A stretch of 64,000 nt of DNA, taken from Patescibacteria group bacterium (GTDB lineage: Bacteria > Patescibacteriota > JABMPQ01 > JAQVVF01). Numbering within the stretch: the stretch's first letter is position 1; every line of letters starts with the position of its first letter. The translations under genes were made by a program, and so were the position numbers. Where the stretch lies: positions 103,883-167,882 of the forward strand of contig JAQVVF010000001.1 in assembly GCA_028699085.1 (NCBI GenBank), in the 5' to 3' direction. The notes beneath the pieces were generated by a model that ran no database searches, had not been told where the DNA came from, and saw only the letters and a program-made list of their open reading frames with translations. This document shows, one piece after another, positions 1 to 64,000 of the stretch.

Positions 1-172
1 CATTTTTCACAAAAACAGGTTTACAACCCCATTTTGCAGGCATTGCTTTACCGATAAGGTTGTAAGCAACATTACCAAGGCGTTTCGTTTTCCATTCGAT
101 CCCTTGAAATTGATGTGGTTCAATGTTGGTAAAATAGAATTCGTCATCATGCTGTTCAGGATGTTTTCCCAT
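1..172 (-). CDS. hypothetical protein, 5' part only (runs off window start)
   Basis: Minus-strand ATG at 172-170 preceded by GAGGAGG RBS (rc of 173-185); open frame to position 1 (MGKHPEQHDDEFYFTNIEPHQFQGIEWKTKRLGNVAYNLIGKAMPAKWGCKPVFVKN...). Different frame from the 7..204 track ORF, which lacks an RBS. Confidence 0.35.
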   Translation of the reverse strand, partial: MGKHPEQHDDEFYFTNIEPHQFQGIEWKTKRLGNVAYNLIGKAMPAKWGCKPVFVKN

Positions 173-254
173 TCCGTTCCTCCTCTTTCGACCACAAAAG
201 ACATACAACACTATATAATATTAAAGATAAATTGTCAATAATTAATACATACTT

Positions 255-794
255 ATGAAAAAAGGATACGTTATAATTGCAGTCATTATCATCGCCATTA
301 TTTTATTTTTTATTTTAACAAAAATGAACAACAACACAACAATAAACGAAAATCAAAATCAGGAGAATACAAATCAAGAAGATGTTATCGAAAATACAAA
401 TAATAATGTTAATGAATCACAAAAAGTTAATGCAACAAATGAAGTTAGTAATTCAATAGATGGGGTAACTGGATTAAAAACTGAAATTTTGAAAGCAGGA
501 ACAGGAGATAAGCAAGTCAAAGATGGCGATTTAGTATCTGTTCATTACAAAGGTATTTTGGAAAATGGCAAAGAATTTGATTCTAGTTACAAACATAATC
601 AGCCTTTTGAATTTACAGTTGGTGCAGGAGAAGTTATCAAGGGCTGGGATTTAGGTTTGGTTGGAATGAAAGTAGGGGAAAAAAGAAAGCTTACAATTCC
701 TGGCAGCCTAGCATATGGCGAAAGAGGAGCAGGCAATGTTATTCCTCCAAATGCCACATTGATTTTTGAAATTGAATTGCTAGAAATAAAATAA
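255..794 (+). CDS. FKBP-type peptidyl-prolyl cis-trans isomerase with N-terminal membrane anchor and low-complexity N/Q-rich linker
   Basis: C-terminal FKBP domain motifs (GDLVSVHYKGILENGKEFDSSY ... KGWDLGLVGMKVGEKRKLTIP ... LIFEIELL); N-terminal hydrophobic helix. Confidence 0.85.
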   Translation: MKKGYVIIAVIIIAIILFFILTKMNNNTTINENQNQENTNQEDVIENTNNNVNESQKVNATNEVSNSIDGVTGLKTEILKAGTGDKQVKDGDLVSVHYKGILENGKEFDSSYKHNQPFEFTVGAGEVIKGWDLGLVGMKVGEKRKLTIPGSLAYGERGAGNVIPPNATLIFEIELLEIK

Positions 795-898
795 AGTTTG
801 ATTTGACACAAAGATAATTATCTAGTATACTAAATACATAAAATTCTGCTGGATTTTCAGTGGAATTTTTATTTCAACAAAAAATTAATTCAGTTAAA

Positions 899-952
899 TT
901 TGTGGTCCGGCCTTTAGGCCGGAAAGTTCAGGGCTAAAGCCCTGACCACAAA
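899..952 (+). repeat. GC-rich Y-shaped structured intergenic element, copy 1 (candidate small RNA or regulatory structure)
   Basis: Outer stem TTGTGGTC/GACCACAA enclosing two hairpins CGGCC-TTTA-GGCCG and AGGGC-TAAA-GCCCT; lies just upstream of the typA start; second copy at 18905. Confidence 0.55.
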
Positions 953-963
953 TATTTATCATT

Positions 964-2769
964 ATGATTAACATTCGAAATATCGCCATTATTGCTCACG
1001 TAGATCATGGCAAAACAACATTAGTTGATGCTCTTTTGCGTCAATCAAAAACACACTTAAATAAAGAAGTTTCCGAGAAAACATGTATCATGGATAGCAA
1101 TGAATTAGAAAGAGAAAGAGGTATCACGATTTTCTCAAAAAACGCTTCAGTTATTTATAAAGGTACAAAAATTAATATTATTGATACTCCTGGACACGCT
1201 GATTTCGGTGGTGAAGTAGAAAGAGTGTTAAAAATGGCTGATGGCTGTTTGCTTTTAGTTGATGCTAAAGAAGGTCCAATGCCTCAAACAAGATTTGTTT
1301 TGAAAAAGGCATTAGAGATGAAATTAAAAATTATTGTTGTTATTAATAAAATTGACAAGCCATTTGCCAGACCTCAATATGTTTTGGACAAGACTTTTGA
1401 ATTATTCCTAGAATTAGGCGCAGATGATGAATCAGCCGAATTTCCAGTTATCTATGCTTCAGCAAAGCAAGGCAAAGCTGGACTAACGGAAGATTTAGAA
1501 AAAATGACCGATATTTCTCCATTATTTAATGCTGTTTTAGAGCATATCAAAGCTCCAACAGGCAGTAATGAAGAATCATTACAGATGTTAGTTACATCAG
1601 TTAGTGAAGACAATTTCAAAGGCAGAATTGCAGTTGGCAGAATTTATAATGGCCAAATTAAAAATAAACAAGAAGTCATTCAAATCAATCGCGAGGGCAA
1701 ACATATCAAAGCTTGGCTAACAGCATTGATGACTTTTGATGGTCTTGAAAGATGCGAAGTTGATCAAGTAGGTTGTGGCGATATTGTTGCAATTTCAGGA
1801 ATTCCAGATGTCAAGATTGGAGAAACTATCGCTGACCCAGCAAATCCAAAAGCATTACCATTGTTAAGCATTGAAGAGCCAACAATCAAAATGACTTTCA
1901 GCATTAATGATTCTCCATTCGCAGGTAACGAAGGAAAATTTACAACTTCTCGTCAAATTGCCGAGCGCTTACATAAAGAATTAAAAACAGATATGGCTCT
2001 AAGAGTTTTAGATACAACTGAAGGCAATTGGATTGTTTCAGGTCGTGGCGAATTACATTTAGCAATTTTGATCGAAAGGATGAGACGCGAAGGATTTGAA
2101 TTCCAAGTTTCACGTCCTCAGGTAATTTACAAAGAAATTGATGGCCAGAGAATGGCTCCTTATGAAAGGATCTTTATCGAAGCACCAGAAAAATATCAAG
2201 GTACAATTATCCAAAAATTAGGCAGCCGTCATGCAGAATTAGTTGATATGAGAATTGATAATGGAATTGTATATTTAGAATTTACTATTCCGACAAAAGG
2301 CTTGTTTGGTTATCGCAGTCAATTTAAAACTGACACTCATGGTTTAGGTATTATGAACACTTGTTTCTATAAATATCAGCCCGATAATTTTGATTGGAAA
2401 GAGAGAGATCAAGGCTCATTAATTTCAAATGAAAAAGGCAAGACATGTCATTATGGTCTTACTAATGTTCAAGATCGAGGAGTCATGTTCTTAAATCCTG
2501 GTATTGATGTTTACGAAGGTCAAGTCGTTGGCCAGCATTCCAGATCAAATGACTTAGTTGTCAATGTATGTAAAGAAAAGAAATTATCAAATATGCGTTC
2601 AAAAGGCGAAGGTGTTGCTGTCCATTTTAATGCTCCAAAAATTATGGATTTAGAAGATGCATTAGAATATATTGCAGATGATGAATTAGTCGAAGTTACA
2701 CCTCTAAATATTAGAATTAGAAAAAAATATTTAACTGAAAATGATAGAAGAAGAAATGCGCGTAAATAA
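964..2769 (+). CDS. typA: translational GTPase TypA/BipA
   Basis: N-terminal [23 protein letters not shown]-domain, [13 protein letters not shown] motifs; length ~600 aa and C-terminal region typical of BipA. Confidence 0.9.
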
Positions 2770-2900
2770 TTTCTAATTTTAAATTTCTAATTATCATTAA
2801 ATTTTCAATAATTAATTTCTAAACAACTGCGGACGGAAAATAGTTTGAAAATTTAAGCATTAGATATTTAATAGAAATTAGTCATTAGAAATTAGAAATT
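2770..2900. repeat. long AT-rich imperfect palindrome (~130 nt) built of AATTTCTAA/TTAGAAATT units; probable bidirectional terminator or intergenic hairpin
   Basis: Left arm aatttctaattttaaatttctaat and right arm attagaaattagtcattagaaattagaaatt are mirror images around a central caactgcggacgg. Confidence 0.45.
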
Positions 2901-3017
2901 CAGAAAATCTATTTACTTTTTTTAATAATACTGTATACTATTTTTAAGCTTACAAGTCGTATAAAACGGCTTGAGGTCGAGTAGGCCGTTTATATCAAAT
3001 TTTAATTACAAAACACG

Positions 3018-3335
3018 ATGTTTAATAACGATAATGGTGCTCCAAGACAAATGGTACAAGGTAACTGGACATGTTCAGATTGCGGAAAAGAAATCACTGA
3101 ATTACCTTTTCAACCATCAGGAGACAGACCAGTACATTGCAAAGAATGTTGGGCAAAAAAGAGATCTGAAGGAAGATCAAACTTCCAAAACAGAGCTCCA
3201 AGACAAATGGTACAAGGAAATTGGGCTTGTTCAGAATGTGGAAAAGAAATCACAGAATTACCTTTTGAACCAAAAGGTGATCGCCCAGTATTATGCAAAG
3301 ATTGCTGGAGAGCAAAAAGACCAGCAAGATTCTAA
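3018..3335 (+). CDS. tandem-duplicated zinc-ribbon protein (two CxxC...CxxC modules)
   Basis: Internal duplication APRQMVQGNW(T/A)CS(D/E)CGKEITELPF(Q/E)P.GDRPV.CK(E/D)CW x2, giving 8 Cys in two ribbon units. The overlapping 2971..3345 frame has no Cys pattern and is judged spurious. Confidence 0.65.
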   Translation: MFNNDNGAPRQMVQGNWTCSDCGKEITELPFQPSGDRPVHCKECWAKKRSEGRSNFQNRAPRQMVQGNWACSECGKEITELPFEPKGDRPVLCKDCWRAKRPARF

Positions 3336-3361
3336 TCGATCTTAAAAAGTCTTTAATAGAT

Positions 3362-3392
3362 AAAGCCGCTGTAAAAGGCGGTTTTATTGTTT
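3362..3392 (+). terminator. rho-independent terminator after zinc-ribbon gene
   Basis: Hairpin aagccgc-tgtaaaag-gcggttt followed by a T run. Confidence 0.6.
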
Positions 3393-3532
3393 TTAAATTT
3401 CAAAAAATTTTATAGTTTAATAATAATTATTATCCACAAGTAAAAACTTCTTTACATCAAAATATCTGTTGCTATAATGCAATTGAACAAATTTCTTCAA
3501 ACAGTTTTGATTTTCGCAAAAATCCAAATCTC

Positions 3533-3561
3533 TTGACAGAAGACAAGGTATTTGCTATACT
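3533..3561 (+). promoter_or_regulatory. sigma70-like promoter (TTGACA-17-TATACT)
   Basis: TTGACA at 3533-3538 and TATACT at 3556-3561 with 17-nt spacer; about 135-nt leader before the ATP-grasp gene. Confidence 0.45.
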
Positions 3562-3695
3562 CATTTATTACTATTTTAATCAAGCAATACCGCTAAATCA
3601 AATGATGCAAAACGATGATGTCCCTCTTCCTGAGGAAAATTATCAAGTAAGCAGAATTTCAATAAATTTAATAGCTACTAACAGAAGTCACTAGT

Positions 3696-4754
3696 TTGAC
3701 TTTTTTATTTTGTAAAAATATGAAAAAGTGTATCGCGTTTTTATATAATGTCAGACATAAATATCCAGATCAAAAAGATTTAAGCACTCATACTGAAATT
3801 GATTTTGATGATCCAATTACAATCAAGACCATGATCAAGCATTTTAAAAATGCTGGTTTTAATGTCTTACCTATTGAGGCTGATGAAAAAGCATATCTCA
3901 AATTATTAAAGAATAAGGAAAAAATTGATTTAGTATTTAATTATTCAGAAGGAAAAAACGGCCAAGATCGCGAGACACATTTGCCTTCAATGTTAGAAAT
4001 GCTTGAAATTCCCTACACTGGTTCAACTCCTTTGACTCAAGCCTTAGCACTAAACAAAGCGAAAGCAAAAGAAATTTTAGTTGCTAATAATGTCCCAACT
4101 CCGATTCATCAATTATTCAAAACAGGTAACGAAAAATTAGATAAAAAATTAAAATTTCCAGTCATTGTAAAACCAATTGGCCAAGGCTCATCTGGTGGCA
4201 TTACTAACAAAAGTGTTGTCTTTAATCAATCTCAGCTAAAAAAACAGATTAATCAAGTTGTTAAAACATATCATCAAGAAGCAATCGTCGAGCCATTTTT
4301 AACTGGTCGCGAATTTTCAGTTGCATTATTAGGCAATCCTCCAAGAATATTGCCAATTATTGAAGCAGATCATAGTAAATTACCAAAAAATTATTTGCCA
4401 ATTGATTCGCTAGAAGTCAAATGGTTTTTTGAAGAACAAGAAGACAAATCCGGCGCTTCCGAACATTTGATCTGTCCAGCCAGAATTCCAAAATCATTAG
4501 AAAACAAAATCCAAGCATTATGTCTAAAGACATGGAATGCTTTAAATATTCGAGACTGGTGTCGTATTGATATTAGGTGCGACTCAAAAAATAATCCTTA
4601 TGTATTAGAAGTAAATTCACCAGCTGGAATGATTCCTCCGGAAATATCAACAACATCCTATTTTTCGCTAGCTGCGAGAGCTGCAGGAATCGATTATGAA
4701 AAATTATTAACACAAATTATTAATACATCCTTACAAAGATATGCAAAAAAGTAA
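3696..4754 (+). CDS. D-alanine--D-alanine ligase family ATP-grasp enzyme (start may be the ATG at 3720, MKKCIAF)
   Basis: Ddl-like motifs: LVFNYSEGKNGQDRETHLPSMLEMLEIPYTGS, FPVIVKPIGQGSSGGIT, EAIVEPFLTGREFSVALLGN, C-terminal EVNSPAGM. Confidence 0.75.
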   Translation: MTFLFCKNMKKCIAFLYNVRHKYPDQKDLSTHTEIDFDDPITIKTMIKHFKNAGFNVLPIEADEKAYLKLLKNKEKIDLVFNYSEGKNGQDRETHLPSMLEMLEIPYTGSTPLTQALALNKAKAKEILVANNVPTPIHQLFKTGNEKLDKKLKFPVIVKPIGQGSSGGITNKSVVFNQSQLKKQINQVVKTYHQEAIVEPFLTGREFSVALLGNPPRILPIIEADHSKLPKNYLPIDSLEVKWFFEEQEDKSGASEHLICPARIPKSLENKIQALCLKTWNALNIRDWCRIDIRCDSKNNPYVLEVNSPAGMIPPEISTTSYFSLAARAAGIDYEKLLTQIINTSLQRYAKK

Positions 4755-5859
4755 CGTAAAACAAAAAAGTAGAGAACAAAAAAATTTGTTCCATGCATCG
4801 CGTGGTCTTAAAGCCATGTTGCCTCATGGAGGTCTGCCTGAAATTATCTCTCCTTACATGGTTGATTTAATTTCCAAAAACGGCGGAGTTGATGGACCAT
4901 TAGGTAAGCAATTTGTTGCCCAGCCTGCAAAAGAAAAAAGATTAGCTAAAACAAACAACCTTGATCCATTATCCGAAGATGAGCATGAAGTTGCTCCTGG
5001 CTTAATTTACAAATATGAAGGTAAATTAAAAAAAGGTAAGGTCCAAACTTTTGGCCGTGTTTTGTGGACAGTCACTAGATTTTGTGCTACCTATTGTCGT
5101 TTTTGTACTCGTGGCCGAGAGATCGGTATACCTGCTGGATCTTGCGGTAAGACAAAAGGTACAATTGCCAATAATGCTTTTTTGACAGACCAACAAATTA
5201 ATGAAGTTTTTAAATTTATAAAAGAGCATAAAGAAATCAACGAAATTATATTATCAGGTGGCGATCCTTTAGTTGCTCCAAAAGATTATTTAATCAAAAT
5301 AATTACTGGCCTTTCCAAATTACAAGAACAAGGCTATCTCGATGTAGTGAGAATTGGATCTCGCTTGCCAATTGTTAATCCAAGTGCTATTCAAGAATGG
5401 CATTATGAATTGCTAGGCAAAATCAAAAATTTAAATTTAATGGTTCACATCAACCATCCTTCAGAACTTACACAACAATCTGTAGATGTTTTGTATAATT
5501 TCAGAAAAAAAAGTTTAGCAACAGTTTTCAGCCAGACAGTGTTGCTAAAAGGCGTTAATGATAATGTTGAAACCTTATATCAATTATTTATCAAAATAGT
5601 AAAAGAGGGAATTAGACCATACTATATGTATCAAAATGATCCAGTCTATTGGGCAAATCATTTCACAGTTCCATTCAAAAGAGCAGTTGCAATTTGGGAG
5701 AAATTAAGACCAAGATTATCCGGTATTGCTGCAACAGCTAGGTTCGTAATTGATACTCCTCATGGTTATGGCAAAATTCCAGTTCCAGAAGGATCTGCAT
5801 GGAAAGTAAACTACAACTCATTCATCGATTTTAAAAAGAAAAAACATATAATCAAATAA
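4741..5859 (+). CDS. KamA-family radical SAM aminomutase (lysine 2,3-aminomutase-like)
   Basis: CATYCRFCTRG radical-SAM Cys triad in KamA-type spacing, GGDPLV motif; 14-nt overlap with upstream ATP-grasp gene suggests translational coupling. Confidence 0.75.
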   Translation: MQKSNVKQKSREQKNLFHASRGLKAMLPHGGLPEIISPYMVDLISKNGGVDGPLGKQFVAQPAKEKRLAKTNNLDPLSEDEHEVAPGLIYKYEGKLKKGKVQTFGRVLWTVTRFCATYCRFCTRGREIGIPAGSCGKTKGTIANNAFLTDQQINEVFKFIKEHKEINEIILSGGDPLVAPKDYLIKIITGLSKLQEQGYLDVVRIGSRLPIVNPSAIQEWHYELLGKIKNLNLMVHINHPSELTQQSVDVLYNFRKKSLATVFSQTVLLKGVNDNVETLYQLFIKIVKEGIRPYYMYQNDPVYWANHFTVPFKRAVAIWEKLRPRLSGIAATARFVIDTPHGYGKIPVPEGSAWKVNYNSFIDFKKKKHIIK

Positions 5860-5865
5860 AATTAA

Positions 5866-5893
5866 AACCGCGCTTCAAACGCGGTTTTTTATT
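5866..5893 (+). terminator. rho-independent terminator
   Basis: aaaaccgcgc-ttcaaa-gcgcggtttttt hairpin plus T run. Confidence 0.7.
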
Positions 5894-5961
5894 TTCTCAA
5901 AAAATATCTTATGTTATAATAAAAATAATAAAAATATAATATAAAATAAAAAATAAAATTT

Positions 5962-6501
5962 ATGAAAACAGGTTCATTATCCCGCTATTCATGGGCGATG
6001 GTTATTAGAGGCGTCATTGCAATTCTTTTTGGCGTTTTGGCATTATTTTGGCCAGACATTACATTAGAATTACTAGTTTTCTTATTTGCATTTTATGCTT
6101 TGTTCGATGGCATTATCGCAATCATTGCTTCTATTAGTTCAATGAAACATCATAAACAATGGTGGGCGTTTTTGCTTGAAGGTCTATTAGGAATTGGCGC
6201 CGGTATTTTTGCTTTAATTCTTCCAGAAGTAACATTATTTGTATTGCTTTATGTTATTGCCGCTTGGGCAATTGTAACAGGATTAATGGAAATAATCGCT
6301 GTCTTTTCATCAGGCTGGGATGAGCCAACAAAATTATTAATTGGTTTAGCTGGGCTTGCCTCAATCATTTTGGGAGTTGTCATGTTCTTATATCCATCCG
6401 GAAGTTTATTAGTCTTATCATGGCTATTAGGAATTTATGCTTTGATATTCGGAATATTATTAATGATGTTCGGCGTACAGATCAAAAAAATAGGTTCATA
6501 A
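5962..6501 (+). CDS. HdeD-family (DUF308) membrane protein
   Basis: Six predicted TM helices; N-terminal SLSRYSWAMVIRGVIAILFGVLALFWP pattern typical of HdeD/DUF308. Confidence 0.6.
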   Translation: MKTGSLSRYSWAMVIRGVIAILFGVLALFWPDITLELLVFLFAFYALFDGIIAIIASISSMKHHKQWWAFLLEGLLGIGAGIFALILPEVTLFVLLYVIAAWAIVTGLMEIIAVFSSGWDEPTKLLIGLAGLASIILGVVMFLYPSGSLLVLSWLLGIYALIFGILLMMFGVQIKKIGS

Positions 6502-6505
6502 AAAT

Positions 6506-7189
6506 ATGCAGGAGAGAATTAAACCACACAAGCTAGTTGATATTTTGAAAGAAAGCGATCTATGGATAAAAAATCTAAAAAATACAGAACGTATTATGGA
6601 TTTTTGTAGCGCAATTTTTGCTTTTTCTGTAACTCTATTGATCATCCAAATTGATGTTCCGATAGAATGGACTGAAGAATCACTTCAAGATGAGTTTAGA
6701 ACAATATGGCCAGGAGTATTAGGCTATTTAATCTGTTTTTATGTTATTATAAAATTTTGGATGAGCCACTTGCACATGTTCAGTTATATAAAGATAATCA
6801 ATAGAAATTTTTTAATATTAATATGTATTTTTCTTTTAACAATTACATTTCTGCCATTTCCGTCAGATATTTTTAGCACTCATTTTAGCAAAATAACAAC
6901 AACTATTATTTTCGCCATTAGTATTGCGCTAGTATCTTTAATGTCATTTTTAGTTTGGATCTATTTGTATTTTCACAAAGAGATGTATTATGAAAATATC
7001 GATAAAAATGTGATTCTCTATAATTCTGTTTTAAATCTAAATATTGCGTTAGGTTTTGGATTATCTGCTATATTCTTATTTTTTTCAAATAATGTTAATC
7101 TTTTTTGGGTAGTTTGTATAGGTGCAATTATTCTACTTAATATTATTGTTAAGCAGATCGCAAAAACATCATGTAAAAATAAATTATAA
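6506..7189 (+). CDS. TMEM175/DUF1211-like membrane protein (putative K+ channel family)
   Basis: RIMDFCSAIFAFSVTLLIIQI resembles the R..FSDAVFAIAITLL signature; polytopic. Confidence 0.5.
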   Translation: MQERIKPHKLVDILKESDLWIKNLKNTERIMDFCSAIFAFSVTLLIIQIDVPIEWTEESLQDEFRTIWPGVLGYLICFYVIIKFWMSHLHMFSYIKIINRNFLILICIFLLTITFLPFPSDIFSTHFSKITTTIIFAISIALVSLMSFLVWIYLYFHKEMYYENIDKNVILYNSVLNLNIALGFGLSAIFLFFSNNVNLFWVVCIGAIILLNIIVKQIAKTSCKNKL

Positions 7190-7196
7190 ATAAATA

Positions 7197-8582
7197 ATGA
7201 AAAAAATTATCATTGGAGCTGTAACGCTCATTAGTTTGTGTATCTGTTCTAATCAAGTATTTGCTTATGATTCTTCTTCTCCGGAAGTAAAAATTTATAA
7301 TGTCAAAAATTTAAGACAGAACAAAGCCTTTTTTGCTTATGACAGGAATTTCAAAGGCGGTGCAAGCGTTGCTTTTGCCAAACTTGATGATAGTAAAAAT
7401 CATTTTTTAATTACTGGCGCAGGCTATGGTGGCGGTCCTCAAGTTAAAATCTTTGACAAATTCGGCAAAGAAAAGTATTCATTCAATGCATTTTCATCTA
7501 ATTTCAAAGGTGGAGTCAATGTTGCAGCTGGCGATTTAAACAAAGACGGCTATGATGAGATAATATGTTCTCAGGCAAGTTCTGGTCAAGCTTGGATAAA
7601 AGTTTATGACAAGACAGGCAAAAAAGTTCTATCAAATTTTTTAGGCTTTCCATCTGGATTTAAGGGAGGAGCAAATATTGCATCTGGTGATATTAATGGC
7701 GACAAAAAAGATGAAATAATAGTTGGCGCAGGATATGGTGGCGGTCCTCAAGTTCGTGTATTCACAAGAAAAGGCAAAGCTTTATTTTCTTCTTATCCTT
7801 TTGCGTATGATTTTCGAGGCGGAGTGAATGTTGCAACTGGTGATGTTGATAATGATTCCAAAGATGAGATAATTGCCAGCCAGGCATCAGAAGGTCAAGC
7901 TTGGGTAAAAGTTTTTAAAGCAAATAAAGATGTTACTGTTTTAGGAAATTTTTTAGCTTATAGCTCAAATTTTAAGGGCGGTGCAACTGTTTCCGGAATC
8001 GATGTCAATAATGACAAAAAAGCAGAAGTAATTACAGGCGCAGGCTTTGGCGGCGGTCCTCAAGTTAAAATTTTTACAGCAACAGGCCATTCATTAGGTA
8101 AAGATTTTTTCGCTTTTGATCAAAATTTTAAGGGTGGAGTCAATGTAGCCAGTGGAAAATTATCAATAACTGGGAATAACAAAATTTCAGTTTCAGTTGC
8201 CAGCTACAAAGGCGAGAGAGGCAATGATTACCAAAAGTATATCGAAGTAGATATTAGCGAACAGTGGTTGAAATATTTTGAAAATGGCAGGAGATTGGGC
8301 TATTCATTAGCCTCAACTGGCAATTATGGCACTGACACTCCGCTTGGAACTTATTTTATATTTTCGAAAAGACTTTCAGTTCGTATGACTGGTCCAGGCT
8401 ATGATCTTCCAGGCGTTCCATACGTGTTAGCATTTTTAGGTCCTTATACAATTCATGGTACATATTGGCATGACAATTTTGGCCATCGTATGAGTCATGG
8501 TTGCGTCAATTTGCCAACACCGTTTGCAGCAGAGGTTTACAATTGGGCAGATATCGGCACTCCAGTAGTAATCCACGAATAA
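7197..8582 (+). CDS. secreted FG-GAP/VCBS-like repeat protein fused to C-terminal L,D-transpeptidase (YkuD) domain
   Basis: Signal peptide; repeats of FKGGxxVAxGDxxxDxxDEIIxGAGxGGGPQVKIF; C-terminal HGTYWHDNFGHRMSHGCVNLP matches the L,D-transpeptidase catalytic His/Cys motif. Confidence 0.75.
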   Translation: MKKIIIGAVTLISLCICSNQVFAYDSSSPEVKIYNVKNLRQNKAFFAYDRNFKGGASVAFAKLDDSKNHFLITGAGYGGGPQVKIFDKFGKEKYSFNAFSSNFKGGVNVAAGDLNKDGYDEIICSQASSGQAWIKVYDKTGKKVLSNFLGFPSGFKGGANIASGDINGDKKDEIIVGAGYGGGPQVRVFTRKGKALFSSYPFAYDFRGGVNVATGDVDNDSKDEIIASQASEGQAWVKVFKANKDVTVLGNFLAYSSNFKGGATVSGIDVNNDKKAEVITGAGFGGGPQVKIFTATGHSLGKDFFAFDQNFKGGVNVASGKLSITGNNKISVSVASYKGERGNDYQKYIEVDISEQWLKYFENGRRLGYSLASTGNYGTDTPLGTYFIFSKRLSVRMTGPGYDLPGVPYVLAFLGPYTIHGTYWHDNFGHRMSHGCVNLPTPFAAEVYNWADIGTPVVIHE

Positions 8583-8583
8583 A

Positions 8584-8712
8584 TTCTAAACTTCAAATAC
8601 TAAATTCTAAATAAACTCAAAATTCAAATTTTCAAAAAACCTCCGAGTTTTGAAAATTAATTTTAAGTTTATTTAGAATTTAGAGTTTAGAATTTAGGAT
8701 TTTAGTTCTGTG
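8584..8712. repeat. long AT-rich imperfect palindrome (~125 nt, arms ~55 nt) after L,D-transpeptidase gene
   Basis: Left ctaaattctaaataaactcaaaattcaaattttcaaaa mirrors right ttttgaaaattaattttaagtttatttagaatttag around central aacctccgag. Confidence 0.5.
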
Positions 8713-8839
8713 TATAACTTAATTTACTTTTAACCCTATTTTTGCTAAGCTTTTATAAGAAAAGAGATTCGAGACAAGTTTATTAATAATTTAATTTTCC
8801 CATCAATTTAAATTAATGAATGGGAAACAGGAGAAAACA

Positions 8840-8983
8840 ATGGAAGCATATTGTGTAAAATGTAAAGCTAAACAAGAAATGGCAGACGCAAAAGAAATCA
8901 AAATGAAAAATGGCAGACCAGCAACAACTGGAAAATGCCCAAAATGTGGAACTAAAATGTTCAGAATCGGAAAAGCTAAATAA
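8840..8983 (+). CDS. small zinc-ribbon protein (47 aa), not in ORF track because <60 aa
   Basis: AGGAGAAAACA RBS then ATG at 8840; MEAYCVKCKAKQEMADAKEIKMKNGRPATTGKCPKCGTKMFRIGKAK with CxxC...CxxC; terminator hairpin agagcgcaaagctctttttt directly downstream. Confidence 0.6.
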   Translation: MEAYCVKCKAKQEMADAKEIKMKNGRPATTGKCPKCGTKMFRIGKAK

Positions 8984-9007
8984 TTTTTCGAAACTGTCGA
9001 TATCAAA

Positions 9008-9032
9008 AGAGAGCGCAAAGCTCTTTTTTGAT
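9008..9032 (+). terminator. rho-independent terminator after small zinc-ribbon gene
   Basis: agagcgc-aaa-gctctttttt. Confidence 0.6.
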
Positions 9033-9177
9033 TTGGCTAAAAAACACACGTAGGCGAGAAACCGATTTCTCGCCTACGTGCTTCTGCAATATTCTGTGTT
9101 CGCTTTTTCATTTTTTCGGGTACGTAAAATATTGTATTTAATAATTTGTGTTGCTATAATCAAATTAGCAAAACATT

Positions 9178-9933
9178 ATGATTAAGAAATTAGCTTTAAG
9201 CATTATATTTCTAGGGTTATTGGAATCAATTATTTATTTCCAAAAATCAAATATTGTTATTATCATTGCTGCTATTCTCTTATTTCTACTTTCACTTATT
9301 TCTTCAGTTCGGCTAAAAGTTTTACACAAAATTGGTTTTTGGGGACAAGTAAATATTTCTATTTTGCCTCTTTCGTATATTCTAAGTGCAACAGTTTTTT
9401 TATTGTTTGTTCCAGATCTATATTATTTACAGCAAATTTATCTAGGTCTAGCTACTATCATTTTTTACGGCGCTTTAAAGCTTGTCGAAAATGTTTGCAG
9501 AGATGTTAAAAGCAGAAATGCCTTCAAGACTTGTGATTTTTTAATCACAATCTCAGCTTTCTTATTTTATGCTAGTATCTTCGGATTGTATCTTTTCTTG
9601 CTATGGCCATCTTGGATCTTCCTGATTCTCTTAGCTTTTGTTACTTTCATCCTCACTTATGAATTCTTCTGGCATAATCTGCTCTTGCAAAAACACATTG
9701 TTTATTCATTGATTTTAACTTTAATAATCTCTGAAATCAGCTGGGCATTAACACTATGGCCAACAGGTTTTATGCCTAGAGCAATGGTCATTTTTACAGT
9801 CTTTTATGCCTTTACGACTCTATCTAAACATAATTTCAATAAGACCTTGAACAAAAAGGTTGTCAGAAATATTATTATAATTAGTATTTTAATCCTATTG
9901 CTGGCCTTGCTAACAACCCAGTGGACGTTTTAG
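9178..9933 (+). CDS. polytopic membrane protein, unknown function
   Basis: Long ORF, multiple hydrophobic helices, no recognisable motif. Confidence 0.5.
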   Translation: MIKKLALSIIFLGLLESIIYFQKSNIVIIIAAILLFLLSLISSVRLKVLHKIGFWGQVNISILPLSYILSATVFLLFVPDLYYLQQIYLGLATIIFYGALKLVENVCRDVKSRNAFKTCDFLITISAFLFYASIFGLYLFLLWPSWIFLILLAFVTFILTYEFFWHNLLLQKHIVYSLILTLIISEISWALTLWPTGFMPRAMVIFTVFYAFTTLSKHNFNKTLNKKVVRNIIIISILILLLALLTTQWTF

Positions 9934-9973
9934 CCTTAGAAAGCCATTAAAGTTAATATAAAACTAGATAATA

Positions 9974-10002
9974 TTGACAAATATTACAGGCTATGCTATA
10001 TT
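9974..10002 (+). promoter_or_regulatory. sigma70-like promoter (TTGACA-17-TATATT) for Wzz-like gene
   Basis: TTGACA 9974-9979, TATATT 9997-10002; this sits inside the 5' end of the track ORF 9974..10798, so the real start is moved to ATG 10010. Confidence 0.5.
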
Positions 10003-10009
10003 AAGCTGT

Positions 10010-10798
10010 ATGAAAAACTTACTTAATCTAAAAAAATATTGGCTGATTTTAATCTCATTCACTCTAATTTTTAGTGTGATTGGTTTTATTGCTTCAGTTG
10101 TTCAAACTCCAAAATATGAATCAACTGTTCAACTTTTGGTTATCCAAAAATATGGTGATCAATTTGATGCTTTTACAGCAAAAAGATCAGCTGAAACTGT
10201 AGCTGAAACATTATCCAGCGTTGTCTATACAAGCTCATTCATGAGACAAGTCATTGCTGCTCCTATTGGTATTAACGATAATTTTCCAAAAGAATTGAAA
10301 GAAAGAAAGCAAGCCTGGAAAAAAGAGATTAATGCAAGATTATTAGAAGGTGGAAATTTTCAAATTATTGTATCAGATAAAGATAGAGACCAAGCTGAAA
10401 AAATAGCTTATGGTATTGCTTATATCTTTGTTACAAATGGTAGCGAATATCATGGTGGCGGTCAGCAAGTTGAAATAAAGATGGTTGAAAAACCAATTAC
10501 TTCAACAAAGCCTGTTAGCCCAAATATCTACTTAAATACAATCCTTGGTTTCGTTGCTGGTCTATTTACTTCTATTGGAATTGTCTTCTTGCTTCCTGAA
10601 AAAACAGAGCAAAAAAAGATAAAATTTAAAGAAGATAAAACTAAGCATCAATATAAAAAAGTTACATCAACAGTTCCTAATAATCTACCAATTGCTAAAA
10701 AACAAGAAAAAGTTGATAACAAAAAAGGCTATACTGGCGAGGAATATTCAGAAAGCAAAGTTGATGAATGGGTAAAAACAGGACGTTTCAATAAATAA
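10010..10798 (+). CDS. Wzz/chain-length-determinant-like polysaccharide co-polymerase
   Basis: N-terminal TM then KYESTVQLLV motif typical of Wzz N-domain, second TM near C-terminus (ILGFVAGLFTSIGIVFLL), charged tail. Confidence 0.5.
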   Translation: MKNLLNLKKYWLILISFTLIFSVIGFIASVVQTPKYESTVQLLVIQKYGDQFDAFTAKRSAETVAETLSSVVYTSSFMRQVIAAPIGINDNFPKELKERKQAWKKEINARLLEGGNFQIIVSDKDRDQAEKIAYGIAYIFVTNGSEYHGGGQQVEIKMVEKPITSTKPVSPNIYLNTILGFVAGLFTSIGIVFLLPEKTEQKKIKFKEDKTKHQYKKVTSTVPNNLPIAKKQEKVDNKKGYTGEEYSESKVDEWVKTGRFNK

Positions 10799-10807
10799 AA
10801 CAATTAT

Positions 10808-10838
10808 AAAACGAGGCTCAAAGAGTCTCGTTTTTTTG
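10808..10838 (+). terminator. rho-independent terminator
   Basis: acgaggctc-aaa-gagtctcgttttttt. Confidence 0.65.
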
Positions 10839-10850
10839 TATCCAACACGA

Positions 10851-10919
10851 ACACTGAATATTAATAATTGAATATTAAAACGTTTACTAAGACAATATTC
10901 AATATTTAATATTCAGTTA
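10851..10919. repeat. AATATT-unit inverted repeat hairpin (23-bp arms) at 3' flank of GT4 gene; shares a 25-nt identical segment with the 12086-12156 element
   Basis: ctgaatattaataattgaatatt / aatattcaatatttaatattcag around loop aaaacgtttactaagaca; ATATTCAATATTTAATATTCAGT also at 12130-12154. Confidence 0.55.
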
Positions 10920-12077
10920 TCATTTAAGTATTGTCATTAATTTTTTTACAAGCTCATCCCAGCTAAATTCATTTTTAACTCGCTCAAATCCATAATTTCC
11001 CAAATCATTAGCTAATTCCTCATTCCTTAAAATCTTAATTAAGGCGTCAGTAATCTCTTTAATATTTTCAGGATTTACTAAAATACCAGTTTGACCATCT
11101 AAAACAGCTTCAGCAACGCCTCCGGTATTTCCTGCTATAACTGGCTTTTTACAAGCGTTTGCTTCAAGATAGACAAGTCCAAAGCCCTCAATATCTTTTT
11201 TATTTTCCATCTCTTTCGAAGGCATAATAAAAACATCAGATAAATTATAATAAAAATTTAAATCACGATCAGTAATTTTCGTATAAATTTTTACTTTGTC
11301 ATCTAAGCGTAAATTTCTAACTAATAATCTTAATTTTTCAAGAGTTGGGCCATTCCCAATAATATAATATTTTGCATTTGGCACGCGTTTCAAAACATTT
11401 GGCATTGCTTTCAATACCATCTCATGATTCTTGCGTGGCACTAATCTTCCACAAGTCAAAATAATTTTCTGATTTTCTAATCCAAACCTTTGCTTAATTT
11501 TTAATGAATCTAAGGGATGAAAAAGATCGCTATTCACGCCTGGTGGGATTTTAACAAATTTCTTTGCTAATTCATTTTCGTCTCTATCAAAGTCGAATTT
11601 TGCCACAATATAATCGCGCATAAAATCAGTTGTCACAACAATATTTTGCGCTTCATCCAAAACTCTTTTCATCATCTTTTTCGTAAAACCAGACTTGTTT
11701 TCTATCTCTTTAATTTCAGTACCATGGGTATAAACAATGTAGGGAATATGTAATATTTTCTTAGCTAAATAAGCAGTCATTCCCATTGGATGAATATGGC
11801 CACAATGAATAATATCTATTTTGTTTTGTTTAACTAATTTTCGGACTGTAAAAAAATATTCCAGACTGCTTAATCCAAACATTCGTAATGCGCTATTATA
11901 ACTTTTTCTGACAATTTTAAAGCCTTGCTTATTATCAAAATCAGAAGCATTAGAATTAATTGGTGCCCAAACTACCACTGATTCTTTAGGCAATCTTTTG
12001 CAAATATTATACAGATAATTTTGAATTCCACCTCGTTCTGGAGGAAAAAAGAAGGATAAAAATAATGATTTTTTCAT
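10920..12077 (-). CDS. GT4-family glycosyltransferase
   Basis: C-terminal E-x7-E GT4 signature region (FGLVYLEANACKKPVIAGNTGGVAEAVLDGQTGILV). Confidence 0.85.
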   Translation of the reverse strand: MKKSLFLSFFFPPERGGIQNYLYNICKRLPKESVVVWAPINSNASDFDNKQGFKIVRKSYNSALRMFGLSSLEYFFTVRKLVKQNKIDIIHCGHIHPMGMTAYLAKKILHIPYIVYTHGTEIKEIENKSGFTKKMMKRVLDEAQNIVVTTDFMRDYIVAKFDFDRDENELAKKFVKIPPGVNSDLFHPLDSLKIKQRFGLENQKIILTCGRLVPRKNHEMVLKAMPNVLKRVPNAKYYIIGNGPTLEKLRLLVRNLRLDDKVKIYTKITDRDLNFYYNLSDVFIMPSKEMENKKDIEGFGLVYLEANACKKPVIAGNTGGVAEAVLDGQTGILVNPENIKEITDALIKILRNEELANDLGNYGFERVKNEFSWDELVKKLMTILK

Positions 12078-12085
12078 GAAATTTA

Positions 12086-12156
12086 TGAATTGAATATTGA
12101 ATATTTAATATTGGCATCGAGAGTAGGATAATATTCAATATTTAATATTCAGTAAC
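12086..12156. repeat. AATATT-unit inverted repeat hairpin at 5' flank of GT4 gene (direct repeat of the 10851-10919 element)
   Basis: tgaatattgaatatttaatatt ... aatattcaatatttaatattcagt. Confidence 0.55.
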
Positions 12157-12343
12157 TTTAGTTTATCAAAAAAGCCAAAAAAGCACAAATAATCGTCAAA
12201 AAATGGCTTATTCAAGCCTAGTTGTATAAATAATGTTGACAAATATTTTATATTGTGCTAATCTTTCATGATACATTCCTCAGGTTCTGGAAGCGGGATC
12301 GGACCCTACAACTGGAGAGAAACAAGGTAAGGAGGGCAAGGAA

Positions 12344-13384
12344 ATGAAGCGCAAGATCAACTGGATGCTGATGGTGGTGGTTTTCTATTTCTTCAACATC
12401 TTCAACCCGATCTACATGTTCATGGACGATGACGAGGGCCAGATCGCCTACGCGCAGGATGGATCCGAGCAGAAGGTCTGGACGATGCTGGATGCGGATC
12501 TGCAGGGCACCGGCGTGAGCTGGAAGCCCGCGTGGACCGAACAGCTCCAGGCTGCCAAGGCGATGATGGAAGCGAACCAGTTCTCCTGTCTCGAAGTGAG
12601 TGGTGTCGAGGACATCACCGGGTTCAACGTCGGCAACACGGAACTCCGTGCGGCCGGTGGTGAAGACCCGCTTCGGGCAGTGAGGGCGAGGGCGCGTGCC
12701 AGCTTCGTCATGAACAAGCTGATGGAGGTGGGTGTGGCGGGAAGCAAGATCCGTGAAGGTACCATGACGACCCGGGCCAACGAAGGCCAGAGGGGCGCCG
12801 TGATCCGCCTGATCGAGGACTGCATCCCCAAGCCGCCGGTCCAGTGCTGGGACAGCAACGAGAACTACAAGTGTGATGGTGATGAGGACGTGAACAAGGA
12901 CTCGGAGTGCAACGTGAAGGACTGCCAGGGGAACGACGGGACGGCCAAGGTCGAGATCAAGTACGACCTCGTCGGCCAGTACGTCAAGTACCTCGGAAGC
13001 CCCGAACGTGATCCGTTCACCGGAATCCTGCTCCGTGCCAACTTCCCCATCAGCGACAAGCTGACGTTGGGGCTGGCTGCGGAGTACGGCAAGGCGAACG
13101 AGATCGGTGCTGCCGGGTTCGAGCTCGACGCTGAGTGGGATTGGTTCCGCTGGATCAAACCGCGGATCAGTCTCATCGGCCGGGCCTACAACCTGACGAC
13201 GCACCTGTACTTCAAGCGTGGAGAAGTTGGTGGCGGCGTGGGCTTCAGCGGAGAACTCGTGGAGAATGAAAGCTGGTCCATCATCTATCAGGTGGTGGGC
13301 GAGTGGAAGTACGACATCGAGTACACCCGCTGGGAGTGGGAGGCGGTCAAGTCCGCGACGGGCGCCATCGGCGTCCGGTTCTGA
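12344..13384 (+). CDS. secreted OmpA-like-domain protein with C-terminal beta-strand-rich, OMP-like tail (paralogue P1, high-GC copy)
   Basis: AAGGAGGG RBS; hydrophobic N-terminus; CLEVSGVEDITGFNVGNTELRAAGGEDPLRAVRARARASFVMNKLMEVGVAGSKIREG resembles an OmpA_C peptidoglycan-binding domain; C-terminus ...GAIGVRF. Clear paralogy with the 15083 and 16072 proteins supports this strand over the antisense 12266..13444 ORF. Confidence 0.7.
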   Translation: MKRKINWMLMVVVFYFFNIFNPIYMFMDDDEGQIAYAQDGSEQKVWTMLDADLQGTGVSWKPAWTEQLQAAKAMMEANQFSCLEVSGVEDITGFNVGNTELRAAGGEDPLRAVRARARASFVMNKLMEVGVAGSKIREGTMTTRANEGQRGAVIRLIEDCIPKPPVQCWDSNENYKCDGDEDVNKDSECNVKDCQGNDGTAKVEIKYDLVGQYVKYLGSPERDPFTGILLRANFPISDKLTLGLAAEYGKANEIGAAGFELDAEWDWFRWIKPRISLIGRAYNLTTHLYFKRGEVGGGVGFSGELVENESWSIIYQVVGEWKYDIEYTRWEWEAVKSATGAIGVRF

Positions 13385-13470
13385 CGGAGAGTCCCGGGCG
13401 TCCGGCTTCGCAAGGAGTCGGGCGCCCGGTTCCGGGTGAGTCAACGGCAGAAGAGTGAGGAGGTAGAGAG

Positions 13471-14199
13471 ATGCGGAACTTCAAGCTGTGCATCATGGTG
13501 GCGATCCTGGCGATGGTGGTCGGATGTGCACTCGAGCCCCAGCCCAGCAACGGCAACGGCGGCAACGAGGGCGAAGGAGAAGGCGAGGGCGTCGAGGGTG
13601 AAGGCGAGGGCGAGGGTGAGCACCCCTGCGTGGCCGGCGAGTGCGAGGACGGGTTCGTCTGCATGGACGGGACCTGCGTGCCGGATGGGCAGGAGGGCGA
13701 GGGCGAGACGGACGGCGGCGTGGACGGCGGTGAAGGGTGCGAGTGCGACGGCGGCTGCGAGGGCGAGGGCGGCAACGAGTGCACCGAAGGGCAGCGGCAG
13801 TGCATCGAAAACGCGTGGCAGATCTGCGAGAGCAACGGCTACTGGGGTGTCCTGAACGACTGCCTCGAGGGCCAGATCTGCAACAACGGCAGCTGCGTGC
13901 CCGAGCCCGTGACCAACCCCTACACCTGCGCGGTCTGGATCAACGAGCGGGGAGAGCTGTGCGGTGACATCAACGGCCTGTCGTCGTGGACCTTCGGGTG
14001 CATGTACGAAGGGGTCGAACCGGTCTGCGAGCTGAACACCTACAACGGTGCATGCGTGCAGATCCCGGACGATGTCGTCAACACGGCATGGCCTCGGACG
14101 GAAGATGGCGGATGGCTGACGGTCGCGGGCTGCGAAGCGCGCGATGGTCTGGTCATCACCATCGACCCGGCAGGTGGTCACTTCCTGACGCTCCCCTAG
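13471..14199 (+). CDS. cysteine-rich lipoprotein with (GE)n low-complexity linker and EGF-like Cys modules
   Basis: GAGGAGG RBS; signal peptide plus lipobox MVVGC; GNEGEGEGEGVEGEGEGEGE tract; multiple CxxGxC motifs. Confidence 0.6.
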   Translation: MRNFKLCIMVAILAMVVGCALEPQPSNGNGGNEGEGEGEGVEGEGEGEGEHPCVAGECEDGFVCMDGTCVPDGQEGEGETDGGVDGGEGCECDGGCEGEGGNECTEGQRQCIENAWQICESNGYWGVLNDCLEGQICNNGSCVPEPVTNPYTCAVWINERGELCGDINGLSSWTFGCMYEGVEPVCELNTYNGACVQIPDDVVNTAWPRTEDGGWLTVAGCEARDGLVITIDPAGGHFLTLP

Positions 14200-14484
14200 A
14201 AACTTCAGTTCCCACCCGACAAACGCAAGTGCGTCGGGTGCGGCATTCTCTCCAACAATTCCAGTTCTTTCAGCGTACGTTCCTTCAAGAGTTCACTATT
14301 CAGTGGGCTCTTTTTTTATCCAAAAAAATATTGCATTTGAAACTTGGTTTTTGCTAAACCTTAGTTTCAAAGAGTGAGTATCAAATAGCCCTAAAGACAG
14401 AACACAATTACCAAGGCTAAAATATTGACAAATTTAGGCATTATAGTATAATACAAAGTCAAAACAGCACCTTTTGTACCTTCA

Positions 14485-14568
14485 GCCCGGATGGCGAAAG
14501 GGCAGCCGCAGGGGACTTAAAATCCTCCGTCGCAAGACATGCGGGTTCGAATCCCGCTCCGGGCACCA
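14485..14568 (+). tRNA. tRNA-Leu (anticodon UAA), type II with long variable arm
   Basis: Acceptor GCCCGGA/TCCGGGC, 3-bp D-stem with GG in loop, anticodon stem GGGGA/TCCTC with loop CTTAAAA (U33, TAA, A37), 13-nt variable arm with GTC/GAC stem, T-arm GCGGG-TTCGAAT-CCCGC, encoded CCA. Confidence 0.85.
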
Positions 14569-14597
14569 AAACATATCTCACGATATGTTTTTTTATT
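14569..14597 (+). terminator. rho-independent terminator after tRNA-Leu
   Basis: aacatatc-tcac-gatatgtt plus T7. Confidence 0.65.
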
Positions 14598-14609
14598 GTC
14601 AGAATCTAC

Positions 14610-14677
14610 GGGTTCGCCCCGCCATGAAGGCGGGGCGCCCTGGCCTTGTGCCAGGGCGAATCCCGCTCCGGGCACCA
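14610..14677 (+). repeat. 68-nt GC-rich tRNA-3'-end-derived element, copy 1 (GGGTTCG, two GC hairpins, then CGAATCCCGCTCCGGGCACCA)
   Basis: Last 21 nt identical to the 3' end of tRNA-Leu at 14548-14568; internal hairpins CCCCGCC-ATGAA-GGCGGGG and CCCTGGC-CTTGT-GCCAGGG; followed by its own terminator hairpin aacagtata-tta-ctatactgtttttt. Confidence 0.7.
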
Positions 14678-14725
14678 CAAAACAGTATATTACTATACTG
14701 TTTTTTCTTTAGATAAAAATGCTAA

Positions 14726-14793
14726 GGGTTCGCCCCGCCATGAAGGCGGGGCGCCCTGGCCTTGTGCCAGGGCGAATCCCGCTCCGGGCACCA
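14726..14793 (+). repeat. 68-nt GC-rich tRNA-3'-end-derived element, copy 2 (identical to copy 1)
   Basis: Identical 68 nt; followed by terminator hairpin agcagtatct...agatactgcttttttt. Confidence 0.7.
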
Positions 14794-15082
14794 TTAGCAG
14801 TTATCTTCAAGATACTGCTTTTTTTATCGCAAAAATAAAAAATTGTTATTTCAAAAGCTAATTTTCGAATATATGAAAATCGCAAAAAGCTTAAGAACAA
14901 TTTATTTGTTCAAGATAATTTATAAATACAATTATTATTTTGACAAATAGAATAACATTTGTGCGATTTGTGGCCGAAGGCATTCGCAAGATTAGTATGA
15001 AACACATTGACAAAGCAAAAAATAATGTTAAACTATCAAGTACAGAAAATCGCGCACTTTCCATTTCCAAAACGGAGGCATC

Positions 15083-15892
15083 ATGAAGACGATAGCAAGA
15101 TTCGTTGCTTTCACGTTGTTCATTATTCCTTTACAAAGTCTTGGCAAAGAGTGGCATGTACTTGATGACCATCAGGGCAAACTTTTGAATTGGCATAAAG
15201 AAGATTATTACACTCTTGAGGATATTATGCTTACGATTGCATCTAGACAGAAATCTTGTCTTGAAATTAGTGGCGCTGAAGAAGTAATTTCACTTCCATT
15301 CAATTCTCGTGATCAGGCAATTGGAAAATCAAAGTCATTTCGGGTAGCTTTAGCTAAGGTACGATCTGAATTTGTAATGGAAAAACTTTATGAAATAGGA
15401 GTGCCAAAAGCTAGGATCAGAGAAGGCCCCATTCTTAATCAGTCTGGTTATGGTGCTTATATTAAATTGATTGAAGAATGTTATCAGGAAGAGAATAAAA
15501 CAAAGTTGCCTGGCAAAGAAAAGATAGAAGATAGTAATAATGACAGCTATGATTTTCTTGGTCAGGGATCTAGCGATCAATATTTTGGCATTCATTTACG
15601 GAAAAGAATGTTGCTAGATGATGGCTTTGTTTTGAGGATTGGCGTAGGCATTGGCAAGACTCAAGACTATATTCTGACTCTAGAAGCAAATCTTGAATAT
15701 TTAATTGATCCAAATTTTAGTCCCTTTATTGCTACCTTTGTCAGAGATTATAATTTGTTAGAAAATGAAAAGATTGGCCTTGGGATTGGATTTACAACCA
15801 TAATTAATCAAACTAAAAGCTCAAGTATTTTTCTCGAAGTTGAATTGCAAGATTCAGTTGATGTTGAGGCAAGTATCGGAATTCGTTTTTAG
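15083..15892 (+). CDS. secreted OmpA-like-domain protein with C-terminal beta-rich OMP-like tail (paralogue P2, low-GC copy)
   Basis: GGAGG RBS, signal peptide; CLEISGAEEVISLPFNSRDQAIGKSKSFRVALAKVRSEFVMEKLYEIGVPKARIREG; alternating hydrophobic strands; terminal ...ASIGIRF. Confidence 0.7.
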   Translation: MKTIARFVAFTLFIIPLQSLGKEWHVLDDHQGKLLNWHKEDYYTLEDIMLTIASRQKSCLEISGAEEVISLPFNSRDQAIGKSKSFRVALAKVRSEFVMEKLYEIGVPKARIREGPILNQSGYGAYIKLIEECYQEENKTKLPGKEKIEDSNNDSYDFLGQGSSDQYFGIHLRKRMLLDDGFVLRIGVGIGKTQDYILTLEANLEYLIDPNFSPFIATFVRDYNLLENEKIGLGIGFTTIINQTKSSSIFLEVELQDSVDVEASIGIRF

Positions 15893-16071
15893 AACGCACA
15901 TTAGAGTTGCATTTGCAGCTCTTTTTTATTGTTAGCTATTTGACAATAATTTAGAAAAATAGTATTATCAATGGACCAAGTTTTAGATTGTACTCAAAAA
16001 TTTATTGACCAAGGGGACGGGCGCAGGTGCATATTGACAGCAGAGGAAGGCCAACCAGCACAGGAGGCCAT

Positions 16072-17331
16072 ATGAAGCGCTGTAGAGGTATATTGACCGT
16101 TCTTACTCTATGCCTTTTTGCCAGAGCTTCACATGCAGAGCAAGTTCAATGTCCATTCTCCGAAGTACCCGTATTTACAGCAGGCAAGATGACATGTACG
16201 CTAGCCAGCAAGACTGGATTCGTTATTGTCTTTGCACCTGAAAATTATTTGATTTTCATCAATACTCATCAAGTCAAGGAAGTTCCATACGATCGGCAAA
16301 ATGAAAGCTACAAGATTAATCTTTTGCCTGGCAACTATCAGATCAATATCATGAATGGCAGTGATATCTTCAAAGAAGAATCTATAAAAATTGAAGTCGG
16401 AAAGGGTATTTCAATCATCTTTGCATCACCAAAACTATTGTTCAAGACACCTAACGTTACTTATGCCCAGATTCGGCCAGAGCAGGTGATACAGAAGTGG
16501 GAATTGCTCAATGCATCGCTGAAGGGTATCGATTGTGTTTGGAAAGACGAATGGAAGCCCATATTGGCAAAGGTAGCAGAGGCAGTAAAAAAGGCAGAAC
16601 CAACTTCTTGCCTTGATATTGCCGGAGTTGATGATATTCATGATTTTGTGGGCATTAGCTATCCTGAAATAAGAGCAGCTGGCAGTCAGGAAGCTTTCCA
16701 TGCAATTCGAGCGCAAGGTCGAGCCAGCTTGATTATGTATCGTCTGGAAATGGATTATAATGTTCCACCACAGAGATTACGTGAAGGCAAGATTGAGATC
16801 AAAGGCGAAAAGGGTGTTAGAGGTGTGCGGATCACTCTCGTAAAGGATTGCGCCCATTTGCAAACAAGCCCTAGAAGTCTACCAAGTCAGGCAAGTCGCG
16901 TTGCAGATTCTTCAAGGTTTTCGTCAACTAGTATCAAGAAAAAGCGTCGTTGGGAAGCAATGTATGATGCGAGCTTTATCTTTGGTGTCGGGTACCATAC
17001 ATATCTTGGTAGAAAAGTATTCCAAACTCATCAAGCAGAATTCAAGGCTGATTTTAATTCAGTCTTGGTATATGCTGGAATGAGACTTGGAACAGCAGAT
17101 TACCAAGATTTTATGCCAGGAGTGAAGCTATCTCTTGGTTACAATTTTCAATATCTTAAGCCTCGGATCGGCATTTTAATTACTGCTTATCCAGCTCAAA
17201 GTATAATTGAATATAGCTTGACAACAGGCATTAATCTTTTGTTGCCGATTGAAAATCTATTCATCGGACCTCATTACGAAGTTAGCACTTTAGGACAACA
17301 TGGTTATCTAGCACTTGGTTACGAACTTTAG
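16072..17331 (+). CDS. secreted OmpA-like-domain protein with C-terminal beta-rich tail (paralogue P3, intermediate GC); start moved to ATG 16072 with AGGAGG RBS
   Basis: Signal peptide MKRCRGILTVLTLCLFARASHA; CLDIAGVDDIHDFVGISYPEIRAAGSQEAFHAIRAQGRASLIMYRLEMDYNVPPQRLREG; C-terminal alternating beta-strand pattern. Confidence 0.65.
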   Translation: MKRCRGILTVLTLCLFARASHAEQVQCPFSEVPVFTAGKMTCTLASKTGFVIVFAPENYLIFINTHQVKEVPYDRQNESYKINLLPGNYQINIMNGSDIFKEESIKIEVGKGISIIFASPKLLFKTPNVTYAQIRPEQVIQKWELLNASLKGIDCVWKDEWKPILAKVAEAVKKAEPTSCLDIAGVDDIHDFVGISYPEIRAAGSQEAFHAIRAQGRASLIMYRLEMDYNVPPQRLREGKIEIKGEKGVRGVRITLVKDCAHLQTSPRSLPSQASRVADSSRFSSTSIKKKRRWEAMYDASFIFGVGYHTYLGRKVFQTHQAEFKADFNSVLVYAGMRLGTADYQDFMPGVKLSLGYNFQYLKPRIGILITAYPAQSIIEYSLTTGINLLLPIENLFIGPHYEVSTLGQHGYLALGYEL

Positions 17332-17390
17332 TTTGCTCACATAGTTGAGCTTTTTTTTATTCAAAAAATATGCTAAAGTTAAAATATTAG

Positions 17391-17450
17391 ATAATAGCTG
17401 ACAGCTAATAGTTTTTCTATTAGCAATTAGCTATTAGCTTATAGTATAAG
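17391..17450 (+). promoter_or_regulatory. conserved intergenic leader motif, copy 1 (AGATAATAG...ACAGCT.ATAGT.TTT.CTATTAGC.ATTAGCTATTAGCTT) abutting start codon
   Basis: About 80% identical to 26901-26950; both end 1-2 nt before an ATG. Confidence 0.5.
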
Positions 17451-17451
17451 C

Positions 17452-18897
17452 ATGATAAAAAACAAACTTCAAAATCTTTCTAAACCGCTAATTTATACCA
17501 CGTTATGTTTTTTTTACGTCAGCATATTTATTTTGCCTTCTTTTTTTATTCCATTTAATATTTATTTATATCTTTTTGGAATTGGATTTGCCTCATTATT
17601 TATTTTAAAAGTTCCAGAAGTTGGTTTGTACACAATTGTTCTTTGTACAATGATTTACGAAAGATTTTTCACCTTACAGCCAATTATCTTAGACGTTAAT
17701 ATTTACAAGATTTATCCAATTGATGTTTTATTAGCAGTTACTTTCATTAGTTTTTTGATTCATCATTTTGGCAATTTAGGAAGTAAAGAAATAAAATATA
17801 CTAGATTAGAAAAAGCAACCTTTATTTTTTTTCTAACATTAATAGTAGCTCTAGTTTATAGCATTATTAAAAATCCTGACAAAGAATTAGCTTTAGCAAC
17901 ATTCAAGAACTATAGCTATCTATTAATTTTGTTCTTAACAATATTTATCATCAGAACAAAAGTCCAGTTCAAAAGAATCATCAAAGTTTTTCTTGCAGGC
18001 GGGATTATTCTAATTGGTTTTATTATTTACGGCTTAGCAACGGGAAATGGTCTCTGGAGTGAATTTACTCCAGGAACACGATTCTTAGCTCAAACTCACA
18101 CCTATTATCTTTTATTGCCAGTATTCATTGCGATTGTTTTTTTAACATACGGTAAAGAAATTTACGGCCATATCAAGACTCAAGCAATTATTTTAGTTCA
18201 ATCAGTTGGCATTGTTGCAGGTATGCATCGTCACCTTTGGCTTGGCTTTCTATCTGGCTTGGCAACAATTTTTCTTTTATCAAACAAAGAAAAAAGAAAA
18301 GTCGCTTTGAAAAATATTTTAGGGATCCTGCTAGTTGTCTTAATTGTTTTTTCAATAGTTATCTGGATTACAGCCATGTTAAATACAGATATAAATATTA
18401 AGGCGTCTTCGTATACACAAAGATTTATCGAAAGAGTTCAATCTTTATTTACTTTAAAATCTAGCAACATTGAAGAAGCAGCAGGATGGCGTTTGAAAGC
18501 CTGGCAAGAAGGATTAGTACAATATTCAAAAAATCCAATACTGGGTATCGGTTTTGGCAAAATGCTTAATGTCGAATTCAAAGGCTTTGTGTCAACTGTA
18601 GAAATGCGTGCTTTGCATAATGAGCTATTGGGAGTCTTAATCCAAACTGGAATCATCGGCCTTATTCCATTTCTATTCATAAATTATTATCTAATAAAAT
18701 ATTTTATTAAGCTTTATAAAGCTAAAATTTCAGAACAACCTGAATTAATTGCCTTATTTGCGTTCTATGTTGCAACCTGCGTTGGTTTGCTTTTCTCCTT
18801 GTATTTAGTCACAAATATGCTTAATATATTCTATTGGATTGCAATGGGATTGATTGTTAGTTTATATAAAATGTATAAACTAGATCAAATTAAATAG
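17452..18897 (+). CDS. O-antigen ligase/Wzy-like polytopic membrane protein
   Basis: About 12 TM helices plus periplasmic-loop motif MRALHNELLGVLIQTGIIGL resembling the Wzy_C (O-antigen ligase) domain. Confidence 0.6.
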   Translation: MIKNKLQNLSKPLIYTTLCFFYVSIFILPSFFIPFNIYLYLFGIGFASLFILKVPEVGLYTIVLCTMIYERFFTLQPIILDVNIYKIYPIDVLLAVTFISFLIHHFGNLGSKEIKYTRLEKATFIFFLTLIVALVYSIIKNPDKELALATFKNYSYLLILFLTIFIIRTKVQFKRIIKVFLAGGIILIGFIIYGLATGNGLWSEFTPGTRFLAQTHTYYLLLPVFIAIVFLTYGKEIYGHIKTQAIILVQSVGIVAGMHRHLWLGFLSGLATIFLLSNKEKRKVALKNILGILLVVLIVFSIVIWITAMLNTDINIKASSYTQRFIERVQSLFTLKSSNIEEAAGWRLKAWQEGLVQYSKNPILGIGFGKMLNVEFKGFVSTVEMRALHNELLGVLIQTGIIGLIPFLFINYYLIKYFIKLYKAKISEQPELIALFAFYVATCVGLLFSLYLVTNMLNIFYWIAMGLIVSLYKMYKLDQIK

Positions 18898-18904
18898 TTT
18901 ATTA

Positions 18905-18954
18905 ATTGCGGCCTGGCCTTCAGGCCAGGACCCAGGCTAAAGCCTGGGCCACAA
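18905..18954 (+). repeat. GC-rich Y-shaped structured intergenic element, copy 2
   Basis: TTGCGGCC...GGCCACAA outer stem; hairpins TGGCC-TTCA-GGCCA and CAGGC-TAAA-GCCTG; compensatory changes relative to the 899-952 copy keep the pairing. Confidence 0.55.
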
Positions 18955-18965
18955 TACAAAAAAGT

Positions 18966-20180
18966 ATGAAGATAATCCAAGCAAACAAATTCTACTATTT
19001 GAAAGGCGGAGCAGAACGCTATTATTTTAATTTAATAAAATTGCTCGAATCAAAAGGACATGAAGTTATTCCTTTTGCAATGCATGATGAAAAAAATTAT
19101 TCAAGCAAATATTCAAAATATTTCGTTAGTAATGTAGATTTCGAAAAGTCGGGGCATAATTTAAAAAAGGCCTGGCGAGTCTTATATTCTTTTGAAGCTA
19201 AAAAAAAGTTTGAGCAATTAATCAAAGATACAAATCCAGACATTATTCATATTCATAATATTTATCATCAAATCTCGCCATCAATTTTGACTGTTGCCAA
19301 AAAACATAAGATCCCAGTTGTTGAGACTCTCCATGATTTTAAGCTAATATGTCCAAATTATACTCTATATTCAAAAAAAGAGCTTTGTGAGCAGTGCAAA
19401 AAATATCGTTATTACAAATGTACTTTTAGAAAATGCATTAAGAACAAATTTTGGCAAAGCGCTCTTGCATCAAAAGAAATGTATTTTCATAAATTAATTA
19501 GAATATATGAAAATAATGTTAATTTATTTTTAGCGCCAAGTAAATTTGTTTATAATAAAATTTTAGAATTTGGCATCATAACAGCAGAACAAATAACTAT
19601 TTTGCCCGAATTCGTTTATACAAAAAATAATAATCTTCAACAACAAAATCAGGAAAATTACGTTTTGTATTTTGGCAGATTAATAAAAGAAAAGGGAATC
19701 AAGACCTTGATTTCAGCAATGAAAAAAGTTAACAATCTAGAGTTGCATATTGCCGGATCAGGTCCAGATGAGCAAGAATTCAAAGACCTAGTTAAAAAAG
19801 AAAACTTAAATAATATCAAGTTTTTGGGCTTTTTAGATCAAGAAAAACTTAAACAAGAAATTAGAAATTCTTTATTTGTAATTCATCCATCAGAAGTCTA
19901 TGAGACTTTTGGTTTATCAATCCTAGAAAACTACGCTTTAGCAAAGACAGTTATAGCCTCAAATTTAGGAGCATTGCCAGAAATTGTTAAAGATAAGCAA
20001 ACTGGCTTATTATTCAAAGCAGGCGATAGTGATGATCTCACAGACAAAATTAATTATTTAGCGAATAACCAAAATTTAGTTATAAAAATGGGCGATAATG
20101 CAAAAAAAATAGTTGAACAAAAATACAGTTCAGAAGTGCATTATCAACAACTGATCAAAATTTACGAAGAATTAAAATAG
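18966..20180 (+). CDS. GT4-family glycosyltransferase
   Basis: MKIIQANKFYYLKGGAERYY start, C-terminal FGLSILENYALAKTVIASNLGALPEIVKDKQTGLLF GT4 motif; track ORF start 18906 overlaps the structured element and is unlikely. Confidence 0.8.
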   Translation: MKIIQANKFYYLKGGAERYYFNLIKLLESKGHEVIPFAMHDEKNYSSKYSKYFVSNVDFEKSGHNLKKAWRVLYSFEAKKKFEQLIKDTNPDIIHIHNIYHQISPSILTVAKKHKIPVVETLHDFKLICPNYTLYSKKELCEQCKKYRYYKCTFRKCIKNKFWQSALASKEMYFHKLIRIYENNVNLFLAPSKFVYNKILEFGIITAEQITILPEFVYTKNNNLQQQNQENYVLYFGRLIKEKGIKTLISAMKKVNNLELHIAGSGPDEQEFKDLVKKENLNNIKFLGFLDQEKLKQEIRNSLFVIHPSEVYETFGLSILENYALAKTVIASNLGALPEIVKDKQTGLLFKAGDSDDLTDKINYLANNQNLVIKMGDNAKKIVEQKYSSEVHYQQLIKIYEELK

Positions 20181-20235
20181 ATATTACGACATGGTTTTAT
20201 AGTATATTAGACCCCTACGAATTTATTTCAAGCAA

Positions 20236-20262
20236 AAAAATAATCAGCCAAAAGGCTGATTT
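20236..20262 (+). terminator. rho-independent terminator
   Basis: aatcagcc-aaaa-ggctgattttttgt. Confidence 0.65.
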
Positions 20263-20644
20263 TTTGTATTTAATTGAATTACAGACAGCTGAAACTCTAC
20301 TATAAAACCATTAGATTTTGTGAATGCATCATTAAAAGATTTTCAGCTACAGCACATTTCTGTATGCTGTTTTGCTTGAACAGATAAATGATCAAACTGT
20401 ACAATATTATAGTTCACTTATCCACATAGAAGCTTGACACTAGCACTACAATTTGCTAATATGTTCTGTCCAATTGAATTTGGCTAAAATAAGCCTAAAA
20501 AACAAAGATTTACGAAAAAGCCTTGACGAAAAAGACTAAAAGTGCTATATTTATAGGTCTTAATTAGACTTCTAAAATAACCCTAAAATTAAATATACGC
20601 ATAAAGAGGTTAGTTTTTAATCTCAATTGCGCATATCTATATAT

Positions 20645-21796
20645 ATGAAAATTGCGTTTATAGGACAAAAAGGAATACCAGCCAAATCTGGCGGTGTTGA
20701 AAGACACGTCGAGGATTTAGCAACTAGATTGGCTAAACAAGGCCATGAAGTTTTTGTTTATACTAGGCCAAATTATACTGATCCAAATATTAAGTTTTAC
20801 AAAAACGTTAAATTAATTTCATTGCCTTCGATCAACTCAAAAAACTTTGATGCGATTTCGCATACCTTTATTTCTACAATTCACGCTATATTTCAAAAAT
20901 ACGATATTATTCATTATCAAGGTGTTGGTCCATCAACCCTAGCTTTCATTGCTAGATTACTCACAAAATCAAAAATTATTTCGACATTTCACTGCCAAGA
21001 TCAATATCATCAAAAATGGGGATTTATAGCTCGCAAGTACTTAAAATTTGGTGAATGGGCAGCTTGTAAGTTTCCTCACCAAACTATTGTTGTATCAAAA
21101 ATATTAAGACAAATTGCAAAAGAAAGATTTAATACCGAAGCTATTTACATTCCAAATGGTATCAACTTTTTAGATCTTAAAAATCAAAAGAGTGATATTT
21201 TGGATAAATTTAATTTAGAGCAAAATAAATACATTCTAACTGTTAACCGTTTAGTCAAACACAAAGGCATTCATTATTTAATTGATGCTTTTAATAAAGT
21301 TAAAACTGGTAAAAAACTAGTGATTGTTGGTGATTCAGCTTGTTCAGATGAATACGCAAACTTTATAAAAGAAAAAGCAAAAAGCAATCCAAATATTATT
21401 TTGACAGGTGCTGTTTTTGGCAAAGATTTACATACATTATATAAAAACGCTTATCTTTATGTTCAGCCATCAGAAGCTGAAGGTTTGCCAACAACTGTAT
21501 TAGAAGCAATGAGTCATGGAAGATGTGTTCTAGTTTCTAATATTCCAGAAAATATTGAAGCATTCGCAGGATTTGGTTACTTATTTATGAACAAGAGTGT
21601 TTCTGACCTTGCTTCAAAATTAGAAATCTTAAATCAAAGAACAGATTTGATAATAGAAAAAGGTGAAAAAGCTAAAGCATATGCTTTAGAAAATTATAAT
21701 TGGGACATCTTAAGTCTACAAACAGAAATTATGTATGAAAAAACTCTTCAAAATAGAGAAGAGTTATCTTTTAATTTACGTAAAATTGAAATCTAG
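20645..21796 (+). CDS. GT4-family glycosyltransferase
   Basis: MKIAFIGQKGIPAKSGGVERHVEDLA N-terminus, C-terminal EGLPTTVLEAMSHGRCVLVSNIPEN motif. Confidence 0.8.
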   Translation: MKIAFIGQKGIPAKSGGVERHVEDLATRLAKQGHEVFVYTRPNYTDPNIKFYKNVKLISLPSINSKNFDAISHTFISTIHAIFQKYDIIHYQGVGPSTLAFIARLLTKSKIISTFHCQDQYHQKWGFIARKYLKFGEWAACKFPHQTIVVSKILRQIAKERFNTEAIYIPNGINFLDLKNQKSDILDKFNLEQNKYILTVNRLVKHKGIHYLIDAFNKVKTGKKLVIVGDSACSDEYANFIKEKAKSNPNIILTGAVFGKDLHTLYKNAYLYVQPSEAEGLPTTVLEAMSHGRCVLVSNIPENIEAFAGFGYLFMNKSVSDLASKLEILNQRTDLIIEKGEKAKAYALENYNWDILSLQTEIMYEKTLQNREELSFNLRKIEI

Positions 21797-22110
21797 ATTA
21801 TTTCCTAAAATATAATTTTAAGCTGATTTTAAGCTTGATATATTAAAGTTATATTTCAGGAGATAAACTCCAAAATCGAGTATATCTCCTTAAAGCAGGT
21901 GTGGCGCTTCTATGTCACCCTGCTTTTATATTACACTAAATTTTCAAAATAAAAATATTGAAAAATAATCTAGCCCTGTTGATAAATATGTTTTATACTT
22001 TAAACAAGCTAAAACATGACTGAATAAGTTATAAGAAAATAAAATTTGGTTAATAGTAACATTAGCGGTTTATTCAACTGTTAACTGTCAACTGTTAACT
22101 GTCAACTGTT

Positions 22111-22590
22111 ATGATAAACGGAGTGAGAATCAAACAAATAAAAATCTGGAAAGACCAACCAGACCTAGACCAGAAAAAAGTAAAGCCAGGACATTTAATG
22201 GAAATTTTGAGAGCTGATGAAAAATTGCTAACCAAGTTTGGACAAACAACTTTTACAGTTGCTCATCCAGGCACAATCAAAGCTTTTCATTGGCACAAAA
22301 AACAGGACGACCTTTGGTTTTTTGCGCAAGGCAAAGCAACGATTGTTTTGCATGATCTACGCAAAAAATCTAAAACTTTTGGCGAGACTCAAATAATTGA
22401 ATGCAATGCCGAAAAAGATCCAAAGCTAGTTTTGATTCCAATCGGCGTTGCTCATGGCTATAAAGCCCAAGGCAAAAAACCAGTTTTACTTTTTTACCAT
22501 ACAACAAGACCATACAATCCTAAAAAACCAGACGAACAAAGAATTCCACATAACGATCCAAAAATTGGGTTCAATTGGAAAAAATTATGA
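22111..22590 (+). CDS. cupin-fold sugar-nucleotide epimerase/ketoisomerase (RmlC/FdtA-WxcM-like)
   Basis: KAFHWHKKQDDLWFFAQGKATIVLHDLRKKSKTFGE resembles the RGxHAHK...G cupin motif of dTDP-sugar isomerases/epimerases. Confidence 0.5.
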   Translation: MINGVRIKQIKIWKDQPDLDQKKVKPGHLMEILRADEKLLTKFGQTTFTVAHPGTIKAFHWHKKQDDLWFFAQGKATIVLHDLRKKSKTFGETQIIECNAEKDPKLVLIPIGVAHGYKAQGKKPVLLFYHTTRPYNPKKPDEQRIPHNDPKIGFNWKKL

Positions 22591-23051
22591 TTAGCATAAA
22601 TCAAGAATTAATTTTGCAAACTTTAGAGCAGGCAAAAGCTAATCCTCGGCATCGACAAATTTTTCGCTTTCACAAATTAAAAGAGCCAGTCCAACGAATG
22701 CTGAATGCAATTTTACCGGATAGCTATGCCAGACCACATTTTCATAAAGATAAACCAGAAGTATTTATAGTTTTAAATGGAAAAATTGCTGCAATTAATT
22801 TTGATAAAAAAGGTAAAATAATTAAACAAGAAATAATAAAAAGCTCAGGACCAAACTTTGGTGTTGAATTCAAGCCTAAGGAATGGCACAGTATTGTTGC
22901 TTTATCTGAATCAGTTGTTTACGAAATCAAAAAAGGACCCTATAATAAAAAAACTGATAAAATATTTGCAAAATGGGCTCCAGAAGAAAATACTAAAGAA
23001 GGTCAACAATATTTGAAGCAACTTAAAAAAATAATAGCTGATAACAATTAA
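22575..23051 (+). CDS. WbuC-family cupin protein
   Basis: NPRHRQIFRFHKLKEPVQRMLNAILPDSYARPHFHKDKPEVFIVLNGKIAAINFD matches the WbuC capsular-cupin family pattern; overlaps upstream gene by 16 nt. Confidence 0.5.
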   Translation: MEKIMISINQELILQTLEQAKANPRHRQIFRFHKLKEPVQRMLNAILPDSYARPHFHKDKPEVFIVLNGKIAAINFDKKGKIIKQEIIKSSGPNFGVEFKPKEWHSIVALSESVVYEIKKGPYNKKTDKIFAKWAPEENTKEGQQYLKQLKKIIADNN

Positions 23052-23065
23052 TTATTAACAAAGCT

Positions 23066-23476
23066 ATGAAAGACTGTATTTTTTGTAAAATTGCTAAAAA
23101 AGAAATTCCATCAGACATTGTTTTTGAAAATAAAAATTTGATGGCAATTTTAGATATCATGCCAGTTAATCCTGGACATACTTTGGTAATTACGAAAAAG
23201 CATTATAAGACAATGATTGATGTTCCTGATAAATTATTATCGGAAATGATTTTAGTTTCAAAAAAAGTAGGCAAAGCTGTTATGAAAGGTTTAAAAGTCA
23301 AAGGTTTTAATTTAGGCGTTAATAATGGTACAGTTGCTGGTCAGAAAATTGATCATGTCCATTTTCATATTATTACGAGATTAGCAAAAGATGGTTTAAA
23401 ACTATGGCCACAAAGACAAGGCTATCGGGCAACTGAAGCAGAAAAAATTATTAAAAAAATTAAAAAAGTGCTTTAA
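23066..23476 (+). CDS. HIT-family (histidine triad) nucleotide hydrolase/transferase
   Basis: DCIFCKI...NPGHTLVITKKH...HVHFHII histidine triad. Confidence 0.8.
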   Translation: MKDCIFCKIAKKEIPSDIVFENKNLMAILDIMPVNPGHTLVITKKHYKTMIDVPDKLLSEMILVSKKVGKAVMKGLKVKGFNLGVNNGTVAGQKIDHVHFHIITRLAKDGLKLWPQRQGYRATEAEKIIKKIKKVL

Positions 23477-23524
23477 ATACTGCAGGAAAGATTTCGAAAT
23501 CTCTCCTGCGAATAAAATAAATTT

Positions 23525-24541
23525 ATGAAAATTTTAGTTACCGGAGGACTAGGTTTTATCGGCAGTAACTTTATCCGCTACATGCTAGCAAAATATTCTG
23601 CCTATCAAATTGTCAATCTAGACAAAGTTACTTATGCTGGTAATTTTGAAAATTTAGCTGGCATTGATAAAGATCCACGCTATCAATTTTTTAAAGGAGA
23701 CATTGCAGATAGCAAATTAGTTAATAGTTTAATTTCAGTACAAAAACCTGATGCAATCATTAATTTTGCAGCTGAAACTCATGTCGATCGCTCGATCATG
23801 AATCCAGGGGATTTTATTAATACTGATGTTTTTGGCACTCACATTTTACTTAATGCAGTTAAAGATCATAATGTAAAACGTTATATTCAAATTTCAACTG
23901 ATGAAGTTTACGGCGATTTTGATAATGGCGGATTTGCCAAAGAAACATCACCTTTGCGACCGTCATCTCCTTATGCTGCCTCAAAAGCTGGTGGCGATTT
24001 ACAAGTTCTTGCTTTCAGAAGAACATACAATTTACCAGTTTTGATTACGCGTTGCACCAATAATTATGGACCTTATCAATATCCAGAAAAAATTATTCCA
24101 TTATTTATCACTAATTTATTAGAAAGTAAAACAATTCCAGTCTATGGTGATGGTCAACAAATTCGCGACTGGTTGCACGTTGATGATCATTGTTCTGCAA
24201 TAGATTTAGTTTTGCACAAAGGAGTTGACGGCGAGATTTATAATATTGGTGCGAATCAAAATCCAGAAATCACTAATTTAGAATTAACAAAACGAATTAT
24301 TACAGCTTGTGGTAAAGATGAAAGATCAATTGAATACGTCAAGGATCGAGCTGGGCATGACCGCCGATATGCTGTTGATGTTGCTAAAATTAAGACTGAA
24401 TTAGGTTGGGAACCAAAATATAATTTTGATTCTGGAATTGCTCAAACGATTTCATGGTACAAAAACAATTTAGAATGGTGGAAAAAAATCAAGACAGGCG
24501 AATATTTGAATTACTATAAACAGCAATATGTCCAAAGATAG
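23525..24541 (+). CDS. rfbB: dTDP-glucose 4,6-dehydratase
   Basis: MKILVTGGLGFIGSNFIRYML Rossmann, ISTDEVYGD, YAASKAGGDLQV (YxxxK), ~338 aa. Confidence 0.88.
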   Translation: MKILVTGGLGFIGSNFIRYMLAKYSAYQIVNLDKVTYAGNFENLAGIDKDPRYQFFKGDIADSKLVNSLISVQKPDAIINFAAETHVDRSIMNPGDFINTDVFGTHILLNAVKDHNVKRYIQISTDEVYGDFDNGGFAKETSPLRPSSPYAASKAGGDLQVLAFRRTYNLPVLITRCTNNYGPYQYPEKIIPLFITNLLESKTIPVYGDGQQIRDWLHVDDHCSAIDLVLHKGVDGEIYNIGANQNPEITNLELTKRIITACGKDERSIEYVKDRAGHDRRYAVDVAKIKTELGWEPKYNFDSGIAQTISWYKNNLEWWKKIKTGEYLNYYKQQYVQR

Positions 24542-25064
24542 GATAATCAGAAAAGTATCATCTAAAGAAATATTTTCTTGCAAATGGTATAAGCTCAAAC
24601 ATGATAAAATTGTTTTGCCAAATGGGAAAAAAGGTGACTACTTTTTTGTTGACAAAGTTGGATCAGTTATGATTATTGCAATTGAGGATAATAAGATAAT
24701 TTTAACAAAACAATATCGTTATATTTCTAAGAAAAATAGTTTAGAATTACCTGCTGGAGGTTTTGACAATGGCAATCCAAAAAAGCATGCCCAAAGAGAA
24801 TTTGAAGAAGAAACAGGCTATAAAGCAAAAAACTGGAAAAAGATAGGAGCATTTTTTCCGTATAATGGTATTTCATCAGAAGTGAGTCATGTTTTTTTAG
24901 CTAAAAATCTTATTAAGACAAAAGCTTGTCCGGACGAAACAGAATTTATCGATATAATAAAAAAGCCAATTAAAGAAGTCTACAAAATGGCAGAGCAAAA
25001 TAAAATTACCGATGGCATGACACTTGTAGCATTACTATTAGCAAAAAAATATTTAAAAATATAA
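24528..25064 (+). CDS. NUDIX hydrolase
   Basis: Nudix box GGFDNGNPKKHAQREFEEETGY. Confidence 0.75.
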   Translation: MSKDRIIRKVSSKEIFSCKWYKLKHDKIVLPNGKKGDYFFVDKVGSVMIIAIEDNKIILTKQYRYISKKNSLELPAGGFDNGNPKKHAQREFEEETGYKAKNWKKIGAFFPYNGISSEVSHVFLAKNLIKTKACPDETEFIDIIKKPIKEVYKMAEQNKITDGMTLVALLLAKKYLKI

Positions 25065-25065
25065 T

Positions 25066-25896
25066 ATGAAAATCCTAATCACTGGAGCAAGAGGGATGCT
25101 TGGCCAAGATCTTTGTTCTTTATTAGAAAAAGAACATGAATTAATTAAGTATGACCGTGAAGAACTAGATATTACAAATGGAAAGATGGTTAACAAAATT
25201 GTTGCCAAATTAAATCCAGATGCAATTATCAATTGTGCTGCATTTACTGATGTCGATGGTTGTGAAGAAAAAAATAAAAAAGCTCTAGCTCGCAAAGTCA
25301 ATGGAACTGGTCCAGGTAATTTAGCCAAAATAAGTCAAAAATTAAAAATTCCATTTTTTCATTATAGCACTGACTATATTTTTAACGGTCTAAAAAAAGA
25401 TGGTTATCGTGAAAGTTATAGCAAGATTGATCCAATTAATGCTTACGGTCAAACAAAAGCTCTGGGAGAAAAATTAATCAAGAAAAACTGCAAGAAATAT
25501 TATATTCTAAGAACTGCTTGGCTCTATGGTAAAAGAGGCAAAAATTTTGTTGATACTATGTTGCAATTAGCCAAAGAACATGATACTTTAAAGGTAGTAA
25601 ACGATCAGCATGGTAAACCGACATATACTCTTGATTTAGCTAAAAGAACAAAAGAAATTCTCGACAAAAAACTTCCTTTTGGTATCTATCATGTTACAAA
25701 TGAAGGTCAGGCTACTTGGTATGATTTCGCTAAAGAAGCTTTTAAAATCAAAGGTATTAAAGTAAAAGTTTTGCCATGTACAACTGCTGAATTTCCACGG
25801 CCTGCAAAAAGACCAGAATATTCTGCATTGATTAATACTAAAATGAAAGCAATGAGAAGCTGGAAAAAAGCTTTAGCCGAATATCTAGCAAGCTAA
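25066..25896 (+). CDS. rfbD: dTDP-4-dehydrorhamnose reductase
   Basis: MKILITGARGMLGQDL, STDYIFNG, YGQTKALGE (YxxxK); RmlD-length 276 aa. Confidence 0.8.
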   Translation: MKILITGARGMLGQDLCSLLEKEHELIKYDREELDITNGKMVNKIVAKLNPDAIINCAAFTDVDGCEEKNKKALARKVNGTGPGNLAKISQKLKIPFFHYSTDYIFNGLKKDGYRESYSKIDPINAYGQTKALGEKLIKKNCKKYYILRTAWLYGKRGKNFVDTMLQLAKEHDTLKVVNDQHGKPTYTLDLAKRTKEILDKKLPFGIYHVTNEGQATWYDFAKEAFKIKGIKVKVLPCTTAEFPRPAKRPEYSALINTKMKAMRSWKKALAEYLAS

Positions 25897-26010
25897 TTTT
25901 CAATTATCAATAATCAATTTACAACAAATTTTCAATTCACAATTTTCAATGGGCATTAGTCTATTGGAAATTGATTGAAAATTGGAAATTGTAAATTGAA
26001 AATTAAAATC

Positions 26011-26889
26011 ATGAAAGGCATTATTTTAGCAGGAGGATCAGGAACAAGATTATATCCGCTTACACAGAGCATCTCAAAGCAGATCATGCCGATTTACGAC
26101 AAGCCAATGATTTATTACCCTTTGTCAATTTTAATGTTGTCTGGAATTCGCGAAATTTTAATTATCTCAACTCCAAGAGATATTAGTACTTACAAAGATC
26201 TATTAGGCAATGGAAAAAAGTTTGGCTTAAAAATTTCATATGCAGTTCAGGCCAAACCTGATGGATTAGCCCAAGCATTTATAATTGGTGAAAAATTTAT
26301 TGGTAAAGATAGCGTTTGTTTAATTTTAGGCGATAATGTTTTTTACGGTCATGGTTTCAAGACAATGCTGAAAAAAGCAGCTAGAATTAAAAAAGGTGCA
26401 GTTATCTTTGGATATTATGTTAATGATCCAGAAAGATATGGCATTGCTGAATTTGATAAAAAAGGCAGAGTTTCCAGTATCGAAGAGAAGCCAGAACATC
26501 CAAAATCGAATTATGCAATTACGGGGTTATATTTTTATGATAATAGCGTAGTCAAAAAAGCCAAAGCATTAAAACCATCACCAAGAGGCGAATTAGAAAT
26601 TACCGATTTGAATAGGCTATATCTTAATGAAAAAAAATTAAGACTAGAAATGTTAGGTCGTGGATTTGCATGGCTGGATACAGGCACTCACGAAAGTCTT
26701 TTAGACGCTTCAAACTTTATTCAAACAATTGAAAAGAGGCAAGGATTAAAAGTTTCCTGTCTTGAAGAAATCGCCTTTAAAAATGGCTACATTAATAAAA
26801 AACAATTACTAAAATTAGCCGAGCCTCTTAGCAAGAATCAGTACGGACAGTATTTGATAAAAATTGCCAACGAAAAAAATTTATTTTAA
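26011..26889 (+). CDS. rfbA: glucose-1-phosphate thymidylyltransferase
   Basis: [18 protein letters not shown] nucleotidyltransferase motif; start moved from 25975 to ATG 26011. Confidence 0.88.
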
Positions 26890-26900
26890 AATAAGCTAGC

Positions 26901-26950
26901 AGATAATAGTTAACAGCTGATAGTATTTTACTATTAGCTATTAGCTTTAA
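26901..26950 (+). promoter_or_regulatory. conserved intergenic leader motif, copy 2
   Basis: agataatagttaacagctgatagtattttactattagctattagctttaatt immediately before ATG 26953; cf. 17391-17450. Confidence 0.5.
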
Positions 26951-26952
26951 TT

Positions 26953-28320
26953 ATGTTTAAAACCAAAACCAAAATTATCATAGTATTAGCATTATTTTTC
27001 ATGCCGGTTATTTCTATCAAAGCGGCTTATTTTAATCCTGATAATATTATAACAGATGAGGAATACACAAATTCTAAATCTCTTACCACAACAGGAATAC
27101 AAAAGTTTTTAATTAAAAAGGGAAGTGAATTGGCTGTTTTAAAATACAATGGCAAAAGTATTGCCAAAATTATTTATGAAGCTGCTCAAAAATATGATAT
27201 TAATCCAAAATTGATAATTGCTACAGCTCAAAAAGAACAAAGTGTGATTACTGATTCTAGTCTATCCGATTATCAAAAAAAATATTTGATGGGTTATGCT
27301 GTTTTTGATCGATTTAATCCTATTCAATACAAGTATCAAGGAATTTATAAACAAATTGATAGTGCAACCTGGCAATTCAGACAGTATATTGATAATCCAG
27401 ATTATTATGGATATCAAAAAGGCAAAACAAAAATAACCTCAGATGGATACGTTGTTACTCCAAAAAATGATGCCACAGCTGGTTTGTACAACTATACTCC
27501 GCATGCTGGAGCAGGCAAGGGAGCAACCGTCGATGATTCAGGTAATGGTAATTTTCTATTTTGGCAAATTTGGAACAATTGGTTTGCAAATTATTACCCG
27601 AATGGTACTTTGTTAAAAGTAGAAGGTGATAATACACTATATATTTTGCAAAATGAAAAGAAGAAACCATTTCTGTCTGATAGAATTATTTTCACATCAA
27701 AATATAAAGAAACTCAAGCAATTACAATCACAAGTGGGCAAGACAAATATATAACTGGCAAGCCAACAATATTTCCTGACGGTACTTTGCTATATGATCA
27801 GAACAATAATTTCTTTATAATTACACATCAAAAAATAAGGCGTTTTCAATCACTAGCAATTTTTAAAAAACTTGGATATCATAAAAAAAATGCACAGTTT
27901 ATTGATAATAATGGTAAGAAGTTTTATAAAAAAGATTCACGTATTACAAAAAAAACAATTTTTCCAATCGACGGAACTATAATTTATGAAAAAAAATCTA
28001 AAACGAAGTATTTGCTTGATAATAGTCAAAAAAGGCCAATTATCAGTAACAAAATATATAACAACCAATTTGATTCTAGAAATTTAGTTGCAGTTTCTAA
28101 AGAAACATTGAAAAGATTAAGAACTGGAAGTCCGGTGCTATTTAGAGATGGTACATTAATAAAAGATGGTGCTGACAATCTATACGTCATTGAATATGGA
28201 AAAAAACGTCCAATTTCGAAAAATATGTTTGAAAAAATGGGATATAGTTATGAAAATATAATTAATACTTCTTATAAAATCAGAAAACTTCATGAAAGGG
28301 GAAAAAAGGTCAAAATATAA
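26953..28320 (+). CDS. secreted protein with four ~60-aa internal repeats (DGTLL...Y.I...KRP), unknown function
   Basis: Signal peptide; repeated FPDGTLLYDQNNNFFII / FPIDGTIIYEKKSKTKYLL / FRDGTLIKDGADNLYVI / YPNGTLLKVEGDNTLYIL modules. Confidence 0.5.
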   Translation: MFKTKTKIIIVLALFFMPVISIKAAYFNPDNIITDEEYTNSKSLTTTGIQKFLIKKGSELAVLKYNGKSIAKIIYEAAQKYDINPKLIIATAQKEQSVITDSSLSDYQKKYLMGYAVFDRFNPIQYKYQGIYKQIDSATWQFRQYIDNPDYYGYQKGKTKITSDGYVVTPKNDATAGLYNYTPHAGAGKGATVDDSGNGNFLFWQIWNNWFANYYPNGTLLKVEGDNTLYILQNEKKKPFLSDRIIFTSKYKETQAITITSGQDKYITGKPTIFPDGTLLYDQNNNFFIITHQKIRRFQSLAIFKKLGYHKKNAQFIDNNGKKFYKKDSRITKKTIFPIDGTIIYEKKSKTKYLLDNSQKRPIISNKIYNNQFDSRNLVAVSKETLKRLRTGSPVLFRDGTLIKDGADNLYVIEYGKKRPISKNMFEKMGYSYENIINTSYKIRKLHERGKKVKI

Positions 28321-28789
28321 TAAGGTTGAGTGCAAGTCTTTATTTGGCAAAAAGTGTTTTATAGCTAAAAATAAAATAAGAAATAGGGTCTCTGTTTATG
28401 CTGTCATAATTGATAAGAATAAAATTTTACTGACCAATTCAAAAAATACCAAGAAGTTATTTTTACCAGGCGGCGAGATTGAAAGTCATGAAACAATTGA
28501 GCAAGCATTGAAGAGAGAAGTTAAAGAAGAGACCGGAACGAAAATAAAAATAAAAGCTTTTTTAAATTTTAAAGAAGTATTTTTTTATTATGATCCACGC
28601 AATGAAGCTTATCATAATTTTTCTTTTTTCTATCTTTGTGAGCCCTTAACAAAAAAGCTAACAGAAAAACATCAAGTTGAATTCGATGAATCTGAAAAAC
28701 CAGAATGGAAAAATTTATCAGAATTAAAGAAGAAAGATTTACAGCCTCCAACTTATGAAGTTATTAAAAAGTACTTAGGCACAGAATAA
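28292..28789 (+). CDS. NUDIX hydrolase
   Basis: Nudix box GGEIESHETIEQALKREVKEETG. Confidence 0.7.
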   Translation: MKGEKRSKYNKVECKSLFGKKCFIAKNKIRNRVSVYAVIIDKNKILLTNSKNTKKLFLPGGEIESHETIEQALKREVKEETGTKIKIKAFLNFKEVFFYYDPRNEAYHNFSFFYLCEPLTKKLTEKHQVEFDESEKPEWKNLSELKKKDLQPPTYEVIKKYLGTE

Positions 28790-28792
28790 TTT

Positions 28793-29368
28793 ATGATCAA
28801 AAAAAACTTTAATAGTACGATGAATCAAATTTGGATTCTAGCAAAACCTTATTTAGAGAAAGCAACCAAAAAAGATATGGTCGTCCACACGAAAGGAGTT
28901 CTTCTAGCAATGACAATGTTACTAAAAAAAGAAAATGGTGATAAAGTAATATTAATACCTTCAGCCATTCTGCATGATGTTGGTTTTTCTAAAGTTCCAA
29001 AGAAATTGCAGACAAGTATAGATGAGGAAGATCGTAAGAAGTCATTAAAACTCCATTTAGAATACGCACCTAAAATTATTGAAGAGATTATGACAAAAGT
29101 TGGTTATAGCAAAGATGACATAAATAAAATTATTGAAATTGTTATAGCTCATAAATTTCAAGATCCACAAGAATTAGATAAGCAATTATTGATTGACGCT
29201 GATACCTTAGCTGACTTGTTTAAAGAACAATTTTACGTTAATGCAAAAGACTATAATAAGATACCGCAAGAATTTTATAACATTAGAAAAGATAACAAAT
29301 TTTATACAAAAACAGCAAAAATAATTTTTAATACAGAATTGAAAAATAGAGCTAAAGAAATATTTTAA
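28793..29368 (+). CDS. HD-domain phosphohydrolase
   Basis: AILHDVG ... D pattern of the HD superfamily. Confidence 0.55.
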   Translation: MIKKNFNSTMNQIWILAKPYLEKATKKDMVVHTKGVLLAMTMLLKKENGDKVILIPSAILHDVGFSKVPKKLQTSIDEEDRKKSLKLHLEYAPKIIEEIMTKVGYSKDDINKIIEIVIAHKFQDPQELDKQLLIDADTLADLFKEQFYVNAKDYNKIPQEFYNIRKDNKFYTKTAKIIFNTELKNRAKEIF

Positions 29369-29389
29369 TTTAAACTTTAATCTAAAACT

Positions 29390-30313
29390 ATGAAAATATT
29401 AGTCACAGGCGGTGCAGGCTTTATTGGCTCGCACATCGTAGATAAATTAATTGAAGATACAAATGAGGTAATCATTATTGATAATTTATCAACTGGTAAA
29501 AAAGAAAACCTAAACAGCAAAGCAAAATTTTATCAGGCTGATATTAAGAATTATGAAGAAATTGAGAAAGTATTTGAACAAGAAAAGCCAGAATATATTT
29601 GCCATCAAGCTGCCCATGCTTCAGTTCCAGAATCAGTCAAAGATCCAATTAGTGATGCTGAAAATAATATTTTAGGATCAATCAATATCTTTAAATTAGC
29701 ATCGAAATATAATGTAAAAAAAATAGTTTTTGCTTCAACAGGTGGCGCATTATATGGCGATGCTGATGTTTTGCCAACGCCAGAAACTTATGAGGCAAAG
29801 CCTGTTTCTCCTTATGGAGTTTCAAAATTAGCTGCAGAAGAATATTTATATTGCTTCAATTTTCTAAATAAGCTAAACTATACTATTCTACGTTATGCCA
29901 ATGTTTATGGTCCAAAGCAAGATCCTTTTGGTGAAGCCGGAGTAGTCGCAATTTTTTGCCAGAAAATAGCTAATAATGATCAACCAATAATCAATGGTGA
30001 TGGCAAATGTACAAGAGATTATGTTTATGTCAAGGACATTGCAAATGCAAATTTATCAGCTTTGAAAAGCGAAAAATCGCAGAACATTTATAACGTAGGT
30101 ACAGGAATTCAAACTGACGTTAACACAATTTTTCAAAATTTAATTAAAATATCAGGACGGAATATTCCAGAAAAACATGGTCCTGCAAGAATCGGTGATC
30201 AAAGAACTAGTGCTATAGACAGCTCAAAAATTAAACAAGAATTAAATTGGGAGCCAAAAGTTAAACTGGAGGATGGATTAAAAGAAACATATGAATGGTT
30301 TAAAAATAAATAA
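29390..30313 (+). CDS. NAD-dependent sugar epimerase (UDP-glucose 4-epimerase family)
   Basis: MKILVTGGAGFIGSHIVDKL, STGGALYG, YGVSKLAAE (YxxxK). Confidence 0.8.
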   Translation: MKILVTGGAGFIGSHIVDKLIEDTNEVIIIDNLSTGKKENLNSKAKFYQADIKNYEEIEKVFEQEKPEYICHQAAHASVPESVKDPISDAENNILGSINIFKLASKYNVKKIVFASTGGALYGDADVLPTPETYEAKPVSPYGVSKLAAEEYLYCFNFLNKLNYTILRYANVYGPKQDPFGEAGVVAIFCQKIANNDQPIINGDGKCTRDYVYVKDIANANLSALKSEKSQNIYNVGTGIQTDVNTIFQNLIKISGRNIPEKHGPARIGDQRTSAIDSSKIKQELNWEPKVKLEDGLKETYEWFKNK

Positions 30314-30334
30314 ATTTAAATTAATTTTAAAATA

Positions 30335-31495
30335 ATGAATAAGTACATCTTTACATCGGAGTCAGTAACGGAGGGTCATCCTGATAAAGTCGCAGATCAA
30401 ATCTCGGATTCAATTTTAGATGAATTATTAAAACAAGATCCAGATTCTAGAGTTGGTTGCGAAACATTAGTTACGACTGGATTGGTTGTCGTTGCCGGCG
30501 AAATCACAACAAAAGCTTATGCTGATATTGCAAAAATTGCTAGAAAAACAATCAAAGAAATAGGCTATACAGAACATGATTATGGTTTTCATCATGAAGA
30601 TTGCGGAGTTATCGTAAGTTTAGACGAACAAAGTCCAGATATTGCAGTTGGCGTAAATAAAACTAAAAAGAAAAAACAAGGCGCAGGCGATCAAGGTCTG
30701 ATGTTCGGTTATGCAACAAATGAAACACCAGAATTGATGCCTTTGCCAATTATTTTAGCTCACAAGCTTTGTCAAAAATTATCTGAAGTAAGAAAAAATA
30801 AAACTCTTGATTATTTAAGACCAGATGGTAAATCAGAAGTTGCAGTTGAATATGAAGATGGCAAGCCAAAAAGAATAAATACAATCGTAATTGCAGCTCA
30901 GCATAATCCTGATATCAAATTATCTCAACTAAAAAAAGATATTATTGAAAAAGTCATTAAACCAGTTTGCGAAAATTGGTTAACAAGAAAAACTAAATTC
31001 TTTATTAATGCAACTGGAAAATTTGTAAAAGGCGGCCCTCCAGCAGATTGTGGCTTGACTGGTCGCAAAATTATTGTTGATACTTATGGCGGTCATGGCA
31101 GTCATGGTGGAGGATGTTTTTCAGGAAAAGACCCATCAAAAGTTGATCGTTCAGGCTCTTATATGGCTAGATATATTGCCAAGAATATTGTCGCATCAAA
31201 AATAGCAGATCGCTGTGAAATTCAGATCGCTTATGTCATTGGCGTTGCTGAACCAATTAGCATTTTAGTTAATACACACAATACTTCTAAAGTTAGCAAT
31301 GAACAGATTGAAAAAATAATTAGACAAGTTTTTGATTTAACTCCAGAAGGCATCATCGAAAAGCTAGATCTAAAACGTCCAATTTACAAAAAAACTGCAG
31401 CTTATGGGCATTTCGGTCGCAATGATAAAGATTTTACCTGGGAAAAGACAGATAAGGTTAAGGAGATTAAAAAGCTTGGAAGTATCTTAAAATAA
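30335..31495 (+). CDS. metK: S-adenosylmethionine synthetase
   Basis: [53 protein letters not shown] motifs. Confidence 0.92.
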
Positions 31496-31570
31496 ATTGT
31501 GAAGAAAAAAATAGTATTTATAATCGGCTTAACCAGCTTAATATTATTAGGTTTAGTTATTTATATTTAT

Positions 31571-31621
<51 letters not shown>

Positions 31622-31782
31622 CGCGTATGAAGATGATTTAATTTTCCGACCCATTTGGCAAAAAATTTTATATCCTTATCCTCGACAATGTCAATTTTAG
31701 ATATTAGAATAATAGGAGGTTAGCACAGTTAAACTAAAATTCAAATAATGCTAATTAGTGCTAGTTAGCTTAAATAAAAAAT

Positions 31783-33072
31783 ATGAAAATCGCAGTTGTC
31801 GGCACAGGATATGTAGGACTTGTCACTGGCGCTTGTCTAGCAAAAGTCGGTCACACAGTCTCTTGTGTAGATATTGATCAAGAAAAAATTAAGAAGTTAA
31901 AAAAAGGAATTATCCCAATTTACGAGCCTGGCTTAGACAAAGTTGTCAAAGAGGTTGCAAAAAAAGGCAAACTCGTTTTTGATATATCCCTAAAAAAAGT
32001 CTTGCCTGATGTTGAAGCAATATTTATTGCCGTAGGCACGCCAGCAAAAAAAGATGGTAAAGCAGATTTGCAATATGTTCATGCAGTTGCAAAAGAGATC
32101 GGCGAAAACATTAAAGACTTTAAAGTCATTATTAATAAAAGCACTGTTCCAGTTGGCACAGCAAAAGAAGTTAAGAATATTATATTAAAAACATATAAAG
32201 GAAAATTTGCTGTTGTGTCCAATCCAGAATTCCTGAAAGAAGGTTATGCAGTTACAGATTTTATGAAGCCAGACCGTATTGTTATTGGTTGTGATGATAA
32301 ACAAGCAAAAAAAATAATGCAAGAAATTTACAAGCCAGTTAAGGGTAAAAAAGTTTTTACGACAGTCCAGAGCGCAGAGATGATTAAATACGCATCTAAT
32401 GCTTTTTTGGCAACAAAAATATCTTTTATTAATGAGATTGCAAATCTTTGTGAAAAGGTTAATGCCGATGTCAAAGAAGTTTCACATGGAATGGGGCTTG
32501 ATCAAAGAATAGGCAAGAGTTTTTTAAGCGCAGGAATTGGTTATGGCGGATCATGTTTTCCAAAAGACACATCAGCATTGAATCAGATCGCAGGAACAAA
32601 AGGCTATGATTTTAGATTACTAAAAGCGGTTATTGAAGTAAATGCAAAGCAAAGACAATCAGTCATTGATAAACTTGAACAAATTTTTGGCAATTTAAAG
32701 AATAAAAGAATTGCTGTTTTGGGCCTTGCTTTCAAAAATAATACTGATGATGTTAGAGAATCAGCTGCCATTGATATCATCAGGATGTTGACTGGTGTTG
32801 GTGCAAGAGTCAAAGCTTATGATCCAAAAGCAAATGATAATGCAAAAGAGATATTGAATTCTGGTGTTAAAATTACAAATGATCCATATGAGGCAATAAA
32901 AAATGCCGATGCATTAGTCATTGCAACAGAATGGCCAGAATTCGCAAATTTAGATTTTCACAAAATTAAGAATTTATTAAAACAGCCAATCATTATTGAC
33001 GGTCGCAATTTATTAAATTCTATAATAATTAAAAAACTCGGCTTTCAGTATTATGGAATTGGCCGAGCTTAA
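31783..33072 (+). CDS. ugd: UDP-glucose 6-dehydrogenase
   Basis: MKIAVVGTGYVGLVTGACLA, GGSCFPKD catalytic Cys motif, ~430 aa. Confidence 0.9.
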   Translation: MKIAVVGTGYVGLVTGACLAKVGHTVSCVDIDQEKIKKLKKGIIPIYEPGLDKVVKEVAKKGKLVFDISLKKVLPDVEAIFIAVGTPAKKDGKADLQYVHAVAKEIGENIKDFKVIINKSTVPVGTAKEVKNIILKTYKGKFAVVSNPEFLKEGYAVTDFMKPDRIVIGCDDKQAKKIMQEIYKPVKGKKVFTTVQSAEMIKYASNAFLATKISFINEIANLCEKVNADVKEVSHGMGLDQRIGKSFLSAGIGYGGSCFPKDTSALNQIAGTKGYDFRLLKAVIEVNAKQRQSVIDKLEQIFGNLKNKRIAVLGLAFKNNTDDVRESAAIDIIRMLTGVGARVKAYDPKANDNAKEILNSGVKITNDPYEAIKNADALVIATEWPEFANLDFHKIKNLLKQPIIIDGRNLLNSIIIKKLGFQYYGIGRA

Positions 33073-33097
33073 TAATAATAATAAATTTTAAAACGAG

Positions 33098-33523
33098 CTA
33101 TTCTAGCTCGTTTTTTGATTCATCAAAATCTAAAAGCAAAAAAGAAAGTAAGGCAATCAAAACACCAGAAATCAATGAAATAAATAGACTCAATAATATT
33201 CCGAGATCAAAAATTTTTATAAAAATAATTATTGCTGCAACTAATCCAAGAAAAAAAGAAACAATTGAATATTTCCAAGAATAATTTTTGCTTTCTTTGT
33301 CTGAAATATTTTCATCATTATTTTTACCTTGGAATAAAATAAGTAAAATTCCAGAAATAATTACAACAACTAAAATATAATTTAAATTAATAAAATTGCT
33401 GACAAAATTATCAAATATTTGATCTAGCAAAAAGAAAAATAAATAGCCAATCAAAAATATGCCAAATATTTGTTGGCAAACACTGTAGAGCAAATTATTT
33501 TCTTTCAAACTCTGTCTTTCCAT
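33098..33523 (-). CDS. small membrane protein, unknown
   Basis: Four hydrophobic segments; no motif. Confidence 0.4.
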   Translation of the reverse strand: MERQSLKENNLLYSVCQQIFGIFLIGYLFFFLLDQIFDNFVSNFINLNYILVVVIISGILLILFQGKNNDENISDKESKNYSWKYSIVSFFLGLVAAIIIFIKIFDLGILLSLFISLISGVLIALLSFLLLDFDESKNELE

Positions 33524-33527
33524 ATAT

Positions 33528-35159
33528 TTATCGGCTATATTTTAAATCAATTCTATTTATTTTAATATCGCCAGCATCATTACGATTATATTGGGGGAAT
33601 TGAAGTAATAAGTTAAAATTGTTGTTTTCATCAAGAAATAAATCATTAACACTAAAATCAGCAGACGCAGTTATTATGCCATTTTTTTCATCTGGGTTTT
33701 CAAAATAATCGGAAATAATATAATTACAGCTTTCTTTATTAAATTTTACAAAATCAGAAAAATTAATTAAATTATTCGTGCTTAATGCTTGCAAGGATTC
33801 GATATTCGTAGCTATTAAATTATTAAATTCGATATTCAATGAAGCCACGGGTAAATTTATTTTTGAATAAATATTTCTATTAAATAAATATGGTTTATCA
33901 ATTTTTGTAATATCTAATTCTTTTCTCTGAAATTCTGGACCAGATTCAGTAACCATGCCTTTTTCCTTTGTTATCGTAATAGTTTGCAAAGAAGAATCGC
34001 GGAGAGCAGTGAATGTCATATTTCCACTATTAGAATATAAATCTATGTTTTTTTCAGGATCAAAAAGTTTTATTCCATCAGCGAATGCCCAGTATTTTTG
34101 TTTTGACACTAAAGAATCAAACACCATATCATCGCTTGCATCTAGAAAGATGTCATAGAGACCTTCTTCTAAATTAGGAATTTTAATACTTAAATTTTTA
34201 ATTACTGAAGCAACTTCATCGCCATTTTCATTTCCATCATCAGATATATTTTTCTCTAATATCTTTTTTTCTCCTTTATAAATAAAGATATTAAAATCGC
34301 TTTTTTCTTGCAAATTATTCAAATCTTGATAATCAAAAGCAAAATCTAAATCTTCATTTGCTATGTATGTTTTAATTTTTGTAAAACCATTAAAGGCAAA
34401 ATTGAAAGTATTTGTTTCTGAAGCAGAAGAATAATCTTTGACTTTAACAAAATCATAAAGCCCATCTATATTAAAAAAACATATTTTTTCTTCCTGCATA
34501 ATATCAGGAATGTCACTCATAAAGCTGTTGATGTCTTCATAATCATAATTCACCCAATTCTTTTTAGGATTTTTTTCCTTCAAATATTCGCTGTCTTTAT
34601 CATACATCAATGCGCAATTTTCATATTCAGCTATTGGATCAATATTGCTTTCCGATTGTAACTCCTTAACTTTTTTCTCACAGATATCATCTCCTTTCTG
34701 AAATAAAATTTTACCAGTATTTTTATCAGAAATTTTATACCAATCCAAATTATCAAAAAGTTTATTTTCTAAAACTTTTGTTATTTTTTTATAAGCAGTC
34801 TTGTATTTAAACGGACTTTTTAAGGCTATTGACGCTAAAACAAAATTCGTATTTTGATTCTCGTATTTAATTTTTGCATTTAAATTCGTAAATGTTTTAA
34901 AAACTTTAATTTTCAGTTGGGCTAAAAATCCAGTTACTCGACGGTAATTTTGACCAGTTTTTAAGTTCTTTTCTGGATTTTCAAAGCCAATAATTTCAGT
35001 TACATAAGCGGGAAGCCTATTTTTATTAAAAACTATAGACAGTTTTGTCGAGCCAAATGGACCAAAGTAGGAAAAAACAGCATAAAACAAAATTATTATA
35101 ATAATGCTAACAGAAACAATCTGCGCGATTTTTGCGTAAGAATTTAGATTTATTTTCAT
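33528..35159 (-). CDS. N-terminally membrane-anchored large extracytoplasmic protein, unknown
   Basis: Single N-terminal TM then ~500 aa Asn/Asp/Lys-rich domain. Confidence 0.5.
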   Translation of the reverse strand: MKINLNSYAKIAQIVSVSIIIIILFYAVFSYFGPFGSTKLSIVFNKNRLPAYVTEIIGFENPEKNLKTGQNYRRVTGFLAQLKIKVFKTFTNLNAKIKYENQNTNFVLASIALKSPFKYKTAYKKITKVLENKLFDNLDWYKISDKNTGKILFQKGDDICEKKVKELQSESNIDPIAEYENCALMYDKDSEYLKEKNPKKNWVNYDYEDINSFMSDIPDIMQEEKICFFNIDGLYDFVKVKDYSSASETNTFNFAFNGFTKIKTYIANEDLDFAFDYQDLNNLQEKSDFNIFIYKGEKKILEKNISDDGNENGDEVASVIKNLSIKIPNLEEGLYDIFLDASDDMVFDSLVSKQKYWAFADGIKLFDPEKNIDLYSNSGNMTFTALRDSSLQTITITKEKGMVTESGPEFQRKELDITKIDKPYLFNRNIYSKINLPVASLNIEFNNLIATNIESLQALSTNNLINFSDFVKFNKESCNYIISDYFENPDEKNGIITASADFSVNDLFLDENNNFNLLLQFPQYNRNDAGDIKINRIDLKYSR

Positions 35160-35282
35160 ATAATTTAATACATTATATATTCTACAACAAGAAAATAAAA
35201 ATGTAAAAACTTGACAAGTGGATAATCTTTTGTTACAGTATTATGAAGCTAAAATGCTTCAATAACAGAAGGAGGGAGAGAA

Positions 35283-36377
35283 ATGAGATCGCACATTACA
35301 AAATTATTTTTGTTGTCTTCAGTTTTTATTGCAAGCTCTGTGTATGCTGAAGAGCCTGAAAAGGTTCCGTCTCATCCTGATTTTTCGATCGTTTTGCTTG
35401 CTGGCAATGGTCAGAAGGCTGATTTGCCAGATGCTGCAATTGAAATTTTGATTGCCAAGTTTGCAGGAAGCAGCTTGAATCTGAGTCTGGCTGGAAAGGA
35501 AATCTTCGGTGTAATGTCTGATGAAGAAATTAGAACTTGTTTTGCAACTGATGGTTGCGTTCGCAATGTCTGCATTACCAAGCAGATGGGTAGGATGCTT
35601 TATGGGACAATCATTCAGGAAAAAGGCAAAGCAGTCAAGTCTAAGCAGGAAGGCAAGAAGCCAAAAAAGAAGGTCAAAAGTGCTAAGCCTGCCAAGAAAT
35701 CAACTACTTTGCTTTCCATTGAGTTGACATTGTTTGACGCAATCAATAACAAGATTGATACGAGTTGGACATGCAAAAAATGTCCACAAGAAGAGCTTTA
35801 TGAAAAGACAATTCCTGAAATTGCCGATACTGCAATCAGCATTATGGCCAAAAACCCGCAGATTTGGTCCGAAAGGAAACCAAGCTTGCGTGCTGATGAA
35901 GCAGCCCTCGGCCTTCAGCCACAGGAAATTGAAGTTCTGCCTCCACCTCCAGTCGCATCTGCAGAAGAGGCAAAACAACCGGAAGTTGAAGTAAGGAAAG
36001 AACCTGTTGTCAAGGTCGAGAAAAAGATCGAAGTCAAGAAGCCTGGGCTTGACTGGCATTCTTGGACTGGAATTGCCTTGATGAGCATTGGCGCTGGTAT
36101 GGTTGGAACAGGTGCATATTTCGGCGTAGATGCCAACAATGCCCGTTCCAATTATGAAGCAACAAATGTCCAGCGACAAGCAATGGAATATATGGACCAG
36201 TCAGAATCTTCTGCTGGTAAAGCAAATATCATGTACAGTGCTGGTGGTGCTATCTTGCTAACTGGAGCAACAATTTTCTTGCTGGATTATTTTGAAATCA
36301 TTCACAAGAGCACAACTGCTCCGCAAGCATTGATCATTTCGCAACCGAGCGGACTCGTCTTGAACCTTTCTTTCTAA
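35283..36377 (+). CDS. secreted protein with Lys-rich linker and C-terminal TM anchor, unknown; elevated GC
   Basis: GGAGGGAGAG RBS; signal peptide; KKPKKKVKSAKPAKK tract; C-terminal hydrophobic segments. Confidence 0.5.
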   Translation: MRSHITKLFLLSSVFIASSVYAEEPEKVPSHPDFSIVLLAGNGQKADLPDAAIEILIAKFAGSSLNLSLAGKEIFGVMSDEEIRTCFATDGCVRNVCITKQMGRMLYGTIIQEKGKAVKSKQEGKKPKKKVKSAKPAKKSTTLLSIELTLFDAINNKIDTSWTCKKCPQEELYEKTIPEIADTAISIMAKNPQIWSERKPSLRADEAALGLQPQEIEVLPPPPVASAEEAKQPEVEVRKEPVVKVEKKIEVKKPGLDWHSWTGIALMSIGAGMVGTGAYFGVDANNARSNYEATNVQRQAMEYMDQSESSAGKANIMYSAGGAILLTGATIFLLDYFEIIHKSTTAPQALIISQPSGLVLNLSF

Positions 36378-36395
36378 ACGCTAATTAATGGCGTT
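36367..36395 (+). terminator. rho-independent terminator
   Basis: aacgctaattaatggcgttttttt. Confidence 0.6.
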
Positions 36396-36656
36396 TTTTT
36401 ATTTACATTGTTATTCAATATATTTATGCATAAATTTGATATTAACCATTTTTTTATTAAAAAACAAACTTTTTTGATAAGTAGGTCCATAAAGCTTGTT
36501 TTTTTATGCTCAAAATTGACAAAAACAACATAAATAGCTACAATAAGCCATTTTTATCTTGCCAAATTATTATTAATATGCTATATTAATTTGAACAGAA
36601 AACCCAAGGTTTCGGCTGTACTGACCGAACCTTTCATAGCAAAGAGGAGGAGAGAG

Positions 36657-39521
36657 ATGAAGCCAAGAAACATGGTTGTCTTTTTGTTTTGTTGTGTGAT
36701 TTTGAGTGGCTGTCTCAAGCCGAACGAAGATTTTTCGAAGAATCTGTGCGATGAAGATGTGCGTTGTTCTGATGGATTTACCTGTATCTGCAACATGGAA
36801 AATCATACCAAGATTTGCGTCAGTGAGTCTGATCTTCCTGAGAACGCTGTTTATGCCAGCAAGGAGACGATCTGCATGATCGAATCCGATGCCGGAGTTG
36901 ATGTCGGAACTGATGTTGAAGCTGATGGCAATGTGCCTGATGCTGAAACTGATGTCCAGACTGATGCTTCGTCTGATGCAGAACAAGATGGAGGCTCGGA
37001 TCTTTCGCCTGACAATGGAACCGATTTGGCTCCTGACTCTGGTGAAGATATCCCTTGTATTCCGTCTACTGAAATCTGCGACCTCAAGGACAACGACTGC
37101 GACGGCGACACTGATGAAGATTTCAACAATCTGAATCAGGCCTGCTCGTCTGGCTTGGGTGAGTGTGAAGCTTCTGGCGTCTACGTTTGTAGCGTCGATG
37201 GCAAGAACACTACTTGCAACGCAGTCGCAGGAATTGCTGTTGCTGAAGAATGTGATGAACTGGACAATGATTGTGACGGCGTTACTGACGAAGAGTTGGT
37301 TGGCTGTTGCGATGAAGACGATGTCCAGGAGTGTGGATCTGATGTTGGTGAATGCCAGAAGGGTCAAATGACTTGTCAGGAAGACGGCAGTTGGGGACAG
37401 TGCGAAAACGCTGTTGCTCCGATTGTTGATCTTTGCGATGACAAGGACAATGATTGCGATGGCAACACCGACGAGGATTTCATTAATCTGAATTCTGCTT
37501 GTCAGATTGGTCAGGGCGCTTGTCTTTCGCATGGCGTTTTTGCTTGTAGCGAAGACAGCCTCACGACCGAATGCAACGCTGAAATCATCCAGCCTTCCGA
37601 AGAGGTATGCGATCAGCAGGATAACAACTGCGATGGCAATACTGATGAAGATTTGGCTGGCTGTTGCATTCCCGATGATCAGGTTGTTTGTGGCTCCAAT
37701 GTTGGCGAATGCCGGCAGGGCCTCAAGACTTGTTCAGCGGAAGGCGTCTGGAGCGAATGTGTCGGCGAAGTCAAGGTTGCAGAAGAGCTTTGTGATAGCA
37801 AGGACAACAACTGCGACGGCTTCATCGATGAAAAGTTCGTTAATCTTCATGCACAGTGCCAGATCGGAATTGGCGAATGCGTATCGACAGGCACAATGAT
37901 TTGCGCAATTGATCAGCAATCGCTGTCTTGCAACGCAGAAGTCAAAGTCGGAAGCGACGAGACCTGTGACAACAAGGACAATGACTGTGATGGTAATACC
38001 GATGAAGAGCTGACGCGTGAATGCGGCTCTGATGTCGGCGAATGCCAGAAGGGCGTGCAGTCTTGTTCCGCTGGTGGCTGGCTTGTCTGCGAAGGCGAGA
38101 TTCAGTCGAGCGACGAGATCTGTGACGGCCAAGATAACAACTGCGACAACAATACTGACGAAGGTTTCAACATTGGCGATCAGTGCTTCAACGGACTTGG
38201 CGAATGCCGGACCGAAGGCGTGATTGCTTGTGTTGATGAAAATCAGAGTGCTTGCAATGCAGTTGCCGGCTCAGCAAGCGAAGAGCTTTGCGATGGCCTG
38301 GATAACGATTGCGACGATTTGATCGATGAAGAGCTGGAAGACTGTTGTGAGCCTGGCACAATTTCTGAGTGCGGTATTGATACTGGGGAATGTGTGAAGG
38401 GAACTTCCACGTGCCTGGCAGACCGCTCTTGGGACTGGTGTTTTGGAGCAACTGGACCTTCCATGGAAGAATGCGATGGCAAGGATAATGACTGCGATGG
38501 CGAAAACGACAATGATCTGATTGGCTGTTGCTCTCCGGGTGTTTCTCGCAATTGCGGTATCGATGAAGGCGAATGCCGAATCGGAACGCAGACTTGCTGG
38601 GAAAATCGGGAATGGGGCGCATGCCAGAATCAGATCTCGCCGACTGATGAGATCTGTGATGGTTTGGACAACAACTGCGATGGTTTCACTGATGAGGACT
38701 TTGACCTCACCTTTGATACCAACAACTGCGGTAGTTGTAACCACATTTGCGGAAATCAGGGGACAGCGAGTTCAATCTGCGAAGCTGGTGAATGCATTCT
38801 GCAATGCAGTCGCTTCCGCTTCGATGTGAATGCTGATCCTGCTGATGGATGTGAATGTGAAGTCACCAACTGCGGAGTGGAAATCTGCGATCAGGTTGAC
38901 AATGACTGCGATGGCGCTGTCGACGAAGACTGCCAGTCGCTGGTCATGTACCTGTCATTTGACAACCATTTCAATGATGGTTCAACGAATGCTAACAATG
39001 CTGTCAACCACGGCGCCACTTTCACTGCGGATGCAGTTTGTGGCCAGGCAGCATCGTTCGACGGAGTCGACGATTATGCTGAAGTGGATAGCGTGAGTAT
39101 GAATAGTATTGGTAATGAGTTTACGTTCTTCGCAACAGTCAAGGTGCGAAGTTTCGAGCTCAATGACAGAATTTTCAATAAATATCTAAACAAGCCAAGT
39201 ATTGGAATTGATTTTTCCGATAATGTTGGAAACTGCTGGAATTTTATGTTGTCTTCAAACAACATTGGTTGTAACAAGGCAGTAGCTGTCCAGACATGGA
39301 TTACCATTGCCGGAAAATATAGTAATGGTAGATTCATTTCTTATGTAAATGGTGAAAAAGATGTAGACGTAAATACTGCCAACATGCTAGGTACAAAAAT
39401 GTACATCGGTGCATCTAGCAATTCTGGAACAAAGAGTGATATGATTATTGATCAACTTGTTTTTTACAACAAGGCATTTTCGGAAGAAGAAATCGTACAT
39501 TATTTTAAAATCCTAAAGTAG
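36657..39521 (+). CDS. 955-aa cysteine-rich repeat lipoprotein: 11 x CD.xDN[DN]CDGxTDE (MopE/putative-metal-binding-like) repeats plus C-terminal LamG (Laminin_G_3/concanavalin-like) domain
   Basis: AAGAGGAGG RBS then ATG 36657; lipobox ILSGC; alternating repeat modules; C-terminal ...AASFDGVDDYAEVDSV...LVFYNKAFSEEEIVHYF typical of LamG_3. Moderately GC-rich (~50%). Confidence 0.75.
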   Translation: MKPRNMVVFLFCCVILSGCLKPNEDFSKNLCDEDVRCSDGFTCICNMENHTKICVSESDLPENAVYASKETICMIESDAGVDVGTDVEADGNVPDAETDVQTDASSDAEQDGGSDLSPDNGTDLAPDSGEDIPCIPSTEICDLKDNDCDGDTDEDFNNLNQACSSGLGECEASGVYVCSVDGKNTTCNAVAGIAVAEECDELDNDCDGVTDEELVGCCDEDDVQECGSDVGECQKGQMTCQEDGSWGQCENAVAPIVDLCDDKDNDCDGNTDEDFINLNSACQIGQGACLSHGVFACSEDSLTTECNAEIIQPSEEVCDQQDNNCDGNTDEDLAGCCIPDDQVVCGSNVGECRQGLKTCSAEGVWSECVGEVKVAEELCDSKDNNCDGFIDEKFVNLHAQCQIGIGECVSTGTMICAIDQQSLSCNAEVKVGSDETCDNKDNDCDGNTDEELTRECGSDVGECQKGVQSCSAGGWLVCEGEIQSSDEICDGQDNNCDNNTDEGFNIGDQCFNGLGECRTEGVIACVDENQSACNAVAGSASEELCDGLDNDCDDLIDEELEDCCEPGTISECGIDTGECVKGTSTCLADRSWDWCFGATGPSMEECDGKDNDCDGENDNDLIGCCSPGVSRNCGIDEGECRIGTQTCWENREWGACQNQISPTDEICDGLDNNCDGFTDEDFDLTFDTNNCGSCNHICGNQGTASSICEAGECILQCSRFRFDVNADPADGCECEVTNCGVEICDQVDNDCDGAVDEDCQSLVMYLSFDNHFNDGSTNANNAVNHGATFTADAVCGQAASFDGVDDYAEVDSVSMNSIGNEFTFFATVKVRSFELNDRIFNKYLNKPSIGIDFSDNVGNCWNFMLSSNNIGCNKAVAVQTWITIAGKYSNGRFISYVNGEKDVDVNTANMLGTKMYIGASSNSGTKSDMIIDQLVFYNKAFSEEEIVHYFKILK

Positions 39522-39530
39522 CACATATAT

Positions 39531-39592
39531 AGACCTTCTAAAAGGTCTTTTTTTTATAACAAAAAACCCTTCAGTATTAGGAAGGGTTTTAA
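39531..39592. terminator. pair of terminator hairpins between convergent genes (second is bidirectional)
   Basis: agaccttctaaaaggtcttttttttt and aaaaacccttc-agtatta-ggaagggtttta. Confidence 0.65.
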
Positions 39593-39608
39593 ATGGACTA
39601 GTTATAAA

Positions 39609-40337
39609 CTAAAAAACGCTTACATAAAATCCAGTTATATTTACACCTACACCAGTTCTATCATAAAAATGCAACTCTACAGAATTCCCTGTTGGCAACG
39701 TTTGTACTTCGGCAAAAGCTGTAGCATCGGCTTTAATTGGCAATGCTTGAAAATACCTATTTGCAACTGAAGAACCAAAATCTACAATGTATACGCCTGT
39801 TGAATCGCCATATGTAACGGTAATAGTAGAATTTGAAAGATAGTTAAAGGAATTTGTAAGAGTTGGGGTTGTAGGGGAAGAAGTATTTACATTAGCAGCT
39901 GCCTTTATAATTCCATTTATCGACATATCAATCTTGTCAGAAGTTACAGCATCATCAGCAATCTTATCAGAAGTTACAGCGCCAGCTCCCAATTTATCAG
40001 CAGTAACAGAACCAGTTCCTAATTTTGAATCAGTCACAACTCCAGTTCCAAGATTATCAGCAGAAACAATATTAGTTCCTTGTAAAATTCCACCTACTAA
40101 AACATTGCCTTGAACTTTCAAATGATCTTTTACATAAACTTTTTTTCCTTTGACAGGATTTCTGATAAAACCTTTTACTAGCAATTGTCCTTTATTGCTA
40201 TTTGTTCCAACTGTTGATGTCTTCTTTACTAATATGGAATCAGTTGTCCATACTGATGCTGCGCTTGCGAAAGCAGTTGTTACTAAAAACGCGCCTCCTA
40301 AAACAAGTGACAACACCAAAAATCTTTTTTGCTTCAT
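39609..40337 (-). CDS. secreted protein with five tandem decapeptide repeats (.VT.DKLG.G), tail-fibre/adhesin-like
   Basis: Signal peptide; IVSADNLGTGV-VTDSKLGTGS-VTADKLGAGA-VTSDKIADDA-VTSDKIDMS. Confidence 0.6.
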   Translation of the reverse strand: MKQKRFLVLSLVLGGAFLVTTAFASAASVWTTDSILVKKTSTVGTNSNKGQLLVKGFIRNPVKGKKVYVKDHLKVQGNVLVGGILQGTNIVSADNLGTGVVTDSKLGTGSVTADKLGAGAVTSDKIADDAVTSDKIDMSINGIIKAAANVNTSSPTTPTLTNSFNYLSNSTITVTYGDSTGVYIVDFGSSVANRYFQALPIKADATAFAEVQTLPTGNSVELHFYDRTGVGVNITGFYVSVF

Positions 40338-40408
40338 TTTGTTTTTCCTTGTCCTCCAAAACTATTTTTCGTAAAAAATAGCTAAGAAGAAAATTAATTA
40401 TTTATAAA

Positions 40409-41059
40409 TTAAGATTTAAGCTTAATAGTTGAAAAAGCTTTTATTTTGCAAAGCTTTTCATATTCCATATCATTAAGTATTCGATGACCTTTTAGAAAAT
40501 CAACTAAAACAATAATTTTCTCATCCAGTTTCCTAATAATTAAAATTAAATCTCCTTTTGTAGAATCAATCTTATTTATTAAAGATTCTTCAAAATTTGC
40601 AATTTTAAGATTTAAATCATTCTTAACAATTTCAAGATCTTTCTTAGAAGCTGTCTCTGAAAAACCTTTTGCAACCATTAATGCAAGTTCAGAAATTTTT
40701 TTGTCTAATTTTTGATCAAAACTTTTTTCTTGATTCTTAAAACCAGCATTTATCTTTTCATCCTGCATTTTAAAACCAGCGTTTATCTTTTCATCCTGCA
40801 TTTTAAAACCAGCGTTTATCTTTTCATCCTGCATTTTAAAACCAGCGTTTATCTTTTCATCCTGCATTTTAAAACCAGTATTCATCTTCTCATCCTGTTC
40901 TTTAAAACCAGCAATCATCTTTTTTTCTAAACTAAAAAAGCGCATGTCATTTTTCTTGAAACCATCATCCATTTTCACAGATAACCTTTCAACTTTTGTG
41001 CCAAGTTTTTCAATCAATTTGACTAAGTCTTTAATCGTAATTTCTTTTTTTGTTTTCAT
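40409..41059 (-). CDS. repeat protein containing perfect 11-aa (33-nt) tandem repeats FKMQDEKINAG, coiled-coil-like
   Basis: Five near-identical 33-nt units in 40735-40930 maintained in-frame. Confidence 0.6.
   Translation of the reverse strand: MKTKKEITIKDLVKLIEKLGTKVERLSVKMDDGFKKNDMRFFSLEKKMIAGFKEQDEKMNTGFKMQDEKINAGFKMQDEKINAGFKMQDEKINAGFKMQDEKINAGFKNQEKSFDQKLDKKISELALMVAKGFSETASKKDLEIVKNDLNLKIANFEESLINKIDSTKGDLILIIRKLDEKIIVLVDFLKGHRILNDMEYEKLCKIKAFSTIKLKS
40735..40930. repeat. 33-nt tandem repeat array (about 5.5 units) inside CDS 40409..41059
   Basis: ttttaaaaccagcgtttatcttttcatcctgca repeated head-to-tail, central copies identical. Confidence 0.85.
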
Positions 41060-41215
41060 TACTAAAAATCAAATTTAACAATAAAATTATAACACATTAT
41101 TTATTTGTCAACAAATTTGTTGTTAATAAATCAAACAACACTTGACAAATATCAATAATTAAAGTACTCTAATTTAAAGCACCTTGCACATAAAAGGAAA
41201 ACAAGGAGGCAAGAA

Positions 41216-42193
41216 ATGAGAAAACAAGCAATCTTGATCATTGCGATTTCATTTTTTCTAGCATCATGTGGAAGAATGTTGATTTATTCTCCTGAAAGAA
41301 TAAAAGCTTATACTTCTGGAAATCCTGGAAAGCCGTATAAAACTTTGGGAAAAGTTGAAGCAACCTATATTCCTTCTGGATTTTCAAAGAAGGTAGCTCC
41401 TGGATTAAAAAGCTATGAAAGAAATCCAGAAAAATACGGCAATGCAGGTACGCACGTCAGATCATATTCTTTAGAAGCGCCACCAGATTTGAAGCCAGAC
41501 TATCAACAAGCAACAAGACTGATGCTCGACCGAGCTTATGATCAGTATGGTGACATTTTGGGAGCAGTCATCAATGTCCGCTATTCAACATCTGTTAAAT
41601 ATTATGCTCAAGGCGGAACTGTTGATACTAATTTGCAAAGAATGCATACAAAAGCAAGAGGTACAGCAATCTGTTTTGTCAATCGTCAGAATCAATGCAT
41701 TATTTATGATGACTCTGAATCAAATACAAAAAAAACTGCCCAAAAAGCTGCTTCATCTGATAATGATTCTTTTATCCAAGTAATAGACGATGAAGATGAA
41801 AGAAAGCCAGCAGTTAGAATCGCTAAACCAGAGAAAGCACTTGTGCCTAACAGCTTGCTTGGTTATCCTTTAAAAGAAGCAAGAACAGATAGCCATTATC
41901 CCAACATTAAAGAATTCAAGAAAGCATACGAATATAACTACGGTAAATTTTTTATCAGAATCATTGAATTCAAAACTGTAATTGGAGCAACGAATTATTT
42001 ATCATTTTTGAGCCAGCAGCCAAAAGCAAAGAAGATCAATACTGGCTTTTTTTGGACAACAGTTCAAGAAGGTTGCAATAAATGCGCAAACTTATCTTTT
42101 CTATTTGATCAAACAAAAGTTATCGCTATTTTTCCTGAAGATCAAACACTTAGTACTGCAGTAAAAGTTTCTCATGCTTTAGAAAAAAAATAA
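41216..42193 (+). CDS. lipoprotein, unknown
   Basis: AAGGAGG RBS; lipobox FFLASC. Confidence 0.55.
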   Translation: MRKQAILIIAISFFLASCGRMLIYSPERIKAYTSGNPGKPYKTLGKVEATYIPSGFSKKVAPGLKSYERNPEKYGNAGTHVRSYSLEAPPDLKPDYQQATRLMLDRAYDQYGDILGAVINVRYSTSVKYYAQGGTVDTNLQRMHTKARGTAICFVNRQNQCIIYDDSESNTKKTAQKAASSDNDSFIQVIDDEDERKPAVRIAKPEKALVPNSLLGYPLKEARTDSHYPNIKEFKKAYEYNYGKFFIRIIEFKTVIGATNYLSFLSQQPKAKKINTGFFWTTVQEGCNKCANLSFLFDQTKVIAIFPEDQTLSTAVKVSHALEKK

Positions 42194-42258
42194 TGTCCTT
42201 TTTTTGAGAAAACAAAAACCGAAAGAAATCTTTCGGCTTTTTTATTTTTGACAAATTT

Positions 42259-42924
42259 TTAAAGAGTTTCAAATAATACTTCTTCAGATAATGCGCCTTT
42301 ATCAGATTTTTTCTTTGTGTTTTGAGCCTGTACTTTAACTTTGTAAACAGTATTAGAATCTAATCCTGATAATGTTAAAGTTTTGCCAGTAACATAATTT
42401 GTTGATATCATCTGGTTATTTCCATCAGTTAATTTTACGATATATTTAAGATTTGATCCTCGGCAAGCATTCCAAGATACAACAGCAGAATTTTCTGTAA
42501 TATCAGTAACTAAAACATTTTTTACTTTTGATGGTTTTGTGCGAAATGTTACATATGAGCTCCATTCACTTGCCAAACTTCCTTTTATGGTTCTAACTGA
42601 TGCATGATAAGTTTTATTAGATAATAACCATTTGCTAGCAACTGTTTTATAATTCATGCTTGATCTAAGATAGCCAATTGTTTTATCATCTTTATCAGCT
42701 AATTTCATTTCGTATTTTGTTGCGTCAGTTATCTCGTCCCAGATAATGTGAGCAGTTGTTGATCTGCGATCTAACACAGACAAATTTGTTGGTACTTCAA
42801 TTGATGTATCAACAGTTACATTCAACGGCTTGTTCTTTTTAACAGTTTTTGCTGATGCATTTAATGCAAATGACAATGAAACAAGAAAACACATTGCCAT
42901 TACAGCGCATAAAATTTTCTTCAT
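42259..42924 (-). CDS. secreted protein with two fibronectin type III-like domains
   Basis: Signal peptide; PTNLSVLDRRSTTAHIIWDEITDATKYEMKL and VKNVLVTDITENSAVVSWNA...YIVKL FN3 patterns. Confidence 0.6.
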   Translation of the reverse strand: MKKILCAVMAMCFLVSLSFALNASAKTVKKNKPLNVTVDTSIEVPTNLSVLDRRSTTAHIIWDEITDATKYEMKLADKDDKTIGYLRSSMNYKTVASKWLLSNKTYHASVRTIKGSLASEWSSYVTFRTKPSKVKNVLVTDITENSAVVSWNACRGSNLKYIVKLTDGNNQMISTNYVTGKTLTLSGLDSNTVYKVKVQAQNTKKKSDKGALSEEVLFETL

Positions 42925-43008
42925 GCTTTTTAAAAATTACTTGTTAGTAATTATATATTAACATATTTTTAAAAATAAAAAAACCGAAAGATTACTTTCG
43001 GTATATTT

Positions 43009-44106
43009 TTACTCCTTTTCAAGCTCCTGATTAATATATCCAGCACCATCACCGCCTGTGAAAACACGAGGCACATTGTCCCAATCCCAATCATAATAAA
43101 AACTTTTGTAACCAGATTTTCGAATTTCTAATCGGAACTGTCGATCAGGTAAATTATTTAAAGTTAATTCGCCAGGATCTCCAGATTTTTCAGATTTCAA
43201 CTCGCCAAGTTTGTTATTATTGACAAATACTTCCGAGCCTTCTTGACCGACAAAAAAAATTTTCCTAACTTTCTCAACAGTTCTCTTTCTAGCCACATAC
43301 TTTTTTAATGTAGGGTTGTAGATATGAAGAACCATAATTAATGAACCGGCAGACGAACTATCAGTAGTCAACAAAGCAGGAAAGCTGCCATCAGTATTTG
43401 CAGGAACATCTTTGATTGTATCTGGATTATCAAAAATTATCGTCGGAGTATTATCAACAATTGACCAAAGATTTGCATTACAGATTGGTCCATTTCCTTG
43501 GCAAGTATCAGTTACTAATAATTCATTGATTCCATCGCCATTCAAATCTTTTTCTTCGCGAACACCGCACTCATCCATAATTGCTTGTTCAGCACAATTC
43601 ATGTGCTTGCATGTGCAAGCCGCTAAAGCAGTTTCTTTCAGCAATCTTTCTAAACTGGTCTTCTGGCTAGTCTTAAAATCCTCCGATTCCGGACAATCAT
43701 CGTCGATCTTTGTTTCGCGCAGTTTGAATCCCTCATCAAAAATTTCATAAGACAAGGACAAACATTCCTGGTAAATACGAACTCCAGGTTTGCGGCCCGC
43801 ATTAGAGTCTCTGTAATTGCCGTCAAGTGCAGAAGCAAAATCTTTGTATGCTTTTTTAGTGCAACTATTCTGAACTGAAACTCTTACTTTGATTTCTACT
43901 TTTTCATTTTTGCTAAGCATATTCAATCGGCTGCTATCAGAAACTACAAAAGTGCAATTCAGATTTCCGGATGAGAATTCTTTAGATGCAGCTTCATAAA
44001 AAAGTTTGATATCTCGCTGAATCTGTTCATCCTTGATTTCTTTTGTGCATCCATAAAAGAAATGTAAACATACAAATGCAAAGACAAACATTGTTCTGCG
44101 TTTCAT
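43009..44106 (-). CDS. lipoprotein with Cys-rich extracytoplasmic domain, unknown
   Basis: GGAGG RBS; lipobox FFYGC. Confidence 0.5.
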   Translation of the reverse strand: MKRRTMFVFAFVCLHFFYGCTKEIKDEQIQRDIKLFYEAASKEFSSGNLNCTFVVSDSSRLNMLSKNEKVEIKVRVSVQNSCTKKAYKDFASALDGNYRDSNAGRKPGVRIYQECLSLSYEIFDEGFKLRETKIDDDCPESEDFKTSQKTSLERLLKETALAACTCKHMNCAEQAIMDECGVREEKDLNGDGINELLVTDTCQGNGPICNANLWSIVDNTPTIIFDNPDTIKDVPANTDGSFPALLTTDSSSAGSLIMVLHIYNPTLKKYVARKRTVEKVRKIFFVGQEGSEVFVNNNKLGELKSEKSGDPGELTLNNLPDRQFRLEIRKSGYKSFYYDWDWDNVPRVFTGGDGAGYINQELEKE

Positions 44107-44236
44107 GGCGTCCTCCTGGTCTCGCGTCCCTTCCCAAAAGGAAGTAAAAATGTAAAAAGAACAACAATATAATTTACTTTAAATCATAATTATTGTCAAA
44201 TAAAAAAACCGAAATAAATTCGGCTTAGAACAAAAA

Positions 44237-45847
44237 TTATAAACAAATTCTTAACGGTACCCTTCCAAAAGATTGATCAAAGCTTTTGCATGTTGTTCCA
44301 ACAGGACATTCGGAAAATAAATTGCAATTATCACATGACACTCCCAAATCTTGATCTCGATCTTTTTCTTCAAAACAAGTTTCAGTGCAAATTCCAGAGA
44401 TGCAAAACAAATCAAAATCACAATCAGAACTGACAACGCAATTTTTTCCAATTCCATGATTTGGCAAATACATTTCATGAGTCGCTTTTTTCACAGCTTC
44501 CAAAACATTAATTCTTCTCCAATTATGAGAAACACCATCAGGATAAGTAACAAGAATTTCGGTTGCTGATTCATAGATAATCTTTCTAATTTCATCAGGA
44601 TTTAATTCCGGCCTGATTTGTTTTAGCAAGCCAGCCAGTCCGGAAACTAAAGGCGCTGCAAAAGAAGTACCTTCACCAATTGCAAATGAATTATCAATTC
44701 CTAATAATCTTAAATCCTTACCAGGTGCAGCCAAAGTCAAGATATCAGGATCATCATTTTGAGAAAAACCAGACCAATTAGTTCGATTCTCAAGTCCATA
44801 TTCATCGTAACCAGTTGCGCCAACAGAAATTACATTAGAAAAAGCAGAAGGAAAATGATTTGTAGCATCAATACCAGTATTGCCAGAAGATGCAACCATA
44901 ACAACATTATGCGCATAGGCATAATTTACTGCAATTTCAAGAAAACCTATGTCAGAAGGATTGACAAAAACCTGAAAACTCATATTTATTACTGAAGCAT
45001 CCTTTTTCACAGCATAAATTATTCCGGCAACTACATTTCTTAAAAAAGTTTTATTGTCAAATTTATTCGAATCAGGAAATAGTTTGAGTGCAATCAGATT
45101 TGCATTAAAAGCAATTCCACTCAATCCGAAGCCATTATTTTGAGCAACTATTACTCCAGCAGTAGCAGTTCCATGTCCTTTATCATCACTATCAAGATTT
45201 TCAACAGAAACATCATTATCAATATCGCCAAAATCAAAAGATTCATAATCTAATCCAGAAAACTCTTGATGATCTAAATCAAAACCATTATCTAGAACAG
45301 CAATTTTTACTTGATGAAGAGTAATGCTATTTTGTTCAATAAAATGGTAAGCTTCGGCGAGCTTGATTATCTCAAATCCCCATAAACCATTTTCATTGCT
45401 ACTTTCAATGTCCAAACTTTCAAGCTTAGCAACATAATTCTTTTCCGCCAATTCAACAATTCCACTAGCAAGCAAGGTGCTGATACTTTCTTCAATTTCT
45501 TCAGCAGAATTAAATTCGAACTTTAATTCAAAAATATTCACATCTGGAATAAAAGCTGAAATTTTTGCGCCGATCTCATCCAAAGTTATTTGAATATTAG
45601 ACAAACTAACATTATCCTTAAATTTAACGAGTGCAGTATTTCCAGAAATAATATTGCCCTCAATATCTAATGAGACATTTTCAATATCAATGGGCGACAA
45701 TAAAAAATCATTTTCAAATTCGGAAATTTCAGTTACGCAATATCTTTGTCTGCATAATTCTTTTGCTTTTTCAAAATATGAAGAGTTTTCATTGTTAGAG
45801 CAGCCAAAAAGTAGAATACAGAATAAAGCAATTCTTTTTACATACAT
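44237..45847 (-). CDS. subtilisin-like serine protease (S8) lipoprotein with C-terminal Cys-rich domain
   Basis: Start set at MYVKRIALFCILLFGC (AAGGAGG RBS at 45850-45856, rc); catalytic triad contexts VLDNGFDLDH, HGTATAGVI, GTSFAAPLVSG. Confidence 0.8.
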   Translation of the reverse strand: MYVKRIALFCILLFGCSNNENSSYFEKAKELCRQRYCVTEISEFENDFLLSPIDIENVSLDIEGNIISGNTALVKFKDNVSLSNIQITLDEIGAKISAFIPDVNIFELKFEFNSAEEIEESISTLLASGIVELAEKNYVAKLESLDIESSNENGLWGFEIIKLAEAYHFIEQNSITLHQVKIAVLDNGFDLDHQEFSGLDYESFDFGDIDNDVSVENLDSDDKGHGTATAGVIVAQNNGFGLSGIAFNANLIALKLFPDSNKFDNKTFLRNVVAGIIYAVKKDASVINMSFQVFVNPSDIGFLEIAVNYAYAHNVVMVASSGNTGIDATNHFPSAFSNVISVGATGYDEYGLENRTNWSGFSQNDDPDILTLAAPGKDLRLLGIDNSFAIGEGTSFAAPLVSGLAGLLKQIRPELNPDEIRKIIYESATEILVTYPDGVSHNWRRINVLEAVKKATHEMYLPNHGIGKNCVVSSDCDFDLFCISGICTETCFEEKDRDQDLGVSCDNCNLFSECPVGTTCKSFDQSFGRVPLRICL

Positions 45848-45950
45848 TCTGCCTCCTTGTTTTTTGTAATTTTTAAAGAACATGTCAAATTGACAACTCT
45901 ATTTTATAATAATAAAATAACTATGTAAAAAGCCTTCTTTTGGCTTAATT

Positions 45951-46916
45951 TTGAATATTATGAAGATTCTTGTTACTGGAGGAGCTGGCTTTATCGGATC
46001 TCACACAATCAGAAAGTTATTAGATAAAAAATACAATATAATCTGCGTTGATAATTTAAATAATTTTTATAATCCAAAAATAAAAATTAATAATTTAAAG
46101 CCCTTTTTAGATAATAAAAAGTTTAAATTTTATAAAGTTAATATTTGTAATAATAAAAAGTTAGCAAATGTTTTTGCAAATGAAAAAATAGACAAAATAA
46201 TACATCTGGCAGCTAGAGCCGGAGTTCGTCCGAGTTTAGAAAAACCAGAAATTTACGCTAAAACTAATATATTAGGCACACTGAATTTATTAGAGTTAAG
46301 TGTAAAACATAAAATAAAAAATTTTGTCTTTGCATCTAGCTCAAGTATTTATGGCAATAATAATAAAGTTCCATTTTCTGAAAATGATATTGTTGACGAT
46401 CAACTGTCTCCTTATGCTGCCACAAAAAAAGCTTCTGAATTGCTAGCAAAGACTTATCACAATCTTTACGGGCTAAAATGCACAGGCTTAAGATTTTTCA
46501 CAGTTTACGGACCTTCCAGCCGTCCAGACATGGCTCCATATCTTTTCGTTGATTCTATCTATCATGGCAGAGAAATAAAAAAATTTGGTGATGGTACGTC
46601 AAAAAGAGATTACACTTTTATTGATGATATTACAGATGGAATCATTTCAGCTTTAGATAAAAATTTAGATTTTGAAATAATCAATTTAGGCAATAACAAA
46701 CCAATCAAATTAAATTATTTTATTTCTGTAATTGAAAAACTATTAGACAAAAAAGCTAATATCAAAAAATTTCCGTCCCAAATGGGAGACATGAAGATAA
46801 CTTATGCTGATATTAGCAAGGCAAAAAAAATATTAAATTTTCAACCAAAAGTTTCGATAGAACAAGGAATGCAGAAAATGGTGGAATGGTATTTAGAAAA
46901 TAGAATAACAGCATGA
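45951..46916 (+). CDS. NAD-dependent epimerase/dehydratase (UDP-sugar epimerase family)
   Basis: KILVTGGAGFIGSH, SSSSIYG, YAATKKASE (YxxxK). Confidence 0.8.
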   Translation: MNIMKILVTGGAGFIGSHTIRKLLDKKYNIICVDNLNNFYNPKIKINNLKPFLDNKKFKFYKVNICNNKKLANVFANEKIDKIIHLAARAGVRPSLEKPEIYAKTNILGTLNLLELSVKHKIKNFVFASSSSIYGNNNKVPFSENDIVDDQLSPYAATKKASELLAKTYHNLYGLKCTGLRFFTVYGPSSRPDMAPYLFVDSIYHGREIKKFGDGTSKRDYTFIDDITDGIISALDKNLDFEIINLGNNKPIKLNYFISVIEKLLDKKANIKKFPSQMGDMKITYADISKAKKILNFQPKVSIEQGMQKMVEWYLENRITA

Positions 46917-48034
46917 AAATATTAATGATTGCGCCAACTCCTTTTTTTTCAGATAGAGGCTGTCACATTAGAATATATGAAGAAATAAGAACGTTGCAGG
47001 AATTAGGTCATAATATTACGCTTTGCACTTATCATTTAGGAAATAATATTGCAGGTATTAACATTAAAAGAATTATTAATATTCCTTGGTACAATAAAAT
47101 TGATGCTGGACCATCTTGGCACAAAATTTATTTAGATTTATTGCTTTTTCTCAAGGCGTTTAAGGTAAGTTATCAAGATAATTTTGATATCATACATGCA
47201 CATTTACACGAAGGCGTATTTATCGGTAAGGCAATTAAAATACTGCATTTTAACAAGATTCCATTAATTTTTGATAGCCAGGGGGGGTTGCTTTCTGAAT
47301 TAAAATCACACAATTTTGTTAAAGAAAAAGGAATAATAAAAAAGATGATATGCTTTTTAGAAAAAAAGTCCTACAAAATTGCTGATAAAGTAATTGCAAG
47401 CTCGAATTATTTAAAGAATGACAAGGTCCAGGTAATTACTGATAGTACGAATCAAGAATTCAAAGTAACAAGAAATGAATTAGAAAATCTTAAGCAAAGC
47501 CTAGGCTTGAGTAATAAAAAAATAGTTGTTTATTCTGGTGGTATCAAGAAATGTAAGGGAATAGATTCAATTTTCGAAGCAGCAATAAAAGTCATCCCAA
47601 AAATTGCTAATATTGTTTTTTTGATAATTGGCTATGGCGATTTAAAAAAGTACAAAGAATTAGCAAACAATTTAAAGATTAGCAGCCATTTCTTATTTAC
47701 TGACAGAATTAATTATTTCGATCTTCCTAAATATTTAAAAATTGCTGATCTTGCTATAGATCCAAAGCATGACAGTACTGAGGCTAGTGGAAAAATAATC
47801 AATTACATGAGAGCTGGACTGCCAATCATTGCTTATGATAATAATTTTAATAAAAAAGTTTTAGGGAAAAAGGGAATATATATCAATAATTCCAGTGAGT
47901 TGTCATCAAGAATACTTGATTTTTTTTCAGACAATAGCCCGAATCAGATTCATACGTCAACAAAAAATTCTTATACAGAGATCAGCAGTATTTATTACAA
48001 TATCAAAAATGATAAAAATCACTCAAAATCATAA
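46913..48034 (+). CDS. GT4-family glycosyltransferase
   Basis: N-terminal GT4 fold; C-terminal ASGKIINYMRAGLPIIAYD motif. Confidence 0.7.
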   Translation: MKILMIAPTPFFSDRGCHIRIYEEIRTLQELGHNITLCTYHLGNNIAGINIKRIINIPWYNKIDAGPSWHKIYLDLLLFLKAFKVSYQDNFDIIHAHLHEGVFIGKAIKILHFNKIPLIFDSQGGLLSELKSHNFVKEKGIIKKMICFLEKKSYKIADKVIASSNYLKNDKVQVITDSTNQEFKVTRNELENLKQSLGLSNKKIVVYSGGIKKCKGIDSIFEAAIKVIPKIANIVFLIIGYGDLKKYKELANNLKISSHFLFTDRINYFDLPKYLKIADLAIDPKHDSTEASGKIINYMRAGLPIIAYDNNFNKKVLGKKGIYINNSSELSSRILDFFSDNSPNQIHTSTKNSYTEISSIYYNIKNDKNHSKS

Positions 48035-48776
48035 AGACCTACTTTTGGAGTTAATAAAAACAGACTTCAAACTCCGTTATAGCGGATCAGTCTTAGGTTT
48101 TGTATGGGTTTTATTAAAACCATTTTTTTTATTTTTAATATTTTATATCGTTTTTTCATATATTTTTGCTCAAGGCGAATCTCATTATTCTTTACAACTA
48201 ATATTGGGCTTGATCTTATTTTCTTATTTTTCTGAAGGCACGACTCATGGTCTAACTTCACTTTTAAGCAAGGCTAACATTATTTTGAAAGTAAATTTTC
48301 CTCGCCAGATAGTCGTAGTAGCCTCAATCATAAACTCTTTTATCACATTAGTCGTGAGTTTTATAATTTTTTTCGTTTTCTGGATTTTTAATCCAACTCC
48401 GATAACCTGGCTTTGGTTATTATTTCCAATTTATTTGGTTATCTTGACGTTATTAATAGTAGGCTTTTCATTCTTTACAAGCATTTTGTTCGTCAGATTG
48501 CGAGATTTACAAAGTATTTGGGAGTTATCATTACAAGTTATTCTTTATGCAAGTGCAATATTCTATCCCATTTCTATTTTACCACCACAATTAAGAAACA
48601 TTTTTTTTCTGAATCCGATAGCAGTTATAATCCAGCAAAGCCGTCAAATTTTAATATATAATCAGATTCCTGATCTTAAAATACTATTAGTCATATTTTT
48701 TGCAAGTGTAATCATATTTATTTTTGGATATTTATTTTTTAAGAAGAATATTAAAAGATTAGCTGAGTATTTTTAA
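48009..48776 (+). CDS. ABC-2 type polysaccharide/O-antigen export permease (Wzm-like)
   Basis: MIKITQNHKDLLLELIKTDFKLRYSGSVLGFVWVLLKP start typical of Wzm/TagG; 6 TM. The track ORF 47895 start is an in-frame upstream extension. Confidence 0.7.
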   Translation: MIKITQNHKDLLLELIKTDFKLRYSGSVLGFVWVLLKPFFLFLIFYIVFSYIFAQGESHYSLQLILGLILFSYFSEGTTHGLTSLLSKANIILKVNFPRQIVVVASIINSFITLVVSFIIFFVFWIFNPTPITWLWLLFPIYLVILTLLIVGFSFFTSILFVRLRDLQSIWELSLQVILYASAIFYPISILPPQLRNIFFLNPIAVIIQQSRQILIYNQIPDLKILLVIFFASVIIFIFGYLFFKKNIKRLAEYF

Positions 48777-48785
48777 TATAATTAC

Positions 48786-49514
48786 ATGCCAAACATTGCG
48801 ATAAAAATAGAAAATATATCAAAAAGCTTTAGAATCCCACAAGAAAATAGGAATACATTGCGAGAACATTTTTGGAATTTATTTCATCCAACAAAGTATA
48901 AAAAATTTGAAGTTCTTAAATCCATATCTTTTAGAATAGAAAAAGGTCAATGGCTGGGAATCATAGGCAACAATGGTTCTGGAAAATCAACACTACTTAA
49001 AATAATTGCTGGAATTTACGAACCTGACGAAGGAAAAATCAAAATAAATGGACGACTTGTGCCTTTTTTGGAATTAGGAGTTGGATTTAATCCAGAACTT
49101 TCAGCAAGAGAAAATATATTCTTAAATGGAACAATATTAGGAGTTACAAGAAAAGAATTAGAAAAAAAATTTGATCAAATAGTAGACTTTGCTGAAATAA
49201 GACAATTTTTAGATCTACCCTTGAAAAATTTTTCATCAGGAATGCAGGTTCGTCTAGCATTTGCTATAGCCATACAAGCCGAGGCTGATATTTATTTATT
49301 AGACGAAGTTTTGGCAGTTGGAGACATGATCTTTCAAAAAAAATGTAAAAAAGTTTTTTATGAATTAAAACATCAGAAAAAAACAGTTATTTTCGTTAGT
49401 CACAACATTAATGAAATTAAGAATTTTTGCGACAAAATAGCATGGCTTGAAAGAGGAAAAATAAAAGAGTATGGTAGTGTTTTAGATATAGCTGCTAAAT
49501 ATTTAAATAAATAA
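48786..49514 (+). CDS. ABC transporter ATP-binding protein (Wzt/TagH-like)
   Basis: Walker A GIIGNNGSGKSTLLK, signature SSGMQVRLAFA, Walker B IYLLDE. Confidence 0.85.
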   Translation: MPNIAIKIENISKSFRIPQENRNTLREHFWNLFHPTKYKKFEVLKSISFRIEKGQWLGIIGNNGSGKSTLLKIIAGIYEPDEGKIKINGRLVPFLELGVGFNPELSARENIFLNGTILGVTRKELEKKFDQIVDFAEIRQFLDLPLKNFSSGMQVRLAFAIAIQAEADIYLLDEVLAVGDMIFQKKCKKVFYELKHQKKTVIFVSHNINEIKNFCDKIAWLERGKIKEYGSVLDIAAKYLNK

Positions 49515-49528
49515 TAAGTATAATTATT

Positions 49529-50371
49529 ATGTTTAGTTGGAAATATTATGATCCATCATTTGAATACGAAAAAAAATTTCAAGATGTTTTTTGGCCATGG
49601 GCTGGACATAAGCGTTTTGCTTATGATCTAATTCGTAATTCTAAGCCTCAAAAAATTGTTGAATTAGGAACGCATAAAGGAACGTCATTTTTTTCTTTTT
49701 GCCAAGCGATAAAAGATTTAGGAACAAATACAGAGTTAAATGCCGTAGATACATGGACAGGTGATCAGCACTCTGGATTTTATGATGACTCAGTATATTA
49801 TGCTGTTAAAGATATTCAAAAATCATATTTTTCAAAAATAAATATTAAGTTGCATCGAAAAAAATTCGATGACACATTAACGAGTTTTAAGGATGATTCG
49901 ATTGATTTATTGCACATCGATGGGTTGCATACATATAGTGCCGTAAAACACGATTTTGATTCCTGGTACAAAAAAGTTAACAAGAAAGGTATTATTCTCT
50001 TTCATGATACTAATGTCAAAACTGGCGACTTTGGTGTATATAGATTATGGCAGGAATTAAAAGATAACGTAAAAATAGAATTTTATCATTCTAACGGCCT
50101 AGGTATACTATTTAAAGACCAAGAACAAGCTGAGAATATGAGGAGTTTTCAAAAACACTGGCAGCAATATTATGCATCGCTCTACGAAAATAATATATTA
50201 AAGAATAGACTAATAGAAAAAAATAAAGAAAACAATAAAATCAGTTTTCAATTGAATCAAAAAAATAAGGAATTAGAACGCATCCATAACTCGCTATTAT
50301 GGAAAATAATTTGGGCAACAAAAAACCCCAAAAGATTAATTCAAAAAAAAATATTTTCTTCAAGGAATTAA
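49529..50371 (+). CDS. class I SAM-dependent methyltransferase (Methyltransf_24/sugar O-methyltransferase-like)
   Basis: IVELGTHKGTSFFSF ... LLHIDGLHTYSAVKHDF. Confidence 0.55.
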   Translation: MFSWKYYDPSFEYEKKFQDVFWPWAGHKRFAYDLIRNSKPQKIVELGTHKGTSFFSFCQAIKDLGTNTELNAVDTWTGDQHSGFYDDSVYYAVKDIQKSYFSKINIKLHRKKFDDTLTSFKDDSIDLLHIDGLHTYSAVKHDFDSWYKKVNKKGIILFHDTNVKTGDFGVYRLWQELKDNVKIEFYHSNGLGILFKDQEQAENMRSFQKHWQQYYASLYENNILKNRLIEKNKENNKISFQLNQKNKELERIHNSLLWKIIWATKNPKRLIQKKIFSSRN

Positions 50372-50397
50372 AAAAAAGTATTTAGATGTGATATTTT

Positions 50398-51693
50398 ATG
50401 AGGATAACAAACTTTACAAAAAAGACATTAGCCAGCTTAATACCAAAGAAGTATAAGCCTTTGGCAATGAAATATAAATATGAAATTGATTTTTGGCTTT
50501 CAAAAGACAAGAATAAAAATAAGGCATCTGTTAAATATCTACTGAATAAAAGGTTTTTTTGCTTACAATCACTAAATGCTATCAAAATAAGTAATAATAA
50601 TTTTCGACTGAATATAGTGACAGATAGCATAAAGAAAAGAAGTCTATTCGGAGGAGTGGCAACAGCATTAATTCTTGCAACATTATTTTCAAATAAATAT
50701 AAAATCCCGCTAAGAATTATCACAAGGACAACAGAAAATAATCCAAGAGACTACAAAAATTTACTTAATTTTTTTAAAATTGAACAACCACAAAAAACTG
50801 AGTTTTTTTCAGATTACGATCGCAATTTATGCGATAATAATTATAGGATTGAAATATCAGAAAAAGATATCTTTTTAGCAACATCATGGTGGACTGCTGA
50901 AGTTATCAGAAAAGTTAATTTAAGAAAAAATTTTTTCTACATACTTCAAGAAGTTGAAGGCTATTTTTATCCAAATGGTGATGAACAATATATGTGTAAT
51001 AGCGTTTTGAATAAACAGAACATTAACTACATAATTAATTCTAAAATTCTATCAGATTATTATTCGAAAAATGGATACGAAAATGTCTCATCTAAAAGTA
51101 TTAATTTTGAACCAGCATTTCCAAAGCACGTTTATTCTCCTGGACAAGATTCATTTACGAAAAAAACAAAATATAAGTTGTTCTTTTACTCGAGGCCAGC
51201 AAATCCAAGGAATCTTTTTTGGACTGGTTTAAAAATATTAGACGAAGCTATATTATCGGGAACTATAGATACTAAAGAATGGGATATCTATTTTGTTGGA
51301 TCAAAAGTTCCGCCTGTAATATTTTCAAACGGAGTTATTCCTAAAAGATTAGGGCAATTAAATTGGAACGAATATTCAAAATTCCTGAAAACAGTTGATC
51401 TCGGTTTCTGTCTGATGCAAACACCGCATCCAAGCTATCCGCCGTTAGATATTGTTTCATCTGGTGGCGTTGTTTTAACAAATAAATACCTAAATAAGCA
51501 GTCATTAAATTATTCAGATAACATAATATGTGAGAATCTAGATGAAAAATCGATGCTTGAAGGCTTTAAGCAAGCAATAAAATTAGCCAAGGACTCAAAG
51601 AAAAGGCAACAAAATTATTTAAATAGTAGCTTAGAAACAAGCTGGGAAATAAGTTTTGAGAAAGTTCTAGAATTTATGTATGAAAGAAAATAA
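50398..51693 (+). CDS. hypothetical protein, putative polysaccharide glycosyltransferase
   Basis: Polysaccharide-locus context only. Confidence 0.35.
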   Translation: MRITNFTKKTLASLIPKKYKPLAMKYKYEIDFWLSKDKNKNKASVKYLLNKRFFCLQSLNAIKISNNNFRLNIVTDSIKKRSLFGGVATALILATLFSNKYKIPLRIITRTTENNPRDYKNLLNFFKIEQPQKTEFFSDYDRNLCDNNYRIEISEKDIFLATSWWTAEVIRKVNLRKNFFYILQEVEGYFYPNGDEQYMCNSVLNKQNINYIINSKILSDYYSKNGYENVSSKSINFEPAFPKHVYSPGQDSFTKKTKYKLFFYSRPANPRNLFWTGLKILDEAILSGTIDTKEWDIYFVGSKVPPVIFSNGVIPKRLGQLNWNEYSKFLKTVDLGFCLMQTPHPSYPPLDIVSSGGVVLTNKYLNKQSLNYSDNIICENLDEKSMLEGFKQAIKLAKDSKKRQQNYLNSSLETSWEISFEKVLEFMYERK

Positions 51694-51701
51694 TTCTTAA
51701 T

Positions 51702-52886
51702 ATGCTTTTTATAAATAAAAAAAAGAAGATCGAACAGAATAATAACATTGAGCCTTGGAATATAGATTTTTTGACACGGCTAAGAATTATTACGACTAAA
51801 TCTTCTCGAAAAAAAGTTATTTATATTTTTGAAGCAGCAAATACCAGCACATTCAGGTATAGGATCTACAATATGTGGCAAGCTTTAAATTACAGCAAAT
51901 CCTGGATTGGATCATTTTTTTTTGAAAATGAGCTCTCAACTGTAAGTAATTTTATAGATCAATCCTGCGTAATAATATTCGGACGTACAAGATGGTCATT
52001 AATAATGGCTAATTTTTTAAAAAAGGCAAAAGCTAAGAAAATTTATACAGTTTTTGATTCAGATGATTTAGTTTTTAATATTGATATGATTCCTCAGTTG
52101 ATGAACACTCTCAACGTTAGTTTTGAAAACTATGATAATTACGATTATTGGTTTGCCTATATATCAAGACTCTGGCAATTCGGAAAAATGTGTGATGCAA
52201 CAATCGGTACAAATGAATTTTTGTGCAACAAGTTAAGGGAAACATTTGATAAACCAAGCTTTGTTATTAATAATTTTTTAAATAATGAACAAATTGAAGT
52301 TTCCAACAAGCTATATAATGACAAAAAAACAAAATGTAGCAATGAAGAAATAAAACTTGGATATTTCAGCGGAACGCCATCTCATACTAACGATTTCAGA
52401 AAAATTGAAGTTGAAATAATCGATTTACTACGTAATTATCCTAGAATAACTCTAGAGATAGTTGGCTTTATGGAATTTTCAAATCTGTCATTGGATTTGA
52501 TAAAGAAAAAAAGAATATTCTATACACAACTTGTTGATTTTCTGGCGCTTCAAAAAAAGATGGCCGAAGTAGATATTAATATTGTTCCATTAATTGAAAA
52601 TGATTTTACAAATTGCAAATCAGAATTAAAATTTTTTGAAGCCAGTATTGTTGGAACGATTACATGCGCTACACCGATATATTCCTATAGAAATAGCATT
52701 CAGAATAATAAAACTGGTTTTTTGTGTAAAGAAGGCGAATGGTATTCAACTATTGAGCAAATATACAAAAAAAGAATAGACAATAAAATAATATCACGCG
52801 CCAGATCATATTGCCTAAACAGATATTCACCAAAGAATCAAGTTTATAATATTGAAAGGGTACTTGATGCTATAGCTTCGGAATAA
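51702..52886 (+). CDS. hypothetical protein, putative glycosyltransferase (paralogue of 52905..54128)
   Basis: Shares GYFSGTPSHTNDF / CKSELKFFEA motifs with the downstream gene. Confidence 0.35.
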   Translation: MLFINKKKKIEQNNNIEPWNIDFLTRLRIITTKSSRKKVIYIFEAANTSTFRYRIYNMWQALNYSKSWIGSFFFENELSTVSNFIDQSCVIIFGRTRWSLIMANFLKKAKAKKIYTVFDSDDLVFNIDMIPQLMNTLNVSFENYDNYDYWFAYISRLWQFGKMCDATIGTNEFLCNKLRETFDKPSFVINNFLNNEQIEVSNKLYNDKKTKCSNEEIKLGYFSGTPSHTNDFRKIEVEIIDLLRNYPRITLEIVGFMEFSNLSLDLIKKKRIFYTQLVDFLALQKKMAEVDINIVPLIENDFTNCKSELKFFEASIVGTITCATPIYSYRNSIQNNKTGFLCKEGEWYSTIEQIYKKRIDNKIISRARSYCLNRYSPKNQVYNIERVLDAIASE

Positions 52887-52904
52887 TATATATAATCTAT
52901 CAAA

Positions 52905-54128
52905 GTGTTAATTAGTAATATAAAAGTATTAACTAGAAGTTTTAGACAAATGACTTTGTCTAGCTTCGCAGACAAAATTAAAAGCTATTCTAAACAGCAA
53001 ATTTTTGGTTATTTAGAAAATATTAAATATTACTATTATTATTTTAATAAAATAAAAAATATTGAGAAAAATAAGAAGTTAAATCAAGAAAAAAAAGTAC
53101 TTATGCTGACCGGCACATTTTATTCAACGCAAATATATCGTTGTTTGCATCAGCGAGAACAACTAGAAATTAAGAACATCGTTTGTGACTATAAATATAT
53201 TTCTTTGATTACATTAAAAGATATACTAAGTTACGATGTTTTTATTTTTCACAGAGTTAGATGTAATAAATTTGTAAATTTTATGATCGACCGAATTCAC
53301 AGTTGCAATAAGAAAATAATTTTTGATATTGATGATTTAATTTTTGATCCAAGCTCTATATCGAATATACCAACAGTAATTACCAAAAAAGATAAATTAA
53401 AAAGATCACAGCAATATTTAGATACACTAAAAAAAAGTGATTTCGCATTAACAACTACGAACTATTTAGCAGACATTCTCAGAAAGTATAAGCCAAGCTT
53501 TATAAATAGGAATGCTCTAAGTAATCAGCAGATAAGCAGCATAATAAGCAAAAAAGTCCTCAAAAATAGCGCAAAGATAAATATTGGCTATATAAGTGGC
53601 AGTAATTCTCATGATCAAGATTTTAAAATTATTGAAAAGCCTTTAATATCAATGCTAAAAAAGTATCCTAACGTAAATCTATATATTTTCGGTTTTTTAC
53701 GCCTAGGCAAAGCCTTCGATATCTTTAAATCTCAAATTATTAGAATCCCTTTTGTTCCTTGGGAAAAAATGCTTGATGAAGTTGCAAAGTTTGATATTAA
53801 TGTTGCACCTCTTCGAGTTTCTGATTGCTTCTGTGAATCAAAAAGTGAAATCAAATTTATAGAGGCTGGCTTGCTGAGCATTCCAACTATTGCATCGCCA
53901 ACTGAAGCATTCAAATATGCAATATTAAACAATGTGAACGGATATTTAGCAGAAGATGAAAAACAATGGACGGATTGTATGGAAATGTTAATAACGGATA
54001 GAGTACTTAGAAAAAAAATTGGCAAAAATGCCAATAAAGCCGTTATGAAAAATTATTGTCCGCAATATAGATCTGAAAATCTATTTAATATCATCAATGA
54101 AGTTTTGGAAAAAAATCAGAAGGCATAA
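52905..54128 (+). CDS. hypothetical protein, putative glycosyltransferase (paralogue of 51702..52886)
   Basis: GYISGSNSHDQDF / CESKSEIKFIEA. Confidence 0.35.
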   Translation: MLISNIKVLTRSFRQMTLSSFADKIKSYSKQQIFGYLENIKYYYYYFNKIKNIEKNKKLNQEKKVLMLTGTFYSTQIYRCLHQREQLEIKNIVCDYKYISLITLKDILSYDVFIFHRVRCNKFVNFMIDRIHSCNKKIIFDIDDLIFDPSSISNIPTVITKKDKLKRSQQYLDTLKKSDFALTTTNYLADILRKYKPSFINRNALSNQQISSIISKKVLKNSAKINIGYISGSNSHDQDFKIIEKPLISMLKKYPNVNLYIFGFLRLGKAFDIFKSQIIRIPFVPWEKMLDEVAKFDINVAPLRVSDCFCESKSEIKFIEAGLLSIPTIASPTEAFKYAILNNVNGYLAEDEKQWTDCMEMLITDRVLRKKIGKNANKAVMKNYCPQYRSENLFNIINEVLEKNQKA

Positions 54129-55861
54129 GATGCAATGACAAATGACGCTAGAAAAAAAAGATTTATAAACAAACCGCAATACAAAAATAATTGCAATTTC
54201 TTTATTCCCATAATTTTAAATATTGAATAAGAACCGAGAAAAAGAATAGGGATAAAAACAGGAAATATGTGTCTAGGCCAAGAAATAACTTTTCCGAAGA
54301 AAAGCATAAAGATTATAGAGGAAGAGCAGATTAAAAAAATAAAAAAGGTTTTGTCCCAAAACAAATTTTTTATTCCAAGAAAGGTAAATATAACAAAAAT
54401 ATTGCAAATCATTAAAATATTAATTAGCGTATTCGTGTAGGAAAAGCCAGCTAAGAAATCAGGGGTATGACCAAAGGCAATAGCGAGCGAATATGTATTA
54501 AAGGTACCAAGAAAAAAATTTATTAATAAAAATAATAGCAATTCAATCAAAAATATTATAAAAAATTGAATCGCTTTTTTATTTAAAAATTGATCTCTAA
54601 GTTTGCCTTTTAATAAACAAAAAACCGAAATAATTATAGGTAAAAAAAGCAAGGGACATAAAGCTAGTCTACTGAAAAAACCAAAAATGCTTCCGAGAAT
54701 CAAAACTAAAATATTAATAAGAGAACTCTTTGAATTAAATACTTTGAGAGTAAAATAAAGAATAAAAACAACAAAAAATATTCCTGCGCCATCAGTTATT
54801 GGCCTTAAAAAAGTTCTTGCGAAGGGAAGACTAAATATTATTGTCAATAAATATAGCAATAATATTTTTTTATTATTCGTGATATAATTCCTAAACAATA
54901 AGTAGGATATATAAATTGCGCCTAAGGAAAATAACAAACTAGTAAGCCAATAAGAATGTACTAATGATATTTTGAAAAGGTAACAAAACAATGCAATAGA
55001 TAATGGAACAAACCAAGCATGGCCATTTCTAAAATTTTGCATGAATTCAATTAGCGCGCTTGTGTTACTGCTATGATTTTCAAAAAAAGAGAGAAAATAA
55101 TAAGCAAAATTTACATATTGATCGGGCCAATATTCTAACCAAAAATTTGCAACATCTTTTACCCAAAAAGCATGCGAAAGACAACAGGAAAAAAGGATAC
55201 TTGGGATTAATATTACCCACAGATAATATTTATTAATAAAACAACTGAAAAATACAATAGAAATTATTGAAAATATAAAAATATATAGATAAATATTATC
55301 AGAATCAAAAACAACGACTCTGATCAAGCCAAAACTTTTTTCTCCAATAGAATCTGTTGCGTGTTTATTTGTGAGATTATTTTTTAAGGATAAAAAACGT
55401 ATTCCGCTTTTCGTTAAAGTATCGGGCATGGAAAATTGCAAAGTGTATGTTTCTTTGGCATTAATATAAATATTGTTAAAATCAATTTCTAAAACATTTG
55501 AAGAAAATTTTAATTCAGATATTTTTTTACTTTCAGTAAAAATTGAATTATTATTTTTATCTTTAACATCAATTTTTACAGATTGATTATTGTCTATGCT
55601 GTTAAGATCTGAAGTCAAAACAGACATGCTACTAAGTTTTTTATTATAATTAGATTCAACAGTTTGTGAAATTATTTTTTTTCCACCTAACGGAAAAGTG
55701 TAATCTGCAATTCCAATATCATTAACGAATACATTGCTTGAATTAAGAAAGAAATATATCACAAAACAAAAAAAAGCTATCAAATTTATGAGAACAACGT
55801 AAACAAAAGAATAAATGCCGGATTGCTTGTTATCTTGCATTAATAATATAATTCTTACCAA
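54116..55861 (-). CDS. large polytopic membrane protein with extracytoplasmic domain (putative glycan polymerase/GT-C-like)
   Basis: More than 10 TM helices; polysaccharide-locus context. Confidence 0.4.
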   Translation of the reverse strand: MVRIILLMQDNKQSGIYSFVYVVLINLIAFFCFVIYFFLNSSNVFVNDIGIADYTFPLGGKKIISQTVESNYNKKLSSMSVLTSDLNSIDNNQSVKIDVKDKNNNSIFTESKKISELKFSSNVLEIDFNNIYINAKETYTLQFSMPDTLTKSGIRFLSLKNNLTNKHATDSIGEKSFGLIRVVVFDSDNIYLYIFIFSIISIVFFSCFINKYYLWVILIPSILFSCCLSHAFWVKDVANFWLEYWPDQYVNFAYYFLSFFENHSSNTSALIEFMQNFRNGHAWFVPLSIALFCYLFKISLVHSYWLTSLLFSLGAIYISYLLFRNYITNNKKILLLYLLTIIFSLPFARTFLRPITDGAGIFFVVFILYFTLKVFNSKSSLINILVLILGSIFGFFSRLALCPLLFLPIIISVFCLLKGKLRDQFLNKKAIQFFIIFLIELLLFLLINFFLGTFNTYSLAIAFGHTPDFLAGFSYTNTLINILMICNIFVIFTFLGIKNLFWDKTFFIFLICSSSIIFMLFFGKVISWPRHIFPVFIPILFLGSYSIFKIMGIKKLQLFLYCGLFINLFFLASFVIASYAF

Positions 55862-55913
55862 GATATGAAATAATCAGAAAAGCTATATCATAAAGGTAAT
55901 GACTATTTTAATC

Positions 55914-57296
55914 CTATAAACAAAAAAGATAAAATGAAAAAATAAACAGTATGAACAAAGATAAGATGTAATAAAAAATATTAATAAATCTTTTTAAGAC
56001 AAATGAATTAAAAACAAATCCAAACATAATAATAAAAGCTAGAATACTAGGGGATAGATATCTGCCACCAAGAACTGGCCAATCTTCGATTAGAACAATG
56101 CTATATAGTTGAATAATATTTAAAAAAATTACTAAAATCGCCAAGCACCAAACCTGCAGAAAAGAACTTTTTTTAAATTCACGATAAGATAATATCAAAT
56201 AAAAAATAGAAAAAAGGATAATCAGGGGAGTGATAAAACCCAAGAAAGTAATGATCTGACTATAATAAACAAACTTAACCACATTTTGGGGCACATCATC
56301 GGGTGACCAAAAAGTATCAAAAAGAATAAAGGTTTTACTTGCCAAATAACTCATACCATAATTTTCATGACCTGGATTAACAATATAGGCCTGTATTTCC
56401 TTAGCATTCTTATTGGAAGTTAAACTGCCATAATTTTTATAGTTAAAGGCAAACCAAGGCAACAATAATATCGTAGTTAGCAAACCTACTACTAATAAGT
56501 TTTTAAAGATTCTCTTACGTTTATAAATTAAATATGCAATAACGATTAGAATAAGAAAAAAAGATGAAAAACGGGTTAGTAGCAATAGTCCCAAGAGCGT
56601 TCCTAGAATAATTAAATGTTTATTCTTTAGATCGACATATAAAAAACGTATTAAAAAAAATATAAGCAAAGTAGAAAACAAAAGTTCTAATACAGCATTA
56701 GAAACACAAACCATTCTGACCGCTAATCCTGGAATTAATGCAAAAATAAACGAAAGAAAAGGCAGTATGGTATCTTTATTTGCAAAAATATTTTTCTCAA
56801 TATAAAACAATGCCTTATACCAAATAAAAATCGTAATAGAAAAAATAATCGTATTTAATAATCTCAACGCATAAACACTTAATTCAGCATTGTTATTTGT
56901 CAAACTATAAACTATAGATCCAGCTAGATAATATAATGGAGGTTGAAAAGATTCATAAATTTGGCCACCGAAACCAATTTTCGAAGCCTCTAGAGACGAT
57001 GGATTAGGATATGTATGTTCTAGCAATGCTAGATTGTTTTTCGAAACGTAATCACTTAATAGCGGCAAAGTCTTTTCTACTGCTAAGTGCTCAACATATG
57101 CGAAATGACCACCTTCATCAATCGGCGAAAAATAAGGAAGTAAAAGAGCAAAAAAAATAGTATTAATTATTACTAAAGGAAATAATATGTATATGCAATA
57201 TTTTTTAAAAAAAATCCTAAACCTAAATAGCAAAGAAAGAGTCAGAATGATAAATAACAATAAGGTAGGCAATAGAAAAAAAATTTTTATTAGCAT
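55914..57296 (-). CDS. large polytopic membrane protein (putative GT-C-like glycosyltransferase)
   Basis: More than 10 TM helices. Confidence 0.4.
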   Translation of the reverse strand: MLIKIFFLLPTLLLFIILTLSLLFRFRIFFKKYCIYILFPLVIINTIFFALLLPYFSPIDEGGHFAYVEHLAVEKTLPLLSDYVSKNNLALLEHTYPNPSSLEASKIGFGGQIYESFQPPLYYLAGSIVYSLTNNNAELSVYALRLLNTIIFSITIFIWYKALFYIEKNIFANKDTILPFLSFIFALIPGLAVRMVCVSNAVLELLFSTLLIFFLIRFLYVDLKNKHLIILGTLLGLLLLTRFSSFFLILIVIAYLIYKRKRIFKNLLVVGLLTTILLLPWFAFNYKNYGSLTSNKNAKEIQAYIVNPGHENYGMSYLASKTFILFDTFWSPDDVPQNVVKFVYYSQIITFLGFITPLIILFSIFYLILSYREFKKSSFLQVWCLAILVIFLNIIQLYSIVLIEDWPVLGGRYLSPSILAFIIMFGFVFNSFVLKRFINIFYYILSLFILFIFSFYLFCL

Positions 57297-57357
57297 ATTT
57301 ATTAAAAAAATATTGAACTATTATTGTCAAGGTCATCAGAGCGTATTTTTTTTGTTA

Positions 57358-58782
57358 TTAATAGCTTATATATTTTGAGACATAGCCGAACATTGTACTC
57401 CTTTTGCCATCAATTAACTTCCTTGCCAGCTCAAATCCTACCTCGATAGAATTATCAGCGTTATTATAATTAAAAATTCCTGTCCTACCTAAACAATAAG
57501 TACTACCTGTTTTTTCAAAAAAATTAACGACATTTAATAATTTTTCTTTGTATCCTAAATCATAAAAAGGATAAGCGTTTTTTAGCCGTATAACTTTACT
57601 ATCAAAAACATCACTCTTAGAAATTAATCTAACTTTTATAGCATCATTTATTGATCTTTCTGCTATGTCTTCATCCTTCATCTTCCAGACACCGTCACCT
57701 TCATAGCAAGTAATATCAAGACATATTGCTGTTTTATCATCTCTTACCATTTTTTTGGACCAATTCCTGAATTCTACAGAGCGGTTAAAAATTATATCTT
57801 TATCCGAAAAGTAAAGCCAGTGATCATTACTGATATTTTTTTTATTTAAAAATAAATAAACAAAAACAATGTCCATATATTTTAATTCATTCAGACATTT
57901 TTCAATATCTTTATTTTTTCTTGTACATAAATTATAAAAAGTATGCAACGGAATAGTATTTATTAAAGCTTTATTCGCTTTTGCAAAATTTACGGAACCA
58001 TTTTCTTTATAGCAGACTTCCTTGTTCTGATCATTAATTTTATTCAAAACAATGTTAGTTTTAATCTCCGAATTGCTTGTCAAAATTAATTTCGCTAAAG
58101 AATCAGGCAATTCCTGAATACCAGTTTCAGGATAATAAAATTTTCCACCATCCGGAGCCAATTCCTCATCCTCAAGTGAATAGGAAGAAAAATCAAGTTT
58201 TGATATCTTTCTCATAATCTTCTTCATCAATTCTTTAATTTTAACTCCTTGGAATCTTTGACCAGCCCAATCTGCAGACAGCAAAGAAGGATCAATTTTC
58301 CATATCTTGCTAGTATATGGAAGACACATAATAGTATAAAGTTTATGTCCAAAATAAAATTCAAACCAATCCTTATAGCTTACAATTCTCTTCTTTATTA
58401 GCTGCTTTTTTAGCAAATTATAACCAAATGATAATCCAGAAACAAAAGACTCAGTTATTGGCATAGCTCGTAATAAATTCTGCAATTCAAATGGGTATTT
58501 AAGATATTTATCAAACATAAAAATTCTACTTTTTTGAGAATACTCATTCCATTTTATTCCAGGTAATCGCAATACTTCGTCGAGCAGATCTTTATTTGAA
58601 GAATGAAATCTATGAGCGCATAAATCAAATTTAAAACCATCATGCTCAAAAGTTCTTGATAATCCTCCCACAGTATCTTCCTTTTCCAATAATAAAACAC
58701 TGTATCCAGCTTTGGACATCTTATATCCAAAAGACAAGCCAGCTAAACCAGCACCTAAAACGATAAAATCATAATTTTTCAT
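57358..58782 (-). CDS. FAD-dependent oxidoreductase (amine-oxidase/UDP-galactopyranose-mutase-like fold)
   Basis: MKNYDFIVLGAGLAGLSFGYKMSKAGYSVLLLEKEDTVGGLSRT dinucleotide-binding motif. Confidence 0.6.
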   Translation of the reverse strand: MKNYDFIVLGAGLAGLSFGYKMSKAGYSVLLLEKEDTVGGLSRTFEHDGFKFDLCAHRFHSSNKDLLDEVLRLPGIKWNEYSQKSRIFMFDKYLKYPFELQNLLRAMPITESFVSGLSFGYNLLKKQLIKKRIVSYKDWFEFYFGHKLYTIMCLPYTSKIWKIDPSLLSADWAGQRFQGVKIKELMKKIMRKISKLDFSSYSLEDEELAPDGGKFYYPETGIQELPDSLAKLILTSNSEIKTNIVLNKINDQNKEVCYKENGSVNFAKANKALINTIPLHTFYNLCTRKNKDIEKCLNELKYMDIVFVYLFLNKKNISNDHWLYFSDKDIIFNRSVEFRNWSKKMVRDDKTAICLDITCYEGDGVWKMKDEDIAERSINDAIKVRLISKSDVFDSKVIRLKNAYPFYDLGYKEKLLNVVNFFEKTGSTYCLGRTGIFNYNNADNSIEVGFELARKLIDGKRSTMFGYVSKYISY

Positions 58783-59662
58783 GCCAATCTTTATTAATAT
58801 ATTCTTTTAAACAAGCCTTCCAACCTCGCATTTTATTTAATTTTCTCAATCTCAATTTTAAATTAACTAATCTTTCGGAATCTGGTCTTGGAGCAAAATA
58901 ATCTTTGCTAAAAAAATCCGATTTTACTGGAGTTAATTTTATTTTTTTAGATAAATTCAAATTTTTTAAAATTTCTTTAGCCACATCATATCGGCTTGCA
59001 TTTCCTCCGCAAACCATGTTGTAAACACCATAGTAATTTGTTTTTATAAGATGATCAACATTTTTAGCAAAATCGTTTGTATAAGTCGGAGTTCCATATA
59101 AATCCGTAACAGCGTAGATCTCTTTTTTACCTTTTTGCAACTGCTTAATGATTTTAGACACAAATTTTTTATCTTTTTTTCCACCTCCCATCATCCATCC
59201 AGCTCTAAAAACAAAATATTTAGTTAAATGTCTCCTAATATAGATTTCGCCCATATATTTTGACCTACCATAATGGCTAATAGGATTTGGAACATCATAA
59301 TCATCATAAAGATCTTTTTTTCCATCATATATTCCGGCAGTTGATATATATACCAATGGTATATTAAATTCTTTAGCTATCATGGCAGCATTCTCTGTCC
59401 CAACAGTGTTCGTTCTATATGCTTCTTCTATATTATTCTCACAAAATTCCAAATCTGTTAAAGCAGCTAAATGAAAAACAAAATCAGGAACAAAATCCAT
59501 TACTTTCTTTCTTATCTCTTTGTAATCTCTAACGTCCAAATACTTTAGCCATTTTTCATTTAAATCGATATCAGTAGCTTCTACAATATATTTTTTTGAA
59601 AAATGCTCGTAAAAAGCTTTTCCTAACATCCCTCCACATCCCAAAATTAAAATCTTCTTCAT
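58769..59662 (-). CDS. RmlD-like NAD(P)-dependent sugar reductase/epimerase
   Basis: MKKILILGCGGMLGKAF, STAGIYDG, YGRSKYMGE. Confidence 0.6.
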   Translation of the reverse strand: MKKILILGCGGMLGKAFYEHFSKKYIVEATDIDLNEKWLKYLDVRDYKEIRKKVMDFVPDFVFHLAALTDLEFCENNIEEAYRTNTVGTENAAMIAKEFNIPLVYISTAGIYDGKKDLYDDYDVPNPISHYGRSKYMGEIYIRRHLTKYFVFRAGWMMGGGKKDKKFVSKIIKQLQKGKKEIYAVTDLYGTPTYTNDFAKNVDHLIKTNYYGVYNMVCGGNASRYDVAKEILKNLNLSKKIKLTPVKSDFFSKDYFAPRPDSERLVNLKLRLRKLNKMRGWKACLKEYINKDWHEKL

Positions 59663-59852
59663 TAATAATGAAAATTAATTATTATTAAATTATTATATAA
59701 CATTTTTTCTAAAAAACATATTGATGAAAAACAAATATGAAATTAAGCAATTGTTAGCCGTTAATTTAGAAATCTCAAATTTGGCCTTGCGGAAAAAATG
59801 AGCTTCATAAAAATCATACTAAGTTAGCATAATTTATTATTAAATCTATATG

Positions 59853-61730
59853 CTATTTGCAATCAAGAAATTCCTTTTTTATATTTGAGAGAAGACCACG
59901 ATCCTTATATATAATTTTAAAATCTTCAGATGATTTTGACTTATTTTTAGTCTTTAGATATTGATAAAAATCTGATAAATCACGCAAAAATGGTTTTACA
60001 ATAATTCCTTTTTCTAATTGAGAATAATAAGTCCTATTTACTAAATGACTATTCGTATTTTTGTCAATCGACTCAATGTAAATTTCGCTTCCCTTGTAGA
60101 AAAAAGTTCTAATGTTATCAAGAAAAGATCTATCAAACTTATATCTAACCAAATTGTATTGTGAGCTATTACTTATGTTACAGCTTATATCATGCCATTT
60201 TTTGTACTTTGGTTTTAGTAAAAGATAGCCATCATCAAATTTATCAATCTCAAAGTTTTTTATAATTGATTCAGCAAACATAGGTGTTTCAGAAAAAAAC
60301 AATCTATAATCGATTACTTCATCATGTAGAAGTATTCTTACATGTGGATATTTCTCTTTCAGAACATCTCTGTTCAACATATCTGAATCAGCAAGGTAGC
60401 TTGAATAAAGCTGTAGATTAATTAGATGGATTTGACATGTATTTAAAGCTACTGGAATAATTGATTTGTTTGGAAGAACCATTAAACATTTTTTATTTTT
60501 TTTTATAATTTTTCTAATTGAGCGAGGAATCTGTTCCGATTGGCTTTGTAAATTTTTCTGAGTGTTTTCAAGACCACTTTGTATTTTCCAAAAAGGAAGG
60601 CTAAAGAAATTTAGATTAAGGTCAGGACGAAACAAGTTAATCGAAAAAAATAATAAACGCATTTGTAAAACAATTATAAGTCCCAAAGCTAATATTAAAC
60701 AAACATTTATTTTAATAGTTCGATTTTTTATTATAAACAATTTACTTTTTTCTAAATTTGTATATATAAAGTAACAAATAATTAACAAAATTAAGATCAA
60801 AGTAGGCAAAATATGTTGATCGTTTCTGATCCACCCATATAAAAATGCAAAGTAGCATAATAACAAATAGGGTGCATAATTTATTTTTCTTAAAAAAATG
60901 AATCCAAACAAAAATCCCAAAACAAGAATAAAATTTAATACATATTCAAACAATGTTTGATCATTTAAAGACATATACTCTTTATAAAGACTAGAAACAG
61001 AAAAAGATTTAAAAATAAAATTTAAAATATCAAAAGAGCCTGTTGTTAGATAAAAAAAACCTAAAAGAAAAATACAAAAAGAAAAAAGATATTCCAAAAA
61101 CAATAATAATAATTTCTTTTTAGATTCCAATAAGTTTAAAAAAATTAAAAGAGAACCTAAGGTAAAAAAAGCTATCCCCAGATTAAACTTAAATAGAAGC
61201 AAAATAGCAGAAAATAAAGAATAAAAAAAGACACTTATATAATTAATTTCAACATTTTTTTTATCAATTGCAACAATTAACAAAAATAAAATTAAATATA
61301 CGAGTGTATCAATAACAAAAAAATTGAAATCACTTTTAGATAAAAAAACAACAAATGGAAGTAGTAAAATTATCGATCTAAAACAAAATTTAGTAATTTT
61401 GTATAACAGAAAAAAAACAAACGCAAACAGAAGAGAAACAAATATCTCAGGAAGGATGCTAAGGAAAAAAGATGTGGTAACTATAGGACCAGGATACAGA
61501 TAGGTGGCTAAGGGTCCGTATGTAAAAAAAACATCTACTCCTAACTTCTGATCCTGAAATAGAAAATATTTCAAAGAATATTGCCAGTTTCCATCAACAC
61601 CAACAAAAAGATTCTGATTATTCAAATCAAGATTTAAAATCAAAACAATTAGAAAAAATAAAAACATCATAATCCTTCCAATCTGATCTAGAGATGCAAA
61701 TTTGTATTTTGAAAAAATATTTGAAAACAT
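59853..61730 (-). CDS. large polytopic membrane protein (about 14 TM) with C-terminal soluble domain
   Basis: Hydrophobic repeats; locus context. Confidence 0.4.
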   Translation of the reverse strand: MFSNIFSKYKFASLDQIGRIMMFLFFLIVLILNLDLNNQNLFVGVDGNWQYSLKYFLFQDQKLGVDVFFTYGPLATYLYPGPIVTTSFFLSILPEIFVSLLFAFVFFLLYKITKFCFRSIILLLPFVVFLSKSDFNFFVIDTLVYLILFLLIVAIDKKNVEINYISVFFYSLFSAILLLFKFNLGIAFFTLGSLLIFLNLLESKKKLLLLFLEYLFSFCIFLLGFFYLTTGSFDILNFIFKSFSVSSLYKEYMSLNDQTLFEYVLNFILVLGFLFGFIFLRKINYAPYLLLCYFAFLYGWIRNDQHILPTLILILLIICYFIYTNLEKSKLFIIKNRTIKINVCLILALGLIIVLQMRLLFFSINLFRPDLNLNFFSLPFWKIQSGLENTQKNLQSQSEQIPRSIRKIIKKNKKCLMVLPNKSIIPVALNTCQIHLINLQLYSSYLADSDMLNRDVLKEKYPHVRILLHDEVIDYRLFFSETPMFAESIIKNFEIDKFDDGYLLLKPKYKKWHDISCNISNSSQYNLVRYKFDRSFLDNIRTFFYKGSEIYIESIDKNTNSHLVNRTYYSQLEKGIIVKPFLRDLSDFYQYLKTKNKSKSSEDFKIIYKDRGLLSNIKKEFLDCK

Positions 61731-61735
61731 AAAAA

Positions 61736-63139
61736 TTATTTTTTTGCAATCACAAAACTCTGCTTTCCAAAAATAAATTGCAAAAAATCAAACATTAAAT
61801 ATGTTTTTATTAAAAAACTAGTTTGTGGAAATATTGATTTTGTAGAATATGGCAGGAACTTTTTTTTCAAAAATTCTATTCTAAATCCACTAATTTTCAA
61901 AGCTTCCAACAGGCTTTCATGAGTTATCGGCGTTTTATGATCAATAAAAAACCAATATTTCTCCTTAAGATAGAATATATTTGGTTGCAAAATCAAAATT
62001 TTACCGTCACTCTTCAAGATTCTGAAGCATTCATACAATACTTCGATTACTTCGCTAGTATTATTAAGATGTTCCAGAAAATTACTAATAAAAATCTTAT
62101 CAACTGAAGAATCTTGCAGGCATGCAATTTTCTTACAATCAGAAATAATAACTTCAATATCCTTATTTACAAATTGCTTTATAGATGGGTTTAAATCAAC
62201 AGCAATCTTCTTTTTTGCTTTTATATTATTCAAAAATTCTCCATAGCCAGCTGCGATATCAACAACAATATCATTCTTATCTATGAATTTTTGAAAATAA
62301 TTTTCGCACAAAATTTGCCACGTTCTTTGTTTCTTTTCTAATTCTCCAGTAAATCTAATTTCATAAATTTTTTTAAGATCATTTTTCATTTTTTTTGCTA
62401 GCTTCTTTTTATAATCGCCCATAGATAATGATTTCTCCAAAAAGCAATATAATATGATAAAAAAATATCTACTTCCCATTTCCTTAATTTTTAATTTTGA
62501 AACACCACTTTTACGATTTGTCCAATAATTTGGAACAACAGCATAAGAATAACCTCGAACAATTGATTTCAACGGTAATTCAACAGTCAAATTATAATGA
62601 TTGCTTAAAAATGGTTTTAAGCCATTAATTGTTTCCTTGCTGTAAATTTTAAATGCATTAGTGGTATCATTGTACCGCATGCCAAACAAAAATCTTATAA
62701 CATTATTAGTTATTCTATTCAAGAATTTTTTGAATCCTGGATAATCAATTGTTTTTCCACCTTCTATAAAACGAGAACCAAAAACACAATCGTAGCCTTC
62801 AGATATTTTATTATAATATCTAACTAAATCTACTGGCCTGTCTGATAAATCAGCCATGACAATAGCAACGTAATCACCTCTAAAATGATCTAGGCCTTTT
62901 CTAACAGCAAAACCAAAACCATTTGGTGGGATATTATTGATATAATGGACTTCGGCAATGTCTTTTGACATTGTTTTTAATATTTCTTCAGTTTTATCAT
63001 TGCTATTGTCATTGATTATCAAAATTTCGTGTGGTATTTTTTCGTATTTTAATTTTTTATTAAAAGCCAAAACAGTTTTTTCGATACAGCCTTCTTCATT
63101 GTGAGCAGGAATAACAATTGATAATAATTTTTTCTTCAT
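61736..63139 (-). CDS. bifunctional GT2 glycosyltransferase (N-terminal, DPM1-like) / class I SAM methyltransferase (C-terminal) fusion
   Basis: LSIVIPAHNEEGCIEKTV ... DD..S.D GT2 motifs; C-terminal VVDIAAGYGEF ... ISNFLEHL methyltransferase motifs. Confidence 0.65.
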   Translation of the reverse strand: MKKKLLSIVIPAHNEEGCIEKTVLAFNKKLKYEKIPHEILIINDNSNDKTEEILKTMSKDIAEVHYINNIPPNGFGFAVRKGLDHFRGDYVAIVMADLSDRPVDLVRYYNKISEGYDCVFGSRFIEGGKTIDYPGFKKFLNRITNNVIRFLFGMRYNDTTNAFKIYSKETINGLKPFLSNHYNLTVELPLKSIVRGYSYAVVPNYWTNRKSGVSKLKIKEMGSRYFFIILYCFLEKSLSMGDYKKKLAKKMKNDLKKIYEIRFTGELEKKQRTWQILCENYFQKFIDKNDIVVDIAAGYGEFLNNIKAKKKIAVDLNPSIKQFVNKDIEVIISDCKKIACLQDSSVDKIFISNFLEHLNNTSEVIEVLYECFRILKSDGKILILQPNIFYLKEKYWFFIDHKTPITHESLLEALKISGFRIEFLKKKFLPYSTKSIFPQTSFLIKTYLMFDFLQFIFGKQSFVIAKK

Positions 63140-64000
63140 GATAATATTGCTTTTAGCTGATTTTTATTTTCGTTAATCCATTTTACAATATCTGTCATTG
63201 TTTCTTTAATATCTTTCTTTGGTTTCCAATCTGCTAGTTTCATTATTTTTCTACTGTCAGTAATAAATAATTTCAAATCAGTCGGCCTAGTTTCTTTTGT
63301 TGAATCAATTTTAATTTTATTACCAGTAATCTTCTGGCATATTGTAGTCAATTCTTTAAGAGAAACGCTATTTTTTGCGCCGCCTCCAATATTATAAACT
63401 TCACCGTTAAACTTATCTATACTATTTAACTGAATATCAATAATATCAAACAAATCATTAATATGAATAAAATCTCGGACTTGCTTTCCCTGACCTCCAT
63501 AGCCGATGTAAGACAATTTACCACCAAAAATATGCCGAGCAGCCCAAAGTACAAAAACACCTTGGTCAACTTTTCCCATTTGCCATGGTCCAGTTATTAC
63601 TCCACAACGATTTATAATGCCTTTTATTCCATAATTAGCAACATATTCCTGCAATAAAATTTCCGAACATAATTTAGTCGCGCCATAAAGAGAGCGACTG
63701 CCATTTATTGGAAAATTTTCAGCAATGCCAAATTTTGAAGCTCCTTTTATTTTTTGTTTGTTACTTAAATCAAAACGATCTTTACTCTCAATATAATTCA
63801 ATTTATTTATTGTCTCAATTGGATAAACTCTGCTCGTTGATAAAAAAAGAAAATTTGCATCATTTTTTCTTGCAAATTCCAAACAATTTATCGTTCCTAA
63901 AAGATTTGTATTAATCAAATAATCAGGCGAGGAATTTATTCCAGCTAAGACAGAAGGCTCAGCAGAACATTCCAAAATTAAATCAATTCTAGGAATTTCG
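63136..64000 (-). CDS. NAD-dependent epimerase/dehydratase, C-terminal part (gene continues beyond window end)
   Basis: LFLSTSRVY, YGATKLCSE (YxxxK); upstream Rossmann region lies outside the window. Confidence 0.65.
   Translation of the reverse strand, partial: EIPRIDLILECSAEPSVLAGINSSPDYLINTNLLGTINCLEFARKNDANFLFLSTSRVYPIETINKLNYIESKDRFDLSNKQKIKGASKFGIAENFPINGSRSLYGATKLCSEILLQEYVANYGIKGIINRCGVITGPWQMGKVDQGVFVLWAARHIFGGKLSYIGYGGQGKQVRDFIHINDLFDIIDIQLNSIDKFNGEVYNIGGGAKNSVSLKELTTICQKITGNKIKIDSTKETRPTDLKLFITDSRKIMKLADWKPKKDIKETMTDIVKWINENKNQLKAILS

Follow-up and report, generated by a model that had tools for sequence, protein, structure and literature searches.

The window, that is the whole 64-kb stretch of DNA analyzed here, derives from a tiny Patescibacteria genome of ~30% GC, whose TypA and GT4 proteins have their closest named relatives in Patescibacteria/CPR. 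It contains two GC-rich segments of shared, Y-shaped architecture, found where the first-pass annotation had placed them: copy 1 at positions 899-952, in the 5' leader of typA, and copy 2 at 18905-18955, in the intercistronic gap between a Wzy_C-family gene and a GT4 gene. Each is a head-to-head dimer of hairpins that carry a tetranucleotide tag on their outer side; neither the dimers nor the hairpins are assigned to a strand. Copy 1 (TTTGTGG-TCCGGCC-TTTA-GGCCGGA-AAGT-TCAGGGC-TAAA-GCCCTGA-CCACAAA) consists of the GTGG tag of unit A (902-905, plus strand), directly abutting the hairpin of this unit (906-923; 7 bp, 4-nt loop TTTA), followed by the hairpin of unit B (928-945; 7 bp, 4-nt loop TAAA) and its tag (946-949), which is GTGG on the minus strand and reads CCAC on the plus strand. 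Copy 2 (ATTGCGG-CCTGGCC-TTCA-GGCCAGG-A-CCCAGGC-TAAA-GCCTGGG-CCACAAT) is built in the same way from the tag of unit A (18908-18911, plus strand), the hairpins of unit A (18912-18929) and unit B (18931-18948), and the GTGG tag of unit B (18949-18952, minus strand; CCAC on the plus strand). Its unit A tag is degenerate (GCGG), and the outer stem formed by the plus strand therefore contains a C.A mismatch. Copy 1 lies 105 nt past the stop codon of the FKBP gene. Copy 2 lies 7-10 nt past a stop codon, that of the Wzy_C-family gene at 18895-18897, and is followed by the GT4 ATG at 18966 (corrected from 18967). The copies had been described as lying within about 12 nt of a start codon; measured from the CCAC tag, the ATG is 14 nt away in copy 1 and 13 nt in copy 2, and measured from the end of the A/T-extended stem, 11 and 10 nt, respectively. 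Both start codons lack a Shine-Dalgarno sequence.

Folded as RNA, both copies form a three-way junction, with energies of -33.6 kcal/mol (z = -7.9) for copy 1 and -31.0 kcal/mol (z = -4.7) for copy 2, and in both cases none of 200 shuffled sequences folded as well. Folding as single-stranded DNA results in the same Y shape (z = -8.1 and -3.8, respectively). In order to analyze pairing and covariation we used an alignment of six related copies, comprising the two from the window and those from loci L007, L023, L148 and L150, which are described below. The alignment confirms the compensatory changes reported initially: both partners have changed in five hairpin pairs, and the observed score is not reached by any of 500 shuffles. 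The division into an 8-bp outer stem and two 5-bp hairpins turned out to be inferior, with the pair between columns 8 and 47 broken in two of the six copies. The better parse is that of two independent 7-bp hairpins, each abutted by GTGG on its outer side: column pairs 8-25 and 30-47 are then intact in all six copies, and hairpins 1 and 2 are paired to 100% and 97.6%, respectively. As to the outer stem itself, its GTGG/CCAC core is invariant (the six full dimers have 12 half-sites, and GTGG directly abuts the 7-bp hairpin at 11 of them, the twelfth having the GCGG of copy 2), and its remainder is poorly paired (85.7%, with column pair 3-52 broken in three of six copies), i.e. the outer helix is GTGG...CCAC plus a weakly paired A/T extension. 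Since the stems covary while the tetranucleotide stays conserved in sequence, the latter resembles a recognized tag rather than a helix. Two such tags facing outward on opposite strands are complementary within one strand, and their pairing, together with the two hairpins, results in the Y shape. The linker between the hairpins varies from 1 to 4 nt, and in the six-copy alignment no unpaired nucleotides of the loops or the junction are conserved beyond TTTA/TAAA. The covariation, proposed originally as evidence for a selected structure, is real, and does not distinguish an RNA structure from a hairpin in single-stranded DNA; complementary changes in stems have been described for REP families (PMC3733652).

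The element is close to dyad-symmetric, and for this reason the covariance model built from the two copies of the window scores either copy nearly as high on its reverse strand. Positions that deviate from Watson-Crick pairing on the gene-sense strand are C.A in copy 2 and at two positions of L007 and G.T in L023 and L150, with L148 showing a mixture. The asymmetry between G.U and C.A, taken as an indicator of the strand of a functional RNA, was inconsistent between copies and yielded no strand call. Sense-strand mismatches are about as frequent as wobbles and there is no strand preference; with mixed mismatches and near-perfect symmetry, nothing favors conservation of a sense RNA over that of a DNA hairpin.

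A search of the window with the same covariance model, which the first-pass annotation had suggested for a genome-wide search, returned two strong matches only in 64 kb (83.7 and 76.5 bits), and a 24-nt half-site pattern matched four times against 0.00 expected. Other perfect GC-rich hairpins of 6-7 bp occur in the window only as two inserts in tRNA-Leu T-arms at ~14.6-14.8 kb, where conserved 3' fragments of tRNA-Leu (14609-14795) carry a double-hairpin module in their T-loop. The half-site pattern was also run against 185,579 species-representative genomes. Among its 27 matches, mostly due to chance in GC-rich genomes, only three are real, and all belong to one MAG of 32-34% GC, GCA_964574655.1, so that this restrictive pattern recovered three more loci in a related genome of ~1 Mb. 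L007 is a full dimer in the ligA-gatC gap, L023 is a full dimer between two co-directional genes, and L021, between rpsB and a TruD-like gene, comprises two GTGG units arranged tail-to-tail, with the tags inside and a 30-nt spacer. L007, L023, L148 (from the same MAG) and L150 are head-to-head, as are both copies in the window. All copies fall between called ORFs, and the genes downstream of them (typA, GT4, gatC and the TruD-like gene) are unrelated. With a model built from six sequences, the typA copy was the sole match in ~95 kb of DNA from relatives; no further copy was found in the ~4 kb past the right edge of the window, and a search of the available lineage DNA recovered no additional orthologous junction (ligA-gatC, rpsB and others). 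In L148 we also found, at 8037-8094, three or four short AT-enriched hairpins with CTTTAG/CTAAAG loops as in the family (0.1 expected), which looks like a decayed cluster with AT-rich stems. With two dimers in 64 kb and one in ~95 kb from relatives, the family is probably small in this lineage. For a REP family such a copy number seems low; families of "20-100 units, or even less" exist (PMC3733652).

Comparison of orthologous sites reveals gain and loss of the element. An identical TypA is encoded on a JGI contig (L150), and TypA proteins of 86% identity are encoded in the MAG GCA_964574655.1 (L148) and by a Logan contig (L149). Exact-protein look-ups with the TypA of the window and with P0121 gave no match. 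The typA leader contains the element in the window, L150 and L148, and lacks it in L149, even though all four orthologous leaders, that of L149 included, share the typA promoter (803-831 in the window, TTGACA-17-TATACT, 11 of 12 consensus positions) and an AU-rich hairpin followed by a U-tract. Between the orthologous copies one pair of hairpin 1 changes from T-A to C-G and one pair of hairpin 2 from A-T to G-C to G.T, and hairpin 2 of L148 contains two G.T pairs and one C.A mismatch. The flanking leader is conserved about as well as the element when the window is compared with L148. In the gap between the Wzy_C and GT4 genes the Y-dimer occurs only in the window; the relatives (L151-L157) possess unrelated palindromes. 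L151 and L152 (85% identity in GT4) have a palindrome of ~70 nt, GTCAT...ATGAC, with a folding energy of -36.9 kcal/mol; in L153 (82%) the palindrome is long and AT-rich, and there is an additional GTAG palindrome elsewhere, at 13673-13691; L154 and L155 (86%) have one different GTAG palindrome, CGTAGGCGAGATTCATGAATCTCGCCTACG; and the contigs L156 and L157 (90%) begin inside a repeat of the L151 type. Every relative has some strong palindrome in this gap (-22 to -37 kcal/mol), and some hairpin may be favored at this junction. Such turnover at orthologous sites is the behavior of mobile palindromes and not of a leader RNA.

A much larger set of relatives emerged from metagenomes, searched with a pattern restricted to both hairpins with their loops, in which the flanks were left free. 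It matched at least 120 loci, on contigs of 39-72% GC. As the pattern was derived from the copies in the window, likeness of hairpins and loops is built in, and the tags and the outer stem alone are independent. Among the matches listed, GT[AG]G occurs within 8 nt 5' of hairpin 1 in 110 of 128, C[TC]AC is found 3' of hairpin 2 in 107 of 128, and both flanks are tagged in 102 of 128. A typical member reads GTAGG-GCAGGCC-TTTA-GGCCTGC-TTACT-GCAAGGC-TGAA-GCCTTGC-CCTAC; L079 is a tandem array with a period of 120 nt. On one distant metagenome contig (L067) hairpins of the family adjoin two genes for IS200-like transposases of the Y1_Tnp family (PF01797). The first (32-415, E-value 2.4e-27) is followed by hairpins and, about 120 nt downstream, by a Y-dimer at ~534-588, and the second (5092-5550, E-value 1e-15) is immediately preceded by a GTAG-plus-hairpin unit, GTAGCGGCGGGTCAGGCTGAAGCCTGACC. 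An ORF of L071 that is flanked by two elements was considered as a RAYT candidate and is not a transposase. In ~227 kb of lineage DNA no Y1/RAYT gene was detected by tblastn, and with the L067 Y1 protein and an E. coli RAYT sequence as queries neither the window nor the lineage loci gave a transposase. A scan of viral contigs returned chance matches and one single GTGG-hairpin unit.

We consider it likely that each of the two segments is a head-to-head inverted pair of GTGG-tagged REPs, i.e. a small selfish DNA repeat. REP-like elements were among the options raised at the outset, and the evidence that favors them is the outward orientation of GTGG/GTAG tags in an inverted dimer, the wide distribution of the family, and the adjacency to Y1 transposases on one metagenome contig. 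The segments are, moreover, essentially DNA-level palindromes, an outcome that the first-pass annotation itself had set against a structured-RNA role. By analogy with known REP families, the element would be spread and maintained at the DNA level. Its replication would involve recognition and cleavage of the hairpin in single-stranded DNA, together with the 5' GTAG-type tag, by a REP-associated tyrosine transposase (RAYT; HUH/Y1, IS200-like), and an enzyme of this type would copy the doublet, which may be the replicating unit as in REPINs and BIMEs. For the lineage of the window we infer a putative RAYT-type Y1 enzyme in this role. The compensatory changes in the stems may then reflect hairpins kept foldable for the transposase machinery, as well as descent of the two units from different REP sub-variants (a heterodimer), rather than gene-specific selection on RNA. 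An observation that speaks against the REP assignment concerns the tag, which is GTGG and not GTAG: cleavage in E. coli was lost with every substitution of one base in GTAG (PMC3479197), and the enzyme would thus have to differ in specificity. Another is that the typA copy is GC-rich and foldable across 86% TypA identity, while the cluster at 8037-8094 of L148 has decayed; some copies could be under host-level selection. The apparently low copy number and the negative tblastn result for Y1/RAYT genes in ~227 kb of lineage DNA also count against the assignment, as does the derivation of the metagenome pattern from the copies in the window. In transcripts the elements would presumably fold into a stable junction (-31 to -34 kcal/mol) at a distance of 10-14 nt from the downstream start codon and, in copy 2, of 7-10 nt from the upstream stop codon. 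As both copies lie on sense transcripts near start or stop codons, effects on mRNA stability or translation are plausible, and by analogy with the REPs of E. coli the junctions could stabilize the upstream mRNA or dampen translation.

Among the alternatives, the one that we regard as unlikely, and yet less so than the others, is that the copies are intercistronic RNA elements selected or domesticated by the host, where the junction would protect the upstream 3' end, mediate processing or partial termination, or tune the translation of neighboring genes, either by stalling ribosomes near the stop codon or by occluding the initiation region. E. coli REPs stabilize upstream mRNA, and Liang, Rudd and Deutscher are said to have found in 2015 that REPs less than ~15 nt from a stop codon lower expression via trans-translation. 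Such roles would agree with the position of copies 7-14 nt past an upstream stop codon (copy 2, L007, L023 and L021) and 9-20 nt ahead of a downstream ATG, in co-directional gene pairs or, downstream of the promoter at 803-831, in a 5' leader, where they are presumably transcribed; they would also agree with the persistence of the typA copy noted above, in which one pair is fully compensatory, and with the strong palindrome in the Wzy-GT4 gap of every relative. L149, however, manages without the typA copy, the flanks of the leader are about as conserved as the element, the sense-strand C.A mismatches in copy 2 and L007 give no sign of selection on a sense RNA, and there is no U-tract. For the last reason the copies are not intrinsic terminators either: the sequences that follow them are ATATTTATC and TACAAAAAAG, and neither copy has a terminator-like site. 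A function as intercistronic RNA is compatible with REP ancestry and the two are not exclusive. One combination, which we find rather improbable, is that REP dimers have been retained, possibly in a lineage devoid of RAYT, as "punctuation" between cistrons, with RNA three-way junctions acting on mRNA 3' ends or on translation, and that the tRNA-Leu module at 14609-14795 belongs to the same, undescribed hairpin system.

The remaining two proposals fare worse. A miniature derivative of IS200/IS605, of the PATE type, in which LE and RE hairpins remain after deletion of the transposase gene, would explain why the two hairpins are of subterminal type and carry 5' tetranucleotides, as well as the link of the wider family to IS200-like Y1 transposases. 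In IS608 and ISDra2, members of IS200/IS605, the hairpins and guide sequences of both ends are functional on the same strand; the units in the window form an inverted pair whose tags are identical and lie on opposite strands, and the family includes tail-to-tail dimers and single units too, which is the pattern of REPs, so a PATE-type origin is very unlikely. Least probable of all is a gene-specific 5' leader RNA for typA and GT4, riboswitch-like or a protein-binding three-way junction, the regulatory option that had been put forward initially on account of a covarying three-way-junction fold just upstream of start codons, which, as we found, lack a Shine-Dalgarno sequence. It is largely refuted by the presence and absence of the element: L149 lacks it despite a conserved promoter and leader hairpin, and the GT4 site turns over between relatives that carry other palindromes. 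The downstream genes, furthermore, are not related to each other, the structure is symmetric between the two strands, the linker varies in length (1-4 nt), and conserved unpaired nucleotides are limited to TTTA/TAAA. At the gathering score, a search of Rfam with the window and six related loci returned nothing but a tRNA; a permissive scan of positions 780-980 gave only sub-threshold hits to miRNA models and to Purine (24 bits against a gathering score of 37 bits).

If the segments are REP dimers, as we prefer to think, the two GC-rich islands are explained without invoking a new RNA class, and REP doublets extend to a Patescibacteria (CPR) genome of ~30% GC. Doublets with GTAG or GTGG tags have been described chiefly in Proteobacteria, Cyanobacteria and a handful of further phyla. 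Our search of the literature found no paper linking REPs or RAYTs with Patescibacteria/CPR, which makes the latter a new host group for an already known element. In comparative screens such dimers may be taken erroneously for motifs of riboswitch type, and they can serve as markers of recent insertion and loss among close CPR genomes; repeats of REP type also break assemblies, as illustrated by L156 and L157, whose contigs end inside a repeat. If RAYT is truly missing from the lineage, the lasting of foldable GC-rich copies would provide a small, useful case for host selection on REPs.

The closest known system is the superfamily of GTAG-tagged REPs, in which the stems are 6-9 bp long and the terminal GTAG is degenerate in some families and replaced by GTGG in one; dimers are termed HH when the GTAG termini are outside and TT when they are inside, and in some families the partners are 1-5 bp apart (PMC3733652). 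Heterodimers with different stems are common among REPs (PMC3733652; Di Nocera, De Gregorio & Rocco 2013). According to their tags and inverted arrangement, the elements in the window are HH heterodimers, and L021 is a TT dimer. Like members of the superfamily they are short GC-rich stem-loops, with a unit composed of an 18-nt hairpin and a 4-nt tag, and they form outward-tagged inverted heterodimers of close partners that are extragenic and variably present among related genomes. They differ in their host, a Patescibacteria/CPR genome of ~30% GC, in an apparently low copy number, and in that no REPtron (a RAYT flanked by REPs) is present in the available lineage DNA. Their metagenome relatives typically have one extra nucleotide between tag and stem, whereas in the window the tag abuts the stem directly. 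In the REPIN model REP doublets are the replicative unit (PMC3116915; Bertels & Rainey 2011). REPINs are presumably mobilized by a RAYT that is present in one copy, and the elements share with them two inverted REPs as the copied unit, the ability to fold in single-stranded DNA or mRNA, and a non-autonomous nature. The classical REPIN has a longer spacer and its REPs pair into one long hairpin, whereas the spacer in the window is 1-4 nt. Each REP of the window is a perfect hairpin with a stem of its own, so that, for RNA and DNA alike, the fold of lowest energy is the Y of two hairpins closed by the tags; by our own count, the long-hairpin alternative for copy 1 would have 4 mismatches in 25 pairs.

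The enzymology of REPs is best illustrated by E. coli, where TnpA-REP binds the REP hairpin and, in a base-specific manner, the 5' GTAG, both of which are required, and cuts single-stranded DNA at CT (PMC3479197). The BIMEs of this species, with their alternating Y and Z REPs, resemble the elements studied here in the inverted arrangement, in the presence of two sequence types, in the location between co-transcribed genes, and in a 5' tag of the GTAG type, which in BIMEs is needed by the Y1/HUH enzyme on single-stranded DNA. The REPs of E. coli, by contrast, are longer, imperfect hairpins with a bulge needed by the enzyme, and the BIME linkers carry defined motifs that bind IHF or gyrase; the copies in the window have no such sequences. 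PATEs, derived from IS200/IS605, likewise combine a hairpin with a 5' guide tetranucleotide recognized by a Y1 transposase on single-stranded DNA; they differ in that both IS200/IS605 ends are active on one strand, whereas our family has inverted units, and includes single ones and tail-to-tail pairs. The double-hairpin elements of fungal mitochondria and the GC clusters of yeast mtDNA are small GC-rich sequences in AT-rich genomes, and are suspected to be mobile. These organellar elements have neither a GTAG tag nor a link to Y1 transposases, and what they share with the dimers of the window is the architecture.

The related Patescibacteria contigs that cover the Wzy-GT4 junction carry palindromic elements of other types. 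In some of them the gap between these two genes is filled by a palindromic repeat of about 70 nt, distinct from the Y-element, with the form GTCATTCCGAACGAAGTGAGGAATTCCGTGA...TCGCTTCGCTCGAGATGAC and a folding energy of -36.9 kcal/mol (L151, about 9912-9983; also in L152 and at the starts of L156 and L157). Because the latter two, both Logan contigs, begin inside this palindrome, it is suggested to be MITE-like, to occur in several copies and to cause breaks in assemblies. Other, single palindromes tagged with GTAG were found in L153 (13673-13691) and L154 (6649-6678), namely GTAGCGACAGGG-cagtg-CCCTGTCGCTAC and CGTAGGCGAGATTCATGAATCTCGCCTACG, so that this lineage hosts more than one REP family. 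In L148, one of the contigs with a typA ortholog, three or four short AT-enriched hairpins (0.1 expected) are clustered at 8037-8094, between a flavoprotein gene and the FKBP gene; their loops, CTTTAG/CTAAAG, are those of the REP units of the Y-element, and the cluster looks like a decayed REP array.

A different GC-rich double hairpin is associated with tRNA fragments. One or two partial tRNA copies lie 3' of tRNA-Leu(TAA), both in the window (tRNA at 14485-14568, copies at about 14609-14679 and 14726-14795, within the region 14485-14800) and in the relatives (L151, 8319-8390; L154, 2469-2536). Each copy comprises the T-arm, the 3' acceptor strand and ACCA and has its own terminator hairpin, and its T-loop is split by a double hairpin of 42-46 nt, e.g. 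(double hairpin bracketed) GGGTTCG[CCCCGCC-ATGAA-GGCGGGG-CG-CCCTGGC-CTTGT-GCCAGGG-CG]AATCCCGCTCCGGGCACCA. The arrangement is kept in the relatives, with a compensatory stem change from CCCTGGC/GCCAGGG to CCCTGCC/GGCAGGG. This double hairpin has no GTGG tag, and the covariance model built from the two Y-element copies of the window gives it a weak score (18.5 bits). The arrangement may represent remnants of integrase att sites or, alternatively, a small tRNA-like RNA.

Window positions 803-874, in the typA leader region, hold a strong sigma-70-like promoter (TTGACA-17-TATACT); downstream of it lie an AU-rich hairpin of 13 bp and a U-tract (AAAAUUCUGCUGG-AUUU-UCAGUGGAAUUUU-UAUUU). Promoter and hairpin/U-tract are retained in all four typA orthologs (counterparts in L150, L148 and L149), even where the REP dimer is absent, and the hairpin of L148 shows a compensatory change. 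The hairpin with its U-tract resembles a leader of the terminator/attenuator type that would serve typA.

Two regions of the window differ in composition from the genome (roughly 30% GC). The island at 12266-14300 (about 62% GC), found also in L151 (5841-7634) and L154 (96-2009) at 62.5% GC, encodes on its + strand a protein of 346 aa that has a hydrophobic, signal-like segment at its N-terminus and a Cys/Gly/Glu-rich protein of 242 aa with a lipobox-like start, neither of which had a match in Pfam; the gene calls on the opposite strand of the relatives' island look spurious. A 976-aa ORF (36591-39521), of composition atypical of this genome, lies in a 44% GC stretch; its product has repeats of Cys-rich metal-binding motifs of the MopE type (PF11617, E 8.7e-35) and a C-terminal Laminin_G_3 domain.

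Hairpins related to the Y-element family were also found in metagenome contigs retrieved with its two-hairpin pattern. L079 contains a four-unit tandem array with a 120-nt period (3591-4102), whose units comprise double and single hairpins. In the high-GC contig L067, two IS200-like Y1 transposase genes adjoin hairpins of the family (1-600 and 5030-5552), a combination that represents a possible REPtron.

Follow-up and report, generated by a model that had tools for sequence, protein, structure and literature searches.

The closest described systems join an aminomutase to an enzyme that acts on the rearranged amino acid. In the EpmB/EpmA (YjeK/PoxA) system, a KamA-family enzyme makes β-lysine and an ATP-dependent ligase puts the β-lysine on an amine. 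AblA and AblB make Nε-acetyl-β-lysine, a compatible solute of methanogens, and in the case of blasticidin S the KamA-family aminomutase BlsG is followed by BlsI, which acylates or ligates the β-amino acid into a small molecule. PylB and PylC combine a radical SAM lysine mutase with a Ddl-related ATP-grasp enzyme, by which the amino acid so rearranged is joined to an amine. A different logic, to ligate first and epimerise afterwards, operates in the MurD2/MurL pathway, where MurL adenylates and epimerises the newly ligated C-terminal residue (PMC5808125, PMC8788868).

We analysed a 64 kb stretch of DNA (the window) from an AT-rich CPR (Patescibacteria) bacterium, in which a ligase gene, here called AG1, precedes the gene of a KamA-family aminomutase (Table 1). 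In pairing such an aminomutase with an enzyme that acylates or ligates a β-amino acid the locus is like AblA/AblB and BlsG/BlsI, and in pairing a mutase with an ATP-grasp ligase it is like PylB/PylC, a likeness that beyond the fold is drawn from established knowledge. However, AG1 belongs to another, CPR/DPANN-specific ligase family than AblB and BlsI, and EpmA is a class II aaRS paralogue, whereas AG1 has the ATP-grasp/Ddl fold.

Table 1. Features of the ligase–aminomutase operon (positions in the 64 kb window)
Feature	Position	Strand	Description
Sigma-70-type promoter-like site	3533..3561	+	TTGACA, 17 nt, TG-n-TATACT; 11/12 match, extended -10
30-codon sORF MMQNDDVPLPEENYQVSRISINLIATNRSH	3602..3694	+	Operon leader, between promoter and ligase gene
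AG1 ligase ORF	TTG 3696 or ATG 3720 to 4754	+	ORF reading
AG1	3720..4754	+	344 aa; by sequence, carboxylate-amine ligase with a Ddl-type ATP-grasp fold, from a separate CPR/DPANN family
AG1-stop/aminomutase-start overlap	4741..4754	+	14 nt, translational coupling
KamA-family aminomutase ORF	4741..5859	+	372 aa
Terminator-like hairpin AAAACCGCG-loop-CGCGGTTTT, then T-run	5864..5888	+	5 nt past aminomutase stop codon

The earlier note on this DNA had described a translationally coupled ligase and aminomutase in a two-gene operon, with a promoter at 3533 and a terminator near 5866. Both signals were found, and the coupling was borne out by the ORF coordinates and by the junction sequence, ...AGA T[ATG CAA AAA AG TAA] CGT, in which the aminomutase ATG lies at 4741 and the ligase TAA at 4752-4754. 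The operon, from promoter to terminator, is real, but the conserved sORF had been missed, and the gene order is sORF, AG1, aminomutase. The ligase gene start also needed revision: since the N-termini of the homologues begin 1–7 residues ahead of a conserved IAFLYN motif, ATG 3720 is likely the start, and the TTG proposed before probably sets it 24 nt too early. The promoter is identical base for base, in both hexamers, in the related genome L001, whereas the intergenic DNA flanking it is merely 66–72% identical. Promoter-like sites overall were no commoner than expected from shuffled sequence (30 found versus 25), and a further one lies at 3451-3478. The hairpin scores as a terminator on the minus strand too.

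Compared with L001, the sORF has a nucleotide identity of 89%, as against 85% for both enzyme genes and the lower figure given above for intergenic DNA, and four of its changes are synonymous. It may be an upstream ORF, a small protein or an RNA element. We rejected it as a general feature of AG1 loci, as it is lineage-specific: elsewhere the DNA upstream of AG1 lacks it. That its 30-residue product is a precursor peptide modified in a RiPP-like manner by the two enzymes seems extremely improbable to us; in favour of this idea are the shared promoter, the conservation of the sORF above its surroundings and the existence of peptide-modifying ATP-grasp and radical SAM enzymes, which is established knowledge. 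We likewise rejected the idea that the 5′ region holds a riboswitch or a leader RNA, on chance-level matches only in an Rfam search at permissive E-values and on an unremarkable fold z-score of -2.1.

Both family assignments of the earlier note hold at the superfamily level, as judged from Pfam and NCBIfam matches. For the aminomutase, we observed matches to Pfam Radical_SAM (2e-10) and to the KamA-type models of NCBIfam (1e-45 to 1e-57), all of the latter under their cut-offs: AblA 194 bits (cut-off 525), AblA_like_2 187, EpmB (TIGR03821) 171 (cut-off 369) and TIGR00238 169 (168.9 against 199.2). AblA is thus the best-scoring curated model, yet its score is far under the cut-off, and no GNAT acetyltransferase adjoins the aminomutase in the window. 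The profile match to PDB 2A5H was 2.7e-47, and a structure model (pLDDT 81) had 2A5H as its best Foldseek match (E 1e-23, TM 0.71), the next matches being at 1e-7. Over 25 family members, the cysteines of the CxxxCxxC motif (C115/C119/C122) are invariant and align to C125/C129/C132 of lysine 2,3-aminomutase (LAM). The same holds for K345 of the GYGK motif, aligned to the PLP lysine K337 in GGGGK of 2A5H, and for R124, D300 and D338, aligned to LAM R134, D293 and D330, which bind lysine according to established knowledge of 2A5H. The aminomutase carries two insertions of roughly 12–15 residues relative to LAM; its LAM_C domain scores 16.5 against a cut-off of 26.7, and outside the cluster motif there is no invariant cysteine, so that the zinc-site cysteines are lacking. 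On this alignment evidence the protein is a divergent CPR clade of the KamA family. It is probably a lysine 2,3-aminomutase that makes β-lysine, because it keeps the cysteines of the LAM cluster motif, the lysine for PLP and the two aspartates that bind lysine. Its likeness to EpmB lies in its short architecture, without the LAM C-terminal domain; however, it is only 29–33% identical to E. coli EpmB, falls well under the EpmB cut-off and retains the second aspartate of LAM where E. coli EpmB has a glutamate.

AG1 matches Pfam Dala_Dala_lig_C at 7e-33, above the gathering score, which places it in the Ddl-type ATP-grasp fold. At the same time it scores 20.3 against a cut-off of 34.6 for Dala_Dala_lig_N and falls below every curated NCBIfam Ddl cut-off (NF002378, 183 versus 243 bits; TIGR01205, 150 versus 246). 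Relative to E. coli DdlB, the ATP/Mg and second-site residues K97, K144, S150, E180, E187, R255, D257, E270, N272 and S281 are kept. In Ddl, the Glu15 loop binds the first D-Ala. The GGxSxE loop with this Glu15 is replaced in AG1 by an invariant YN(V/I)RHxYPD insertion. Of the omega-loop pair Lys215-Tyr216, the lysine is kept (K234) and the tyrosine is changed to tryptophan (W235), invariant in 29/29 aligned family members; AG1 further has an invariant DFDD cluster and a 5-residue insert (the IPPE insert) before Ser281. As its residues read, AG1 is probably not a D-Ala-D-Ala ligase, because the first-substrate pocket has been rebuilt at the Glu15 loop, the DFDD cluster, the tryptophan and the IPPE insert. 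As marks of a PylC-type ligase we looked for a close resemblance to PylC in structure or sequence and for pylB/pylD neighbours, and found neither for AG1.

The earlier note had named a peptidoglycan variant among its candidates, above all if the ATP-grasp enzyme were the only Ddl of the organism. In this reading AG1 would be the organism's D-Ala-D-Ala ligase or a variant of it that makes an altered stem-peptide block, possibly with β-lysine. No known family is closer to AG1 in sequence and fold than Ddl, some databases label AG1 family members D-alanine--D-alanine ligase, 1.3 kb downstream there is an L,D-transpeptidase, a MurL-like partner stands beside AG1 in other genomes, and the window holds no other Ddl-like gene. 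Against these points, AG1 departs from the canonical Ddl/VanA family in its scores and in the substituted residues described above, and its family extends to archaea: five Aenigmarchaeota proteins are 62–63% identical to it, and the archaeal locus sits among glycogen genes. Unlike Ddl, AG1 has ATP-grasp paralogues and not mur genes as its neighbours (about 80 loci); adjoining mur genes were never seen in about 150 loci. The rest of the window likewise has no mur or dcw genes, only surface-polysaccharide genes. The evidence does not support this proposal, and we consider it very unlikely.

Conservation of the gene pair in other genomes, which the earlier note had named as a check, was found, so that the pair is not confined to this genome. 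In 7/59 species-representative loci (L011, L012, L014, L017, L022, L035 and L044), which are scattered over several clades in both protein trees, AG1 directly precedes a gene of the aminomutase family with an overlap of 14–29 nt. No other family stands immediately upstream of the aminomutase as often as AG1 (cluster 0), with 10 loci versus 5 for the next family. Independent, analogous pairs exist with two other KamA subtypes. In L079, an AblA_like_2-type KamA gene is divergent from AG2-AG1, and in L076, an Actinomycetota MAG, an AblA-like KamA accompanies an AG1-like ligase of 39% identity that keeps the K-W pair and the insert. The recurrence of the pairing and its extension to these subtypes favour a ligase that uses a β-amino acid, as had been suggested before; adjacency is nevertheless the minority state. 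Seen from the AG1 side it occurs in 3/52 loci, and other ATP-grasps are the neighbours of AG1 in 48/56, so that most AG1 genes are not tied to an aminomutase. In the archaeal AG1 loci no aminomutase was found within 8 kb. Co-occurrence derived from matches between the hit lists gave few matches, too sparse for statistics. We found no literature on the AG1–aminomutase pair or family in CPR.

In most other genomes, the partners of AG1 form a cassette of two further ATP-grasp ligases, AG2 and c3, the MurL-like c7, which is a putative C-terminal epimerase, and a ClpB-like ATPase; in L035 this is a complete, tightly overlapping c3-c7-AG1-KamA-ClpB arrangement. All six c7 members (6/6) match the MurL model only, far under its cut-off, with a best E of 2e-9. 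That c7 precedes AG1 there recalls the MurD2/MurL pathway; however, c7 is absent from the window, the ATP-grasp enzymes are not Mur-type ligases and a UDP-MurNAc context is lacking. AG2, c3, a second KamA-like gene and the short radical SAM gene that accompanies epmA in CPR were also looked for in the window and not found. The cassette repeatedly adjoins ClpB-like, DnaK and GrpE genes. An embedding of the aminomutase in hrcA-grpE-...-dnaK was seen in L009 only, and we rejected the idea that the aminomutase is linked to heat-shock operons; it is the AG1 cassette to which the ClpB linkage belongs. PADLOC gave no match for AG1, the aminomutase, c3, c7 or AG2, and a reading as anti-phage defence was rejected on this ground.

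In four CPR loci (L041, L069, L071 and L163), members of the aminomutase family are also found next to a bona fide epmA or a homologue, or at most 5.5 kb from it, and therefore the aminomutase may be the CPR EpmB. With the EpmA model TIGR00462 (cut-off 287 bits), L069 scored 288, L041 243 and L071 219; in L163 the EpmA homologue, P0293, was found by profile search. The L071 aminomutase is 65% identical to that of the window. The earlier note had set out an outcome contrary to its proposal, namely no conserved pair, a canonical Ddl and a KamA homologue grouping with EpmB next to efp. About half of this was found, in the form of the epmA linkage in the four loci; efp was beside the aminomutase in none of about 75 loci.

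This linkage raises the question of whether the functions of the two enzymes are unrelated, with the aminomutase feeding EpmA and EF-P as the CPR EpmB, AG1 acting in a separate multi-ATP-grasp pathway, and their co-transcription in some lineages reflecting shared regulation or genome compaction. The four loci would give the aminomutase a sufficient role without AG1, it lacks the LAM C-terminal domain as EpmB does, EpmA is widespread in CPR, and AG1 mostly occurs without the aminomutase. Moreover, the AG1 cassette (L007) and epmA (L161) are found together on one contig of 1.2 Mb, Ga0453684_0000008. However, the overlapping arrangement recurs in several clades, and AG1-type ligases beside two other KamA subtypes are unlikely to arise by chance at ~700–1000 genes per genome. 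In addition, the gene to which epmA is coupled in CPR is not this aminomutase but that of another radical SAM enzyme, of ~290 aa, and the window contains neither epmA nor efp. We consider such a separation of functions somewhat unlikely, although it is the rival to be taken most seriously.

A further alternative is that AG1 modifies proteins, putting β-lysine on a lysine of EF-P, where it would replace or supplement EpmA, or on a different protein, for instance a ribosomal protein or the client of a chaperone. RimK, LysX and tubulin-tyrosine ligase attach other amino acids to proteins. The chemistry would be that of PylC and EpmA, a carboxylate joined to a lysine ε-amine, as is established knowledge, and the link of the aminomutase family to the EF-P system, the position of the cassette by ClpB-like, DnaK and GrpE genes and the translation GTPase BipA upstream in the window are in line with it. 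That AG1 simply replaces EpmA was rejected as a general explanation, since the two are present on the same 1.2 Mb contig. On balance, a protein-modifying AG1 appears unlikely.

The reading that we prefer, tentatively and at a rough probability of 0.45, is that AG1 ligates β-lysine into a small peptide-like product. The conserved residues suggest that the aminomutase would shift the α-amino group of L-lysine to C3 with the aid of a [4Fe-4S] cluster, SAM and PLP, giving β-lysine. From the fold, residues and gene linkage of AG1, we infer that it would use ATP to turn a carboxylate into an acyl-phosphate and then join this to an amine; it retains the ATP/Mg residues of Ddl together with Arg255/Ser281, the clamp by which the incoming amino acid is held at its carboxylate. 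The coupling to the aminomutase suggests β-lysine as one of its two substrates, in which case the product would be a β-lysine dipeptide or a small peptide-like molecule. As AG1 elsewhere adjoins AG2, c3, the MurL-like c7 and a ClpB-like ATPase, the window may represent the minimal form of a larger ligase cassette. A wider and rather doubtful extension is that AG1, AG2, c3, the MurL-like protein and the KamA-type aminomutase make up a ribosome-independent assembly line in CPR and DPANN for a conserved small peptide with β-lysine and possibly a D-residue, of which the window would hold the two-enzyme core. Since the cassette is repeatedly found by ClpB, DnaK or GrpE genes, a stress-protective solute or, in such ultra-small symbionts, an envelope component is conceivable as the product, both being guesses.

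CPR bacteria and DPANN archaea are a large share of microbial diversity; most of them have not been cultured, and their biosynthetic genes are very few. The AG1 family, annotated as D-Ala-D-Ala ligase or left nameless, probably has an important role in them, given its identity of 60–68% across both groups. As both enzymes are small and soluble-looking, the question is directly testable in vitro. If AG1 ligates β-lysine, a Ddl-fold enzyme would have been put to a new use, and a new β-lysine metabolite would exist; if the aminomutase serves EF-P only, the annotation of a CPR-wide EpmB clade would be fixed, and β-lysylation of EF-P would exist in CPR. Either way, the 'Ddl' labels on AG1 family members seem to be mistaken, and models of the CPR cell wall that build on them could be led astray.

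We observed that the ligase gene AG1 and the gene of the KamA-family aminomutase share 14 nt, as the AG1 stop codon lies at 4752-4754 and the aminomutase starts at ATG 4741 (junction ...AGA TATGCAAAAAAGTAA CGT). The true AG1 start is likely ATG 3720 and not TTG 3696, because the aligned homologues begin 1-7 residues ahead of the IAFLYN motif. Promoter-like matches as a class were not enriched in the window, which is AT-rich (32.6% GC): 30 were found and 25 expected. The site ahead of AG1 is base-for-base identical in the related genome GCA_964574655.1 (loci L001/L011), although identity over the flanking intergenic DNA is no more than 66-72%. Both genomes have the neighbourhood in full: FKBP, BipA, zinc-ribbon protein, ligase, aminomutase, DUF308, TMEM175 and YkuD. 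The translationally coupled operon claimed in the earlier note is real and conserved.

Features of the window and of loci from other genomes and metagenomes (L-numbers)
Feature	Sequence	Position	Strand	Remark
Zinc-ribbon protein, 105 aa	window	3018-3335	+	two CxxC-x17-CxxC repeats (TIGR04272); own terminator 3359-3388; a 124-aa ORF in another frame over this DNA is probably spurious
Promoter-like site	window	3533-3561	+	sequence match; TTGACA-17 nt-TG-extended TATACT
Leader sORF, 30 codons	window	3602-3694	+	MMQNDDVPLPEENYQVSRISINLIATNRSH; between promoter and AG1
AG1 ORF	window	3696 (TTG)/3720 (ATG)-4754	+	ORF call
Aminomutase ORF	window	4741-5859	+	ORF call
Terminator-like hairpin	window	5864-5888	+	G+C-rich, then T-run; 5 nt past aminomutase stop codon
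YkuD L,D-transpeptidase	window	7197-8582	+	domain fused to long FG-GAP repeat run; signal-peptide-like N-terminus
976-aa protein	window	36591-39521	+	MopE-like metal-binding repeats and LamG domain
Surface-polysaccharide block, large	window	45951-63975		near the 976-aa protein; RmlD, dehydratases or epimerases, several glycosyltransferases, WsaF, ABC transporter ATPase, methyltransferases
127-nt insertion, sORF-ligase gap	L001	6854-6979		internal inverted repeats; missing from window (3695-3719)
~0.8 kb past aminomutase	L001	9117-10059		two extra small genes; missing from window (5860-5961)
AG1 cassette	L035; L007; L119; L022	4107-11647; 1666-9681; 5556-9011; 5442-9065		
Ligase, 165-aa ORF, KamA gene	L076	6161-9101		Actinomycetota MAG
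Synthetase-like gene near AG2-AG1	L134	5861-9022		~478 aa
Aenigmarchaeota AG1 orthologue and ThiF-c7-AG2 group	L004	8001-9029 and 12021-16527		also L140
epmA-radical SAM pairs	L161; L162; L163; L071; L041	5138-6999; 5265-6927; 5120-6990; 13662-15446; 9207-11104		

The sORF of the operon leader had been overlooked in the earlier note. Its DNA is 89% identical to that of the relative L001, against 85% for both enzyme genes; four of its changes are synonymous and its 3' half is nearly invariant. It is absent from other lineages, and an Rfam search of the leader matched no family. Candidate roles are those of an upstream ORF, a small protein and an RNA element; that its peptide is the substrate on which a RiPP is built appears extremely improbable.

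AG1 matches Pfam Dala_Dala_lig_C at 7e-33, with the N-terminal Ddl domain under threshold, and lies under the cut-off of every curated NCBIfam Ddl/Van model (best 183 versus 243 bits). A database search gave >120 proteins at 59-68% identity from Roizmanbacteria, other Patescibacteria, 'Omnitrophica'-labelled MAGs and five Aenigmarchaeota MAGs; by their sequences, these relatives form a tight, distinct family. The ATP/Mg and second-site residues of E. coli DdlB are conserved in AG1 (K97, K144, S150, E180, E187, K215, R255, D257, E270, N272 and S281). In place of the DdlB GGxSxE loop with Glu15, the family has an invariant YN(V/I)RHxYPD insertion and, after it, a DFDD cluster that is likewise invariant; the Tyr216 position is an invariant Trp, and five residues, IPPE(I/V), are inserted ahead of the Ser281 equivalent. 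From these residues, we infer that AG1 would keep ATP-grasp chemistry and an amino acid with a free carboxylate as its amine substrate, with a new acyl-donor pocket. The proposed Ddl-family assignment stands for the fold and the Pfam C-terminal match only; AG1 fails the defining Ddl tests (cut-offs, Glu15 loop, Tyr216) and is not a canonical D-Ala-D-Ala ligase. This failure, together with the occurrence of members in archaea and the lack of mur genes nearby, disfavours the suggested modification of a cell-wall precursor, and we consider such a role very unlikely.

The aminomutase matches Pfam Radical_SAM. Compared with the KamA-type NCBIfam models (AblA, AblA_like_2, EpmB, TIGR00238, and the Arg and Glu 2,3-aminomutases), it scored 150-194 bits with all and reached the cut-off of none; its >120 homologues at 58-68% identity are almost all from CPR. 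Lysine 2,3-aminomutase (LAM) was the sole PDB match of the family profile (2A5H, 2.7e-47), and the structure model (pLDDT 81) matched 2A5H at 1e-23, the next matches being at 1e-7. The invariant C115, C119 and C122 align to the LAM cluster cysteines, and R124, D300, D338 and K345 to LAM R134, D293, D330 and the PLP lysine K337. Unlike LAM, the family lacks the C-terminal domain and zinc cysteines, as does EpmB, and it has two insertions of ~12-15 residues each. Judged from these alignments, it is a KamA-type enzyme with a complete lysine-type active site, most likely converting lysine to beta-lysine.

Next, we surveyed the linkage of the two genes from both sides, using simple ORF calling and single-linkage clustering for neighbour counts. 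Among 68 aminomutase loci of species-representative genomes (own ORF calls and HMMs), 59 had enough upstream sequence, and in 7 an AG1 orthologue immediately precedes the aminomutase gene on its strand with a 14-29 nt overlap. Of all immediate upstream neighbours, the ATP-grasp family is the most frequent (10 loci versus 5 for the next family). From the AG1 side (80 metagenomic loci), the aminomutase was directly 3' in only 3/52, plus two truncated contigs. In neighbour-joining trees without support values, the adjacent pairs are spread over several clades in the tree of either protein, intermixed with non-adjacent cases; many MAG taxon labels are unreliable, e.g. 'uncultured Gammaproteobacteria' on TPA assemblies. 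Conservation of the pair, which the earlier note wished to see checked, thus holds as recurrence in several clades, but as the minority state. The link is strengthened by two independent analogues. L079 has a KamA gene of the AblA_like_2 type upstream of, and divergent from, AG1 and its Ddl-like paralogue AG2. In L076, an AG1-like ATP-grasp (39% identical, K-W pair and insert conserved) is followed in the row by an ORF of unknown family and then by an AblA-like KamA gene (489 bits, cut-off 525; both lysine-binding Asp conserved).

In 48/56 loci, AG1 is immediately preceded by the gene of another ATP-grasp, either AG2 (24 loci) or the ~470-aa PreATP-grasp/PGM1-like c3 (24 loci). Ahead of the ligases in several loci is c7 (~450-500 aa), a MurL-like protein with a PP-loop-like FTFGKDS motif and an SC...RWCxxCxKC motif; MurL adenylates and epimerises the C-terminal residue just added by a ligase (PMC5808125, PMC8788868). 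A ClpB-like AAA+ gene flanks the cassette in 31/80 loci, plus L007 and L035, with AG1 proteins at such loci down to 48% identical to each other. Gene orders include c3-c7-AG1-aminomutase-ClpB, tightly spaced (L035), and hrcA-grpE-AG1-aminomutase-AG2-dnaK (L009). This cassette of up to three ATP-grasp ligases and c7, often with a ClpB-like gene at its flank, occurs widely in CPR metagenomes; no function has been described for it. None of AG2, c3, c7 and the ClpB-like partner was found in the 64-kb window, which therefore represents a minimal form, seen in a minority of loci, of a cassette that is larger and variable. The Aenigmarchaeota orthologue (62% identical) is nested within the bacterial AG1 tree, which suggests transfer from CPR to DPANN; its gene directly follows that of a glycogen-debranching enzyme, and a ThiF-c7-AG2 group stands apart close by.

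A search with E. coli EpmA found short LysRS paralogues immediately next to the aminomutase gene, in convergent orientation, in L069 and L041, and 5.5 kb off in L071. Their best NCBIfam model is EpmA (288, 243 and 219 bits, respectively; cut-off 287); in L163, epmA is 5 kb away. By profile search, EpmA is common in CPR. Since epmA adjoins or lies near it, the aminomutase family may be the counterpart of EpmB in CPR. AG1 does not simply replace EpmA, as the 1.2 Mb contig Ga0453684_0000008 carries both the cassette (L007) and epmA (L161). In CPR, epmA has a translationally coupled partner of its own (overlap of 4-8 nt where gene calls exist), a different, non-KamA radical SAM enzyme of ~290 aa with a Cys-rich C-terminus, matched by viperin-like (pVip) models at 7e-16 and often followed by alr (alanine racemase); this pair may represent a variant of EF-P modification not yet described. 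In L134, the C-terminal ~300 residues of a protein encoded ~0.7 kb downstream of AG2-AG1 align to E. coli EpmA; it is most likely a full-length class II lysyl-tRNA synthetase, and its position may reflect either chance or a further connection with lysine.

Production of a beta- or rearranged amino acid, followed by its ATP-dependent ligation, is the logic of EpmB/EpmA, AblA/AblB and PylB/PylC, and also of BlsG/BlsI. In the present pair, the Ddl-fold ligase comes from an uncharacterised CPR/DPANN family and the aminomutase from a clade captured by no curated model. Each gene is also linked elsewhere, the aminomutase to epmA and AG1 to other ATP-grasp genes; that the two act independently, the aminomutase serving EF-P, seems somewhat unlikely, and loading of beta-lysine onto a protein by AG1 quite unlikely. 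The reading we prefer, at a probability of about 0.45, is that the aminomutase would make beta-lysine and AG1 would join it to another carboxylate or amine partner, yielding a small peptide-like product. Our literature search found no paper on AG1, the aminomutase clade or their pairing. Although linkage is the minority state, the pair is conserved, mis-annotated and testable.

Follow-up and report, generated by a model that had tools for sequence, protein, structure and literature searches.

The window analysed here is a stretch of 64,000 nucleotides from the metagenome-assembled genome of a Patescibacteria group bacterium (contig JAQVVF010000001.1). It contains a cell-envelope glycan locus (Wzz, GT4, Wzy and further glycosyltransferases), within which lies a conspicuously GC-rich tract. 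On its sequence signals, the tract is one sigma-70-type transcription unit, running from ~12271 to 14319. As the preliminary description stated, it holds two genes with ribosome-binding sites: both are plus-strand ORFs with GGAGG 8-10 nt upstream of the ATG. The features of the operon and its surroundings are as follows.

12078..12151 (no strand assigned): AT-rich palindromic block in the divergent intergenic region between GT4 and P1, with inverted repeats ATTGAATATTGAATATT and AATATTCAATATTTAAT that are 94% complementary
12236..12264 (+): predicted sigma-70-type promoter, with -35 TTGACA at 12236-12241, a 17-nt spacer and an extended -10 TGcTAATCT at 12256-12264
12278..12291 (+): leader motif CCTCAGGTTCTGGA, invariant in alleles A-F, at the start of the GC-rich tract
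12344-13384 (+): P1 (PHN19_00620), ORF of 346 aa
13396..13427 (+): intergenic GC-rich hairpin between P1 and P2, with stem GGGCGTCCGGC / GTCGGGCGCCC
13471-14199 (+): P2 (PHN19_00625), ORF of 242 aa
14215..14244 (+): 3' UTR hairpin CCCGACAAACGCAAGTGCGTCGGGTGCGGC, invariant, with an 8-10 bp stem in the computed fold
14287..14319 (+): intrinsic terminator with an 11-bp stem, loop AUUC and U7 run, at the end of the GC-rich tract
14485-14568 (+): tRNA-Leu(taa) (ARAGORN; Rfam, 51 bits), a neighbour of the operon and not a member of it
15083..15892 (+): P3, a P1 paralogue that is AT-rich (GC3 0.27), shares the N-terminal domain of P1 and also has a barrel
16027/16072-17331 (+): P4, a P1 paralogue with an intermediate GC content (GC3 0.35) and an additional domain at the N-terminus

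The jump in composition described earlier (~65% GC in ~30% GC DNA) was confirmed. Positions 12270-14270 have a GC content of 0.623, against a mean of 0.316 (sd 0.045, maximum 0.506; z=6.8) for the other 2-kb windows along the stretch. The sliding profile rises from 0.27-0.31 to 0.55-0.72 across ~12.3-14.25 kb and then falls back. At the 5' edge, GC in 20-nt bins climbs from 0.15-0.25 to 0.45-0.65 at 12270-12290, and at the 3' edge it is down to 0.25-0.35 from 14280 on. Both edges are abrupt and do not shift from allele to allele, and they fall at the predicted transcription start (~12271) and at the terminator. Codon usage follows the same pattern. GC3 is 0.84 in P1 (GC1 0.57, GC2 0.40) and 0.86 in P2, compared with 0.19-0.26 in ten host genes, and codon preference is reversed relative to those genes (TTC 100% vs 23%, AAG 95% vs 18%, AGA 0% vs 55%). 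CAG reaches 100% in the island, and every synonymous class has moved to G/C endings, whatever the tRNA logic. In codon usage the island cannot be told apart from a genuine high-GC bacterium (L016). In contrast, the amino-acid make-up of P1 is like that of an AT-rich genome (FYMINK 0.24-0.30), whereas high-GC outsiders of its family have GARP of 0.33-0.46 and FYMINK of 0.07-0.14.

Several of the predicted control elements are strongly conserved. The promoter string TTGACAA...TGTGCTAATCT is found in all alleles A-F, and the -35 is of the same style as those of the tRNA-Leu and P3 promoters. The palindromic block is almost invariant between the window and the related contigs L010 and L008, where the coding flanks are merely 79-86% identical, and it may be an operator. 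Comparison of allele A with alleles B/C/E shows changes in both arms of the stem of the intergenic hairpin (T.G to C-G and C-G to T-A); the hairpin is kept in alleles A-F and deleted in L004. The 3' UTR hairpin occurs in the window (via L001), L002, L004-L006 and L008-L010, that is, in alleles A-D; it had no match in L012 or L013, and a metagenome scan with it as query gave zero matches. The terminator is conserved in all aligned loci, and the fold of 14196-14322 has a z-score of -3.7. A regulatory RNA in the leader was also considered and dropped, since the leader has no significant fold (z=+0.9) and no match in Rfam. The tRNA-Leu gene starts 166 nt past the operon terminator and has a predicted promoter of its own (TTGACA-N17-TATAAT, ~14426-14454); tRNA-derived units gave only chance-level matches against Rfam.

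Predicted architecture of P1 and P2 and their relatives

P1 begins with a hydrophobic helix or signal (..AYA followed by Q), followed by an OmpA_C-like alpha/beta domain (~residues 44-157), a Cys/Asp-rich linker (164-202) and an 8-stranded beta-barrel (206-346) that ends in GVRF. In the predicted structure, which was built on only 8 sequences and has a pTM of 0.43, the alpha/beta domain adopts the fold of Pal, RmpM and OmpA-C, and the C-terminal domain that of an eight-stranded antiparallel barrel, as in OmpA-TM, NspA, OmpX and OmpW. Seven of the eight strands alternate hydrophobic and polar faces, the exception being the first (206-217). The C-terminus reads ..G(V/L)RF in all P1 alleles and ..GIRF in P3. 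P1 therefore models as an 'inverted OmpA', in which an OmpA_C-like domain precedes an eight-stranded barrel of outer-membrane type with a C-terminal Phe. The OmpA_C-like domain is probably peptidoglycan-binding. Two residues, D90 and R118, do not vary across 18 family members and, judged by eye, may correspond to the Asp/Arg pair that binds the stem peptide; the motif around them resembles ..TD..G / RA..V...L...G.

P1 differs from OmpA/OprF-type outer-membrane proteins and Pal in several respects. The order of the domains is inverted, with the peptidoglycan-binding domain first and the barrel last; a Cys/Asp-rich linker joins the two; and P1 is encoded in a lineage believed to have no outer membrane. 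Nor does it resemble these proteins in searches by sequence. P1, P3 and P4 had no match in Pfam or NCBIfam at E<=0.1, and so none to PF00691, and P1 had none in a sequence search of the PDB. No outer-membrane biogenesis genes were seen within the 64-kb window.

The kinship of P1 with the two genes downstream, claimed from the outset, was borne out by comparison with P3 (28% identity over the full length, E=4e-26) and P4 (38% over the N-terminal domain, E=3e-25). In a tree of the family, the P1 alleles form a cluster of their own (97% bootstrap), with AT-rich P3-like proteins and P0018 as its sister group (85%). The alleles nest with AT-rich Patescibacteria paralogues and not with the high-GC outsiders. 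P3 is confined to the lineage of the window and L002-L007, and is missing from L008, L010 and L013. The L008 orthologue of P4 likewise has a GC3 of 0.34, although dS between the two is saturated at 2.8.

On inspection of its sequence, P2 is a lipoprotein rich in Cys and carried on an acidic stalk of (GE)n, in agreement with the preliminary description. The precursor is of lipoprotein type (..VVGC at 16-19), with the lipobox MRNFKLCIMVAILAMVVG-C19, and continues with the (GE)n tract, Cys modules in variable number and a conserved, Cys-rich C-terminal domain of ~100 aa. Five homologues all keep C19, with ALRE/ALEP after it, as well as 14 further Cys, while the modules of the middle region are gained and lost between alleles. 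The modules had been called 'EGF-like', for which Pfam gave no support: P2 had no match in Pfam, NCBIfam or the PDB, including the EGF and MopE-type repeat profiles. The AF2 model is poor (pLDDT 46). Elsewhere in the window, a 976-aa MopE-repeat protein (36591-39521) does match PF11617, unlike P2.

Protein searches spanned collections of 5.8 billion and 1.84 billion proteins. A word-indexed search retrieved 6 proteins with P1 and at least 5 with P2, for which low-complexity candidates filled the 8000 that were scored. All fetched homologues with more than ~30% identity (P0001-P0006, P0012, L013 and L014, the P2-only matches P0008, P0009 and P0011 being left out of this count) have AT-rich flanks. 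The wider P1 family, counted at 216 members, does extend to high-GC organisms: P0036 lies on a contig of 67-76% GC and adjoins a Cys-rich protein, so the 'high-GC bacterium' flavour noted earlier holds at that level. However, no donor lineage for the island was found in the databases searched, among the matches listed. No viral contig carried relatives of P1 or P2, by which a phage or satellite origin was ruled out. A literature search on GC-rich islands or outer-membrane proteins in Patescibacteria returned nothing relevant.

Synteny, alleles and substitution patterns

The gene order Wzz, GT4 (minus strand), P1, P2 recurs in contigs from ~10 samples and several assemblers, and relatives with 70-86% nucleotide identity in the flanks preserve the synteny DUF5656-Wzz-GT4(-)-P1-P2. 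These contigs were all retrieved via P1-family, P2 or P3 proteins; in every one that covers the site the island is present, and it is P3, P4 and the tRNA that vary (L010, for example, lacks tRNA-Leu, which L008 and L013 have). AT-rich flanks (0.25-0.37 GC) around a GC-rich island (0.55-0.72) were found in L002, L004-L006, L008/9, L010, L011/13, L012, L014 and L018, and two contigs with this arrangement, those of L008 and L013, are 645 kb and 654 kb long, respectively. The contig L001, from the Logan assembly of SRR22315503, is 100% identical to 11566-14639 of the window, both junctions included. The GC-rich state is not universal, since L015, a deeper relative in which the gene order is the same, has a homologue with a GC3 of only 0.36.

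Among these contigs we found seven diverged alleles of the island (A-G), which are discrete and stable across samples. They are 63-82% identical to one another in nucleotides, within near-identical backgrounds. For each of alleles B, D and E, two or three independent samples yielded copies that are 100% identical. Allele B, for instance, is 100% identical between L002 and L004, the flanks of which are 95.4% and 99.5% identical, respectively, to the window. Between the window and L002, identity changes abruptly along the locus: P3 and P4 are 100% identical, Wzy 87% and the island 69%. These data show that lineages exchange entire alleles through homologous recombination by way of the AT-rich flanks.

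High GC3 is common to all alleles, at 0.72-0.85 (P1) and 0.78-0.86 (P2) in A-F and 0.73 in G, compared with 0.19-0.37 in the flanks. Synonymous divergence of the island among alleles (dS 0.6-1.4) equals that of the flanks; for the window and L008, dS is 1.0-1.07 in the island and 0.85-1.46 in the flanks. When synonymous changes were polarised, those from AT to GC in the island (0.13-0.33 per site) exceeded those from GC to AT (0.05-0.11), with an implied equilibrium GC3 of 0.54-0.86. The flanks run the opposite way, with an implied equilibrium of 0.25-0.40 and one small-sample exception. Both the dS values (Nei-Gojobori) and the polarisation by parsimony are rough at such divergence and codon bias. 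The high GC3 of the island is stationary and not decaying.

P1 and P2 evolve 3-10 times faster than their neighbours, still under purifying selection (dN/dS of 0.24-0.38 for P1, 0.24-0.48 for P2 and 0.01-0.10 for the flanks). In this respect the island resembles hypervariable surface loci such as those for O-antigen, capsule and surface antigens, with which it shares diverged, discrete alleles in near-identical backgrounds, mosaic identity and elevated dN/dS, as well as its position between Wzz/GT4 and Wzy. However, the cassette is here 30 points higher in GC, whereas O-antigen/capsule-type loci are usually lower in GC than their genome, and it is two protein genes that are affected and not the glycan genes.

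Origin and maintenance of the GC-rich state

Atypical GC is routinely taken as a sign of recent horizontal transfer or, in metagenome-assembled genomes, of contamination to be trimmed. The island is a many-sample case in which both of these standard readings fail, and its compositional anomaly is old, heritable and actively maintained. We consider it fairly probable that the locus is a long-resident envelope operon, a single transcription unit for two exported proteins, in which GC-richness is maintained. The operon is old at its site, with alleles exchanged through the AT-rich flanks, and a force that acts on this transcript, at its silent sites and RNA elements, would hold it GC-rich. Since conserved hairpins can explain the GC of the UTRs and spacer, that force may act purely at the codon level and not across the transcript. 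We would guess first at selection on the composition of the mRNA or of synonymous sites, with GC-biased gene conversion as the main alternative. To work on hundreds of silent sites, selection would require a large effective population. The operon thus offers a natural system for asking which of these opposes AT-biased mutation at a single locus.

The rapid evolution, allele swapping and envelope context of the P1/P2 pair suggest that it may be a surface or host-contact module under diversifying pressure. As Patescibacteria are thought to be single-membraned, the P1 barrel might act at the outer membrane of the host cell; the CPR cells so described represent few organisms, and the trait is assumed for this clade (PMC8871954). 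The ultimate origin of the P1 family may lie in a two-membrane, high-GC lineage, any transfer being ancient. Fast-evolving and allele-swapped in a CPR lineage, P1 is a concrete candidate for an epibiont-host contact molecule.

GC-biased gene conversion at a recombination hotspot, with GC-richness a by-product in an ancient operon and no selection on RNA, strikes us as unlikely. In its favour, the locus is a recombination mosaic, AT-to-GC changes outnumber GC-to-AT changes per site, and G/C endings are favoured in all synonymous classes, AAG and CAG among them. However, Wzy is no less of a mosaic (87% identity, with 95-100% in its surroundings), yet has a GC3 of 0.23-0.27, and the GC edges are sharp, shared by all alleles and placed at the transcript ends, not at the variable ends of conversion tracts. 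Shifts in GC3 from this cause in bacteria are reportedly a few percent, against +60 points in the island. On the side of gene conversion, Lassalle et al (2015; PMC4450053) give a higher GC3 for recombining genes in 11 of 14 bacterial groups. The recombining locus, raised GC3 and non-optimal G/C-ending codons treated there are shared by the island, which differs in the size of the shift (~+0.6 GC3), its sharp transcript-matched edges and its unaffected recombining neighbour.

More doubtful still is a stronger form of the maintained-operon reading, in which the composition is itself functional: an operon-specific process or selection would hold a GC3 of ~0.85 in a ~0.22 genome beyond silent-site saturation, and the barrel would insert in the outer membrane of a Gram-negative host. 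The cargo would then be an outer-membrane-type barrel and a lipoprotein from a single-membrane epibiont, with the barrel at the site of host contact. A host-like composition might serve controlled translation or export, resistance to AU-preferring nucleases, or compatibility with the host.

It appears improbable that an unsampled reservoir of GC-rich DNA, such as the host of the epibiont itself, has supplied the cassette time and again, each allele having diverged in GC-rich genomes and entered one and the same promoter/terminator frame on its own. Such replacement would fit the discrete alleles in near-identical backgrounds, the codon usage shared with a high-GC bacterium and the occurrence of the wider family in high-GC organisms beside Cys-rich proteins, and short invariant GC-rich sequences at both ends of the island could anchor recombination. 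Against it, the fetched homologues above ~30% identity are all AT-flanked, alleles A-F share the same promoter, the P1 alleles group with AT-rich paralogues and the amino-acid composition of P1 is unlike that of a high-GC proteome. For more distant pairs, moreover, island dS tracks flank dS.

A very recent acquisition from a Myxococcota-like donor next to tRNA-Leu, as first proposed, is very unlikely. The extreme contrast in composition and the high-GC-style Cys-rich proteins elsewhere in the window, such as the MopE-repeat protein, had pointed that way, and the tRNA is indeed close by. However, the adjacency comes without signs of integration: the interval from 9 to 19 kb contains neither an integrase nor another mobility gene, no direct (att) repeats pair 12.2 kb with 14.3 kb, and there is no empty site among close strains. 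The island is instead GC-rich at the same site in all relatives down to ~70% flank identity, its promoter is of native type and does not differ among alleles A-F, and the protein searches brought up no donor homologues. The operon shares with tRNA-linked genomic islands its atypical composition and codon usage, tRNA adjacency and surface-protein cargo. In contrast to them, it is present in all relatives, without an integrase, a bracketing att duplication or an empty site; it lies upstream of the tRNA with its own terminator in between; and its composition is stationary and does not drift to that of the host over a dS of ~1. Recent transfer and an integrase-borne island were both rejected on the synteny, the lack of att sites and integrase, and the stationary GC3.

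We give equally little credence to localised, GC-biased hypermutation of the operon akin to targeted diversification systems. An island only 69% identical within a background 99.5% identical, and GC edges that coincide with the transcribed region, might suggest it. However, ongoing hypermutation is rejected because alleles are identical across independent samples; dN/dS is also below 0.5, and the vicinity contains no reverse transcriptase, template repeat or mutator gene.

Finally, a chimeric join of a GC-rich fragment to an AT-rich contig, which the composition jump itself and the end of the L002 contig 74 nt upstream of the promoter could have indicated, is ruled out for practical purposes: an independent assembler gives both junctions exactly, other alleles have the same junctions in ~10 samples and inside the two longest contigs mentioned above, P1 is paralogous to adjacent AT-rich genes, and the L002 break coincides with an IS insertion seen in L004. 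Public gene calls on these contigs place a spurious antisense ORF of ~630 aa where P1 and P2 lie, and the P1/P2 family is therefore under-represented in protein databases.

Composition and boundaries of the GC-rich island

The jump in base composition noted in the preliminary description was borne out by 300-nt sliding windows, in which GC rises from 0.27-0.31 to 0.55-0.72 at about 12.3-14.25 kb and then falls back. Positions 12270-14270 are 62.3% GC, against a mean of 31.6% for other 2-kb windows (sd 4.5; maximum 50.6%, at 37 kb; z=6.8). GC at third codon positions (GC3) is 0.84 in P1 and 0.86 in P2 compared with 0.19-0.26 in ten host genes, and codon choice is the reverse of that of the host genes for every amino acid, fitting a true high-GC bacterium. 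The observation is real and robust. As had been described, the island holds two genes with ribosome-binding sites, identical in sequence to NCBI entries PHN19_00620 (P1) and PHN19_00625 (P2).

Features of the island in the window
12236-12264: predicted promoter (-35 TTGACA, 17-nt spacer, extended -10 TGcTAATCT); same in alleles A-F
12278-12291: leader motif CCTCAGGTTCTGGA; same in alleles A-F
12344-13384, + strand: P1 ORF; GGAGG 8-10 nt 5' of ATG
13396-13427: P1/P2 intergenic hairpin; both stem sides change between alleles
13471-14199, + strand: P2 ORF; GGAGG 8-10 nt 5' of ATG
14215-14244: 3' hairpin; same in alleles A-D, without match in L012 or L013
14287-14319: intrinsic terminator; kept in all aligned loci (fold z=-3.7)

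GC climbs no more than about 20 nt from the predicted start of transcription and drops at the terminator; judged from these signals, the island appears to be a single transcription unit of native style. The intergenic hairpin is cleanly deleted (33 nt) in the related contig L004 (3828-3878) and kept in L002, which has identical coding sequences. Between P1 and the divergent minus-strand gene GT4 lies a 75-nt AT-rich palindromic block (12078-12151), almost invariant in lineages with coding flanks only 79-86% identical, and a likely binding site for a regulator. The rest of the window is mostly devoted to envelope glycan biosynthesis (Wzz, Wzy, many GT4/GT2 glycosyltransferases, WsaF, sugar epimerases, Ddl and an L,D-transpeptidase).

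An old operon, inherited in place

The preliminary description offered two evolutionary readings, a chimeric join or a very recent acquisition, and both are wrong. An assembly chimera is rejected on two grounds. In a Logan assembly of SRR22315503, one contig matches window 11566-14639 at 100% identity and spans both junctions; since this is probably the window's own sample, the independence lies in the assembler and not in the reads. More weight falls on contigs from other samples, in which AT-rich flanks meet the GC-rich island at the same place with different alleles (JGI 3300028241, 3300026178, 3300026177 and 3300037810, and Ga0172379; SRR24425292, SRR27710321, SRR13723394, SRR18595301, SRR22388014 and SRR22388041; and a GTDB genome), in two cases inside contigs of about 650 kb. 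Only one GTDB species representative, 'uncultured Candidatus Saccharibacteria bacterium' (654-kb contig), has a P1 homologue. In one strain an insertion sequence (rve_3 transposase and HTH gene; L004 79-2606) sits directly to the left of the P1 promoter, at the point beyond which the window's GT4 flank is no longer matched; the 84.6-kb contig behind L002 ends there too, and the insertion is the probable cause of assembly breaks at the left junction.

Recent import fares no better. The order DUF5656, Wzz, GT4 (minus strand), P1, P2 is kept in relatives with flanking genes 70-86% nucleotide-identical to the window, and the operon occurs as diverged alleles.

Operon alleles and the loci that carry them
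A: window
B: L002, L004
C: L010
D: L008, L009, L014
E: L011, L013
F: L012
G: L018

Among alleles A-F, 19-48% of third positions differ in same-amino-acid codons (pairwise dS 0.6-1.4 among A-D), and GC3 nevertheless stays at 0.72-0.85 in P1 and 0.78-0.86 in P2 (0.73 in allele G), against 0.19-0.37 in flanking genes. Between the window and L008, dS is 1.0-1.07 in the island and 0.85-1.46 in the flanks, indicating that the operon was already present in their common ancestor. Neither direct repeats bracketing the island nor a nearby integrase was found, and viral contigs yielded no relatives of P1 or P2. The tRNA-Leu is indeed a neighbour; it has its own promoter, and L010 lacks it yet keeps the island.

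L002 and L004 carry exactly the same allele B (100% identity), although to the right of it they match the window at 95.4% and 99.5%, respectively. The window and L002 share 100% identity in P3 and P4, 87% in Wzy, 69% in the island and about 95% in the remainder, and allele C combines a P1 closest to A with a P2 closest to B. The alleles are therefore separate entities that persist from sample to sample and pass between backgrounds by recombination, and ongoing hypermutation is ruled out. With dN/dS at 0.24-0.38 in P1 and 0.24-0.48 in P2, against 0.01-0.10 in the flanks, both proteins evolve fast but are functional. The terminator-to-Wzy segment (window 14320-17450) also varies by lineage.

Content of the terminator-to-Wzy segment
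Window, L002: tRNA-Leu, P3, P4
L008: two tRNAs, P4 only
L013: tRNA only
L010: without tRNA-Leu, P3, P4

Silent third-position changes were polarised by parsimony, giving estimates that are rough at such divergence: per site, 0.13-0.33 AT-to-GC and 0.05-0.11 GC-to-AT in the island (implied equilibrium GC3 0.54-0.86). Silent change clearly runs in the opposite direction in adjacent genes (implied equilibrium 0.25-0.40; one small-sample exception). By our own arithmetic from these rates, the flank regime would have cost the island roughly 0.15 of GC3 since the A/E split. The operon is thus old, inherited in place and recombining between lineages, with silent sites held GC-rich: a compositional island that is non-mobile, ancient and not drifting towards host composition.

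Upkeep of GC and origin of the family

The chief interest lies in this upkeep of high GC3, the cause of which can be tested in existing metagenomes. We favour selection on the transcript, whose synonymous or RNA composition would hold silent sites GC-rich, because the anomaly starts and stops with the transcription unit and spares Wzy, a neighbour that also recombines. The absence of a GC rise in Wzy likewise counts against the main rival, that GC-biased gene conversion (PMC4450053) holds the island GC-rich. Repeated import from an unsampled GC-rich reservoir is disfavoured, since every close homologue with fetched DNA is surrounded by AT-rich Patescibacteria sequence.

Exhaustive profile searching across 1.84 billion representative proteins gave 216 matches in two groups, sharing either the N-terminal domain plus barrel architecture of P1 or a repeated Cys linker motif. 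Among the same-architecture proteins are some with an amino-acid composition like that of high-GC organisms, and one of these, P0036, lies on a 67-76% GC contig beside a Cys-rich protein; the 'high-GC' flavour previously remarked on is therefore real for the wider family. In a neighbour-joining tree of the N-terminal domain, P1 alleles form one cluster (97%), its sister being the AT-rich P3-like proteins plus P0018 (85%; P3 is one of the two AT-rich downstream genes), and outsiders form a separate clade (97%). In L015, a deeper relative, P0018 stands where P1 would be and has a GC3 of only 0.36. The amino-acid composition of P1 resembles that of an AT-rich genome; its GC1 (0.57) and GC2 (0.40) are those expected at a genomic GC of about 49%, and its GC3 that expected at about 69% (Muto-Osawa/Lawrence-Ochman regressions). 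In a high-GC gene on its way to AT-richness, GC3 should be the first to fall. In P1 GC3 is out of step on the high side, the opposite of a fading import.

The long antisense ORFs of the window are what GC3-rich coding DNA commonly produces, and public gene calls place a spurious antisense ORF over the island instead of P1 and P2 (626-637 aa; minus strand of L002 96-2009 and L004 2715-4595, and L010 4748-5527, 259 aa), with the true plus-strand genes intact. The family is consequently under-represented in protein databases.

The P1 and P2 proteins and neighbouring elements

The earlier gene descriptions were largely right. Neither protein matched Pfam, NCBIfam or PDB sequences. An AF2 model of P1 built from eight sequences (pLDDT 70 overall, 75-93 in the C-terminal half) comprises an N-terminal helix, an alpha/beta domain (44-157), a disordered Cys/Asp-rich linker and eight long strands; in seven of these, hydrophobic and polar faces alternate. 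The ending ..G(V/L)RF is common to all alleles, and D90 and R118 show no variation across 18 family members. Given the modelled domain and strands, 'OmpA-like' is right at the level of fold, but domain order is inverted; the island thus carries an uncharacterised inverted-OmpA family. P2, modelled too poorly for use, has the lipobox Cys, (GE)n tract and Cys modules ascribed to it, the modules varying in number, and a conserved C-terminal domain. Together they may form a surface or host-contact module. Since CPR cells, where described, have only one membrane (PMC8871954), one might speculate that the outer-membrane-type barrel acts in a host's outer membrane.

A 116-nt unit occurs twice in tandem downstream of tRNA-Leu (14606-14677 and 14722-14793); L002 and L013 have a single copy each, and L008 lacks it. 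Each unit copies the tRNA-Leu T-arm and acceptor 3' end (GGGTTCG|AATCCCGCTCCGGGCACCA), with the T-loop interrupted by a 42-nt GC-rich insert making two hairpins, followed by its own hairpin and T-run terminator (fold z=-5.7). They match no Rfam family and may represent either a small tRNA-like RNA or what is left of an att site. Several palindromic copies of GAAACTCGGTTTT..AAAACCGAGTTTC surround tRNA genes in L008 (11960-12700), one degenerate copy lies at 14336-14371 in the window, and the element looks like a MITE/REP type. The window's second compositional outlier (36591-39521; GC 0.47, GC3 0.48) encodes a 976-aa lipoprotein-like product with MopE-type CDxxDNDCDG repeats (PF11617) and a Laminin_G_3 domain, its exact sequence found in SRR22315503 only. 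The gene upstream (35283-36377; GC3 0.40) has a weak, sub-threshold match to xenorhabdolysin subunit A.

Follow-up and report, generated by a model that had tools for sequence, protein, structure and literature searches.

REP and BIME sequences of Enterobacteria and Pseudomonas are GC-rich extragenic palindromes, often paired, which lie in transcribed intergenic DNA, are kept as hairpins, and promote rearrangements. REPs occur in hundreds of dispersed copies that share a conserved tetranucleotide and have an associated RAYT transposase. Structured RNA directly behind a tRNA gene is exemplified by the E. coli 3′ETS-leuZ, which is located between a tRNA-Leu gene and its terminator and has demonstrated sRNA-sponge activity. 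The mitochondrial double-hairpin elements and GC clusters described in PMC10085805 (citing Paquin et al. 2000) and PMC4478555 are sequences of ~40 nt with >75% GC in a genome of ~30% GC, composed of two adjacent hairpins in which changes occur mainly in the loops while the stems are kept, and found sometimes inside rRNA genes. In Dehalococcoides, integrative elements have left direct repeats of tRNA or tmRNA 3′ ends in the form of tandem ssrA genomic islands (PMC3146451).

The locus described here consists of a tRNA-Leu(UAA) gene followed by two identical 68-nt units, each of which carries a GC-rich double-hairpin module within a copy of the tRNA tail. About even credence is given to the explanation that these units are non-tRNA relic stubs of the tRNA-Leu(UAA) tail, each with a double-hairpin palindrome inside, and that recombination within a shared 21-nt core produced the second copy in this strain. 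The window, meaning the whole 64-kb stretch of DNA that was analyzed, is a cell-envelope/polysaccharide gene cluster with ~30% GC. Its sole tRNA call, on which ARAGORN and Rfam agree, is tRNA-Leu(TAA) at 14485-14568 on the forward strand, an intact 84-nt tRNA-Leu(UAA) gene with an encoded CCA end (Rfam RF00005, 51.1 bits) and a cloverleaf fold. It is preceded by a sigma-70 type promoter (TTGACA, 16-nt spacer, TATAAT; 14425-14452, forward strand) that matches the consensus at 12/12 positions and is kept in two of the relatives discussed below, strain B and L016. The earlier note had described three successive promoter-less units; scans of the window and of L016 indeed found no two-hexamer promoter before any unit (strain B shares the upstream sequence of the window's unit 2), but the description fails for tRNA-Leu itself. 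Directly upstream of the tRNA gene lies a two-gene high-GC island (12260-14310; 65% GC, GC3 0.84-0.86) with an AT-rich promoter and a terminator of its own.

A repeat search revealed a 72-nt direct repeat at 14606-14677 and 14722-14793 with one mismatch, and because this mismatch falls in the 4-nt flank, the 68-mers at 14610-14677 (unit 1) and 14726-14793 (unit 2), both on the forward strand, are identical. In unit 1, the outer-stem 5′ arm GGGTTCG (14610-14616) is followed by hairpin 1 (14617-14635), a CG, hairpin 2 (14638-14656), the outer-stem 3′ arm CGAATCC (14657-14663), and a free tail CGCTCCGGGCACCA (14664-14677), all on the forward strand. In the predicted fold, the outer stem GGGUUCG/CGAAUCC encloses the two GC hairpins with a free energy of -43.5 kcal/mol (z = -3.6). 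The 40-nt module is made up of stem CCCCGCC/GGCGGGG with loop ATGAA, the linking CG, and stem CCCTGGC/GCCAGGG with loop CTTGT; 32 of its 40 nt (80%) are G or C, against a background of ~30%. Around the module, each unit reproduces the last 26 nt of tRNA-Leu, from the T-stem 5′ strand to CCA. The identity with the tRNA end as such extends over 21 nt, and adding the leading GGGTTCG covers the 26-nt tail with CG counted twice. The T-loop palindrome TTCGAA is split by the module as TTCG-module-CGAA, with CG on both sides. The 21-mer CGAATCCCGCTCCGGGCACCA, which forms the core of unit 1 at 14657-14677 (forward strand), occurs in three copies without mismatches, starting at 14548, 14657, and 14773; no fourth copy is present in the 64-kb window, and shuffles give 0 matches. 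Most of this anatomy had been anticipated correctly in the earlier note: ARAGORN, Rfam, and the repeat search place the tRNA and both 68-nt units exactly where it put them, the 21-mer occurs three times, as stated there, a GC-rich module of 40 nt with two hairpins is seen within the T-loop in both sequence and fold, and the closing outer stem is borne out by the fold. Its derivation of the unit ends from the T-arm and acceptor 3′ strand of the tRNA also stands; only the length has to be corrected, from 24 to 21 nt. Two candidate sources of the module were considered in addition. Derivation of the hairpin arms from the tRNA's own T-stem and acceptor strands was rejected, as the 5/7 matches do not exceed the expectation for GC-rich heptamers and are weaker in L016, and capture of a restriction fragment at TT^CGAA was dropped as pure speculation.

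Folding further showed that the tRNA gene and both units are each followed by their own distinct AT-rich hairpin and U-run, that is, by an intrinsic terminator, as had been claimed. Terminator A (14569-14594) combines an AT-rich 10-bp hairpin with T7, terminator B (14679-14706) a hairpin with T6, and terminator C (14796-14825) the hairpin AGCAGT...ACTGCT with a T-run, all on the forward strand. With so few G-C pairs in their stems, all three escape a simple terminator scan, although they are plain in the folds. No U-run follows either GC hairpin of the module, and these hairpins thus do not count as intrinsic terminators. The spacers between the repeat copies contain these terminators only and measure 41-48 nt.

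The units are not recognized as tRNAs: with ARAGORN in either default or intron mode, and likewise with Rfam RF00005, 14485-14568 is the only call, so neither a tRNA gene nor a pseudogene is seen in them, and relaxed ARAGORN settings gave only spurious antisense calls (ps70-80). It is hardly credible that the units represent 3′ halves of a tRNA that is split or contains an intron in the archaeal style, with the module as an intron or pairing leader. The insertion does lie in the T-loop between flanks of exact tRNA sequence, but no 5′ half was found, there is an intact tRNA-Leu ~40 nt upstream, each hairpin pairs with itself and requires no partner, the intron mode of ARAGORN finds nothing, and the genome is that of a bacterium (a CPR member).

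Comparison with relatives was based on the syntenic slot that runs from a glycosyltransferase GT4 gene through the high-GC island to an O-antigen-ligase-like gene (Wzy). Relatives were recovered via exact-protein look-ups and homologues of the flanking genes. A pattern of GGGTTCG, N25-55, and the core gave one genome match, L007 (later L016), which is the Candidatus Saccharibacteria MAG CAZNOH010000001.1. In NCBI, the proteins of the window itself carry the label Patescibacteria. Five configurations of the slot were distinguished. In L011, a 645-kb contig with a Wzy 84% identical to that of the window, tRNA-Lys and tRNA-Leu are followed by a terminator and no unit. L007/L016 (Wzy 93%) carries tRNA-Leu, a terminator, one unit, and a second terminator before Wzy. 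Strain B, represented by six contigs from independent JGI and Logan samples (L001, L003-L006, L008), has tRNA-Leu, terminator B, one unit, and terminator C; its tRNA-Leu measures 86 nt and has a different variable arm from the 84-nt gene of the window, and in all six contigs a G-to-T change at the loop-closing pair of the unit creates a mismatch. The window itself shows the 84-nt tRNA, terminator A, a unit, terminator B, a unit, and terminator C. Finally, L009/L010/L017 have neither tRNA nor unit, as a ~315-nt deletion leaves only the 3′ half of the last terminator. A further contig, L021 (P0005), ends 40 nt past the gene and is hence uninformative.

A single stub with its own terminator is thus common to three Saccharibacteria lineages, namely those of the window, of strain B, and of MAG CAZNOH01, and L011, the next relative, lacks it. 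Strain B and L016 each have one unit, and its ortholog in the window is unit 2. Terminator C is ~75% conserved in L016, and its 3′ half is what survives in the tRNA-less lineage L009/L017. Terminator B stands directly behind tRNA-Leu itself in strain B, and terminator A, which was not found behind tRNA-Leu in strain B or L016, is specific to the left-hand haplotype of the window. The high-GC island was found in 5/5 configurations; its presence in the unit-less L011 shows that it is older than, and unrelated to, the unit. The suggestion that the GC hairpins echo this island has no sequence support, since blastn-short did not detect similarity of the module to the high-GC island in any lineage.

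Alignment of the window with strain B contig L003 by blastn points to the origin of the second copy. Window positions 12189-14677 match L003 positions 2646-5121 with 71% identity, and positions 14657-15897 match 4985-6226 with 99.5% identity. The switch from 71% to 99.5% sits exactly in the 21-nt core at 14657-14677, where the core of the window's unit 1 is aligned with the core of strain B's tRNA-Leu; because it does so, terminator B lies behind the tRNA in strain B and behind unit 1 in the window. According to these alignments, a junction within the 21-nt core that the two share gave rise to the extra copy in the window. Such a junction may have arisen by unequal or homology-facilitated recombination during between-strain exchange of the hypervariable upstream island. 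One haplotype would have carried island A, tRNA-A, terminator A, and a unit, and the other a tRNA, terminator B, a unit, and terminator C, so that pairing of the unit core of one with the tRNA core of the other would yield the two-unit array.

The array is known from one MAG assembly and is inferred also from the end of Logan contig L002, and it is very probably real. Logan assemblies are built with k = 31. The window-type contig L002 starts with an exact 30-nt unit-specific string (GTGCCAGGG plus the core), followed by T, the first base of terminator C. The 30-mer must therefore have more than one successor in this independent sample, as a two-unit array predicts, and the strain B Logan contigs L005 and L006 are unbroken across the unit. 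An assembly chimera, in which two co-occurring single-unit strains were joined in silico at the 21-nt core, is regarded as quite unlikely. Its donors would be a strain with tRNA, terminator A, and a unit and a strain with tRNA, terminator B, and a unit, each genome having a single unit only. A small-k mis-join would indeed look the same, with the change in identity placed exactly in a short repeat. However, the 21-nt core is shorter than the usual final k-mers, and the break of L002 in an independent run, exactly one k-mer past the unit-specific context, implies two successors. The single-unit state of the other lineages makes the core object real either way.

The module of L016 provides insight into how the palindrome has changed. 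It reads as stem CCCCGCC/GGCGGGG with loop ACAAG, CG, and stem CCCTGCC/GGCAGGG with loop TTCAT. Its loops ACAAG and TTCAT are the exact reverse complements, in swapped order, of the window loops CTTGT and ATGAA (10/10 nt, chance ~1e-6). In blastn-short, the window and L016 modules align best on opposite strands (32/36, E = 6e-6, versus 25/28, E = 1e-3). Inversion of the center from loop 1 through loop 2 leaves 4 differences, compared with 8 for direct alignment and 6 for inversion of the whole module. The four leftover changes are exactly those that repair the heteroduplex stems CCCCGCC/GCCAGGG, and the second stem of L016, CCCTGCC/GGCAGGG, is a hybrid with one mismatch fixed toward each arm. 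These comparisons show that the center of the module was inverted between lineages, with subsequent changes each of which restored a Watson-Crick pair. With 8 random substitutions, all 14 hairpin pairs would be left intact with a probability of 1.5e-4, and pairing is therefore actively maintained. All hairpin pairs in the comparison between window and L016 are Watson-Crick, with no G-U. Such Watson-Crick-only pairs, together with the free orientation, fit better with a constraint on DNA or on both strands than with a constraint on a single RNA. A formal covariation analysis, which has no power with three distinct sequences, identified one compensated pair, a value reached by 189/500 shuffles.

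Selection on an RNA could equally account for stems that are perfect in two lineages and show compensated changes. In the corresponding explanation, the units are tRNA-derived small-RNA genes, each encoding a 54-nt three-way junction with a free 14-nt acceptor 3′ tail that ends in CCA and with its own terminator. Both this explanation and the role attached to it, in which the RNA would mimic the tRNA-Leu 3′ end, serve as its decoy, or base-pair via its tail, are considered doubtful. The very stable fold (z = -3.6 to -6), the perfect hairpins in two diverged lineages with a compensated change, the hairpin and U-run behind every unit, and the persistence of the unit in three lineages are all consistent with it, as are the -10-like hexamers CAGAAT, TAAAAT, and TATAAT located 2-5 nt upstream of GGGTTCG in all three contexts. 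In the window and in L016, however, no unit is preceded by a two-hexamer promoter, and the inversion of the module center turned the loops into their complements. In addition, no hairpin contains a G-U pair, the loop-closing mismatch is tolerated in the six strain B contigs, L011 has no unit, and L017 has lost the entire block by deletion. A search of the 64-kb window for a trans partner of the 3′ tail found none, the only complement being the antisense strand of tRNA-Leu and of the units themselves. No Rfam family was matched either: at permissive E-values, the units and two further elements of the window, E1 and E2 (see below), returned only sub-threshold noise. The small-RNA reading is thus less likely than that of relic stubs. 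A far-reaching version, in which the units are expressed and selected and represent a new class of tRNA-tail RNAs in CPR bacteria, is very unlikely. Here a rigid three-way junction would display the 14-nt acceptor strand with CCA as a decoy or sponge for readers of tRNA 3′ ends, and the array would grow by recombination in the core; if true, candidate targets include CCA-adding or CCA-modifying enzymes, toxins, and phage integrases.

The earlier note had likened the three copies of the 21-nt tRNA end to iterated att-site duplications. In this explanation, an element with a tyrosine integrase of the T-loop class entered tRNA-Leu once or repeatedly and was later lost, leaving the stubs as att-site scars and the module as a remnant of an element end. 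Tandem 3′-end repeats at tRNA and tmRNA genes are well known, for example at ssrA islands (PMC3146451). The direct repeat of the window is identical to the tRNA-Leu 3′ end from the T-stem 5′ strand to CCA. In the Williams 2002 classification, an identity block of this extent is reportedly typical of integrases that target the T-loop. The locus is moreover a hot spot of rearrangement, and in strain B (L003) IS genes lie close to it. Against this, a Pfam scan of all 56 ORFs of at least 90 aa in the window found 0 integrase, recombinase, or transposase domains, and no distal island end carries another copy of the 21-mer. The repeats enclose no foreign block, only terminator-sized spacers, and the island lies upstream of tRNA-Leu and is older than the stub. 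The T-loop is split with a duplication of merely 2 nt, as opposed to abutting a 7-nt overlap, and a junction in the core accounts for the extra copy. Nor does the region have a phage- or plasmid-like match: against the phage collection, positions 14600-14800 gave no match in blastn and ORF1 of the high-GC island none in tblastn. Taken together, these results speak against iterated att-site duplication, and att-site scars are judged unlikely. The sole viral-contig match of the 21-mer, L020, is a high-GC phage-like contig with a whole tRNA-Leu(UAA) and was rejected as attP.

Searches for a repeat family led to this one site only. Neither the window nor ~200 kb of related loci yielded a further copy of the module, and the exact module, with its loops set to N, had 0 matches in the genome, metagenome, and viral collections. 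The looser pattern of GGGTTCG, N25-55, and core matched only L007, with 0 matches in the viral collection and in the metagenome collection, which evidently lacks the JGI and Logan relatives. Because the module occurs at one site only in ~200 kb and is absent from three public collections, an origin as a mobile element is unproven. Two elements of similar architecture are nevertheless present elsewhere in the window, each a GC-rich double hairpin with an enclosing outer stem. E1 occupies 898-953 in the typA/bipA 5′ leader, and E2 occupies 18904-18956 in the spacer from Wzy to the following glycosyltransferase gene. A clear relationship between the two is seen in their arms (TTGYGG...CCACAA) and loops (TTYA and TAAA), and both resemble the units in architecture but not in sequence. 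Three-way junctions of this kind arise at ~0.1 per shuffled window. E1 and E2 reveal that GC-rich double-hairpin palindromes occur elsewhere in this AT-rich genome. At the position of E2, strain B, L016, and L011 each have a different palindrome, and small palindromes thus turn over quickly in these spacers.

For the preferred explanation of relic stubs, a partial tandem duplication that spanned T-arm through terminator may have created the first stub, which may otherwise be an old integration scar. The module would be a selfish or structurally self-maintaining palindrome of the double-hairpin element/GC cluster type. The units would have no dedicated function and would at most be transcribed by read-through from the tRNA promoter, in which case the transcript would fold into a very stable three-way junction ahead of the following terminator. 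As a counterpoint, each unit keeps its terminator, and the stub outlived the divergence that scrambled the neighboring spacers. If the reading holds, the 21-nt tRNA tail can serve as a crossover point when diverged strains of an ultra-small episymbiont swap a hypervariable surface-protein island, and the tandem tRNA-tail stubs left by such exchanges can pass for att sites. It would also document GC-rich double-hairpin palindromes, known until now mainly from AT-rich mitochondria, in a bacterium with ~30% GC, one of them sitting in tRNA T-loop sequence with its center flipped between lineages and all pairing restored. Should the stubs be expressed, they would be an unusual mimic of the tRNA 3′ end. 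As it stands, the locus is a well-documented curiosity and no new system.

Among the known systems, REP/BIME sequences resemble the module as GC-rich, often paired palindromes between genes that are kept as hairpins and promote rearrangement, and they differ in that the window showed neither further copies of the module, nor a conserved tetranucleotide, nor a transposase domain. With 3′ETS-leuZ, the locus shares a structured segment between a tRNA-Leu gene and a terminator; the units copy the tRNA end, which 3′ETS-leuZ does not, and are known from sequence alone. The ssrA islands and other tRNA-end repeats are similar in having several direct 3′-end copies right behind the gene, a block from the T-arm to CCA, and a copy number that varies by strain. 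Unlike in the ssrA islands, no integrase and no cargo are found here, only 41-48-nt terminators between the repeats; a palindrome interrupts the T-loop of each repeat, and the extra copy stems from a junction in the core between diverged haplotypes rather than from a new integration. The closest described analogues of the module are the mitochondrial double-hairpin elements and GC clusters. The module differs from these in its bacterial host, in having been found at one site (plus E1 and E2, of unlike sequence) with mobility and family status unproven, and in an insertion that duplicates CG within TTCGAA. It resembles them in being short and very GC-rich, in its two adjacent hairpins, in stems that are preserved while the loops take most of the changes, and in its location within an AT-rich genome and inside the sequence of a structural-RNA gene.

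Upstream of tRNA-Leu(UAA) (window 14485-14568), the plus strand carries a two-gene island (12260-14310; ORFs at 12344-13384 and 13471-14199) that possesses its own terminator and AT-rich promoter and has a GC content of 65%, with a GC3 of 0.84-0.86 compared with 0.22-0.27 in the neighbouring genes. The island occupies one and the same slot in every relative found but is itself hypervariable: ORF1 shows an identity of 51-69% across lineages, compared with 100% for the 269-aa protein that flanks it. Among 5.8 billion proteins, the only homologues retrieved for the island were these same loci in the window and its relatives.

The codon usage of the island is foreign to the host genome. On one contig of the close relative strain B, IS-type genes (L003 79-2606) bearing HTH_38, as well as rve_3 with HTH_23/28/32, are situated directly upstream of the high-GC island; their place is occupied in the window by a GT4 glycosyltransferase.

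The tRNA is flanked by three paralogous secreted proteins (12344-13384, 15083-15892, and 16027-17331), which have in common a conserved core, SCLE-SG...REG...LIEDC, and differ widely in GC content (65%, 35%, and 41%, respectively). No Pfam domain was found in any of the three. The number of these paralogues encoded downstream of the tRNA depends on the lineage, being 0, 1, or 2.

AT-rich inverted repeats with the motif GAAACTCGGTTT / AAACCGAGTTTC occur in many copies in the spacers surrounding the tRNA in relatives, namely L011 (7660-7810 and 8250-8400), which lacks the 68-nt tail-derived unit, the Candidatus Saccharibacteria MAG L016 (CAZNOH010000001.1), and L009, a lineage devoid of both tRNA and unit in the same syntenic slot; the window has one degenerate copy (14336-14371). 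A conserved motif, GCGATTTGTGGCC-GAAGGCATTCG-(CA/TG)AGATT(A/T)GTA, is present at 14957-14997 in the window, 8401-8442 in L011, and about 9640-9670 in L016. TTGACA promoters lie just downstream of it, followed by secreted-paralogue genes in the window and L011 and by the tRNA in L016. The motif is possibly an operator common to these genes or an UP-like element.

Elsewhere in the window, E1 (898-953) and E2 (18904-18956) are related GC-rich three-way-junction elements, each composed of an outer stem TTGYGG...CCACAA and two 7-bp hairpins with TTYA and TAAA loops. Start codons are positioned ~12 nt downstream, that of typA/bipA for E1 and that of a glycosyltransferase for E2. Neither element matched Rfam. 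In place of E2, strain B, L016, and L011 carry different palindromes.

A second compositional anomaly of the window, with intermediate GC, comprises the genes for a 976-aa MopE-motif/Laminin_G_3 protein (36591-39521; GC 47%, GC3 0.48) and a 364-aa protein (35283-36377; GC 43%, GC3 0.40). A long (TA)n microsatellite of ~45 nt (31570-31621) separates the metK-like and UDP-glucose dehydrogenase genes.

L020 (IMGVR_UViG_3300046657_000030), a high-GC, phage-like viral contig with a WhiB-like ORF, encodes a 78-nt tRNA-Leu(TAA) at 368-445 that is flanked by CCCCGCC/GGCGGGG hairpins. The last 30 nt of this tRNA, GTGCGGGTTCGAATCCCGCTCCGGGCACCA, are also present in the tRNA of strain B, and the window tRNA matches it over the last 29 nt.
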